Below, one piece after another: positions 1-64,000 of a DNA stretch of 64,000 nucleotides. The position numbers and the translations under genes were made by a program. The stretch spans positions 62,001 to 126,000 of the forward strand of contig JAAOMT010000034.1 in assembly GCA_016748015.1 (NCBI GenBank). The letters run 5' to 3'. Source of the DNA: Geosiphon pyriformis uo1. Taxonomy: Eukaryota > Fungi > Glomeromycota. Each line of letters starts with the position of its first letter. Positions within the stretch are counted from its first letter, which is position 1. The notes below the pieces were generated by a model, which had not been told where the DNA came from, searched no databases, and saw only the letters and a list, made by a program, of their open reading frames with translations.

Positions 1-373
1 TTTTATTTGAATTAATAAAAAATATAGAAAAAAATATAATAAAAAAGTTATTAAACTAAAAATAAAATATTAAAAAAAACTTAATTCTTGTTTTATTTAT
101 TCTTTTTTAATTGCTAAAATTACTCATTTTTATACATATTTTTTAGTTTTACAAAATTGGTTACAATTGTTTATTATTACTAATTATTAATTATTATTTT
201 AGTTATTGTTTTATTTTTTATGTTATAATTAACTATTATTAGTTATTCTATGTTATTTTATATTATTGTGTATTATTTTATATTATTTTGTATTACTCTA
301 TGTTATTTTTTGTTTTTATATAATAATTACGTTTTTTAATTATTTTTGAATTAGTTTTTCTATATAGATAATA
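1..373 (-). repeat. 3' LTR of element B (partial)
   Basis: Homologous to 18750-19120. Ends 'taata' (eroded TAACA) and is followed by the reverse complement of the PPT and 'aagcttaatttt'. Confidence 0.8.
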
Positions 374-2243
374 TTATTTTTCTCTTTTAAAATTAAGCTT
401 TTGTAATAATTTTTAATAAACTATCTAATAATATAACTAAACAGTATTTAAATACTAAATATAACCAATAAGTTACTTTGTAATATAATATTAAATTATT
501 ATTTTTCACAAATTTATTTATTTGTTAAAGAGTTTTTCTGTTAAATATTTGTTTATTATTATCTATATATAATATTTATAAGTTCAATTTTTTACCAAAT
601 TTAAAAAACCAGTATGTTAATAAAAGTTTTTTTTTATGTTGTAAAAATTTTTGGTATTTATTCTCTAATGTTTGATTCTATAGTTAAGTTGTTTAAAACT
701 TTTTTGACTTTTTTTTAATGTTTGAGTATTGAAATTTTTCTTGTTTAAAACCAAATAAAGTTAAAAATATTCAGTTTTAGTTAAATTGTTTTAAATAATT
801 GTTGTAAAAACTTTAGAATTTTGTTTAAAAGATTTATAACAAAATTGTTTTAAGCTTTTTTTACTAGTTTTTTAAGAATATATATTTAATTTCTGTAATT
901 CAAATTTTCTATAAACAGACTGTGTTTAACAATAATAATTAGTTCCAAATTTTATGGAATATTTTTGAATTTGACCAATAAAATTTGTGTTTTTAGTTAA
1001 AATATAATTAATAACAATTTTTATGTTGTGTAATAAAGTTTTAAATAATTTCTATATATATATATAACTTTCTTCAAAATTTTGTCTTTTAATTGTAGTT
1101 TATAAGTTTTATTGTCAAAAACTTTATGTATGTAGAATAATCTGTTTTATTTTAGATCAAATTTTCTATTTTATTATTTTTCTGCTTTAATACAATATAA
1201 CAATATTTTGTTTTCAATCTTAAATTTAACTAGTTGATTAAGTAGACAATTATTATGTTTTTTTTGTTATTTTTAAGAATTACTAATATTGTTAGCTATT
1301 GTTTTATAATTGTTTTCCAGTGTTTTTATGAGTTAATATGTTTTTTAGTATAATATGACTTTAAAGTTTTTTTTAATAATTGTTTTTATTAAAAAAAAAG
1401 ATATTTTTAATTTAATAGACAATATGGCTTTTTTTGTATACTAATTTAAATAATATAAATTATGTAGTATTTTGCTTCAATATTCAATATGTAAATAATA
1501 CTAAAAATATAAATAAGTCTTATTTTTGTGCATTTTTATAACTTATTTTTGTTAATACTTTACACAATATTTGATTAAATTGTTTTATCAATTTATTTGT
1601 TTGAAGATAATATAATAACAATAAAAGTCATTTTATTTCAAATTATTGGCTTAATTTTGTAAGAATACTGTTAACAAAATGTATTTTTTAATCAAACAAT
1701 AACTCTTTTGAACATCTATATTAGCATATTAAATCTTAATATACAAACTTAGTTATTGTTTTAACATTTGCTATATAAATAGTTCAGACTTTTGGTTATT
1801 TAATAAAATAGTTTATGATTATAACAATATATTAATTTTTTTTAAAAGTAATTGAAAAAAGTTCAACCAAATTAATTTTAATTATATTAAATAAATTTTT
1901 AATTAAAATAAATTAAAATAGTTTAATTGTTCTGGCTTCATTTTTTCTTTGGCAAAAGTTATAATTATAAATATATTCGAAAATATTTTTGTATATTGTT
2001 GACTAATAATATAAATTAATTGTTTTTTTTAAAGTAGTATTTTTATTAAAGTGTTTAATAGTTGGTTTAAAATACATGTTAAACAAGATAGTTTTTTTTA
2101 GTATTTTTTATAACTTATTATAATATAGTATGGTTTTAGTATTTTTATTAATATAAATTTTTATTGTAAATAAAATAGTTTTAGACTTGTTTTTAAATAA
2201 TACTTTGTTTCTGTTAAGATAATTTTTTTTCAAATTAAAGTGT

Positions 2244-3262
2244 TGTTACTTGAGTAAAAAAACCAATCCAAAGTTATGAAGAAACATGACCAAAATGTGA
2301 TATAACACAGAATAGCATGCAATAATGTTGGATAACGTGTTATAACATAGAATAACATATTATAATGCAGGATAACACAGAATAACATGTAATAACATCA
2401 GATAACATGTTATAACATAGGATAACTAGCAATAATGTAAAAAAACAAAGCAATAACAGAAATAACAAAGCAATAGCTAGCAATAGTGAGACAATTGAAA
2501 GCAATCCTGTAAAACCAAAAGAATGTATAAAAACAAGTAGTTGTAGAAGTGAGAAAAGACAGACAGATAGATACAAACCTCTAAACAAGAATTAAATATC
2601 CATACTCCTTCATTATTTATTATCTTCCCTATTTTATCTTCTGAAATAAACCAATTATTAAAGAAATCAGAATCACAAATTCATGTTCTCAAACTTTGTG
2701 GAATTTACATGAATTAATCTTTGTCTCGTACCTTCATTCTAGGACAGATGCTCTTAGCATAACTGTCTCAAACTATTAACAATTTGGACCAATTGCTCTT
2801 GATCACAGTAATTGACAATACTAATTTATCTTTTCTTTTCTTTTCTTTTTCTTTCTTTTTCTTTCTTATTTTTTTTTGTGGAGCAGCAACATAGTAAAAT
2901 TGACTGTCTGGGAATAAACTTCATGATAGCCTGGTAAAAGAAGGAAGCTCCCCCTAAGTTTTGGATATTAACATTATTTTGTTAGCTTACTAGAAGGGTA
3001 AAAAAACAATGCCAGACTCTAACAACTGCACTCATTAGCTCAGAGAAGAAAGCTCACATTTACAGAAAATATTGCAATCGACAAAAAACAAACTCTGTGC
3101 CTTATAACCAAAGAATTTAACAGGTAAATTCACATTCAGGAATAGACCTTCAGAGACTGATAATCAAGACTAAGCCAATAAAATTACATGGAAGATGCAT
3201 CTCCAATAATTGAGAGCACTAAACATTACCAGTTCCATTACTCACCAAGTTTATCCATAACA
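2244..3262 (+). repeat. 5' LTR of A
   Basis: TGTTAC...CATAACA; direct repeat of 11323-12375. Confidence 0.96.
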
Positions 3263-3264
3263 TT

Positions 3265-3280
3265 TGGTGCTCCCTGTGAA
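3265..3280 (+). promoter_or_regulatory. Primer-binding site TGGTGCTCCCTGTGA (also C ~24432, F ~50067, eroded in E ~47085)
   Basis: TGG start 2 nt after the LTR end. Resembles the complement of elongator tRNA-Met or tRNA-Ile(UAU) 3' ends; the exact tRNA cannot be determined here. Confidence 0.85.
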
Positions 3281-3289
3281 GTTATAAAT

Positions 3290-6200
3290 TTACAGAGACA
3301 GAACATCTCCAAAAATACACAAAAGTGGTGACTATTGGAACAATAAAAAAAGACCACTCCTTATACAGAAAAGCACTATTTTAATACTTTCAAAAAGATC
3401 TAGAAATATCAGCAGAAACCACTTATGCAAAAAGTGATTTTTGTAACTATATTAACACAAAAATCGACTGCTTGTTAGGCTGTACAACTGATATAGGAAG
3501 ACTTGGAGAACAAATCCATCAAAGCTTATTAGGGTACTTAACAGCCATGACTATTCAAGCAATTGCTGAAACTCTGCACATAATCGATACAGACATTAAA
3601 TATTACATAGCACAACAATTTTCTTAAGTACAACAACCAGTGGAATCTGACCCTGAGGAATATGAAGATGAAACCAACAACTCCGTAACTGCCCAAGCCA
3701 AGTCCATGGTCAACAAAAAACCAAGGTTCTTCTCCCCAACAACTCCATCATACCATCAGACACTCCAAAGTAAAATTGTATTCAACCCACCCCCGGAAAC
3801 CCAGTCAAAAACATCACAAACTCCTAAAAATCCACACCCTTGGAATCAACACAGTTGGACCAAATTACTAGGAGAATATGGATCACTGTTTGGAAATCTT
3901 ATTCCAGCAGCCAGTCAAACAGAAGGAAACCCATCAACTTGGAAACAGCCACCAGCACAAAACTTAGCAGAATTAGCATCTTCCCTGATGGAAAAAACAG
4001 CTATCTTACAACCTATTAGTTCAAGCAACAAAGGAAAGCAACCAGCATTAGCACCTAAAGAACACTTGAATATGTGAACACCAATCCCTTTAAACATAAT
4101 CAGTAACACCCCACCCATTAATTGGATCATGGCTTACTGGGATATTGCTAAATTGGAAAAATTCTCTGGTGAAGAAGATAACGCATATTCTTGAATTGTG
4201 GATGCCGAAAAAGCAATTACTGCTAATGGTTGGAACAATGACTGCACAATTCAGGCACTGCCATTCTTTCTGACTAGAACTGCCAATTCGTGGTACTAGA
4301 GCCTTACAGAGAAGCCTACCTCCTTTACAGAGTTTAAACTTGCATTTCTGCAATACTTCTGTGATCCCAATATGTTAATTTGATTGCAGAATCAATTTAG
4401 CATAATTAAACAAAAAGATCACAAAGCAGTAACTACTTATCTCAGACAATTCAATCAAATCCTTTGTTAAGTATTAGCTATTAAAAGGGACTACTACACC
4501 ATGGCACAAGTTCTTAATCAATTCATTAAAAAATTGCAGAGTAATATTCTAAGATCCATAAGACCCCACCATCCGACCAGTTTACAAGACGCCATCACTC
4601 TTGCCCACAATTTTGAGTCTGCAGAACAAGAAGCAAACCATACCCAAGCCATTAATTTAGCCATTAATAGAACCTTTGACATTAATGCAAAGATAACCCA
4701 ATTGAGTAAGAAACTAACTCAAAAAATTAAGGGATTTTTAGCCAGAACTACAGGAACTTACCAACTATTCCAACAGAGAGAAAATAACAACAACAGCAGA
4801 TATCCATAACAACAGAACTGTCAGCAATAGCAACAACCTTGGAGATCTGATCCCCATAACTGTTACTACTGCCAGAAATCTGAACACATTGCCCATGACT
4901 GCAGAAAGAAGATCATAGACCAAAATCAAGGAAACTCATACCAGCAACTCAGATATTAGCAAAACATGGTACCCTAATATTCCATACTTCAGAATCAACC
5001 ACCCCAATATGCATAACAAGTCCTGTACACTCAACCACCACTCCAGAATTATTATTAACTACTACCAATAATACAAGCAATCCCTCACTATCAAACTTTC
5101 CCTTACAGCCCATCCAAACTTCGAGCTATAGACTATAATCAAGAATGGAGAAATTCCAACAACAATTAGGTGCAAACTAACAGTGGACCATCTCAACCAA
5201 TCCCTCACAGTCCTGCCCAATCTTGACCAACACCAACTGGATACTCGAATCAAGCTTCTTATCTCAGTCTTATGGAAGACCAGAGTTTTGATAAATCTAC
5301 ACCTCTGGAAGGGGGGATGTAGAACGAATCTCCCAATCTTCTAAATAAACAAAAAGCAATATCCTACCAGCCACTATTATTGAAGACACCACCCTAGCCG
5401 CCATATTTTCTTTTGACATCAATAATTTGAACACCCATAGCCTTTTTAGTGGAGCAGCCATCAATCAGAATAAACCAATAACAGCTCTATATACCGATGT
5501 CAGAGTCAGAAAAATAGACATTAAATTAATCCTGGATAGCAAATTAGCCAATAGCATAATCACGAAGCAGCTCATGGACCAACTAGGTTACCAAGTAGAC
5601 TATGCTGCTACCACTTGGATCATTACAGCAGATAGAAACACAAAAACCCCAATAGGAAAAATTGATAACTTTCTCTTTGAGATTAATAGAATCCAAATTT
5701 CTATCAAAGTACTTGTTATGAAAGCTACTCAATATTAAGCTCTAGTAGGAAACAATTGGTTGTCAAAAGTTAATGCTACTCTTGACTGGAACACCCAAGA
5801 ACTTCAACTCACATTCAATGGACAGCATGTTCAAGTCCCAGTTACATGTGGACACTTTAAAATCCAACGTACTGAGGAACCTCTTATTGAATTGGAAGAC
5901 ACATCACTGCCACCAACTATTGAGACCTATCAGGTTTTATAGACAGATGATTATCAAACTGAACTACCCCCACCACCAATTTGGGAAGAAAAAGAAAAAG
6001 GCAGAGCCGAAGAAGAACCCCAATTGTCATCACTAGGATACATAACCTTAGACCAAAGAAACTTATTTTACCAATCTCCAAGACTAATATGTGTTGATTG
6101 TGAGAAAAAACTATTCACTATAGGTGCATGTATCAGGGACAACAAAGAATGGCCCACCACCACCAAATATTATTGCAGACCTTGTTTACTGGAAAAATTT

Positions 6201-9115
6201 AGATGACCAAAATGACAAGGCAAGTAGAACAACATGCCATGTCTTGCATGTGGTGAAATTCTACCAAATGAAGGACTCTGGAATGATGTGCCTGACAGAA
6301 GAAGAACATGCAATGAGACTTGTCAATACACTATATTAATTAACAATTGGATACAAAAAGAAACCCCTATCGAGGACGCTTGGAAATGAGCGCTCAACAG
6401 GCTGGATGGTTATCCACACAATGACCATGAAATCTGGAGAATAGTAAACACCAAGGCTGAAGGCGCCACGTCTGAAGAAATACGAGAAATCAAGAACAAC
6501 CCTTGGACACCCGAATATAATGGACCTGACTACTCTGAGAATGATTTCTTTACAAATGATCCAGACACATTTCAGAACTGATATCAGGAATTGGCCCCAA
6601 CTCACAAAAAACAAGAGCAAAGATTGTCCGATTTGAATACCAAACTGTATGATCACTGTTTAATCTTTTGTCACTTCCAGTACTGCAATAAATATGATTT
6701 TATGTTCAATCTGCCTCCAAGAATACTGTTTCCAATCACCAAACTACCTGAGCCCAAAGAAGAAAAGATATTGATTACCGAGAACATGTTATTTCAAGAT
6801 CCAATTGAGAATACTGAAACAGAACAGTATCTCACATATCCTGACCTATTCAAAAAACTAGAACTAAAATGGTACAGTGACAATAAGAAAGGAATCTGCC
6901 CCAAAAGAGCACATGACACCGATGCCAGTTTTAATCTATAATACCCCAGACAATCATCCATCATTATAGCCCTATATTCCCTTATAAAAATAGATCTTAA
7001 GATAGCATTAGAAATTCCTGTTAGTACAATGGTACAAGTTGTCTTTCGATCTAGTCTAGCCAAGAAAGAAATTGACGTAAAAGGAAGAATTATTGATGTT
7101 GGTTACACAGGGAACATCATCGTGATGCTATAGAACAATTCGGACAAACCCTACAAAATAGAATCACAAGAAAAGATTGTCTAAGCTATCTTTCTACCTC
7201 TAGTCAAAATACTTTAATTAATCCCAGTAACAATCTGAGAAGAGTTAGGCTTCACTGCTCAAGGAATCAACAGGTTTGGATCAAGTGGAAGAGGAAACGT
7301 ACCAGTTAATTTCATGGAAGAAGACAGTAACCAGGTAGAATTTATCTACACTAATACCATTATTTCTATTCTCCCATACTGACAATACATCCTCAAAGTG
7401 AATCAAAAGATCCAAGATCAAGTTCTGTTATTTGAAGCCAGTCTTGAAATCTGTTCCCTAGCCAATGTTGTTAATCTATATCTACCAGCCAAAGCCCATA
7501 AACACTTCAAAATTCCCATTTACAACTTGACAGAAGATGTTATTGAAATCTCCGAAGAGACCCTTGTCAGTTCTATATCCACAGATATTCAGAATTCTGA
7601 AAAACCCCAGTCTATTCCAGATTTCACACAATTATTCTTATTCTGTGACATTACCTCACAAGTATAGAATTTGCCAAAAAAAAGTTACTTGTTCACACCA
7701 AAAGAGATCAATAAATTGAATTTAGGAAATTTAAGTACTCTGCAACAAATGCAACTCAAAGTTCTTCTGAATCAGTATGCCGATGTCTTTGCCAGCAAAA
7801 ATGAGTTTGGACGCACCAACATCATAAAGCATCAGATTGATATGGGAGATGCTTGACTGATTAAGCAATGAGCTTACCATGTACTCTCATCTGGCGATAA
7901 CCTAATTAAGCAAGAAGTGCAACAAATGCTTGATAATGGCCTAATCAAAAAATCATTAAGCCCTTGGTCTTCTTCAGTAGTCTTGGTTACCAAGAAAAAT
8001 GGAAAAATGCAATTCTGCGTAGATTATCGAAAACTAAATAGTGTTATGTGAGAAGATAGTTATCCCACTCTCCTCATCCAGGAAATTCTGGACAATCTAA
8101 GAAAAAAAAAATGGTTTTTGTCATTAGATTTAGCAAGTAGTTACTGGCAAGTTGAAATGGACCCCAAAGATAAAAAAAAAACAGCATTTATCACTTGAGA
8201 CAGAAACTTCAAGTTTAATATAATGCCTTTTGGACTTTGTAATGCTCCTGCCATGTTTCAATGCCTGATAGATGTAGTATACAAAGGAATTCTTTGGAAA
8301 TCAATAGTAGTCTACCTAGATGACACAAACGTGTTCTCTGAAACATTCAATGACCATTTGCTTCACCTGCAACAAGTTTTCAAATGCCTTCATAGTGCTA
8401 AATTGAAACTCAATCCCAAGAAGTGCTTCTTTGGAAAAACTGAGTTAAATTCCTTGGACATGTAATTGGCAAGGATGGAGTTAAATCTGATCCAGATAAA
8501 GTACAAAAAGTTAAGAATTTTCTAGCCCCAATCAACCTTAGAAAATTACAAAAATTTCTAAGATTGGCAGAATATTATTGTCAATTTGTCAAAGGTTTCT
8601 CGAACATTACAAAACCACTCCATTAATTGTTGTCCAAATACATACCATACTTGTGGAAAGAAGATCAACAGAAAGCATTTGACTATTTCAAGCAGTGATT
8701 AATCACATCCCCAATTCTAATTTACTCAGATTTTACTAAACAGTTCATTGTCATTACAAATGCCTCAAAAAATGCTTTAGGAGCAGTCTTATCACAGATA
8801 GGACTGAACAATAGAGAACACCCAGTTGTCTACACTAGTTACAACACTAGTCCAGCAGAAAAAAATTACAGCACAACAGATCTGGAATGTCTCACCATTT
8901 ATTGGGCCATACAGACTTGGAAACATTACCTTAGTCAACCATTTAACCTATATACCAATTACAAAGGACTTATTTGGTTACTCAACAATCCATAACTAGA
9001 AAGAAAATATGTGAGATGGAGTACTTATCTGCAACAATTCCCACTCAAAGTTCATTACAAGGAAGGATCCAAGAACACCAATGCCGACAGTTTGTCAAGG
9101 ATGCCACAAACCTAA
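3290..9115 (+). pseudogene. A ORF1: Gag (CCHC knuckle CYYCQKSEHIAHDC ~4861-4902) - aspartic protease (KLILDS ~5522-5540) - Cys-rich domain (~6080-6710) - dUTPase (~6866-7290) - RT (MPFGLCNAP, YLDD ~8313) - RNase H (ends NADSLSRMPQT*)
   Basis: ORF fragments 3640-8465 plus manual translation. Many transition-derived stops and a few frameshifts. Confidence 0.93.
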
Positions 9116-9125
9116 TCCCAGATCC

Positions 9126-10492
9126 ATAGACACACTCACTTATCAATGACTACATCAGTACCTATTAACACTATGTTTCAAGGAGATATTATCTCAACAA
9201 GAACAAAGTACTATATGAAACAAGCCCAAAATTATTTTATTTAAGACAACCAACTATATCAACAAGAACACTGAAACCATTCTATCTCACAACAATTAAT
9301 CAAGGACAGTGAAAAAGAAACTATACTATATAATATGCACTTAGATCCGATGTCAGGACACTTTAACAAAGATGCTACCCTCGAAAGAACACTAAACTTA
9401 TACTATTGGCCAATGATGTATAAAGACATTTTCGAATACATGCTCAATTGTGACACATGCCAGTGAAAAGGAGAAGCAAGATCAACAGAACCATTTCGAC
9501 TCATTTCAGTTGGAAATCTATTTAATAGAATTGGGATTGATTTGGTTGGTCTTCTCTCAATTACATTCAAAGAAAATTAGTATATTGCTGTAGCCATTGA
9601 TTATCTTACAAAATGGCCAGAAGCCAGAGCAATTCAAGTGGCTGATGTCAAAACAATAGCCGAGTTCATACATCAAGACTTAATTTGCCAACATGGGTGT
9701 CCGAAAGAATTGTTATCTGATCAAGGAATGCATTTCATCAATAATATGTTAACAGAATTAAGCCAACAATTTGGTATAAAACATCTTTTATTGTCATCAT
9801 ACTACCCACAAACTAACAGACTAGTAGAATGGTTTAACCAAACACTGTGTAAAGCACTAGCAAAAATAAGTCAAAAAAATGAACAAGAATGAGACCTATT
9901 CATATCTTCAGTACTCTTTACATACCAAACACTAAAGCAAAATATGACACACTTTACACCATTCAAACTAGTCTATGGAAAGAAAGCTATGTTATCTATC
10001 GAACAAAAAATATTGTCCTATTCAACAGAAACAATCACTAAAGAGAATTTTAAAGCTACCTTGTACCACAAAATGTACCAGCTAATGGAAACATTAGAAA
10101 ACAATTGAAGAACAGCAGCTGATAACATTAGTAATGCTCAAAAACGACAAAAAAAAAGACATGATAAATGTCTACTAGAACAACCAATGGAATTCAAGAT
10201 TGGAGACCAAGTACTGTTACATCATACAAAAGCTGAGAAACAGTGGAGTGGAAAGTTTGACCCAAAGTGGGATGGTCCATTCTACATACACAAAGCATTA
10301 AGAAATAGAGCTTACAAATTACGATTGGAAGACAGGATTTTAAAGAAAATAGTGCATAGAAATTGGTTAAAAATTTATTATGCAAAACAGGAATCATCGT
10401 CATCAGTACCTCAACTAGGAACACAAATTTCATTAATCAAACCAGAAGATATACCACAAGATCTGAAACCAATTATCATCATTGAAATGTAG
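9126..10492 (+). pseudogene. A ORF2: integrase (HHCC zinc finger, IGIDLVG/LLSDQG core, GPF/SH3-like tail)
   Basis: ORFs 9638-9892 and 10187-10492 (KWDGPFYI). Begins at an ATA, probably eroded ATG, 10 nt after the RNase H stop. Confidence 0.92.
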
Positions 10493-10572
10493 ACAACAGG
10501 CAGCAAATTAAATTGGAAAATTCAAATATATATAGCATCCAAAAAGCAGCAAAAAATGATAAAAATTTCAAC

Positions 10573-11307
10573 ATGGACCTTTCAGATCAAATTTTAAAAT
10601 TATCTAAACAATTATTTGAAACAATTCAAAAATTGACATCTCAAATAGAAATAACAATTGATAAAAAAAAGATATGGTACAAAGATAAGAGCAGGAGAGG
10701 GAAGGACGAGAGTTCAATTAAAACTAAACATTCCTTCTCCTACCCACCACCCAAAAGGCAATGTTGGAGAAAAAATTGCCTTCAGATGAGAGATGGAAAA
10801 GAAGGAGGCAAAGAATGAGAAAAAGATTATAAAAGAAGATACTTGGTCCCTGAGCTCAAAGAAATAAAACAAATTTTAGCTCATGGGACTGAACTCTCCA
10901 AAACAAGGGAGTGGACACTTGACAACACTCAGAAATGGAAAAAAAGACTTCCTCCAGCTTATTGGTTCTACAAAATTGGAGAACAGCTTGACTTAAAAAC
11001 ACCATATGAAGACCTCAACCAGAAAATGTTCAACAAAGAAGCAATATAACAAGTAGAAAAATTTGTAGGAAAAAACAACCTAACCCTACATTACAAAGCA
11101 ATATACCAACTATATGCTGCCTTCTAACATTGCCCAAACATACTACTAAACAGATCTATGAAAACCATAACAGTTAACAACATAGGACGAATAACCAATC
11201 AACAGTTCAAAGACCTACAAAAGGCAATACTTGAGACAACAATTGAACATTACACAAACAAAGCCACGATAGCAGATACATATGGTTTTGCAGAAGCTCA
11301 ATTTTAA
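10573..11307 (+). pseudogene. A ORF3: unknown ~244 aa protein (MDLSDQILKLSKQLF...FAEAQF*)
   Basis: One reading frame from ATG 10573 to TAA 11307 with a few internal transition stops. Homologous frames in C, F and G. Confidence 0.8.
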
Positions 11308-11319
11308 AAAAAAGAGGGA
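11306..11319 (+). promoter_or_regulatory. Polypurine tract of A
   Basis: aaaaaaaagaggga followed by 'taa' and the LTR start TG. Confidence 0.9.
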
Positions 11320-11322
11320 TAA

Positions 11323-12375
11323 TGTTACCTGAGTAAAAAAACTGATCCAAAGTTATGAAGAAACATGACCAAAACATGACATAACACAGAATAGCATACA
11401 ATAATGTTGGATAATACATTATAATGTAGGATAATGTGTTATAATGCAGAATAACACAGAATAGCATGCAATAACATAGGATAACACAGAATAACATGTA
11501 ATAATGTCAGATAACGTGTTATAACATAGAATAACTAGTGATAACATAGAAAAACAAATCAATAACAGAAATAACAAAGCAATAGTTAGTGATAACGAAA
11601 CAATTGAAAGCAATTCTGTAAAACCAAAAGAATGTATAAAAGCAAGTAATTGTAGAAGTGAGAAAAGACAGACAGATAGATACAAACCTTTAGACAAGAA
11701 TTAAATATTCATACCTCTTCATCATTTATTATCTTCCCTATTTCATTTTCTGAAATAAACCAATTATTAAAGAAATCAGAATCACAAATTCATGTTCTCA
11801 AACTTCGTGGAATTTACATGAATTAACTTTTGTTTTGTACCTTTGTTCTAAAACAAATGCTCTTAGCATAACTGCCTTGAACTATTAACAATTTGGACCA
11901 ATTGCTCTTGATCACAGCAATTGACAATACTAATTTATCTTTTCTTTCTTTTCTTTTCTTTTTCTTTTTTTTTTTTCTTATTTTTTTTTTGTGGAGTGGC
12001 AACATAGTAAAATTAACTGTCTGGAAATAGACTTCATGATAGCCTGGTAAAAGAGAGAAGCTCCTCCTAAGTTTTGGATATTAACATTATCTTATTAGCT
12101 TACCAGAAGGGCAAAAAGACAATGCCAAACCCTAATAACTGCACTTATTAGCTCAAAGAAAAAAGCTCACATTTATGAAAAACGTTGCAATCGATGAAAG
12201 ACAAACTCTGTGCCTTATAACCAAAGAATTCAATGAGTAAATTCACATCCAAGAATAGCCCTTCAGAGACTGATAATCAAGACTAAGCCAATAAAATTAC
12301 ATGGAAGATACATCTCCAATAATTAAGAGCACCAAATGTTACCAGTTCTATTATCCACCAAGTTTATTCATAACA
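11323..12375 (+). repeat. 3' LTR of A
   Basis: Direct repeat of 2244-3262 with extra U3 repeat units. Confidence 0.96.
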
Positions 12376-15300
12376 GTGTTAATAAATATTGATGTAATTG
12401 TTTATAAATAAATATATTTATTAATAAGAAATTAAATTTGGATTATTTTTAATAAACTGTTAATATTGGTGTTTTTGGTTTTTTTTTTGTAATAGATTTT
12501 ATATAAAAATTGTTACAAGTAGATACTTTATCTTATGTATTTTTTTTAATTATAGTTTGCTAAGCAATTATATTAATTTTTTGTAATCTATATATAAATC
12601 AAATAATTGGTAAAAATAATATCTTCAATTTTATATAGCCCAATAAATAGCAAACCATTTTAAATTTATAGTGCTATATATTTTTCTAGTTGTACTAATC
12701 CTATAGCTAGTATAAATAATAAAATATTCACAATTATTAAATTTAATTTATAATAAAACTATTTTTAAAGCATTTTTTAATGCATTTATGATTATAATAA
12801 ACTGTTTTATGAAATCTAAGTATATTAAAACTGGCACTTTAATAAGTTAATATTTAAGATACTCAAAAGTTTTCTATTAATCAGTTTTTTATATATAGAA
12901 AATATGTTTTATAAATAAATAATAAAAGAGTTTAACAATATCTAAGAAACTTTTAATAAAATAGTAATAATATCTAATAAATTCTAAGAATTTTTGGAGT
13001 TTACAAAAATTAATAAAAGCAAAAAAATTCTTAATTTTCTAAACTTTGTTTGGATTAAATTTACTTTATTTTTTTTAATAATATATTTTAGAAACTTCAG
13101 TTCTATTTTTTTAAAAAAATATTTATTGGAATTAAGTTTTAGTCCAGTATTTCAAAGATAATTAAAAACTTATTAAAAGTAAAGTAAATAATTATTGAAT
13201 GTTTTGAGAATATATTGGTATTATTTAAATAAATAACAACAAATTTCCAAAAAAATTTTAGTATATAATATTTAATAAATATTAAAAAATAACTAAAGTA
13301 TTATAAAATTTAATAAATATTATATTAAACTCAAAGTTTTTATCTTATGTGATAAAAGTAGTTTTTTTTTGTCAATTAAATTTATTTTAACTTGTCAATA
13401 TTTATTAGTTAAATTTAATAATAAAAACTATTTTTTATTTTTTAAGTTATCTAAAATTTTCTGAATAAAAAAAGTTAAATAATTATCTTCTTAGACAACA
13501 CTATTAAGCTTTTGATAGTTAACACAAAAACAGATTTTTCTATTTTTTTTGTTACCAAAACAACAGATAAAAATCATAGGCTTAAAAATTTTTTAATTAA
13601 GTTATTATTTAATATTTGCTATATTTTCTGCTTGATTACATTATTATTATCTAAAATAACTCAATAAGCTTGTTATTTAATTGGTCTGACATTTCTAATG
13701 TTAATTTTGTGTTTTACAATATCTGTACATTTAAATTTGTTTTTGTTTACAAAAATGTTAATATATTGATTAAATAAAATTTTGAGCTGTATTTGTTAAA
13801 AAGTATTCAAATTTCCAAGATTAAGTTTGTTAATTTCTTTTAAAGTAAACAAATAGTTTTTTTTTGATATGTTTTATACTTGAAAAGTAATATTACAGAA
13901 TAAAAATAGTTAAACAAAATTAGAAATAAATTGAAATTTTTTTGGAATTTTAATACTATTGTTTGTTAAATTGTATATAAAAATCTTAAAATGTTTGTAA
14001 ACTTTGGTAAATATATAAAGATTTGCAATATTGGCTAAATAACAGATTTTTAGAACAGTTTCAAATAATAGAACTTGGTTTTAAATTTTTTATTCAACTT
14101 TTATAATATATTAATAATAAAATAAAAATAAAATTACAGTATTAGTGTAGATAAGTTCTATCTTATTATTGGTTTTTTTATATAATTAACTTGTATATTT
14201 TTTTTTCACTAAATTTAAATCTTTAAATTTTTTTTAAATGTTTATTAGTATAAGTTACAAAATTTTAATAAAAAACAAAAAATAGTTTAAATAATTTTTT
14301 CTTGAGATTTAATAATATAAAGTCTTTTTAAATTGTTTTAAAACATTATTATAATATTTTTATATATTTAACATTAAATATTTCTTTTTTAACATTAATT
14401 TTTTTGTTTACAAAATTAAAATAAGATATAATTTGTACTATTATACTAATAAAAATTTTCAGTATTAATTTAAGCTCTATTTTTATAAAGAAATAAGAAA
14501 CTATAACTATAAAAAATTGTTTAAATATTTTAAATTAAATTTAAAATAATTAACATATGTTCTTTTTAGACATATATTTTTATCATTATTATTGTATTAC
14601 TTTGGTTTTAATTTTTTAAAAAAATCTGAATAGGTAAAATATTGTTCAATTTTAGTAATCATATTTGGCTTTTAAAATAAATTGTCTTTTGTATTTAATT
14701 TATATTCTTTTTTAAACTTTTTTAGTTCAAAAATTAGTTAGAGAATTTGAGATAATAAATTAAATAAAAGATTATATTTATTATAGTATTGAAAATAACA
14801 AAAAATTAAACAATAATTGCATAATTGTATATTAAAATTAGCCAGTTATTGCTTTTGTTTATTTTAAGTAAAAACAAGTTTTTAATAGTATTCTTTAAAT
14901 ATTTCTGAATTATCTGTGAAAAAGTCATTTATTTTTTTATTGTTATAGATGTATTCTTAATGACATGTATTTTTTTAACAATTGTACTTTTTTATTTTGC
15001 TGTGGTTATTTTTCAGATTTTATTTTTATTATAAAAATATGAATTTAGTTAATTAATTATTCAACTATAAACAGCAGCAAATAAAATTTTTTTGCATATT
15101 CAATTATTAATTAAAATAGTATATTAACATAATTTATTATATGTTTTTTTTCTACCAAAAATATTATTTTATAGTTTTTTATCTGGCAGAATTTTACTAT
15201 AAGCAAAACATAATATATTATTTTATTTATTTTGTTATTTAAATTATTTTAATATATATAAATAACAATAATATTATATAACAATAGATTATATTTTATT

Positions 15301-18154
15301 ATTTTTAATGTATATATTTATTGATAATAGTTTTTTGTTACAATTAATACAGACTAACTTTGGTAGATAATAAAGCTAATTTTTTTAATTTGATATTACA
15401 TAAACAAAAATTAATGGTTGTAATTTTTTTTTTAGCTTTTTTTCTAAGTAAATAGTAATAATAGATCTATGCTAAAATTATCAGCCCAAAAAATTTAGTA
15501 AATTCTTTAAATTTGATTAAAAGTTATTTTAAAATTGTTGTTTTAAAATATCTACAAATAATAAGTATTTAAGTATGTTATAATTTAGAGTTCTTAAGTA
15601 TTTTAATTAAGGATAACATAAACTTATATTAACTAATTATTACCAATTAAAACTTGGTATTGTGTTGTTTTTATTATTAAAACTTTGATCAGAATTATGA
15701 TTTTATTAATTTTAAAAAAGAAATTATTAATTTCTTTAATTAGTGTTTTTGTATTTCTATTAACAATTATAATTTTAACAGCTATAACACAATTAACTTA
15801 GTAATTTAATTAATTTATAAGTTGTTTTATTATTATATTATTAGTTAATCTATTATTAAGTATTAATTTAATATTTATTTGTTCTAATTTAATATTAGTA
15901 TATATTGTTATAATAGATTTGTATTGGTTAAAAACAGTTTTATTAAAGAAATTAAAAGTATTTAAGTTGCTTATATTAAATAAAAAAATGACAAAAAGTG
16001 TTTTGTTTTTTATAATTGTAGCTGAAAAAATTGTCTTAAAAGTAATTTGGTTGTTATTAAAAGAAAAAAAATTAAAGTACTTAATTGTAATTTTTTTTTC
16101 TAAAAATACAATATTATTAAAATCTTGAGTTTTAAAAAAACCAAGATATAAAGCTTAATTTAGATATTTATTTAATAAGACTTAAAAAGATAAGTTGTTA
16201 TAGTTTATGTTTTAAAATAATATAAATACAGATTAAAATTGACTTTTATTATTGTTTTTCTATTTTTAATTATAGTTAATAATTTGAAATTTAAATTACT
16301 ATATTAAAAAACCTAATATTGAGATTGTAGTTATACTATTACTTAAAAGTACAGATAATAATTTTAAAGTGATTGGAGTAAGTATTATAATTGTTAATAT
16401 TAAAAAAAAGAGTATTAGTATTCTATTGGTTGAATATATTTTAGTTGTTGCTAATATTGGTTTTCATAATTCTAATCTAATATTTTTTTATAACAATTTT
16501 TTACAATATAACTAAATTTTTGACAATAATAACAATTACAGAAATCTTGTTTTTATGATTGTTATTGCTATTGGTATTGTTATTATTATTGGTATCTTGA
16601 ATTGTTATTATTTTTTTAATGTTGAAATAATGGGTAAGTTTCTGAATTTCTAGCAAAAAATTTCTCAATTTTCTAAGTTAATTTTTTACTTAATTAAGTT
16701 AACTTTTATTAATATTAGAGATTTTATTTATGACCAAATTAATAACTTAAATATGATTAACTTATTGTTTAGTTAATTTAAAGTTATAAACAAGTATTAC
16801 TATATCTTAAAATAATAAGATTTTATTAACTAAAGTATACTATTTTTTAGTTTTTTAATATATTAGTTCAGAATCTGTTTAGAGATATAATAGTCTCTTT
16901 TAATAACTTGTATTTGTTAAAAAATTTGATTAGATTGGCCAAGATAAATAATGACTGTTTTGTAATTTTTTTGTTTTATTATCTTAAATCGATTTTAAAA
17001 TCAAATTAAAATATTTAAATTGTAGAAATATTAAAAAAAGACAAGTTTAAAAACAGTAAAATTAGATAGTTTTTTTATAAAACTTTAGTATTATAAGTTT
17101 GCTGTTTTGATTAGAAAAAAAAGTAGAACTTAAATTGTTTTTGCATTATTTCAATTGTTTGTTATAAATATTTTTTTAATTTCTGCAATTCAAATATAAA
17201 CATTTTTTTTTTCTTTAAAGAATTTTTTTAATTTAACAATGTTTTTATAAGTTATAATGAGAATAAAAAACTGTTTTGTTAATAATAAAAACAAGACTAA
17301 TAACAATATATTTGGTTTTTTAATTGAACTTATACAAATTGGTTTTCTTTGTTTATTATTAAAATAAGTTAAAACAATACTGTTTTTTCTAAAAAAGTGG
17401 TTATTAATTTGGCTAGTTGTTATAATGACTGTTGTTTCTATAAAATTGTATTTTCAAAAACAATATTAATTGTTAAGATAAGATTTTTGAATAATGTTTT
17501 ATATTTTTTTAATGATTTAGTTCAAAGATTTTTGTTGAAGTTTTAAGAATAAAAATTTTCAGAAGTTTTTAAAGTTTTTAATTACAAACTGGTAAGTTGA
17601 TTTAATAAAATTCTATTTTTTGGAATTGTTAATATAAAGATATTGTTAATAACAAAAAATTTGACTTTTTAATAATAGTAGATTGAAATTTTTTTGTATT
17701 AGTTATTGTTAAATATTGCTTTCTGTATCCAACTCAAATTTTTTAAAAGTAAATTTTATGTTGTAACTTTTTTTTAATTATAAATATTAATTTTAAATAT
17801 ATATTTTAAATATATATTTCAATTTTTTTGTTAATAAAAAGAAGAGTTTTTGTTATTGTTTTTTTGATAATAAAAGTTAAATAAGATAGCAAATTTTGGT
17901 AAATTTGTTTTTTAAGTTTTCTAATATTAACAGTTTTGTTTAAATAATAATTAACTTTGGTATATATATAGTAAAAAAAATTATTTTTAGCTACAAATTA
18001 TTTTTCTGATATTCTTAAATCTTTTTAAAATTATTAATATAAGACTTTTTTAAAAGACAAATGATTTTTTTATACAGTTTCAATAGTTATTACTTTGTGA
18101 ATTTTTTAGATATTTTGTTTTTGCAGATTTTATAACTTTATAAAAAACACCAAA

Positions 18155-19120
18155 TGTTATAAGTAAACTTGGTAAAGTATAATTATAATATTTGTAATTT
18201 AGTAATAGAAGCTTGTTTAATAAGTTAAAATATTTGTTCAAAAATTTTTAGTAATAATACTTTTAATACTAATCTGTTAATTAATATCTAAAAATCTTTT
18301 TTAGTTTTTAGTTATACTTATTAAGTTCTTTTATTATAAAGCACAAAGATATGATTTATGTAATAATATTGTTATAGTTATGTTTCTTTTCAAACTATTT
18401 AAACATAATTACTAAAGTTTAACATTGTTTTTTTGTTTTTTTGTTAAATTAACAAGATAAAATTAATATTTAATACTTAGGAAAAGCTTTCTTTTTTTAT
18501 CAGGTTATTACAAAATTTAATTCCAAAACAGTTAATTTTTAATGTTGCTGCTTTACAAGAGAAAATAAAAATAAAAAATTAATATTTTGTTAATTACTAT
18601 AATTCAAAACAAATGATTCAAGTCAATAAAGTTTTAAAAATGTTTATGTTAATTGTATTTGGCTTAGAATAAAGATAAAAAAAATGATTAATTAGATTAT
18701 AACAATTTATTTTGTTAAAAACATGTAATTAGAAATTTAAATAATAATGTTTTATTTAAATTAATAAAAAATATAAAAAAAAGTATAATAGATGAATTAT
18801 TAAATTAAAAATAAAATATTAAAAAAAATTCGATTTTTGTCTTATTTGTTTTTTAACTATTAAAATTACTTATTTTTATATATTTTTTCTAGTTTTATAA
18901 GATTATTTATAATTGCTTATTATTACTAATTATTGTTTATTATTTTAATTATTGCTTTATTTTTTTATATTATTACTAATTATTGTGTATTATTTTATGT
19001 TATTTCATATTATTTTGTATTATTTTATGTTATTTTGTATTATTCTATATTATTTTCTGTTCTTATATAGTCATTACGTTTTTTAATCATTTTTGGATTG
19101 GTTTTTCTATTAAAATAATA
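18155..19120 (-). repeat. 5' LTR of element B
   Basis: Starts tgttat at 18155 right after the reverse-complement PBS and ends 'taata' at 19120. Similar to the reverse complement of the A LTR. Confidence 0.8.
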
Positions 19121-21900
19121 CTATTTAGCTGTTAAAAAATACTTTAATCACACAAAAAAAAAGAACACACTTTAAAGCCAATGCAATAGCTTATAATTCA
19201 ACTATTAATATAAACAGAAAAACAAGCCACATTAGTATTACATAGTCAATTATAAACCAAAAAAAAAATTTTAAACTCAATATATTTAAAAACCAAAAAC
19301 CAACAACCAAAGATAGATTAATCTTGTAAAAAAACAAACTGCTTAAAAACTTAGTTGCCAAAATAAATTATTTAAAGACTAAATTTTAAGAGTTCAATAT
19401 TTTTTATTATTAAAAATTTTTTTAATTAAAAACATCACTTTTTTTGTTATATAACTGTTTAATAAAAGCAATATTAAATTTTTTAAGTAAATAAGATATT
19501 TCAAAAAAAACAAAGCTACTTAAAACTATTAACATAAGAATTTTATCCAAAAATTTAAAAACAAAGCACACAAAGTTTATTAAAGACAAATTATAATCAT
19601 AAAAAATTTTTATTATATTAATCAAAAAGTTATTTGTAGAATTAATTTTAAGACAAACAAAAAAGCATAAAAATAAAAAAAAATTAGCTTAAGATTTAAA
19701 AATCTAAAAATTAACAATTAAATAGCTGATTTAAAATACTACTAATATTAAAAAGTTTAACAAAAAAACCAATTTGTATTTAGTCTATATTTGCTTAAAA
19801 AATTTTAAATCATATAAAAAAGAGTAATAAATTACATTATTTAAAAAGTCCAAAAGCAAATCTAACTTAAATTTTAAATATTTTTAAACTAAAATATTTT
19901 ATTTATTGTATATATTAGTTAAAACAAAGTTAAATTGGGTCTTATAATTGATAATAGAATATAAAACTACTGAAATTAAATAAAAAAACTGGTTATTAAA
20001 AATAGTTTTTTTAAAACTCTGTATACAAAAAACTTAATATTCAAATAAGCTTTTGTTAAACTAAGCTTTAACAAATTATCTATTAACAAAAAAATACTCT
20101 CTTTTTAGCAATTAAAATAAGCAAACTGCAAATTAATAAAAAAAAACACTAATTTTATGATTAATAAAAATAATTATTGTTTTATTATTATTGATTAAGA
20201 TATTATTAATACTAAAAGATATATTAACAATTTTCAAAATATACTAACTTATAACTTAACTACTACTACTTACTTAAATCATGTTATTAACAAAAACATT
20301 ATTAATAAAAATAATATTAAATCCATCTGGCTTTTAATCCAATTTGTTTTAACCACAAATTTGAAATTAATTTTGTATTTACACATATGTTTCTGTTTTT
20401 TGATTTTGCATAAAAAAGAATTATAAAAAATATACCAAAAAAAAAGAAAAATATTATTTTAATCTAATTCATTATGAATATAGTAAATATTTATTAAGCT
20501 AAAATTAAATATAATTTGATTAATCTAATTATTGTAAATACTACCAAAAAATTTAACAAATTTGTCATATATTTTAATTTTAATCAAGCTGTTTTTCAAG
20601 TGTTCCCAACTTATTGAATTATATGCTTTATATATATTTTACAAACCAATTAAAATTTGTGGTTTTTTCTAAAATATTCTCTATTATTAAGTTAATTATA
20701 AAGATTGAAAATTGTGTTATCATATTCTTTAATATTAAAAAATTATTCTTATAAAAAACATTAAACTTACTATAAACCAAAAAAATCTTGTTAAACAAGA
20801 TCTTAAAAAAAAATTTCTAAACTATTTAATTAAAACAATAGATTAAATATTTATTAAACCATTTTTCTATTTATATAGCTTAAAAATTATTGAAATTCAT
20901 GTTTTTTTTAAGATTAAAAAACAGATTTATACATTAAACAAATATTTAAAAGATTTAAAAACATATCTATTAATATCTTATTACAATATTTTTACAATTT
21001 ATTTGATATATTAAAAAGATCAATAGTCTTTTTATTAAACAAATTTATTATTATACTTAGTAATTCAACAAGACTAATAAAGCACATAACATCAAAAAAA
21101 GCATTATTAACAATATAGATTAGCAAAAAATATTATTAATATTGTATTTTAAGTATAGTCTTTAATATTTTTTACTTTTTTGTTCAACTTTTTATAATTT
21201 ATCTATCTTAAACTTGACCAATTTAAACATTAATACTAGTTTATTACTAACAACTAAATAATTTAAAACCACTATATAAAAAAGACACTCTAAGATACTT
21301 TAAATAATATAATCTTTATTTATCTAAAATTTTTTATTTTTATTAATAGCTAATTTGATTTATATTTTTTCAATTTATTAAGACTCAACTATTTTTAGAT
21401 CTTGATAAAACTTTTTAGTTTTTAACAAAAAAACCAAACAATATTAAAGCAAACATTCGAATTAACAAGTTTTATTATGTCAAAGACATTATTAATATCA
21501 AAAAATAACCAAAGTTTTAAAAAAAAATTAAATTTACTGTTTAATATCAAACAAAAAATTTAACTAACTTAGAGACCAAAACTTCTAGTTTGTAAAAACA
21601 AAATAAGAATTTGGTAAAAATAATATTGTAATTTTTAAATTAAATCTTAAAAAATATTTTATTAATTAATAGACAAATAACTTTTTAAACAATGTCTTAT
21701 ATTATGTTCAAATTTGAAAACTTTTTTATAATAACAAAATTTTTAGCAAATATAATAATAGTAATAAGTATAAATACTCTAAATTAATTTAAGTTTGACT
21801 TATTAGTATTTTTGAAATTGAATTTCTAATTCTTATTTACTTAAATATAAAGAGAATTTAAACTAATATTTAAAAATTTTTCAAATTAATAAAAGTGTAA
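19121..21900 (-). mobile_element. Degraded LINE-like (non-LTR) ORF2 relic with RT and RNase H
   Basis: The minus strand gives 'FVNNMI' at ~20280-20295 (eroded FVDD/YADD motif) and 'VEL*AIALALKCV' at ~19165-19205 (RNase H helix). The ~21800-21900 segment resembles the post-endonuclease part of the plus-strand LINE at ~45010-45110. Confidence 0.65.
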
Positions 21901-23599
21901 ACAACACAATAATTAGTATTAAAAAACTTATCTACATTCAAAATTTTTTTCTCTTATGTCTAAGAAAAAGACATTTATGAAAGCCTTTTATGGTTTGATT
22001 GAAGATATTTTTTTTTAAAAAAAAGAATTTTTGTAGATAATATTAAACATTCAAGTCATAAAAAAAAAAATTTTTTGGTCAAATTTGGTCTTAACAATAG
22101 TATATATTCGAATATAAATAGTGAATCCAATAATAATGAAGCTAGTAGTATATCAATAGATGCTGATAATAGTTTTTTTTGGCTTAGTTACAACAACTCT
22201 TAAAGCTAAAAGAATTAATACTGGTTTGAATTATGGTTTTTTTATTGATATAATTGACTATAGAATAGATAAAAATATGGAATTCCTTTTTTTTCTTCTT
22301 AATATTTTTTTTAACAAAAAATAAATCAATTTTAAAATAGTAAAAACTCAGATTGAAGTGGCTATTAAAAAATTTTTTGTATTAAATATTAATTTTTTAG
22401 CAGTAAAAAATAAATTAGCAACTGTAAAAACATAAGTAATTAAAAAAAATTTTTTATTAGTTAATAATTTTAGAGGATTACTACTCTTTTAAAATTTGAA
22501 AAGATTATTAAATTTATATTTACTTCAGAGAAAAACATAAAAAAAACTATATTATTGGCCAGAAAAAAAGAAATTATCATAAACAATAATATTAAAAAAC
22601 AAAAAATTAAATCAGATCAGACTGTGATCATCAAAAAAATTTTTATAAATATGCCAAAAAAAATGATTATTGCCACAATAGCTGAGTATAGTCAGATAGT
22701 ATTAATTCAATTACAACTAATTAAGCTATAACAAAAAACTGTAGTAAAATTTGCCAAATTGGTTTAAGCAAATTTGTTGACAGCAAAATTGTCATTCTTA
22801 ATTGAAAAAATTCAGTACATATGGCAAAAACTATAAGAAATTACAAAACTTGAATGTTAAAAGATTGATTTAAAGCACTTTTGTTTACTTTATCTGTAGG
22901 AATAATGGCTTATGATCTTAGTGCTTTATTGGAGAAAACTAATAAAAAAACTTGTGTTATTAACTAATTATTTAATACTGACAATAAAATTTGTTATATT
23001 GTGGTTGGTTTCAAAATAGATAAGAAACTTGAAACTGCTTTTTACATAAAGCCAATTTTTGGTAATGTAAAACTTTTTTGGACTAGATTAAATTTGGTTT
23101 ATTGCAGAAAGTACAGATGTTTTGAACATTTGGCTTTGGAATGTGATATATCAAATGTATTTGTTTTGCTTTTTAAAAAAATTTATAAAAAAGTTGTTTT
23201 AAAAGAGGATTGTTTTCAATTAGCAAAATTATATGCTAAAAAAAGTATTTCTATTTTCTATTCTATCACATTTGGTGGCAAATTTTGTGCTCAGATAGTT
23301 TTGTTTACTGCTGTTACAGATAATTATTTGGAGTCTCAAATCAAATAACAAACCCGTAACTTAATATTTAATAGCTAATATGATTAGTATTATTTAAAGA
23401 TTTTAATTAAGTTCTTTATATAATAGACAGAGATTCAATAGTTGTTTTATCTATTACCTTTCAGAATTGCAATTTTATCAATTTTTTTCTTAGTATGATG
23501 GCTGGCAATTTCTTGATAAGCTATCTTTAATTCTGAATGTCTACTTTTATTCCTGAATTTTTTACCAATACTATATTTTGATGTCAATACCTTGTGTAT

Positions 23600-24429
23600 T
23601 GTTACTTATAGAATATAGGAAGTATATTAGCATAAATTAGCCAATCAAAAGTAGTCATAGTAGATGTGGAATTCCAGGATTCCTCTCAAGAAGAATCATA
23701 AGATTCCAGGAATTTCAGGATTCTTGTACAAAGAATTACAAGATTTCAGAATTTCAGGATTTCTCTTAAAGAAATTACAGAATTCCAGGAATTCCAGAAT
23801 TCCTGGTGTGAAAAATTGAGAAATTGAGGAATCTCAATTATGTATATATAGCAGTAGCATTACAAAAAAAAAAGACAGATTTTTCAGTTTAGATTTGATC
23901 TAAGCAATCTTTTTATTCACAAATATTAATAAATAATTATTCACTATCTTAATCTATTTCTCACTATTAACACTTCATGTTGATAGTAATTGATACTTAA
24001 CTATATTGGAACAATAGCTTTTAATCACAGCTATTGACAGAATACTAACTTGTAATTGCCTTGGCTTATTTTTTTTATCTTTTTTTTATTTTTTTATTTT
24101 TATTTTGTGTTTACTAATTGATTGAAGATTAAGCACTGAATTATTAATGTTAAGGATAGTCTGGTAAAAAACTTCAAAGGAAGGATATAGAATTGAGAAT
24201 TTAAAGATAGCTTATCAGAAAAGCATCTTTGCCAGATTACTGGCCACTATGCTAAGAAAGAAATTCAATGAAATTGTAATTCCAGAAGGCTACTAAAAGG
24301 CTATTAAATCTCTGTTCATTATATAAAAGACTCAACTAAAACCTTCAGAAACCAACATCATAATATCAATTAAGCACCAAGTTACAAGTTTGTTATTTGT
24401 TTTAAGACTCTAAATAATTACCTATAACA
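23600..24429 (+). repeat. 5' LTR of C
   Basis: TGTTAC...TAACA; repeat of 32762-33617. Confidence 0.95.
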
Positions 24430-24459
24430 TTTGGTGCTCCCTATGAGATATAATTGTAC

Positions 24460-27400
24460 AGAAAACCAGCACCAATAACAATCATCCAAAAATGACAAAA
24501 TCAAAAATAATAGGAACAAACCATTTAGGATTCACTAAATCCTTATTTTAATAGTACAGCCAACAATTGGGCTTAACCAACAACCATTATTCAGTAGAAT
24601 TAGCCTTCAACTTTTACATCAATGAAAAAATCACTGATTTTCTGGGAAGACCAGTTAATATTAAATCAGCAAGAGAAAATTTTTATACAGAATTAATCCA
24701 ACACACCAGCTTACCACAAAATCACAGTTTTACACTAATCATCAGAAAAATTAATCAAGAAATTGAAAGATATATTCAACAACAATTCTCCATTACTTAT
24801 ACAGATAAGAGTAAAAAAAAGTTACAAACACCAGCAGCAACTCCAAAAAGAATACAATTACCAACATAGAAGAAACAAAAAATTGAATTTCTACTATATC
24901 CATTATATCATCACACACCTAAAAGTACCATCAATATTACATCAACAGGCACATCCACATTAAATATAACATTAACATTTGGATAACTTCTATTTCAAAG
25001 TAAACAAAAAAAAGCAGAATTATTGGGAACTTACAGCAATTACTTTGAAGAATTCAAATCACAATCTCCAATACCATCAGGATTTTAATTACCATCACTA
25101 CAACCAGATTTTGGAGCCACAAATTTCTGAGAGATAACCAAATCGGAAGAAGAGGAAAATAACAATCAGGAATTTAATTACCAGAATTCAATTGTAGAAA
25201 ACCTGGAAGTTGAAACCCCAAATATTCAAACTCAAAAAAATCAGAACAATCTCAATCCTAATAATCAGCAAAATGAGAATAATTAAAATCTTAACATTAA
25301 TAATCAACAATACTTACCTCCAGTAATTGTTATCAACTCACTACCAATTGCTGCACCACAATAACCACCACTACAACTTCAAATTCAGTTATTCCCCCCT
25401 AACAACAACAATAACAACAACCAAACTTGGATCCAATGGTCTACGCTCTAATAGCAAAACTTGAAAAGTTTATGGGCAAAGAAGATGACATCTAAGTATG
25501 GCTAAACAATATTGAAAAAGCCATTGCAGCCAACAGATAGAATGATGCCAGAGCCATGCAAGCCATTTCATATTTCCTCCAAAATACTACTGACTTATAA
25601 TATCAAAGCCTGGTCAATCAATCCCAAGATTTCAATGCATTTAAGCTTGCATTCCTGCAATATTTCAGCAATAATAACAGCATTAACCACTTAGCCAACA
25701 TCTTTACTACTATTAAGCAAGGGAAAACTGAAGCAGTCACTACTTACTTAGAATGTTTTCACAAAAATCTGTACCAAATTCAAGCAATACAAGCTAATTA
25801 TTTTACTGCACCACAAATTCTGAATTAATTCATTAGAGGCCTGTGCAGTAGCATTTTTCAATGCATATGTCTATTACATCTAGCAAACTTTCAGACCACA
25901 GTCACAAATGCCAGAGATTTTGAAGCAGCTGAACTTAAAGCTAATCACACCCAAGCCATAAATTTAGTGATGAATAGATCATCTGACTTGGATTCCAAAT
26001 TAAAGCAATTTAGTGATTCAATTAATCAGAAATTAGAGAAATACTTAGCTAACAACAATCAGGCAATTTATTAAACTTCTTAATGATGCAATAATCAAGA
26101 AAACTCTAATCATGTCCAAAATCAACCATGTCTATTATTATTGACCAATCAACAGTGGCAACTGGAAATGCATGTTTGCCATTATTGTAGTAAACAAAAA
26201 CATCTGCAATTTGAATGTCACAAAAGAATAAGTGACTAATAATTGGAAAATTAATACCAAAATCCTAATTACTAGTTTCAAACTCTAAGTTACCAACCAA
26301 ACCCAGAACTGTATCATCAGAATTACTTATCAATGATGCAGCAACCAATATATTAACTGCCAATATATTAGACTCTGGCATCTGTAATATATTAACTGCA
26401 GCCACAAGTAATATATTAGCTTCAACAAATTTAAACACCACCACTAAACTTACTATAAAATAGAACTCAAAGACTAAGATTGATACAACAAAGCTGAAAA
26501 TCAGCAATGACAGTTCATCAACCAATTCCCAGTTCTTCAACTCAACAATCAGGATCTTGACAATAAAATTCAGACACTGAATACACCCAAAACCCAAATT
26601 CTCATTACTATTTAAGTCTTTTAATAACTCCAGAAGATGCCTTATCCAATAACCAGAAAACCAATTACAACCAAACACCTACCAACAACATTTTACCAGT
26701 CACCATCATAAAAGACAAGTCACTTACAACTATATTTTCCTTCAAAATCGAAGAACCATTAGAAATTTTTTTGTTCAGTAGAGCTACATTCAAAAAAAAA
26801 CCCATCATTGCAATATACACTGATGCCAAAATTGATGGCCACTCTATCAAACTGATCCTAGATAGTGGATTAGCTGGCAGCATTATCACAAAACAATTCA
26901 TAGACCAATTAGGTCACCAAATTAATTAAGCTGCTAGTGCAAGGATAATTACAGCTGATAGAGCCACCAAGACTTCAATTGGTAAAATAGATAACTTATC
27001 TATCAAAGTCAATGGCATTATTGTATTAATTAAGGTATTAGTTATAGAAGCTACCCAATACCAAGCACTCATTGGTAATAATTGGCTGTTCAAAACAAAT
27101 GTGATGCTTAATTGGAATACTCAGAAGTTGTAACTCAGTCAGAACGGATAATACACACAAGTACCAGCAACATGTGGTCATTTTAAACCCAGTACCAACA
27201 TGCTAGCACCACTTATTGAGTTTGACAACAAAAAAAAAACCTATCTGGGAAGCTTACCAAGTTTCTTGGGCCAATGAAAACCACAATGAGTTACCACTAA
27301 TTTTGACTTGGGACAACAACAGAAAGGGAAAACAAAAAAAAGAACTTACCTAAAACACTGACCAAACATAGTGGAATGACATTGATCATAGTGAACTGCT

Positions 27401-30400
27401 GCCAAATTGGAAATGAGAAGAAAATAATAATAAAGAAAAGAGGAAAGAGAAAGAAGAAGAACCAACACCCACTCTTACTTATAGTCCATATATTTACATC
27501 CCACCACAATCATCTAATTATTACTGACCAAAACTGATATGCATCAATTGTAATAAGAAATTGTTGTTAATGGGCACATGCTATGGCAACAATAAGGAAT
27601 ACACAATAGCAACAAAATTTTATTGCTGCCCATGCATCCTAGAACAATTTAAATAACCAAAAAGACAAGGAAAATAAAATAACAAACCTTGTCTTGCCTA
27701 TGAAACTATTTTGCTTGACAAAGAAATGTGAAATGACATTCCTGGCAGAGGAAAAACATGCAATGAAACATGTCAATATATGATTCTAATTAATGACTGA
27801 GTACATAAAGGCACTCTAATCAATGGCATGTGGAAAAGAGCATTGCAATATTTGAAAAAATATTCCCATGACAAACATAAGATCTGAAGAATGGTGAGCA
27901 CAAAGGCAGAAAGTGCTACAACCAACAAGTTGCTAAAAATTAAAAACAATTTATTAACCCTTTTAGAACCCAAATATATTCTAACATTCAATGTCTTTGG
28001 CAATATTGAGGACAATCCTAAAGAATTTTATGAATACTACCAATGTCTGGCATCAACAAGAGAAGAGCAAGAGCAATGTTTAGAACAATTAAACACTTGA
28101 CTGTGTTAATATTACTTAATTCCATGTGACTTTTAATATTGTAATAAATATGACCTTATGTACAATTTACCACCACACATGATTTACACAATCTCAGAAA
28201 AAAAAAACCCAATCAGCAGCTGTACATCAGAATTGGAATTGATATTTAATTCCAATTCAAACTTTGACAATGATAATGATAAAAACAACAGTTTCAGCTC
28301 CATTCAAAATGGCAATAAAAATAATAATGATTTAAACTCTGATTTGAATCCAGAACAATATATCACACTCCTTGACCTTACTAAGAAGCAAGAACTTAAA
28401 TGGTTCAGTGATAATAATAAAAGTATCATGCCAGAATACACACATAATACTGATATAGAGTTTGATCTAAGATATTCCAGAAAAGATGCCATCAAATTGG
28501 AACTGTATTTATGCACCTGTATTAATTTCAAAGTAGCACTGGAAATCTCAACAACAATAATGATTCAATTAGCATTTAGAAATAGCTTAGCAAAAAAAGA
28601 AATTAACATCAGAAAAGGAATAATTGATGCAGAATATGTAAAAAATATTATTGCAATGCTACAAAATAACTCAAAAAAGACCTATATCATAGAGCCAAAT
28701 AAAAAGATAGCACAAACAATATTCCTGTCTTTAGTTAAAATAGCTCAATTAGTAACAGTAAAAAACAGAAAAGAATTAGGAATTACAGCTAAAAGAATAT
28801 AGGATTTTGGATTCACAGGTAGAATAGATATATCAGTTAATATGGCAGAGGAAAAAATTGTTGACAAGGAAGAAATTATCTCCACTTGTCAATTAATTTC
28901 TATTCTACCATATGATCAGTACATGTTAACCATAGAGAGAAAAGTAAAAGATCAAGTTCAGATTTTTGAAGCAGAAACTACAATATGTAAATCAGGAAAG
29001 ATTGGACTTACCAATTTTTACATACTAGCCAAAAGCCCAAAACATATCAAAATTCCCATCTACAACACAACAAAAAATGTTCTTGAGATACCAAAAGGAA
29101 CTACTATTAGATATCTAAGCACTGAAGTTGAAGAACAATTACCAAATCCCATTTCAGACTTTCCACAACTGTGTGAATATGTAGATATCACATCACAAAC
29201 AATATACAGATAAAAAAAATGTTATTTGCTCTAACCAAAACAATTGGAACAGATAAACTTGGAAAATCTAGACCCACTATAATATATGCAGCTTAAAATA
29301 TTACTCAACAATTTTAATGACATTTTTGTCAGTAAAAATAAATTTGGCAGAACTGACATAATTCAACACCAGATCAAGACTAAAGATGCAATGCCAATTA
29401 AACAAAAAGCATACTAAGTACCACCAGCCAGCCATGAAATCATTTGTCAAAAAATCAATCAGATGTTAGATAACAGATTAATTCAACCATTAATAAGTTC
29501 ATAATTGTCACCAGTAGTACTAGTCCAGAAGAAAAATGGAAAAATCCACTTTTGTGTGAATTACCAAAAACTTAATAAAGTAATCAAAGGAGATAGCTAC
29601 TCAACTTTAAAAATCCAAAAACTTTTCAATGCTTTTGGAGAGAAGAAATAGTTCTCAATTTTAGACTTAGACAGTAGTTATTGACAAGTAGCCATAAAAC
29701 CAAAAGACAAAAAAAAAATGGCTTTTACAATTTGAGAAGAAAATTTTGAATTTGAAGTTATGCCATTTGGCTTAATGAATGCTCCTGCCACATTTCAACA
29801 GCTTATGGAAATTGTTTATATTAGACTGCTATGGAAATTAGTAGTCATATATTTGGATAATACCAACGTGTTCTCCAAAACATTTAATAATCATTTGCAC
29901 TATCTTTAACAAGTATTTGAAAGAATAAGAAGAGCTGGATTAAAATTAAATGCAATCAAGTGTTTCTTTAAAAAAACTGAACTCAAGTTTTTGGAACATG
30001 TTGTAAGCAAAAATAGTATCAAAACAAATCCAGACAAGATTGAGATTGTTAAGAACTTTCTAATACCAAATAATCTTATGGAATTAAAAGCATTCTTGGA
30101 ATTTGCTGAATACTACTACTACTGTATTATGGACTTTTTCAAAATAGCTCAATCATTATACCAACTCCAAACAAAGAACACCAAATACAAATGGACTAAA
30201 ACTCAACAAAAAGCCTTTGACACACTGAAAAGAAAACTTATTTAAGCCCCAGTATTAATTTATCCAGACTACAGCAAACCATTTATAATTACAACTAATA
30301 CATCTGGTCAAGCATTAAGAGCTGTACTATCTCAGAAAAAACCAAATAGATGAAAACATTCAGTAGTTTATATTAGTAGAAGCTTAAATCCAGCTGAAAA

Positions 30401-30653
30401 GAACTATAAAACTTCAGCACATGAATATTTAACAATCTATTGGGCAGTCATAAAATGGAAAGAATATTTGAGTCAAAAGTTTAACATATACATTGATCAT
30501 AAAGGACTGACTTCAATCCAGAAGCAAGAATTTGGAGATAATTACTATGCTAGATAGAAAATAGAATTTTCACCATTCAATTATATGGTACATTACAAAA
30601 ATGAAAAAAAAAATGAAAATACTGACAGCTTGTCACAAATGAAACAAATCTAA
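24460..30653 (+). pseudogene. C ORF1: Gag-PR (LILDSG ~26852)-Cys-rich domain-dUTPase (~28400-28820)-RT-RNase H
   Basis: ORFs 24567-30245. The dUTPase lies in ORF 28158-28802. Ends TDSLSQMKQI* at 30651-30653. Confidence 0.92.
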
Positions 30654-30683
30654 AAACATTTCAATCCAAAAATATAACAAAAA

Positions 30684-32062
30684 ATAAATATACAAAAATA
30701 TTAACAACTTTAACACTATATTAATACTCAGCAGTTCAAGAAGAAATTATCTTCAAAAGAATAAAGCCATATCAAACAACAATCTAAATACTTTATTATT
30801 TACCAAGATATACTTTATTGAAAAAACAGAAAGATCCAGATCAACCAACCCGAATCACAGAACCAGAAAAAAAAACAATATTGTTTAACATGTATTCAGA
30901 TTCAACAGCAGGACATTTTTATAAAGAAGCAACTATAGAAAGAATCAGAAAAAAATATTATTGGCCATCAATGTATCCAGACATTATCTAATATGTTCAA
31001 AATTGTGATGCTTGTCAGAGAAGAAAAGAAACAAGATTTAGTAAACCATTGAGACCAATTAAAATAAAACAACCATTTGATCACATTAGTATTAACTTAG
31101 TTGAACCATTAACCATAACCAATAGAGGCAACAAATACATTACAATGGCCATAAATTATCTCACTAAATGACCAGAAGCAAAAGCCATTCAAAGAATAGA
31201 CACAAAATCCATTACCAAATTCATTTATCAAAATTTGATCTGTTAACATGGATGTCCAAAAGAACTATTATCAGATCAAAGAACTTATTTTGTGAATAAA
31301 ACATTAACAGAACTAAGTCAAAGATTTGGAATTAAAAGACTATTATCATTATTATATCATCTATAAACAAATAGGTTAGTCAAAAGATTCAATAGAACAT
31401 TGTATGAAGCAATTGCCAAAATCAGCCAAGAAAATCAAGATAAATGGGATTTGTTTATACCATCAGTATTATTTGTATATCAGACAATGAAGCAAAACAC
31501 TATATAAGCAACACTATTTGAATTAGTATATGGTAGAACAACAACACTACCAGTTAAAATATAAGTCAAAACATATTCAACAGAACCAATAACAGAAAAG
31601 AATTTCCAAAGAACATTGTTAAAAAAAACATATAACTTAATGAAGATATTAGAAGACAAATGGCAAAGAGCAGCTGATAATATCTAAAGGTCACAAGAAA
31701 AACAAAAAGAAAGACACAATAACCAACTACCAGATAAACCAGTTGAATTCAAGATTGGAAACAAAGTACTTCTATATTATACCAAAATAAAAAAACAATT
31801 GGGTAGAAAATTTGACTCCAAATAGGATGGATCATTTTACATAGAAGAAATTCTTGAAAATGGAGCTTATAAATTAAAGTTGAACAACAAAAGCTTAACC
31901 AAAGCAGCACATAAAGATTATTTGAAACTATATCACAATATAGCATTAGCATTTATCAGTAATATTTCACAACTGAGAGTACAGAGAATACTAGTCCAAC
32001 CAGATGAAATTCCATAAGATCTGGAACCAATTATAATTATTGAACCAAAAATGTCAAATTGA
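30684..32062 (+). pseudogene. C ORF2: integrase
   Basis: HHCC motif and LLSDQ core; ends DLEPIIIIEPKMSN*. Confidence 0.9.
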
Positions 32063-32118
32063 ATAACCAAAAGAGTATATAAAGACATGGTATATGCAAC
32101 AAAAGCAACAAAAAGAAA

Positions 32119-32748
32119 ATAGAAATTACTGACAACATATACACACTGATACAACAACTCTTCCAACTGATTCAACAACAGAATATGAAAATTACTATCA
32201 ACTAACAAACCATTTAATACTGAAATACCAGGAAAATATGCTAATACAAAGTACAGAAGAAACCAGAAAGCACTGTCAACAAAATAATTCTAAAAGTAAA
32301 ATTGGCAATAGAAGAGCCAACAAGTGTCACTTCATATCAAGAAGTAACTAAAGAAACTTGGAAGTAGTGGATACAACAATTTCCAAGAAACTTTTGTTAT
32401 TTCTATTTGAGACAACATCTAAATATCTGAAACTTATATACAGATAAGACAAAGCGATTATTCAATCCAAAGATATTACAACAACTTGAACAATTTGTGA
32501 GAAAAAACAATCTAACCACATAAGCATGAGTCATCTATTGATTACAAATTGGATTTCAAGACTGACCCAAAATCTTATTCAATCCAGTAATAGACTCTAT
32601 TACCATTAACCAAATGAAAAAAATAACCAATATCCAATTTAAAGAATTACAGAACAAAATAACACAAGTAATTCTTGAAAAAAAAGTTTAAAAAATACTC
32701 AAAGACAAAGAATTAAAATTAGGAGATCTCAACAGAGCTCAATATTAA
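32119..32748 (+). pseudogene. C ORF3: unknown ~210 aa protein
   Basis: (M)EITDNIYTLIQQLFQ...LNRAQY*; homologous to ORF3 of A, F and G. Confidence 0.75.
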
Positions 32749-32761
32749 AAAGAAAAAATAA

Positions 32762-33617
32762 TGTTACTTATAAAATATAGGAAGTATATTAGCATAAATT
32801 AGCCAATCAGAAGTAGCTGTAATAAATGTGAAATTCCAGAATTTCTCTTAAGAGGAATCACAAGATTCCAGAAATTTCAGGATTCTTATACAAAGAATTG
32901 CAGGATTCTAGAATTCCAGGATTTTTCTTAAAGAAATTGCAGGATTCTAAGAATTCCAGAATTTCTGGTGTGAAAAATTGAGAAATTAAGGAATTTTAAT
33001 TATATATATATAGCAGTAGCATTAGAAAAAAAAAAAACAGACCTTTTAGTTTAGATTTGATCTAAGTAATCTTTTTATTCACAAATATCAATAAATAATT
33101 ATTCACTATCTTAATCTATTCCCCACTATCAACACTTTATATTGATAGTAATTGATACTTAATCATACTAAAACAATAGCTCTTAATTACAACTATTGAC
33201 AGGATACTAACTTGCAATTGCCTTGGCTTATTTTCTTTATCTTTTCTTTATTTATTTTTTTTCTTTATTTTTTTTTTGTGTTTATTAATTGATTAAAAAT
33301 TAAGCATTAAATTATTGATGTTAAGGATAACTTGGTAAAAGACCCCAAAGGAATGGTATAGAATTGAGAATTTAAAGATAACTTACCAGAAGAACATCTC
33401 TGTCAAATTACTGGCCACTATGCTGAGAAAAAAATTCAATAGAATTGTAATTCTGGGAAGCTACTAAAACACTATTAAATCTCTGTTTATTATACAAAAA
33501 ACTCAACCAAAATCTTCAAATCATAAAAACCTTCAGAAACCAACATCATAATATCAATTGAGCACCAAGTTATGGGTTTGTTATTTGCTTTGAAACCCCA
33601 AATAATCACTTGTAACA
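32762..33617 (+). repeat. 3' LTR of C
   Basis: TGTTAC...GTAACA. Confidence 0.95.
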
Positions 33618-35271
33618 GTGTTAATTTTTTTAATCAATTAGTAAATTCACAATAAACAAAAAAAAAAGAAAAGAAATAAAGAAATAAAGAAAATAATAAA
33701 AAAAGAAATAAAAAGATAAGCCAAGACAAGAAAGAGTTAGTATTCCATTAATAGCTGTAATCAAGAACTATTGGTCTAGTGTTTAAGTATTAATAGCTAT
33801 TAACATGAAATGTTAATAGTGGGCAATAGATTATAGTTGAAATAAGTATTTTATTAATATAAAATGTTGGAACTTGAGAATTTTAGCTGGGAAATTCTGC
33901 TTTTTTTGCTTCTAATATTATTGTTATATATACATAATTTTTGTTATACAAGATTTTTTGAATTTTTTAATTCCTTATTCTTTGAATTTCTTAATTCTTT
34001 AGCCTAAAATTCTGTAATTTCTTGAGAGGAATTCTGGAATTCTGAAATTTTGCAATTCTTTATACTGGAATCTTGCAATTTCTCTAAGAAAAATCCTGGA
34101 ATTCCACTTTTACTGTGTTCTATTCTAATTGGCTAATTTGTGTACTAATATATAATTCTTATATTTTATGAGTAACATTGCTTTTTTTAATGCTACTTGC
34201 TTTGATTTTGGTTTTGGATCCTTTTTTTCTGGTATATCATGTGCTAAAAAAAGTCTTTTAGTTGTTCAAAATAATTTATTTATTAATATTTATCTGGTAT
34301 TTTCAGAATGCTTTTTAGAGCTTTTGGCAAATTAAGTGTTAGATATTGTGTAAAAATTAAGTTTTGTGAATCTGGTACTTCTGGCACCTATTTCTCAATC
34401 TTTTTTTTCTACTGTATCTGTATTATTAAATTCGAATTTGACTTACTTATATTATTTGTTTCTTTTCTTTTAATTGTAAATAAAAAGATTTCAGATTTGG
34501 GTTTAAATAGATCAAAGATTTTAATCACCAAAATAGGTGCTTGAAATCGAAAATAGTGGTTCTTAAAGTTTTAATTAGTTTAATTTTAATAAGATTGAAT
34601 CAATTGTGTTCTGCTTGGGCTCTTCAATGCTCTTATTATCTTAATAACTGATTTAATATAGAAGTTTGTTACATGTAATGTTTAGGGTCTTAATGTTTCT
34701 GCAAAGCAAAAAAATGTTGTTTATTGGCATAAGAATTTGGGTAATATGGTTTTTATTATTAAAGAAACAAAATTAAAATTTAATGTTAGACTATAGATTG
34801 TGAATAAATTTGATAGAATGTGAATTTTTATGTTTGGTTTAAATAAAAGTTTTTTTAATGCTAGTATGATTATTGTTATAAAAAATTCTCTGGTTTACTA
34901 TATTTCTAAGATAAAAAAAGTTTCTGATTAGATTATTTTAGTGTAGTTTTTTTTAAAGACAAGCTTTTAATTATGATTTTGAGTTTATATGTTAATGTTT
35001 TTACTAAAATTAGGTTTGTTTAGGCTGCAAAAGTAAATTCTTATATTGCTAAAGCAGTTAACTTCAGTATTTTTGTTGTCTTAAATAGAGATTTCAATAA
35101 AAATAAGCCTAAAAAAAGCACAAATTTCAAGTTTTGTTTGGATTTAAAATTGATCAATTTGTTTAATAAGCATCTATTGATCAAAGTTTTCATTTAAAGT
35201 AATTCGAAAAATATTAAAAAGATCATAAATTACATTTTCATAAGTAAAAATTTGTTGTTAATAGTAGCCAG

Positions 35272-36150
35272 TATTATGGTTTAAGAATTTAGCAAAAAGA
35301 ATCATAAAAATAATACAAACTATTCAATCATAATATAGCACAGTAATAATCTTAGAAAGGGAATGATTAACATAGTAGCAAATACCATCTCGCGATAGTG
35401 GCAAGCACCAGTTTACAATAGCAGCCAACACCAACTGGTGATAGCAGCAAATACCAGGTTGAAATATCAAAAAGAAAGTATTACAATGTGTTTTCTTATA
35501 GAACTACAAACATGTATATATACAGTAGTTTTAATATTGGGAAATAATCAATCAAGTAATAAAAAAAATCATAACTTATCAAGCAATAGATCCAATTTTA
35601 TCTAACAAACTCCACTTTAAATCATACTTTCAAATTAAATATCCCAAGAAACCTTTAAAAATCAAAAAGAAATGAAAAAAATATTTAAAACTGAACTATC
35701 ACAACCCAAAGTATTAAAAAACTTACTTGTATTATTTATTGAATAAAACTATCATTCATCAACTGAATCCCTTGGAAAAATAATCCTTGATCAAGATTAT
35801 TCATGTTGTTACTAATTGATAAAAGCTTTATTGTAAGAATTAGAAAAGTGCTAAAGATCATTAACATTCTGTGTTTCTAGATTAGAGAAACACATCAGGC
35901 AATTGCAAGGATAGCCTCAGAGAAGACCCCAGACAGTGGGTAGATTTCAGTTCAGTCTTTGAGAAGGAGTACATAAATACACACAACAATCAAGAATCAA
36001 AGAATAACTTACATCACAACAGTAAAAAGAAAGCCTTCAGTATAACAGTGACATTATCACACAAATAGAATTGAGGAACTCACGAAAGACTGATTGCAAT
36101 TAAAACGGGATATTAGCAATTAAATATAACAAGAAAACCATCCCGTAACA
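35272..36150 (+). repeat. 5' LTR of D
   Basis: T(A)TTATGG...GTAACA; the outer TG is mutated to TA. Confidence 0.95.
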
Positions 36151-36232
36151 TTTGGTAAACCCTACGAGGAAAGAAAATCAAAAAAGAAATAATAATTAGC
36201 AATAATTCATTGCTAAAAAGAAAGAGACAAAA

Positions 36233-39200
36233 ATGGTGACAAAAACCCCTAATCTTACTGTTCTTGAATTCTGCCATGCTATTTACACACAAAATCAAAG
36301 TGATCTTGGATTACCAGAAGGGTGTTGTCCAGCAGAATCTGCCCTTACTTATTATATCAACGCCAGAATAAATTATCATATAAGAAAGGAAGAAGAACCA
36401 CATGATGCAAAACTTGGATTGTATAGAGAATTATCACAATACACTACAAAAGAAGTAGCAGTAATAGCTGCAACTATTGTCAAAATCCATCGAGAAATTG
36501 AGCAATACGCCAACAAAAATTTTCCAATATCCACAGAAAACACTAAGAAATGTGCCAACAAAACCAAAGAAAATTTAGAAACTAATCAGAAAAGTAACCA
36601 GCAAAAACTAGGAACACCAGCTCAAACACCAAAGAAAACTGTCACTCAATCAATAAAGAAACAACGTATTTATTCACCAGAAGATAAATTATACCATTTT
36701 TTACCAGAAAATAAGATACAAATTCTATTAGGAGCTGCATTATCATCAACATCAACTCCACAAACACCAAGAACTCCTAGTTATACTGATAAAATTAAAC
36801 AACATAACTGGGGAGACATACCAATTACAGGAGGATANNNNNNNNNNNNNNNNNNNNAAACTAATCAGAAAAGTAACCAGCAAAAACTAGGAACACCAGC
36901 TCAAACACCAAAGAAAACTGTCACTCAATCAATAAAGAAACAACGTATTTATTCACCAGAAGATAAATTATACCATTTTTTACCAGAAAATAAGATACAA
37001 ATTCTATTAGGAGCTGCATTATCATCAACATCAACTCCACAAACACCAAGAACTCCTAGTTATACTGATAAAATTAAACAACATAACTGGGGAGACATAC
37101 CAATTACAGGAGGATATTCATCACTATTTCAAAACCCTCTTTTTCAGCCAAAATTTAGAATGGGGTTTGAAAACCGTGAAGAGGAGTCTGAATCGGAATC
37201 CGAAAAAGAGACCAGTGAAAAAACAATCACAAGACCAGTCATTAAAACAAGCAGCCAATCCAGAAACCAAGAAACTCGTGATCAAGAGGAAGAATCGGAT
37301 ATAAGAGAAGCCACCTTTAGGAATGCTCAAGGAAATATCATCCCACCTTCTCTTAGACCAATAAGCCCACTAGCAGAAAACGGCAATGAAATAACCACAC
37401 CATACATTGCAAGACTAACAGATTTTTCAGGAGAGGAAAAAGAAACGGACGTGCACACATGGCTCAGAGAAGCACAAAAAGCCATCCAGGCAAATAACTG
37501 GAATGACCAAAGAGCAATTCAAACATTACCTTTCTTCCTGAAAGGCACAGCCAACTCATGGTATCAAAGCCTGGAAACAAAACCCATGAGCTTCGCCGAA
37601 TTTAAAAATGCACTCCTGGAGTATTTTAGCGACCCAAACGCCGTAATCCAACTACAGAACAAATTCAATACTATTAAGCAAAATACCAGTGAAACTGTCA
37701 CCCAATATCTTGCTCGATTTAATCGAATTCGCCGTCAGATTGAAGTGATTGAACAAGGATACTACACTGATCCTCAGGTTTTAAATCAGTTTATTAGAGG
37801 ATTAAAAAGCAGCATTTTAGGAAGAGTACATCCTGCCCACCCTAATTCCTTACCAGAAGCCGTTACGCTCGCCAAAGCCCTTGAATTGGCTGAGAAAAAA
37901 GCTAACCATAGTCAAATGGTTAACATGGTAATGAAGAAAAATAAGACAGAAACATTAGAGAAAAGAGTAACGCGATTAGGAGAGGAACTCTCTAAGAAAA
38001 TAGAAAGTTATCTCATCCCGGATCTGAAAAAAAATACATACCAACCACCCCAAAGACACAGCCAGGAAGTCAGCAACAGTCGAAATAATCGCTTGTCGCA
38101 CTAGGAATTCAGAACAGAAATGCATGTCTGCCATTTTTGCAAATGCGTAGGACATTTGATTAGTCAATGTCGAATGCGAATGATGCAGGAAGCACGCAAA
38201 AATAATTACTATGCACCACCCCAAATGCTCAGAAACCAGTACACACCAATACTACGCCAATATCCTACCACATATCAAAATCAAGGAGCTTACCAGCAAC
38301 AGCCCATGATAGCCAACCTGAATTGGCGTCCCAAGACCCGAAATCAGCCCATGTGGAACCAGAACGTGTTGGTTTAGAGGAATTCAAACCACGCTGGAAC
38401 CAATCAGCAAACCAATTCAAACTACCAAAATTATCAACAAACTTACCTTAATATACCAGAAAATCTGATCATCAGAAACAATAATGGTAGAAACATAAAT
38501 AGAACCAAGAATTCCTTCAAATTGAGCCAGACAATACCACCAGCAGTTGCCACCGAAGATAGCAGCCTCGCAGCTATTTTTCCTTTTGAATTAGAGGAAA
38601 ACGAGGCTATGTTCAGTGGAGCAGCATTGGACGAAAAACGCCCAATCACTGCTATGTATACGGAAGCCACTGTAAACAATACCCTAATCAAACTTATCTT
38701 AGACAGCGGATCCGCTGGAAGCATCGTAATGCTTCAACTAGTAAACCAACTGGGTTTCAAAGTTGATTGTGCCGCGACGTCCCAAATCATAACAGCCGAT
38801 GGAAGTATAAAGCTGCCTCATGGTGAAATCGACTTATTTCCTTTTGAAATTAACAGCATAGTAATATCTACAAAAGTATTAGTAATGGATGCTACACAAT
38901 ATTAAGCATTAGTAGAGAATGATTGGCTAACAAAAGCCAACGCCACCCTAGACTGGACCACCCAAGAGCTTCTGATCAATTATAATGGCCACTAGGCCAA
39001 AATTCCAGCCATCTGTGGCCACTTCCAAAAACCCAGCACCAACCAAAGACCTACCTTTGAATTTGAGGAAAATCCAGCACTACCAGCCATTGAAACCTAT
39101 CAGCTTTCTTGGGCTGATGACCAAAGAACAGGACTACCAGCCGTACCAACGTGAACCAGTAAAGAAAGATCCGAATGAAACCAGATAAGTTCACGAAAAA

Positions 39201-42200
39201 ACCACCAGTGACGCAGACCAAAGCTAGAATGCTCGGTTTGCAAGAAGAAACTCTTGTCTATGACTGCGTGCAGCGCACTAGATGAAGACCCAAGAAACCC
39301 CACCCACTACTATTGTAACAATTGTAACAAAGAAAAATACAGTTACCCAGAAAGACACGGAAAATGGAATGAGGAACCATGCCTCGCTTGTGGAGAACTG
39401 TTACCAAGAGGGTGCGACTGGAACAACATATCAGGCAGAGGAGGAACGTGTGATACAACTTGCCAATACACGATCCTCATTTGTGACTGGATAAGAAGAG
39501 GAACACCATTCGAAGCAGCATTCAACAGAATGTTAAAAAGACTACAGCACTACCCACATGACAAGAACGAGTTGTACAACACTGCACAAGCCAAAGTAAG
39601 AGGAGGAACTGCTGAAGAAATATGACGTTGGAAAGAGTCAGCTGAAGTAGCCGATAAAGTTACTAGCTACAACATGTTTGACCCAGTGGACGAATTCCAG
39701 GACTACTACTAACAACTATGCCCCACTTGACAAGAGCAAGAACAATATCTCACCCAAATCAACACTTATCTCTGCAAAAACTGTCTCATCCTGTGTCAAA
39801 ATCAGTGCTGTAAAGAGTGTCAAGATGAAAGGGACTTAGAAAGAAAAATGGAAATTGAGAATCAGCAGTCTCAAAATCAATCAATAAATCAACAAGACTC
39901 ACCTGATGGTCCCAAGTTAGAAAAATTTGTAGTTTATACTGACTTAGAACAGGTAACCAACATCTGATACTTCGACAATGGGCACTTAGGAATAATACCT
40001 GAAAGAGCTCATCCAACTGATGCCGGATTCGATCTACGTTATCCAGAAGACCAATTCACAACATTACCACCCAGGAGCATTACCAAAATCAACCTAAAAA
40101 TAGTGGTTGAAATTCTGCCAGGAATAATGGTTCAAATAACGTCATGATCAAGCCTCGTGAAAAAAAGAATAAGCGTTTAAGGAGGAATAATTGACTCTGA
40201 ATACACTGGAAATTTGATGGTTTTGCTACAGAACAATTCAGAAAAGCCTTATACCATTGAATCTAAGGAAAAAATTGCACAAGCAATTTTCCTACCATTG
40301 GTAAAAATTGGGAAATTTGTGCCAGTAGAAAATCGTGAGGAATTGTCACAAACAACAATAAGAACTTTTGGTTTCGGATCGACAGAAAAAGGAATTAAAG
40401 CAAATTTCGCTGAAACAATAGAGGAAAAAGGCGAAGTAATTAAAAATGAGCAGTTCATTATGCTTCTACCATATGGAAAATCAGAAATAAGAATAAAAAG
40501 GACAATTAAAGAAAAAGACCTAATATTTGAGCCCTACCCAGAAACTTGCCAACAGTTTTTCATAGGACTTACTAACCTTTTTTTTCCAGCTGATAAAGCT
40601 CAATGGATAAAAATTTCTATCGCAAACACCACAGAAGAACCCGTCTACATTCCAGAAGATACCATCATTGGATACCTTGGAACGGAGCTAGAAAACGCAT
40701 CAACACCACAAGAAATTCTAAATTTCCCAGAAATTGCCCTCTACTGTGAACTCACTTCAATAAATTGGCAACAACCATTAGAATGCTATCAATTTACACC
40801 AGAAGAATTGGCCAAATTAAACATTGGAACAATGGATCCTGACCAACAGCGACAGTTAAAAGCATTAATTTTAAAATACTCTGATATATTTTCACGAAAT
40901 GGCGAATTTGGAAGAACCAACTTGGTTCAACACCAAATCTTCACTGGAGACACCAGACCTGAAAAACAATGCACTTACCATGTTCCACCAATGGAGCATA
41001 ATTTTATCAGAGAAGAAGTCCAAAGCATGTTGGAAAAAAGAATAATACAACCATCAATAAGCCCATGGTCCTCACCAGTTGTTTTAGTAAGGAAAAAGAA
41101 TAGAAAAATTAGATTTTGCATCGACTATCACAAACTAAACAGCAAAACAACCAAAGACTTATACCCAATACCATTAATTGACAAAATCTTCGACGTTTTT
41201 GGAGGAGCAAAATGGTTTTCTATACTGGACTTGACCAGTGGGTACTGGCAAGTGGAAATGAACCCAAAGGACAGGCATAAAACAGCATTCACAACACAAA
41301 ATGGCAATTATGAGTTCAATGTAATGTTATTTGGATTAACAAACACTCCTGCAACATTTCAAAGACTAATGGACATAATTTACTCTGAAATCCTGTGGCA
41401 ATCCATTGTTGTCTACTTGGATGATACAAATGTTTTCTTGTCAAAATTCACGGATCATCTCCAACATTTACAACAAGTTTTTGAGAGATTGAAACACATT
41501 GGACTTAAACTAAATCTAGAAAAATGTTTCTTTGGGAAAAATGAACTAGCATTTTTAGGACACATAGTTGGAAAAGATGGAATAAAACCAGATCCATCAA
41601 AAATAGACAAAGTGAAAAATTTTCCAGTACCTTGAAATGTTTCAGAAGTTAGAAGCTTTTTAGGACTCGCATCTTACTACCGCCACTTTGTAGAAAACTT
41701 TTTAAACATCGCCAAACCCCTTAATTACCTACTATCTAAAAATGTGAAGTTTGAATAGACTGAAGCACAACAAAAAGCTTTTGAGTACCTTAGACAAAAG
41801 CTCATTGAATCACCAATAATGATCTATCCGAATTTCAACAAAAAATTCATTTTGGCCACAGATGCCTCTGGAACTAGACTTGGAGCCATTCTGTCATAAA
41901 AAGATGATAATGAAAGAGAACGTGTAATTGCTTATGCCAGCAGAAGTCTCAGTACAGCAGAACAAAACTATGCAGCACATGAACTTGAATGCTTAGCAGT
42001 AGTCTGGAATTGTGTTCATTTTGACACATATTTACGGTACCAACCTTTTGAGATTACAACAGATCATAGAGGTCTGGTCTGGTTAAATAACAAGAAAGCG
42101 CTAAAAGGAAAATACGCTAGATGGTCACAAACGTTAGCACCATACAATTATATTATCAAATACAAAGAAGGTATTAAAAATGCTAATGCTGACTATTTGT

Positions 42201-42220
42201 CAAGAATGAGACACACATAA
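36233..42220 (+). pseudogene. D ORF1: Gag-PR (LILDSGSAGS)-Cys-rich domain-dUTPase (~39965-40390)-RT (YLDD)-RNase H in one reading frame
   Basis: ORFs at 36233, 38120, 38522, 39254 and 40214 share one frame and are broken only by point stops. Ends NADYLSRMRHT* at 42218-42220. Confidence 0.95.
36579..37116. other. Assembly artefact: exact duplication flanking a 20-N gap (36838-36857)
   Basis: 36579-36837 is repeated identically at 36858-37116. Confidence 0.9.
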
Positions 42221-42249
42221 AAATCACCAACCCACCCACCACAACAACA

Positions 42250-43872
42250 ATAAACAACTATCTTTACAAAAACCTCAGCCAATACTTGGAAATACTACAA
42301 ATAAACAAAAAAATGCCAGTAAAAGAGCTAATTAAGCTCCAAAAATTAGCAAAACACTATTTCATCCAAAATCACATACTTTATTACCAGAATCGACAAA
42401 ATTCAGATAATCCATTAAGAGTTATAACCATGGATGAAAAAGAAACTATCTTATTTAACATGCACTCAGATATTCATTTAGGCCACTTTGGAAAAACAGC
42501 AACCATCCAACATGCAACTAGCCGTTACTATTGGCCAAAAATGAGTTCAGACATAATCCAATACATAAAAAATTGTGACCCATGCCAATGAAGAGGAGAA
42601 GCAAAAACAATGGAATTATTAAGACCAATAAAAGTTGGACAGCCATTTGACAGAATCAGAATTGATTTAGTTGGACTCTTACCAATAACAACAAGAAACA
42701 ACTGTTANNNNNNNNNNNNNNNNNNNNTTGGAAAAACAGCAACCATCCAACATGCAACTAGCCGTTACTATTGGCCAAAAATGAGTTCAGACATAATCCA
42801 ATACATAAAAAATTGTGACCCATGCCAATGAAGAGGAGAAGCAAAAACAATGGAATTATTAAGACCAATAAAAGTTGGACAGCCATTTGACAGAATCAGA
42901 ATTGATTTAGTTGGACTCTTACCAATAACAACAAGAAACAACTGTTATATTGCAGTAGCCATGGACTATCTCACCAAATGGCCAGAAGCTAGAGCTATTA
43001 AAACAGCTGATGCTATTTCTGTAGCTCAATTCGTACATGAAGACTTAATTTGCCAACATAGATGTCCACAAGAATTGCTATCAGATCAGAGCACACACTT
43101 CATAAACAGCACCTTAAAAGAACTTAGCCAAAAATTTGGAATCAAGCAACCACTGTCATCACCATACCACCCTTAAACAAATGGATTAGTTGAAAGATTT
43201 AATCGCACATTATGCAAATTACTGGCGAAAATTAGTAATGAACATGAAAAAGAATGGAATTTGTTCATACCAGCAGTACTACTAGCATATAGAACAGTAA
43301 AACAAGATACTACACAATTCACACCATTTGAACTAGTTTATAGAAGAAAAGCCACATTACCAGTTGAACTTACTATCCCAACTTATCTAAGTGACACTAT
43401 CACGGAAGCAACATTCCAGGAAACACTACTTAGAAGAACATACGAATTAATGGGAACTTTAGAAAACAAAAGAAGAAAAGCAGCACAAAATATTGAACAA
43501 TCACAAGAACAACAAAAAGTGAGACATGATAACCAGTTATCAGATAATATAATTAGCTACAAAATTGGAGATAAAGTATTGTTACATCGTACAAAAATAG
43601 AAAAACAGTGGAGTGGAAAATTTGATCACAAGTGGGATGGACCATTTTATATTTATGAAATACTTGGAAATAGAGCATACAAGCTAAAACTAGATAATAA
43701 AATATTAAGAAAAGCAGCACATGGTAACCGGCTGAAATTCTATTACAGTAAACCAGTAATAACAACAAAAACACCCAGAATTGGAACACAATTACCTTTA
43801 ATTCTACCAGAACAAATTCCATGAGATTTAGAACCAATAGTTTTAATTGAACATTATTCAAAAAGATAATTA
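42250..43872 (+). pseudogene. D ORF2: integrase
   Basis: ORFs at 42286, 42610, 42850 and 43261 (HSDIHLGH..CDPC, IDLVG, LLSDQ, WDGPF), in a different frame from ORF1. Confidence 0.94.
42488..42947. other. Assembly artefact: exact duplication flanking a 20-N gap (42708-42727)
   Basis: 42488-42707 is repeated identically at 42728-42947. Confidence 0.9.
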
Positions 43873-43988
43873 ATCTTAGATCACAGCAAAAATGATTTAA
43901 CAACCATAAAAACGCATGCAAAAAATTCCAAAATAGCAGTCAAAATTAAAACAATGATACTTATTCCAAAAAACATCAACAATATAAC

Positions 43989-44007
43989 AGATGTGTATAA
44001 GAGACAG
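43989..44007 (+). other. Tn5 mosaic end / Nextera adapter AGATGTGTATAAGAGACAG (library artefact)
   Basis: Exact 19/19 match to the known ME sequence. Confidence 0.97.
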
Positions 44008-44076
44008 GTAATATAGAAATCAATAAAGAAATTAACTTCAATTTCGATGGAGCTCAATCTTGAAAGGAGGGGATAA

Positions 44077-44956
44077 TGTTATGGTTTAAGAATTTAGCAA
44101 AAAGAATCATAAAAATAATACAAACTATTCAATCATAATATAGCACAGTAATAATCTTAGAAAGGAAATGATTAACATAGTAGCAAATACTATCTCGTGA
44201 TAGTGGCAAGCACCAGTTCACAATAGCAGCCAATACCAACTGGTGATAGCAGCAAACACCAGGTTGAAATATCAAAAAGAAAGTATTACAATGTGTTTTT
44301 TCGTAGAACTACAAACATGTATATATACAGTAGTTTTAATATTGGGAAATAATCAATCAAATAATAATAAAAATCATAACTTATCAAGCAATAGATCCAA
44401 TTTTATCCAACAAACTCCATTTTAAATCATACTTTCAAATTAAATATCCCAAAAAACCTTTAAAAATCAAAAAGAAATGAAAAAAAATATTTAAAACTGA
44501 ACTATCACAACCCAAAGTATTAAGAAACTTACTTGTATTATTTATTGAATGAAACTATCATTCATCAACTGAATTCCTTGGAAAAATAATCCTTGATCAA
44601 GATTATTCACATTGTTACTAATTGATAAAAGCTTTATTGTAAGAATTAGAAAAGTGCTAAAGACCATTAACATTCTGTGTTTCTAGATTAGAAAAACACA
44701 TCAGGCAATTGCAAGGATAGCCTCAGAGAAGACCCCAGACAGTGGGTAGATTTCAGTTCAGTCTCTGAAAAGGAGTACATAAATACACACAACAATCAAG
44801 AATCGAAGAATAACTTACATCACAACAGTAAAAAGAAAGCCTTCAGTATAACAGTGACATTATCACACAAATAGAATTAAGGAACTCATGAAAGACTGAT
44901 TGCAATTAAAACGGGATATCAGCAATTAAATATAACAAGAAAATCATCCCGTAATA
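44077..44956 (+). repeat. 3' LTR of D
   Basis: TGTTATGG...GTAATA; the outer CA is mutated to TA. Confidence 0.95.
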
Positions 44957-45978
44957 CCAGTTATGAAATTAGCCCTGTTTCTAAATTTTTTGATATTAAT
45001 TATAAAGCAGTTTTGGTTTTGATTGGTCTAAGTGGTCTCTTAGATGTTTATTTGAATAGCAGTATAAGTAAACTAACAAAAATTGCTAAAAATTCAAATT
45101 CAAAAATACAGATAGTGCTAAATGAATATGATTTAGAAAGTATTTTTTTTCAAGTTTTTGTCAATAATAAATAAGTTTTCAAAAGCTAGAGTTTGTGGAA
45201 ATTTGAATGTTATATAAGAGTTATTGAAAAAATGATAATGAAATCAGTTAATAAGATATTCTTTAAACTTTAGTTTAATGAGTTTTAGTGTTCAAAAAAC
45301 AGACAGTTTTCAAGATTTTTTAAATTAGAAATGTTAATTGCCAAGATTATTAAGAAATTAAACTTAAATAACATATTTAAATTCAATCATTTTGTTAAAA
45401 AATAGTCATTTTTTGATGGCAAAAAAGCTGTTAAGATTATAAATATGGTTCAAAATAGTGATAAATTGATGTACATTTTTAAAAAATTGTCAACAATTCA
45501 GAAAAAGTACAAAAAGTTCAAGCTTAATAAGTTAAAAATAGTGAAGAAATTATTTATTAGAAAGATAATTAAAAAGTGCATGAAAAGTTTTTGTTTTGAT
45601 AAAAAATATATAATAAGTAGTATTTTGGATTAGTTTTTTTATAAAGTGGTTCTGAATTATTTAGTAATTGAAAGTAAGTTGGTTTTAAAGTCAGAAAAAA
45701 TTAATCTTAATATCAACAAAATTATAGAAGACTGGACAAAAAAGTAGGTCATGCCTATAGTAATGTTTAATTTTTGAGCTTATCAATATATATCTTTAGA
45801 CTATGTAAATAATAATGCTTTTTTGGAATAATGAAAAAAATCAAAATAGAAGAATTAATTACAGTTAATAATAATCTATCTAATGACAAAACTGCTAGAC
45901 TATTTGGCATTTTTAATGAATTTTAGAAGCATAATAGTAATATTGTAATAAAACATCTTTTGAAGTTTTTAAATATAT

Positions 45979-48900
45979 TGTTACCAAAAGATTTTTCATG
46001 TTTTTCAATGCAAAAATTACAATACATACAATAGAAATTAACATTAAAATCATGCAAAAAAGGCCTACATTATCACATTTAATCAACAAAATCAGCTGGC
46101 AATCTGAAAATAAATGATCAATAATTAGTCTAATTATAACAAAAAAATATGACACAATCTAATAGTTTAACTAAGTTGAATACAAAGAAATCTTAACAAA
46201 CTAAGAAACACCAATGGAAATAAATAATTGACATATGTAATTTGATAACAACAGGCTTTGTTATGCTTCAAGATTTTTATATGCTTTTATTAGAACAATC
46301 CAACATTCCAAATCTGTAATCAATAGTTAAAAATGATTACCAAGAAATGTAATCAATTGATCTACTTTTGATTATGTCGATCATAATCACAATTAATATT
46401 GTTATGGTTGAAACCTACATTTCTTATTAATTATCACATGTATTAGTCACTGATGTCATATAATTAACCATTCTATTTTTAGAAAGTGATCATTGACCTG
46501 ATTATTGATCTGATCATTGACTTAATTGTTGACCTGATCATTGACTACTTTTAATATCTATATAAGTAATAAATCTCTTAGCTGTAAAAAAGCATAAAAA
46601 AATTAAAGAAAAAATAAAAATAAAATAACAACTTTCATCTCAATTATTCTCTTATTGCTATTTTTTTTTTTCTTACCTTCAAGTATCTGAACATCTTGGA
46701 ATAAAAGACTATTTGTTGGTTATTTTTTACCCTTTTCCTAAAATGTGTAATTGCAGCATTTGAAAATTATTGAATAAAACATGACTGAAAAGTACATCTG
46801 ATACCTGATATTGAATTCCAAGAGTACTAATATGAGGCATAAAATTATATCAGGTGTGATCATTTGTTGACAGTACAGACTATCCCTCTACCTTCAGATT
46901 TCCCAATTATCTTTTAAAAAGTACAGTAACTGAGATATTTTATGAGACTGATCTTTACACATTAAATTCTTACTTATTTAATTCGCTCCTTGAAGTTGAA
47001 ATCTCTTTGATTATTTCCATCACACTACAATCCTGTTCTCTCTTGCTATCTGTTAGCTTGTTACTCTAACCCATAACATAAAAGTGGTGCTTTTTGTGAG
47101 GTTGTTAAATTCCACTTTGTTTTCTATTGTATGGGTTATTATTTATATCTGCCACAACAATCAAAAGAACATTTTAAAGCACACAACAAAAATAATCTAA
47201 ATTTTATTGAACTTAATCCTTTGCTCTTCTGCTTGATTTGCTTTCCCATTGAAAAACAATCCAGCAGATAATTCCAAGACTTTTGGAACTGGTTTCTAAA
47301 TGAGCATTTAGCTAAAACCTATACAGCCTATACAACTTATTACTTTGATCAAGCTTATTTTGAAGACAATTTTGAAGAAAGAAACAACAGCATTAATCAG
47401 CTTTTATATTCCACAACCTTTAAACAACAGTCTCCTAATTTCGAATATCTGAATCATCAAATCTATACTTGGATTGCTGCTCATCAATCAACTAAAACTC
47501 CTCTTGAAACAGAAGAAAAAAGCTATCAAACTGTTTCTGTTTTTAATCTTTTCTCAAGTAAATCAAATTATTCTACTCAAATGATAACTCCTGAACCAAT
47601 GGCTAATAATCCTCTGCAACAGAACATTTTGATTGCTCTCCAAGGCATACAAACTGCTTTGAGAAGAAGAAACAACACCTCACTATCCTTATTCAGAGAC
47701 AATGCACAAGATCTAATTAAATAGTTGGATAATTTTAAGAGAGCAGCTACTGCAAATCAATATAATGATGAATACAAGTTCCAAATCATTGGTGGCTACC
47801 TTCAAGGCTCTCCTGCTACTTAGTTCTCACAAAAAACCAATGCCAATGCTCAGCAAAGAATCATTAAATAGACACTGGCAAATGCTGAAGAAGATAATAT
47901 CTCTTTTACTACCTGGTTTAAAATGAAATTTAGAACTCCTATTTTAATATCCAAATAGCATATGGAATTAGAAAAAAGAACTTAAGGTTCTGATGAAGTT
48001 GTAACTGAATATGCCAAAGCAATCAGAAAATTAATCAAGCAAGTAGATTCTGAAAAAAACTGGACAGAAGAGCAAAAGATTTATTCCTTTACAAAAGAAT
48101 TGAGAACTGATCTTTCCTATGCTCTTTGGCTCCTCTTAGCACTGAAAGACAATCCCACAATAGATATGACCATTGAACTTGTCCAAAGAATAAAAGACAA
48201 TCAAAGAATACACCTAGGATCTACACTTTTAGTTTTTGTTTCTGTTTCTGTTATGGCTTTTGCTCCCCAAATGGCTGTTACCTCTTTTGCTGCCCGAATT
48301 CAAAACCCAAATAAACAGTTAATAGATAAACTTACAGCTAATCTTGCCTAGTTACTGGAATCCTTAACCCAAGCAGTCAGAGAGAATTAACAACCTTAAA
48401 AACCCAGATTTGAACCCTATTTTAATCAATCTTAGCAATCTCCTTATTAAAGACAACAAAATCGTGGCCTATCTGTGTGTTATTACTGTGAATTAACTGG
48501 ACATTTTTCCAGAGATTGTAACAATCCTCCCCTGCCTCTTTTAGCTCCCAGAAACAATGACAATCAAAACAACAGAACTATTAACAACAATGTTCCCAAT
48601 CAAAGATCCAATTATGCCAACATTAATTTCTTTGGAGAAAATTTCTTAGTTGAAGCCACTGTTTATTAGTCTTTAAACTGGTAGGCACATCTTCAAAGAG
48701 TGAGAGTGCAAGCCAACCAGAAGAAAGCCTCTTTTATGCTTTTAATCTAACTGATAATGACCATAATATAAATAAACTAGCAATCAACACTTTTGAATTA
48801 ACAAGAAAGAAGAAAAAAGCCAAGATTGATTTCGTTATAGATCTAAAGAAAACTTTTACATCAACTACTAATAACAATAAGCCATCAAAGGCTAAAGTTT

Positions 48901-48984
48901 TTAAAAATTTTCCAAAGTTAGAACCTCCAGAAATTGTACAAAAATCTGGACCCTATTCTGTTGTCAAAGATCTCATGAAAATAC
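45979..48984 (+). mobile_element. Element E: 5' part of a different LTR retrotransposon family (5' LTR 45979-47078, PBS, gag with CCHC), interrupted by G
   Basis: TGTTACC...CATAACA, then taaaag-TGGTGCTTTTTGTGAGG. Gag fragments in ORFs 48100 and 48475 (CYYCELTGHFSRDC). The second LTR is not in the window. Confidence 0.8.
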
Positions 48985-49274
48985 TGTTACAAGTAATTAT
49001 TTGGGGTCTCAAAGCAAATAACAAACTCATAACTTGGTGCTCAATTGTTGACTAATAATAGTTTCTGAAGGTTTTTGTGATCTAAAGATTTTGGTTGGGT
49101 TCTTTATATAATGGACAGAGATTCTAATGTGATTTTTTTTTAATGGTATTTTAAGAGTCAACTCATAAGTTAAGTAATTATTGTCTGTCACTTCCCAGAA
49201 TTGCAATTCCATCAATTCTTTTTTTAGCATAATGGCTAACAATTTCCTGGTAAGCTATCCTTAAATCTAAGTGT

Positions 49275-50064
49275 TGTTACTCATAAAAAAAAAACAGATA
49301 TAGAAAATAGTAGACCAATAGGAAAGTAGTAGTTAGCACATAAGCATATTGCTTAGCAATGTGGAGCAATGTCAAAAATTATGACACATTGCTCAAGAAA
49401 TTATAGCACATTGCTCAAAAATATGAGCAATCTTGTAGAACATCAATTATGTATATATAATAGTAGTATTAGAAGAAAAAAAGACAGACCTCTTAGTTTA
49501 GATTTGATCTAAGCAACCTTCTATTCACAAATATCAAATAAATAATTATTTACTATCTCAATTTACTTTTCACTATCAATACTTCATGTTGATAGTAATT
49601 AATACTTAAACCACACTAGAACAATAGTTCTTAATCATGGCTATTGATGAGATACTAACATTTATTGCCTTGACTTGTTTCTTTATTTTCTTTTCATTTC
49701 CTTTTGTTATTTCTTTTGTTTTACTAATTGATTAAAGAAAAAAAGTGCTGAATTATTAATGTCAAGGATAGTTAGGTAAAAGACCCCAAAGGAAGGGTAT
49801 AACATTGAAAATTTAAGGATAGCTTACCAGAAGGGCATCTTTGCCAAATTTCTGGCCACCATACTGAGAAAGAAATTCAATAGAATTGCAATTCCAGAAG
49901 ATTACTAAAAAGACAACAATTGAATCTCTGTTCATTATACAAAGAACTCAACAACACAATCTTCAGACTATTAAAACCTTCAGAAACCAACATTATTGTA
50001 TTAATTGAGCACCAAGTTACAGGTTTGTTATTTGCTTTGAGACCTCAAATAATTAACTATAATA
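49275..50064 (+). repeat. 5' LTR of F
   Basis: TGTTAC...TAATA followed by the PBS. Confidence 0.94.
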
Positions 50065-50089
50065 TTTGGTGCTCCCTGTGAAATATAAT

Positions 50090-53000
50090 CCTACAAAGAA
50101 CCAGCACCAATACAACAACAATCCAAAAGTGGCAGAACTAGAAAGAATAGGAACAAACCATTTAGAATTCACCAAATACTTATTTTAACACTATTGTTAA
50201 CACTTGAGATTAACCAACAACCACTTATTAGCAAAATTAGGCTTCAATTTCTATGTCAATAAGAGAATTTCATATTTGCTAAGAGTACCAGTAGAAACCA
50301 ACTTAGCCAGAAAAAATTTCTACAATGGATTAATCCAAAATACTAGCTTATCAGCAAATTATAATTTCACAGCCATTTTCACTAAAATCAATAAAAAAAT
50401 TGAACATTACACTCAACAAAGATACCCAATTACCTATGCAAACAAAGACAAAAGAAAACTACAAACACCAGTAATAACACCACAAAGAATACAACCACCT
50501 ATTTGGAAGAAAACAAGAATAGAATCTACTACCAATTCATCATACCATTATACACCTGGAAGCATCATTAATATCTTATTAGCAGGTGTGTTTACATTAA
50601 ACATGACATCAATAATTGGATGACTACTATTTTAAAATAAACAAAAGAAAGCAGAATTATTAAGAACCTATGGCAATTACTTTGAAGAATTTAAATCGTG
50701 ATTGCTGATGTCATCAGAAATTTAATTACCACCACCTCCACCAAATTTTGAAACCATAAGTTCTTGGGAATTAATAGAATTAGAAAAAAAAGAAGACAAT
50801 AATCAGGAATTCAACTATCAAAACCCGATTATTGAAAACCATGAAATTAAAACTCCAAATGTTCAAACTCAGCAAAACCTGATTTTGGAAAATTTGGAAA
50901 TTGAAACTCCAAATTTTCAAACTTTGAAAAACCAAACTGATCCCAATCTTGACATTAATAATTAACAATACTTACTGCCAGTAATTGTTATCAATCCATT
51001 ACCAGTTGCTACATTACAACAATTATCACCACAACAACAACCAAACTTGGATCCAATAATATATGCCCCAATAACAAAGCTCAAAAAGTTTACAAGTGAA
51101 AAAGATAACACCCAAATGTGACTAAACAATGTTGAAAAAGCCATTGCAGCCAACAGATGGAATGACACCAAAGCCATGCAAGCCATTCCATATTTCTTTT
51201 AGGATACTACCAACTTATAGTATCAAAGCTTGATTAACAAACCTCAAGATTTTAATACATTTAAACTTGCATTCCTGCAATATTTTAGCAATAATAATAG
51301 CATTAACCGATTGGCCAACACTTTCACCACCATCAAGCAAGGAGAAAATAAAGCAGTTACCACTTACTTGGAATGTTTCCACAGAAATCTGCACCAGATT
51401 CAGGCCATACAGACCAATTATTTCACAGCACCACAAATCCTAAACCAATTTATTAGAGGCCTGTGCAGTAGCATCCTCCAACATATATATTTAATGCATT
51501 TAGCAGACTTTCAAGCTGCAGTTACAAATGCCAGAAATTTTGAAGCAGCTGAATTCAAAGCCAACCATGTCCAAGCTGTAAATCTAGTAATAAACAGATT
51601 ATCTGACTTGGATTCCAAATTGAAGCAATTCAGTGAATCAATCAATCAGAAATTAGAGGGATACTTAGCTAACAACAATCAGGCAATTTATCAACCTTTT
51701 CAACAATGCAATAATCAAGAAAACTTTAATCACACCCAAAATCAACCACATTTAGCATCAGCAACCAATTACCAGTGGCAGCAGAAAATGCATGTATGCT
51801 ATTATTGTGGTAAACAAGAACATTTGCAATTTGAATGCTGAAAAAAAATAAGTGACTTAAAATCAGTTAATCAATATTAAAACTCCAATCACCGACTTCA
51901 AACTTAGAATTACATCAGTAATTAATTACCAAAACAATATCAATCTTAATTACATTACTTTTCAATGATGCAACTAATTTATCAAATCCCAATGATGCAG
52001 CAATTATACTCATCTCCAGTATATCAGTCTCTAACATTAATCTATCAACCAACAACACCCATAATCTATCAACCACCACAGCCACAAATAATCTATTAGA
52101 CATCAGCAATCTCAATCTCAAACTCAGCTCATATAATATCAAGAAATTCCAGACCCAGAGTTACTTAAAACTAGAGATTGGTAATGGTTGTTCACCAACT
52201 GATTCCCAGCTTCTCAAACCAGTTATTGAGATCATGCCAGCAGAGTTCAGAAACTGGGTATACTCAAAACCTAAGTTTCCAGAACTATTTAAGTCTCTTG
52301 GTAACTCCAGAAGATGCCTCATCCAACAACACAGAACCCAACCAAAAACAACTATTCACTAGCAATATACTTCTGGCCATTATTACCAATAATAACTTAC
52401 TCGTAGCTATCTTTCTGTTCAAACTTGAGGAACTAACATTTACACTCTTGTTCAGTAGAGCTGCACTTGAGAAAAAACCCATCACCGCCATATACACTGA
52501 TGTCAAAGTTAATGGCCACTCTATCAAGTTTATTCTTAATAGTAGATCAGTAAGCAGCATTATTACATGACAACTTATGAACCAATTAGGTTACCAAGTT
52601 AATTGTGCTACCAGCACCAGAATCATAACTGCCAATAGAGCAACCAAAACTTCAATTGGTGAAATAAATGACTTCCTATTTGAAGTCAATGGCATCATAA
52701 TACCAATTAAAGTATTGGTAATAGAAGCAACTCAATACCAAGCTTTTGTTAGAAACAACTGGCTATCTAAAACCAATGCTGTGCTTGACTGAAACATCCA
52801 AGAACTGTAGCTCAACCAGAACAGCCTCCACACATGCATGCCAGCCACTTATGGTCATTTCAAGACTACTACTAACAACATACCACTCATTAAATTAAAA
52901 GAAAAAGAAAAAGAAAAAAAAATTACCTAAGAAGCCTACTAAGTTTCCTGGACTGACATTAAGCACAATGAGTTGCCACCAGTACTATCCTGGAATAACA

Positions 53001-56000
53001 ATGAAAAAAGAAAGAAAAAGGAAGAACTTACTGAAAATACTAACCAAACATGGTAAACTAATAACAATGACACCAAACTGACACCAACTTGGGAATAGGA
53101 AGAGAATACAAAAGAAAAAAAAAAGAAAAAGAAGAAAAGTCAGCACCAACCACTATCACTACTCATATTCCCTATACCTATACCATACCACCACCATCTA
53201 ACTATTATTGACCCAAACTAGTATGCATTAACTGTAACAAAAAATTGTTTACAATGGGCACATATTGTGACAACAAAGAAGAATAGCCAATAACAACTAA
53301 ATTCTATTGCCACCTATGTCTCATTAATTGGTTCAGATGACCAAAAAGACAAAAAAAATAGGACAATAAACCATGCTTGGCTTGTGATGAAACTCTTTTT
53401 GACAAAAAAATGTGGAATGACATCTCTGGAAAAGGAGAAACATATGACAAATTGTGTCAGTACATAATCCTAATAAGCAACTGGGTGAGAAAAAGGACAT
53501 CAATAGAAACAGTCTGGAGGAAAGCAGTAAAATGGTTAAATAAATGTCCACATAATAATGACAAAATTTGGCAAATGGCTCTTACCAAAATTAAAGAAGC
53601 ATTACCAGAAGAAATAAAAACCATTAAAAACAACCCAATAGAACTTGACTGGAGCCCAAACCCAAATATTGTCCTAGAGCCAATGGACCCAGAACAATTC
53701 CATGAGTACTACCAAGAATTAGCACCCACTTGAGAAGAACAAAAGCAATGGTTAGAAGAAATAAACACATAACTATGTGACTATTGTTTAATCCCATGTG
53801 ACTTTTAATATTGTAATGAGTGTGATCTCATTTACAATCTGCCACCACACATGATCTAAACAATTCCAGAGAAAGATAAATCAATCAGCAGCTGCACATT
53901 AGAATTGGAATCAAATTTCAATTCAAATTCTGACAATGACAATAATGAGAATAATAGTTCCAGCTTCATTCAAAATGGCAACAAAAATAACAATGATTTA
54001 TATTCTGATTCAAACCCAAAAACATACATTGCTTTTTCTGATCTCTCCAAGAAACAGGAACTCAAATGGTTTAGTAATAACAATGAAGACATTATGCCAG
54101 AACAAGCACATAATACCAATGCAGGATTTGATCTGAGATATCCAGGAAAAGATGTCATTAAATTGGAACCATATTCATGCACCTGCATTGATCTCAAAGT
54201 AGCACTAGAAATCCCAGCAACAACAATGGTTCAACTAGCATCCAGGAGTAGTTTAGCAAAAAAAGAAATTAACATTAAGAGAGGAATAATTGATGCAGAA
54301 TATGTAGAAAATATTATTGCAATGCTACAAAATAACTCAGAAAAGGCATACATTATAGAGCCAAACAAAAAGATAACACAGACAATATTCCTGTCTCTGA
54401 TTAAAATAGTTCAATTAATATTAATGGAAAACAGAAAGAAATTAGGGATTACAGCTAAAGAAATACAGAGTTTTGAATTCATGAATAGAATAGATGTATT
54501 AGTTAATATGGCAGAGGAAAAAATTATTGACAAGGGAGAAATTATCTCCATCTGTCAATCAATTTTCATTCTACCATATGATTAGTACATGGTAGTTATA
54601 GAAAGAAAAGTAAAGGATCAGGTTCAGATTTTTGAGGCAGAAGCAACACTTTGTGAATTAGGAAAGATTGGATTAATCAATCTACACATACCAAAAAAAA
54701 ACCACAAACACATCAAAATTCTCATTTATAACAACACAAGAGATATTATTGAGATACCAGAAGAAACCACCATTAGATACTTAACCACCAAAATTGAAGA
54801 CCAACTGCCAAACACCATTTCAGACTTTTCACAACTGTGTGGATATGTAGATATCACATCTCAAACTATTTATGGACAAGAAAAATGTTATCTGCTCCAA
54901 CTAAAACAATTGGAACAGATAAGCTTGGGGAATTTAGACTCACTACAATATATGCAGGTTAAGATATTACTCAACAACTTCAACAACATTTTTACAAGTG
55001 AAAATAAATTTGGCAAAACTGACATAATCCAGCATCAGATTAAGACTAGAGATATAATGCCAATTAAACAAAAAGCATACAGAGTATTATTAGCCAGCCA
55101 TGAAATCATTCATCAAGAAATCAATTAGATGCTTAACAATGAGCTAATTCAGCCATTAATGAGCTCATAGTCATCACCAGTGGTACTAGTCTGTAAAAAA
55201 AATGGAAAAATCTGCTTTTGTGTGGATTACCAGAAACTAAATGGAGTAACCAAAGGAGATAGCTACTCAACACCAAAGATTCAAGAGCTGTTCAACACTT
55301 TTAGAGGAAAGAAATGGTTCTCAACTTTAGACTTAGACAGTGGTTACTGACAAATAGCCATGAAACTGGAAGATAAAAAGAAAATGGCTTTTACAATGCA
55401 AGAAAAAAAATTTAAATTTGAAGTTATGCCATTTGGCTTGATGAATGCTCCAGTCACATTCCAATGGCTGATGAAAATTGTCTATACTGAACTGCTATGA
55501 AAATCAGTAGTCATATACTTAGATAACACCAATGTGTTCTTAAAAACATTCAATAATTATCTGCATCATCTCCAACAAGTATTTAAAAGACTTAAATGAG
55601 CAGAATTGAAATTAAATCCCAACAAATGCTTCTTTGGCAAAACAGAACTCAAGTTTTTAGGACATGTTGTGAGCAAAGACAGTATCAAACAGATCCAGAT
55701 AAGATTGAGATTGTTAAAAACTTTCTAGTACCAAATAATATCACAGAATTAAGAGCATTCTTGAGATTTGCTGAATACTATCACTGATTTATTAAAGACT
55801 TTTTCAAAATAGCCCAACCACTGCATCAATTTTAAATAAAGAACACCAAATACGAATAGACAAAAATCCAGCAAAAAGTCTTTGACACACTGAAAAAAAA
55901 ACTTATTCAAACCCCAGTATTAATCTATCCAGACTACAACAAACCATTTATCATTACCACTAATGTATCTGATCAAGTATTAAGAGCAGTATTATCTCAA

Positions 56001-56318
56001 AAAAAACCAAATAGATGAGAACACTCAGTAGTTTACACCAGTAGAAGCTTAAGTCCAGCCAAAAAGAACTATAAAACATCAGCACTAAAACACTTAGCTA
56101 TCTATTAGGCTGTTATTAAATGGAAAAAATACTTGAGTCAAAAGTTTGAAGTATACACTAATCATAAAAGATTAACTTTAATCCAGAAGTAAAAATTTGG
56201 AGATGATTGTTATGCCAGATGAAAAATAGAACTTTTACTATTTAATTATACAATACATTACAAAAAAGGAAAAAAAAACAGAAATGCCAATGGCTTGTCA
56301 TAAATGAGACAAATTTAA
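50090..56318 (+). pseudogene. F ORF1: Gag-PR-Cys-rich domain-dUTPase (~54066-54490)-RT-RNase H
   Basis: ORFs 50204-55787. AGFDL and SRSSLA dUTPase motifs in ORF 53905. Stop at 56316-56318. Confidence 0.93.
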
Positions 56319-56349
56319 AAACATTTCAACCCAAAAATATAACAAAAAG

Positions 56350-57732
56350 ATGAATATACTAAAATACCAACAACTCCAACATTATATAAATACCCAATTG
56401 TTTAAGGAGAAATTATCTCAAAAAGAACAAAATAACATAAAACAACAATTAAAATATTTTATCAATTATCAAAATATACTTTACTGGAAGAACAAAAAAA
56501 ATTCAGATCAACCAACCAGAGTAATCACAAAACCAGAAAAAGAAACAATATTATTCAACATGCACTCAGACCCAATAGCAGGACATTTTTACAAAGAAAC
56601 AATCATGAAAAGAATCAGAAAAAGATACTATTGGCCATCAATGTATCCAGACATTATTCAATATGTTCAAAATTGTGAGACTTGTCAGAGAAAAAAAGGA
56701 AGGAAATCCAGTGAATCATTGAGACCAATCAAAGTAGGACAACTATTTGATTGTATCAGAATTAACTTAGTTAGACTATTAACAATCACCAGTAGAGACA
56801 ACAGATATATTGCAGTAGTCATGAATTATCTTACAAAATGGCCAGAAGCAAAAGCCATTCAAAAAGCAGATGCAGAATCCATTGCTGAATTTGTTTATTA
56901 AGATTTGATCTGTTGACATAAATGTCCAAAAGAACTATTATCAGATCAAAGAACTCATTTTGTGAATAGAACATTAGCAGAATTAAGTCAAAGATTTGGA
57001 ATAAAAAAACCATTATCATCACCATACCATCCACAAACAAATGGGTTAATTGAAAAATTTAACAAAACACTGTGTGAAGCAATAGCCAAGATCAGCCAAA
57101 AAAACCAAAATGAATAAGATTTATTCATATCATTAGTATTATTTGTTTACCAGACAATAAAACAAAACACTATACAAGCAATACTATTTGAATTAGTATA
57201 CAGTAGAACAACAACATTATCAGTTGAGATAGAAATCAAAACATATCCAACAAAACCAATAACAGAAGAGAATTTTCAAAGAACATTGTTAAGAAAAACA
57301 TATGACTTAATAGAGACAATAGAAAACAAATGGTGAAAAACAGCTGATAACATCCAAAAGTTACAAGAGAAACAAAAAAAAAGACATGATAACCAACTAC
57401 CAAATGAACCAGTCAATTTCAGAATTGGAGACAAAATACTTCTACATTGTACCAAAATGAAAAAACAATAGAGTGAAAAATTTAACCCCAAATGAAATAG
57501 ACCATTTTACATAGAAGAAATTCTAAAAAATAAAGCTTATAAATTAAGATAAAACAACAAAATCTTAGCCAAAACAGCACATAGTAATTGACTGAAACCA
57601 TATTACCATATAGAGTCACCATCTACCAGTAATATTTTACAATTAGAAGTACAGAAAATACTAGTCCAACCAGATAAAATTTTATAAAATCTGGAACCAA
57701 TCATAGTTATTAAACCAAACACATTCAATTGA
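56350..57732 (+). pseudogene. F ORF2: integrase with an intact ATG
   Basis: ORF 56350-56901 (MNILKY...HSDPIAGH...CETC) and its continuation. Confidence 0.93.
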
Positions 57733-57786
57733 ACAACCAAAAAAGTATATAAAGACATAGTATATGTGACAAAAGCAACAAAAAAA

Positions 57787-58422
57787 ATAGAAATACCAGA
57801 CCATATTTACACTTTAGCTCAACAATTGTTTCAAGCTTTAAGTCAACAGCAAGTAAACATAAAAATTATCATCAACAACCAAACAATTTGTTATTGAAAC
57901 ACCAAACAAAAAGAAAAAAATACACCATACCAGTGATCACAAAAACAATCAATAAACTAATTAGATAAAATAATTGAAAAAGTAAAAAACACTTTTGGAA
58001 AGACAACCATCATTATTTCAACAGAAAAACTAATGAAAAAAAATTGGAATCAATAGATAAACCAACTTCCAATACCATTTTGCTACTATCAATTGGGACA
58101 AAAAATTGATATTCAAAAGTTGTATCTTGACAAATCCAAGAGAATTTTCAATCAAGAGATAATCTGGAACATTAAAGACATTATTAAAAAGAAAACAAAT
58201 TTAACACTACATATTAGGACCATTTATTAACTATACACTATATTTCAAAACTACCCAGAAGTATTGTTACACTCTGACATAGAAACAATAACCATCAACC
58301 AATAGGAAAGAATAAACAACTTACAAATTGAAGAAATAAAGAATAGGATGAAACAGATGCTACTTAAAAAAGAAGTATTTGACATAATTTAAAATGAGAA
58401 TTTTGACAGAGCTCAATATTAA
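57787..58422 (+). pseudogene. F ORF3: unknown ~211 aa protein
   Basis: (M)EIPDHIYTLAQQLFQ...FDRAQY*. Confidence 0.78.
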
Positions 58423-58435
58423 AAAGAAAAGATAA

Positions 58436-59324
58436 TGTTACTTATAAAAAGAAAAAACAGATATAAAAAAAGTAGACCAATAGAAGAGTAGTAATCAGCA
58501 TGTAAGCATATTGCTTAGCAATATGAAACAATGTCAAAAATCACAGCACATTGCTTAGCAATATAGAGCAATATTAGTAACCACAACACATTGCTCAGCA
58601 ATATGGAGTGATATTAGAAAATTAAGGCACATTGCTCAAGAAATCATAGCACATTGCTCGAGAATGTGAGCAATCTCATAGAACATCAATTATGTATATA
58701 TAGTAGTAGTATTAGAAAAAGAAAAAACAAACCTCTTAGTTTAGATTTGATCTAAGCAACCTTCCATTCACAAATATCAAATAAATAATTATTTACTATT
58801 TCAATTCACTCTCCATTATCAACAATTCATGTTGATAGTAATTGATACTTAAACCACATTGGAACAATAACTCTTGATCATGACTATTAATAAGATACTA
58901 ACATTCATTGCCTTGACTTGTTTCTTTATTTTCTTTTTATTTTCTTTTGTTATTTTTTTTGTTTTACTAATTAATTAAAGAAAAAAAGTGCTAAATTATT
59001 GATGTCAAGGATAGCCTGGTAAAAAACTCCAAAGAAAGGATATAACATTGAAAATTTAAGAATAGCTTACCAGAAAGGCATCTCTGCCAGATTTCCGGCC
59101 ACCATGCTGAGAAAAAAATTCAACAGAATTGTAATTCCAAGAAACTACTGAGAAGACAACAATTGAATCTCTGTTTATTATACAAAAAACTCAACAACAC
59201 AACTTTCAGACTATTAAAACCTTCAGATTAGCCAAACCTTCAAAAACCAATATCATTGTATTAATTAAGCACCAAGTTATGGATTTGTTATTTGTTTTGA
59301 GACCCCAAATAATCAACTGTAATA
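58436..59324 (+). repeat. 3' LTR of F
   Basis: Repeat of 49275-50064 with an expanded U3 array. Confidence 0.94.
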
Positions 59325-59938
59325 GTGTCTACTCTTATTCCTGGGTCTTTTACCAGTGCTATATCCTGAAATCAGTAACTCAGCACTTTAATCCTTTTAA
59401 TTAATTAGTACACAACAAAAAATAACAAAACAAAAGAAAAAAAAATAAAAGAAAATAAAAAAATAAACCAAGGCAATGAATACCAGTATCCTGTTAATAG
59501 TTATAATCAAGAGCTATTGTTCCAGTTTAGTTAAGTATCAATTACTATTAACATAAAGTGTTAATAATAGGGAGTGAATTTGAGATATTAAATAATTATT
59601 TATTAATATTTGTGATATGGAATGTTGCTTAGATCAAATCTAAACTGAAAGGTCTGTCTTTTCTGCTTCTAATGCTACTGCTATATATACCTAATTTATG
59701 TTCTACAAAATTGCTCACATTTTCGAACAATGTGCTATGATTTTTTAAACAATGCTCATATTGCTAAGCAATGTGCTCTAATTTTTTAACATTGCTTCAC
59801 ATTGCTGAGCAATGTGCTGTAATTCCTGATATTGCTCCATATTGCTAAGCAATGTGCTTATGTGCTAATTACTACTCTCTTATTGGTCTGCTATTTTTCT
59901 ATATCTGTTTTTTTTATGAGTAACATTATCTTTTTCTT

Positions 59939-60574
59939 TTAATATTAAGCTCTGTCAAAATTCTTATTTTAAATTATGTCAAATACTTCTTTTTCAAGTA
60001 GTATCTGTTCCACCCTACTCTTTATTTCTTCAATTTATAAGTTGTTTATTCTTCCCTATTGGTTGATGGTTATTGTTTCTATGTCAGAGTATAACAATAT
60101 TTTTGGGTAGTTTTGAAATATAGTGTGTAATCAATAAATGGTCTTAATATATAGTGTCAAGTTTGTTTTTTTTCTAATAATGTCTTTAATATTTCAGATT
60201 ATTTTTTGATTGAAGATTCTCTTGGATTTGTTAAGATATAACTTTTAAATATCTACTTTTCATTCCAATTGATAGTAACAATATGGTATTAGAAGTTGGT
60301 CTATTTATTGGTTCCAATTTTCTTTCATCAGTTTTTCTGTTGGAACAATGATAATTATCTTTCCAAAAGTGTTCTTTACTTTCTCTATTATTTTATCTAA
60401 CCAGTTTATTGATTGTTTTTGTAGTCACTGGTATGGTGTACTTGTTTCTTTTTGTTTGGTGTTTCAATAACAGATTGTTTGGTTGTTGATAATAATTTCC
60501 ATGTTTACTTGCTGTTAACTTAAAGCCTGAAACAATTGTTAAGCTAAAGTGTGAATATGGTCTGGTATTTCCAT
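59939..60574 (-). pseudogene. G ORF3 (ATG intact: MEIPDHIHTLA...)
   Basis: Reverse complement of the F ORF3 region, same 636-nt span. Confidence 0.78.
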
Positions 60575-60629
60575 TTTTCTTTGTTGCTTTTGCCATATAT
60601 ACTATGTCTTTATATACTCTTTTTGTTGT

Positions 60630-62010
60630 TCAATTTGACATGTTTGGTTCAATAACTATGATTGGTTCTAGATCTTATAGAATTTTATTTGGTTGAACTA
60701 GTATTCTTTGTACTCCTAATTGTGGAATATTACTAATAGATGGTAATATACTATAGTGATATGGTTTCAGTTGATTATCATGTGCTACTTTGGCTAAGAT
60801 TTTATTGTTCTATCTTAATTTATAAGCTCTATTTCTTAGAATTTCTTCTATGTAAAATGGTCTGTCTCATTTGGTGTTAAATTTTCCACTCCATTGTTTT
60901 TCCACTTTGGTATGATGTAAAAATACTTTGTCTCCAATCTTGAATTCAACTGGATTATCTGGTAATTGGTTATTATGTTTTTTTTTGTTTTTTTTGTGAC
61001 TTTTGGATGTTATCAACTGTCTTTTGTTGTTTGTTTTCTAGAGTTTTCATTAAGTCATATGTTCTTCTTAGCAATGTTTCCTGAAAATTGTCTTTAGTTA
61101 TTGGTTCTGTTAAATATGTTTTGACTTCTATCTCAACTGGTAATATTACTGTTTTACCATATACTAATTCAAATAGTGTTGTTTGTGTAGTATCTTGTTT
61201 TATTGTTCAATAAGCAAATAATACTAATGATATAAACAAATCTCATTCCTTCTTGTTTTCTTGGCTAATTTTGGCAATTGTTTCACACAATGTTCTGTTA
61301 AATCTTTTAACTAACCTATTTGTTTATAGATGGTATAGTGATAATAATGGTCTTTTTATTCCAAATCTTTGGCTTAATTCTGCTAATGTTCTATTCACAA
61401 AATGAGTTCCTTGATCTAATAATAGTTTTTTTGGACATCCATGTCAATAGATCAAATCTTGATAAATGAATTTGGCAATGGATTTTGTATCTGCTCTTTG
61501 AATGGCTTTTGCTTCTGGCCATTTAATGAGATAGTCTATAGTTACTGCAATATATCTGTTTTCTCTGCTGGTGATTGTTAATGATCCAACTAAGTCAATT
61601 CCAATATGATTGAATAGTTGTCCCACTTTGATTGGTTTTAATGGCTCACTGGGTTTTGTTTCTCCTCTTCTCTGACAAGCATCACAATTTTGGACATATT
61701 AGATGATGTCTGAATACATAAATGGCCAATAATATTTTTTTCTGATTCTCTCCATGGTTGCTTCTTTATAAAAATGTCCTGTTGTTGGATCTGAATACAT
61801 ATTGAACAATATTGTTTCTTTCTTTGGTTCTGTGATTACTCTGATTGGTCGATCTGAATTTTTTTTGTTTTTTCAGTAAAGTATATTTTGATGGTTGATA
61901 AAATATTTTGATTGTTGTTTTATGTTGTTTTGTTCTTTTTAAGATAATTTCTTCTTGAACAATTGGGTATTTATATAATGTTGAAGTTATTGGTATTTTT
62001 GTATCTTTAT
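60630..62010 (-). pseudogene. G ORF2: integrase
   Basis: ORF 61444-61626 (IGIDLVG...KWPEA); ends DLEPIIVIEPNMSN*. Confidence 0.9.
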
Positions 62011-62041
62011 CTTTTTGTTATATTTTTGGGTTAAAATATTC

Positions 62042-64000
62042 TTAGATTTGTTTTATTCTTGACAATCCATTGGCATTTCTGTTTTCTTTTCCTTTTTTGT
62101 AATATACTGTATAATTAAATAGTGAAAGTTCTATTTTTCATCTGACATAGCAATCATCTGTAAATTCTTGTTTTTGGATTAAAGTCAATTCTTTGTGGTC
62201 AGTGTATACATCAAATTTTTGACTCAAGTATTCTTTTTATTTGATGACAGCCCAATAGATAGCCAAATATTCTAATGCTAATGTTCCATAGTTCTTTTCA
62301 GCTAGATTTAAGCTTCTACTGGCATAAGCTACTGGGTGTTCTCGTCCATCCAGCCCTTTTTAAGATAGTACAGCTCCTAATTTTTGGCCAGATACATCAG
62401 TGGTAATAATGAATGGTTTGCTGTAGTCTGAATAGATTAATACTGGGACTTGAATAAGTTTTCTTCTTAGTGTGTTAAAGGCTTTTTGTTAAATTTCAGT
62501 TCATTTGTATTTGGTGTTTTTTGTTTGGAGTTGATGTAGTGGTTAAGCTATTTTGGAAAAGTCTTTGATAAAGTGGTGGTAGTATTCAGCAAATTTCAAG
62601 AATGTTCTTAATTCTGTGAGATTATTTGGTACTGAAAAGTTCTTAACAATCTTAATCTTATCTGGATCTATTTTGATACTGTCTTTGTTTACAACATGTC
62701 CCAAAAACTTGAGTTCTGTTTTGCCAAAAAAGTATTTGTTTGTATTTAGTTTCAATCCTGCTTATTTGAGTCTTTCAAATACTTGTTGGAGATGATACAG
62801 ATGGTTATCAAATGTTTTTGAGAACACATTTGTATTATCCAAATATATAATAACTGATTTCCATAGTAGTTCAGTATAGATAATTTCCATAAGTTGTTAA
62901 AATGTGGCTGGAGCATTTATCAATCCAAATAACATAACCTCAAATTCAAAATTCTCTTCTCATGTTGTGAAAGCTGTTTTCTCTTTATCTTCTGGTTTTA
63001 TGGCTACTTGTCAGTAACTACTGTTTAAGTCTAAAGTTGAGAACCATTTCTTTTCTTTAAAAGTATTGAACAGTTCTTGAATCTTTGAAGTTGAGTAGCT
63101 ATCTCTTTTTGTTACTTTATTCAGTTTTTGGTAATCCACACAAAAATGGATCTTCCTATTTTTCTTACAAACTAGTACTACTAGTAATGACTATGAACTT
63201 ATTGATGGCTGAATTAGCTCATTGTCAAGCATCCAGTTGATTTCTTGACAAATGATTTTATGGCTGGCTGGTGGTACTCAGTATGCTCTTTGTTTGATTG
63301 GCATTGTATCTTTAGTCTTGATCTGATGCTAAATTATGTTTGTTCTGCCAAATTCATTTTCATTTGCAAAAATGTCTGTGAAGTTAGTGAGTAATATTTT
63401 TAGTTGTATATGCTAAAGTGGGTCTAAATTTCTCAAATTCATTTGTTCCAGTTGTTCTGGTTGAAGTAAATAATATTCATTCTGTCTATAGATTGTTTGT
63501 AATATTATATCAACATATCCACACAGTTGTAGAAAGTCCAGAATGGAGTTTGTTGATTGGTTTTCAATTTCAGTAGTTAAGTATCCAATAGTGGTTCCTT
63601 TTAGTATCTCAATGACATCTCCTGTATTGTTGTAAATAGAAATTTTAATGTAATTGTGGTTTTTAACTGGTATGTGTAGATTGACTAATCCAATTTTTTC
63701 TGATTTACAAAGTGTTGCTTCTGCCTCAAAAATTTGAACCTAATCCTTTACTTTCCTCTTTATGATTATCATGTACTGGTTATATGGTAGAATGGAAATT
63801 GATTAATAGGTGAAGATAATTTCTTCCTTGTCAACAATTTTTTTCTCTGCCATATTAACTGGTACATTTATTCTATCTGTAAATTCAAAACTCTGTATTC
63901 CTTTAATTATAATTCCTAATTCTTCCCTGTTTCTCACTAAAATTAATTGAGCTATTTTAACCAGAGACAAAAATATTGTCTGTGCTATCTTTTTATTTGG
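62042..64000 (-). pseudogene. G ORF1 3' part: dUTPase C-terminus, linker, RT and RNase H
   Basis: ORF 62543-62755. Ends NANGLSRIKQI* at 62042-62044. Confidence 0.9.

Follow-up and report, generated by a model that had tools for sequence, protein, structure and literature searches.

ORF3 of dUTPase-bearing Ty3/gypsy elements in Geosiphon pyriformis, a conserved helical accessory protein that diverges as one block with its own U3 repeat array

In a 64,000-nucleotide stretch of the Geosiphon pyriformis genome (contig JAAOMT010000034.1; hereafter the window), the third open reading frame (ORF3) of nested LTR retrotransposons and the adjoining U3 repeat array were found to diverge as one sharp block against near-identical pol and R-U5, which is the new observation of this study. 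Judged from its substitution pattern, ORF3 behaves as a real gene under purifying selection, and each ORF3 type appears to be passed on as a unit together with the U3 repeat type belonging to it. We propose, at a probability of roughly 40%, that ORF3 is a nuclear, type-specific DNA-binding protein that would activate or de-silence its own LTR via the U3 repeats. The positions of the features are summarized in Table 1.

Table 1. Positions of ORF3 copies, U3 arrays and associated features (numbering of the window; L001 is a metagenomic locus)
Feature	Position	Strand	Remarks
Element A	2244..12375	+	LTR-gag-PR-dUTPase-RT-RH / separate IN / ORF3-LTR; LTRs 89.5% alike; TSD GTGT
Element B	19140-12376 and 2243-1	-	Split by A
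ORF3 of element A (type A)	10573..11307	+	244 codons, 3 in-frame stops
ORF3 of element B (A-like type), very decayed	402..840 (about)	-	tblastn homology
ORF3 of element C (type C)	32119..32748	+	209 codons, 11 stops, start decayed to ATA
ORF3 ends of element D (type D)	43954..44063	+	Middle missing in assembly
ORF3 of element F (type F)	57787..58422	+	211 codons, 7 stops, start decayed to ATA
ORF3 of element G (type F)	59939..60574	-	211 codons, 13 stops
Exact 19-nt putative Tn5/Nextera adapter end at break in ORF3 of D	43989..44007	+	Assembly artefact
GAGCTCAAT-type motif and polypurine tract of A	11296..11322	+	Source of AQF* end
Candidate internal promoter of ORF3 of A (TATA-like box)	10527..10535	+	~46 nt upstream
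U3 array, 3' LTR of A	11401..11576	+	10-bp period; 5' LTR copy 2297-2467
U3 array, 3' LTR of C	32864..32963	+	GGAATTCC-like units, 39-40-bp period; 5' copy 23668-23803
U3 array, 3' LTR of F	58505..58617	+	Palindromic CACATTGCT-N-AGCAATGTG, 40-bp period; 5' copy 49372-49429
U3 array, 3' LTR of G (F type)	59728..59858	-	F inserted further along this LTR
LTR X, C-type U3 array	33618..34177	-	Continues at 23600-23312; C inserted inside
Diverged block of C vs F/G (ORF3 + PPT + U3 array to LTR TATA box)	32127..33000	+	
RT-RH/IN split	9115-9150 (A), 30650 (C), 42220 (D), 56315 (F), 62040 minus (G), L001:772-800		

Decayed dUTPase-bearing elements, nested in one another, make up the window, with the order Gag-PR-dUTPase-RT-RH, IN, ORF3, PPT and LTR. 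LTR pairs, 4-bp target-site duplications, a TGG primer site, the PPT and the gene order place them in Ty3/gypsy (Metaviridae), and Pfam profiles in element D matched Retrotrans_gag/Ty3_capsid, Asp_protease, dUTPase, RVT_1 and SH3_Tf2-1. The LTR pairs are 85–97% alike, their differences being almost all transitions (103 of 107 in A), and the observed/expected ratio of CpG is 0.03–0.44. Three of the four insertions with a target-site duplication are in antisense orientation within an element that shares their U3 type (A in B, C in LTR X and F in the LTR of G), with GTGT-like 4-bp duplications at 2240-2243/12376-12379, 23597-23600/33618-33621 and 49271-49274/59325-59328, respectively; the fourth, D, carries the duplication CCAG, and its target is an unrelated LINE-like repeat. 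A stop right after the last motif of RT-RNase H, followed by a separate integrase ORF, is conserved in 6 of 6 elements and is an unusual arrangement. Between protease and dUTPase a Cys/His-rich stretch of about 300 codons was seen in A (5950-6850) and D (39050-39900). Element E (46400-49000), a further LTR element with a 12-bp U3 repeat (46487-46546), breaks off after no more than a gag-like region, and no ORF3 was seen in it. Element B has about 15% G+C against 33–38% in the nested element, and has undergone strong C-to-T decay over time, affecting several dinucleotide contexts. LTR elements are reported to make up 41.2% of the G. pyriformis genome (PMC11952901), and arbuscular mycorrhizal (AM) fungi to methylate transposable elements (TEs) and to produce TE small RNAs (10.1101/2021.03.30.436303).

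A preliminary description of the window had located ORF3 as a sense-strand frame in A, C, F and G, with both ends also in D. The place and sense orientation of these frames, between the integrase stop and the PPT, were confirmed, and so was their homology (tblastn E values of 1e-8 to 1e-17 from A, and down to 7e-28 from the intact relative P0076), but none of the four is open (3–13 in-frame stops). A sixth copy, in element B, which is split by A, had been overlooked. All ORF3 copies in the window are dead relics. Of the 34 stops in A, C, F and G, 33 correspond to Q, R or W in one or more intact relatives, a pattern such as C-to-T/G-to-A decay would give. In D both ends are kept, but the roughly 190 codons missing between them are not a natural structure. 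The break coincides with a 19-nt sequence that we take to be a Tn5/Nextera adapter end (one match in the window against 0.01 expected), and the gene models P0042 and P0067 show the N-terminus of D followed by a whole D-type ORF3; the gap is therefore an assembly artefact, and a natural deletion is ruled out. Further assembly artefacts in D are the duplicated stretches 36579-37116 and 42400-43065, which flank N runs. The protein motifs quoted in the preliminary description are present, except that its C-terminal AQ(F/Y/S)* arises on translation of a DNA motif, GAGCTCAAT, directly 5' of the PPT. The metagenomic locus L001 keeps this DNA motif in another frame, with the protein end ELNLEE, and the protein P0071 ends in ELSLEE, which would likewise be an other-frame reading of the pre-PPT motif; this rules out AQ(F/Y/S)* as a conserved protein motif. 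The spacer lengths of the PPT motif vary across the window elements.

That ORF3 is conserved at the protein level had also been claimed, and this was borne out by dN/dS values of 0.31–0.36 in all five between-family pairs of the window (pN/pS = 0.50–0.64, bootstrap ranges below 1); for comparison, integrase dN/dS was 0.20–0.27 between A, D and C/F/G. In each of these five pairs the ORF3 frame had the lowest dN/dS of the six frames, with codon alignments built in the tested frame, which favours it; for the close pair F-G, the ORF3 value was 0.39 and other frames were lower. The values to L001 were 0.55–0.82 in four saturated comparisons, three of which had ranges including 1. When C and F were aligned as plain DNA, five of the seven gaps were multiples of three, and the remaining two were of 1 and 2. 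Every window element with a 3' end (6 of 6) carries ORF3 or its ends.

Intact relatives are on record for A (P0002, 244 aa, 80% identity over 244 aa) and for F/G (P0076, 211 aa, 63–64% identity, 63% to F over 211 aa). All 36 proteins matched by the ORF3 of A are hypothetical proteins of G. pyriformis. A library search with ORF3 gave 50 matches, and among the ten looked up eight were from the host and two were metagenomic. Word-based and profile-free library searches, which have a limited reach, gave P0066/P0075 and P0071 as the only relatives outside the host. One of the two metagenomic proteins is encoded on L001, which has the RH stop, the separate IN, an intact 230-codon ORF3 and the PPT motif as in the window elements. 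In viral contigs neither an ORF3 relative nor the PPT motif was found. In the ESM Atlas, the top match of P0066 was an unnamed Mucoromycota cluster of 98 members (0.94, with recognition below the trust line), which is a lead to a wider ORF3 family, and residues 100–244 of P0002 gave no usable match. The host has at least five ORF3 types (A, C, D, F and the N-terminal half of P0012) with 17–34% identity among host types, and 44% for C vs F; dozens of ORF3 copies are on record, and intact proteins for at least three types. Many hypothetical proteins of the host (P0012, P0041-P0043, P0046, P0062 and P0088) are chimeric gene models, joining ORF3 pieces to gag, LTR or other repeats, and P0012 combines two different ORF3 types.

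The block of ORF3 and U3 was seen on comparing C, F and G, which share a pol lineage (IN tree, 100/99), the C and F types being sisters in the ORF3 tree (85/80). Between C and F/G, transversions amounted to 3–4% at the 3' end of IN, 2% in the IN-ORF3 spacer, 18–19% in ORF3, 24–26% in the U3 array and 4–6% in TATA-R-U5, with 1–6% along pol, and F vs G differed by 0.6–4% throughout. Both borders of the block are sharp, the rise lying within the first ORF3 codons and the drop at the LTR TATA box. Four-fold sites gave the same contrast (C-F: 6/13 in ORF3 vs 4/63 in IN, p = 0.001; C-G: 5/10 vs 2/53), indicating that the block is older than the surrounding pol and not merely faster at the protein level. 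Since the gag region is partly intermediate between C and F (6–12% transversions), these elements appear to be mosaics of several ages. The block represents a single event, C vs F/G. Within it the palindromic U3 units were altered in concert and in register between C and F, and no crossover was seen at the PPT junction between ORF3 and U3 in six elements, a small sample. These observations lend indirect support to the guesses of the preliminary description that ORF3 may bind nucleic acids or counteract silencing. The main objection to own-LTR activation is that ORF3 and U3 are neighbours at the 3' end of the RNA and could be moved together by an established mechanism of reverse transcription: one strand transfer to another RNA with a switch back in IN would carry both without any functional link.

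The U3 motif follows the ORF3 type in the six elements having both (A+B, C, F+G and D), with a 10-bp unit in A/B, GGAATTCC-like units in C and LTR X, CACATTGCT-N-AGCAATGTG in F/G, and a weak 23-bp period without a TRF array in D. LTRs of A, C, D, F and G share 55–162 8-mers within a type and 1–8 between types. Palindromes exceeded shuffles in 6 of 12 U3s (0–12 of 200 shuffles reached them) and in none of four downstream LTR controls; the enrichment was absent in the other six U3s (A 3', D 5', D 3', X, E and L001). The arrays abut the LTR TATA box. A further TATA box lies 41–46 nt upstream of ORF3 in five of seven elements (A, B with an approximate start, C, F and G), which represent two lineages, and comparable motifs occur 1–9 times per 8 kb of internal sequence; D is without a TATA box before ORF3, and L001 has one only at −126. 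A cluster of U3 motifs before ORF3, as in the foamy-virus internal promoter, was looked for and not seen.

As to the protein itself, the preliminary description had suggested a soluble, helical and non-env product without a described relative, and the analyses agreed on each count. The top 19-residue hydropathy was 0.39–1.29 in all six intact proteins, with no signal-like N-terminus and 0–3 cysteines, and AlphaFold2 modelled the full ORF3 (39 sequences, pLDDT 79) as a small N-terminal helix-hairpin, a disordered stretch at 40–50 and a helical core; the core alone (133 aa, 30 sequences) reached pLDDT 90 and pTM 0.83. No ORF3 match was obtained at threshold from Pfam, PHROGs or NCBIfam, nothing below E 0.5 from the PDB by sequence, and none at E 0.001 or better from Foldseek against PDB and viral structures, and no clear match to a described env or accessory family emerged. 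The best Z scores of VIA-align were 5.5 for the full model and 6.1 for the core (noise line 8), and 4.3 on a second look. The models thus matched no known fold, and the absence of a match does not make the ORF3 fold new. From sequence and models, ORF3 can be described as a conserved soluble helical accessory protein without a Pfam family match. An R/K/H-x2-5-PY motif, which is the PY-NLS consensus (PMC2408616), occurs in five of the six intact proteins within the single disordered stretch of the model, and the C type is without it. The two metagenomic ORF3 proteins are acidic overall (pI 5.4 and 5.9).

In the core, a DNA-binding element may be present, although the matches stay at noise level. 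The family DUF1016_N (PF17761) was singled out for a presumed likeness to the core, and hhalign against an 11-sequence DUF1016_N profile aligned 60 columns (score 18.9, E 0.027, probability 1.8%), above all 40 column shuffles (maximum 18.2) and the reversed control (14.4). Single-sequence comparison of ORF3 with DUF1016_N found nothing, and Pfam scans of ORF3 did not list PF17761. In structure comparison, Spo0J/ParB aligned to the core with Z 5.4 (rmsd 4.7 over 95), below the noise line of 8 and among the few top rows spanning the whole core, and a ParB-parS domain aligned to the full model with Z 4.0, among noise-level fold rows. The first six residues of the presumed DNA-contact helix vary between types and are steady within a type. 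A ParB-like/DUF1016_N helix-turn-helix in the modelled core is thus a lead and not an assignment.

Under own-LTR activation, the TATA box upstream of ORF3 would give a short ORF3 transcript, and the basic, disordered PY motif would mediate nuclear import of the product. Its helical core, possibly with a ParB-like helix-turn-helix and a type-variable second helix, would then bind, probably as a dimer, to the U3 units, which are often palindromic. Binding would activate the LTR or leave cognate copies free of methylation, and unmethylated own-type copies would become accessible, which would explain the nesting. Counted in favour are the selection on ORF3, the ORF3-U3 block, the type-specific repeats, the palindromes, the TATA box and the PY motif, together with the DUF1016_N/Spo0J alignments, the own-type nesting and the CpG depletion, taken as host silencing pressure. 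Counted against it are the single block event, the sister relation of the C and F types, the noise-level helix-turn-helix match, the palindromes absent in half of the U3s, the TATA box missing in D and distant in L001, the C type without PY, the acidic metagenomic proteins and the high, saturated dN/dS to L001. A further step, which we put forward tentatively, is that the ORF3-U3 pairs may be old specificity groups between which pol has been exchanged, ORF3 being a Tas/VANC-like regulator inside Metaviridae.

Among the alternatives, a counter-defence or host-interaction protein, acting for instance against RNAi or a restriction factor, would diversify in an arms race without reading DNA. In this case the U3 repeats would serve host transcription factors, as the variable repeats common in LTRs often do, and ORF3 and U3 would travel together by adjacency alone. 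The right border of the block lies near the U3/R boundary, as strand transfer would place it, no DNA-binding fold is established for ORF3, and two of its relatives are acidic. AM fungi are also described as silencing TEs by small RNAs plus methylation (10.1101/2021.03.30.436303). On the other hand, the PPT junction without a crossover in six elements (again a small sample), the in-register palindrome change between C and F, the PY motif and the own-type nesting are all left unexplained, and we consider a counter-defence role unlikely, if still a serious competitor.

More doubtful is an integration tether or integrase adaptor, which would bind the separate IN, and perhaps the U3 arrays, and steer own-type insertion or package IN. 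Encoded on its own behind the RNase H stop in A, C, D, F, G and L001, IN needs a route into the particle, and A, C and F were each inserted antisense into an element of their type, flanked by a GTGT-like duplication of 4 bp; C and F, moreover, are of one integrase lineage, yet each inserted into its own U3 type. However, ORF3 diverges with U3 and not with IN, and the adaptor guess of the preliminary description loses ground because the ORF3s of C and F are only 44% identical whereas their integrases come from a recent common copy. In addition, the nesting amounts to three events, the C/F match has a one in four chance, A lies about 2 kb from the U3 of B, and D lies in an unrelated repeat.

A self-encoded repressor, binding its own U3 array and dampening the LTR as a copy-number control, would use the same anatomy as the proposed activator, with arrays that abut the LTR TATA box, and self-encoded restriction reportedly exists in yeast Ty1. 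It is nevertheless quite improbable, as these families are highly amplified, with dozens of ORF3 copies in a genome of which LTR elements make up 41.2% (PMC11952901), and a diversifying specificity suits escape better than self-restraint. Finally, an env-like or cell-to-cell movement protein, for which the sense orientation and the env-like place between IN and PPT speak, is barely worth considering given the soluble helical model, the 0–3 cysteines and the lack of an env family match in Pfam; env identity was rejected on the hydropathy of at most 1.29 and the lack of a signal-like N-terminus in six of six intact proteins.

With a different short U3 motif accompanying each of several ORF3 types, the system brings its own candidate substrate. 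Should the pairing prove functional, it would reveal how a retrotransposon came to occupy about 40% of a methylating fungal genome. The VANC/Tas principle would then reach a third kind of mobile element, and the types would make up a small set of orthogonal DNA-binding proteins of a fold without a PDB match. Even if the pairing is not functional, ORF3 is an unnamed helical family that inflates the 'hypothetical protein' set of the host.

Sense extra ORFs between pol and the 3' LTR are a known class, aORF-3S (Vicient and Casacuberta 2020, PMC7264820), and according to that survey most non-env extra ORFs of LTR retrotransposons are without an assigned function. ORF3 has in common with aORF-3S and the bdelloid ORF3s (PMC7264820, PMC5408684) its position, orientation, presence in all copies and gene-like conservation, and the bdelloid carriers are dUTPase-bearing as well (PMC5408684). 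The aORF-3S described there are env-like with TM segments or are enzymes (GDSL esterase, DEDDy exonuclease), whereas the ORF3 studied here appears soluble and helical, lacks a Pfam match and goes together with a U3 array specific to its type. A literature search, which covered mainly open-access main texts, gave nothing on the ORF3 family or on ORF3-U3 pairing in fungal retrotransposons.

Regarding the fold, the weak profile match to DUF1016_N (YhcG N-terminal), in a sensible register of an aromatic-x-IG helix followed by a helix-turn-helix, and the whole-domain match to ParB-Spo0J lie below every threshold; these domains occur in bacteria, joined to a nuclease or CTPase. Regarding the proposed role, two systems are comparable. 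VANC proteins of Arabidopsis VANDAL transposons co-evolve with tandem motifs (Hosaka et al. 2017, PMC5735166; PMC12859917), and resemble ORF3 in that protein types are paired with short tandem-repeat motifs in noncoding DNA of a TE-methylating host (PMC5735166). However, VANDALs are plant DNA transposons (Mutator-like) and the carrier of ORF3 is an LTR retrotransposon, binding and demethylation have been demonstrated for VANC (PMC5735166) and are proposed for ORF3, and no sequence similarity between the two was seen. In foamy viruses, Tas (Bel1) is expressed from an internal promoter and acts on U3 (PMC3185757), and the likeness extends to a 3'-end gene beside the LTR, a candidate internal promoter, a proposed U3 target (PMC3185757) and carriers in which a pol product is made separately from gag (in the present elements IN, as an ORF of its own). 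Foamy viruses, by contrast, are vertebrate Retroviridae with env, and Tas also binds its own internal promoter (PMC3185757), whereas ORF3 has no cluster of U3 motifs before it, gave no structural match in the viral library, and Tas was not listed in its Pfam searches. ORF3 is not a VANC protein and probably not a Tas member, and by analogy it may work like them.
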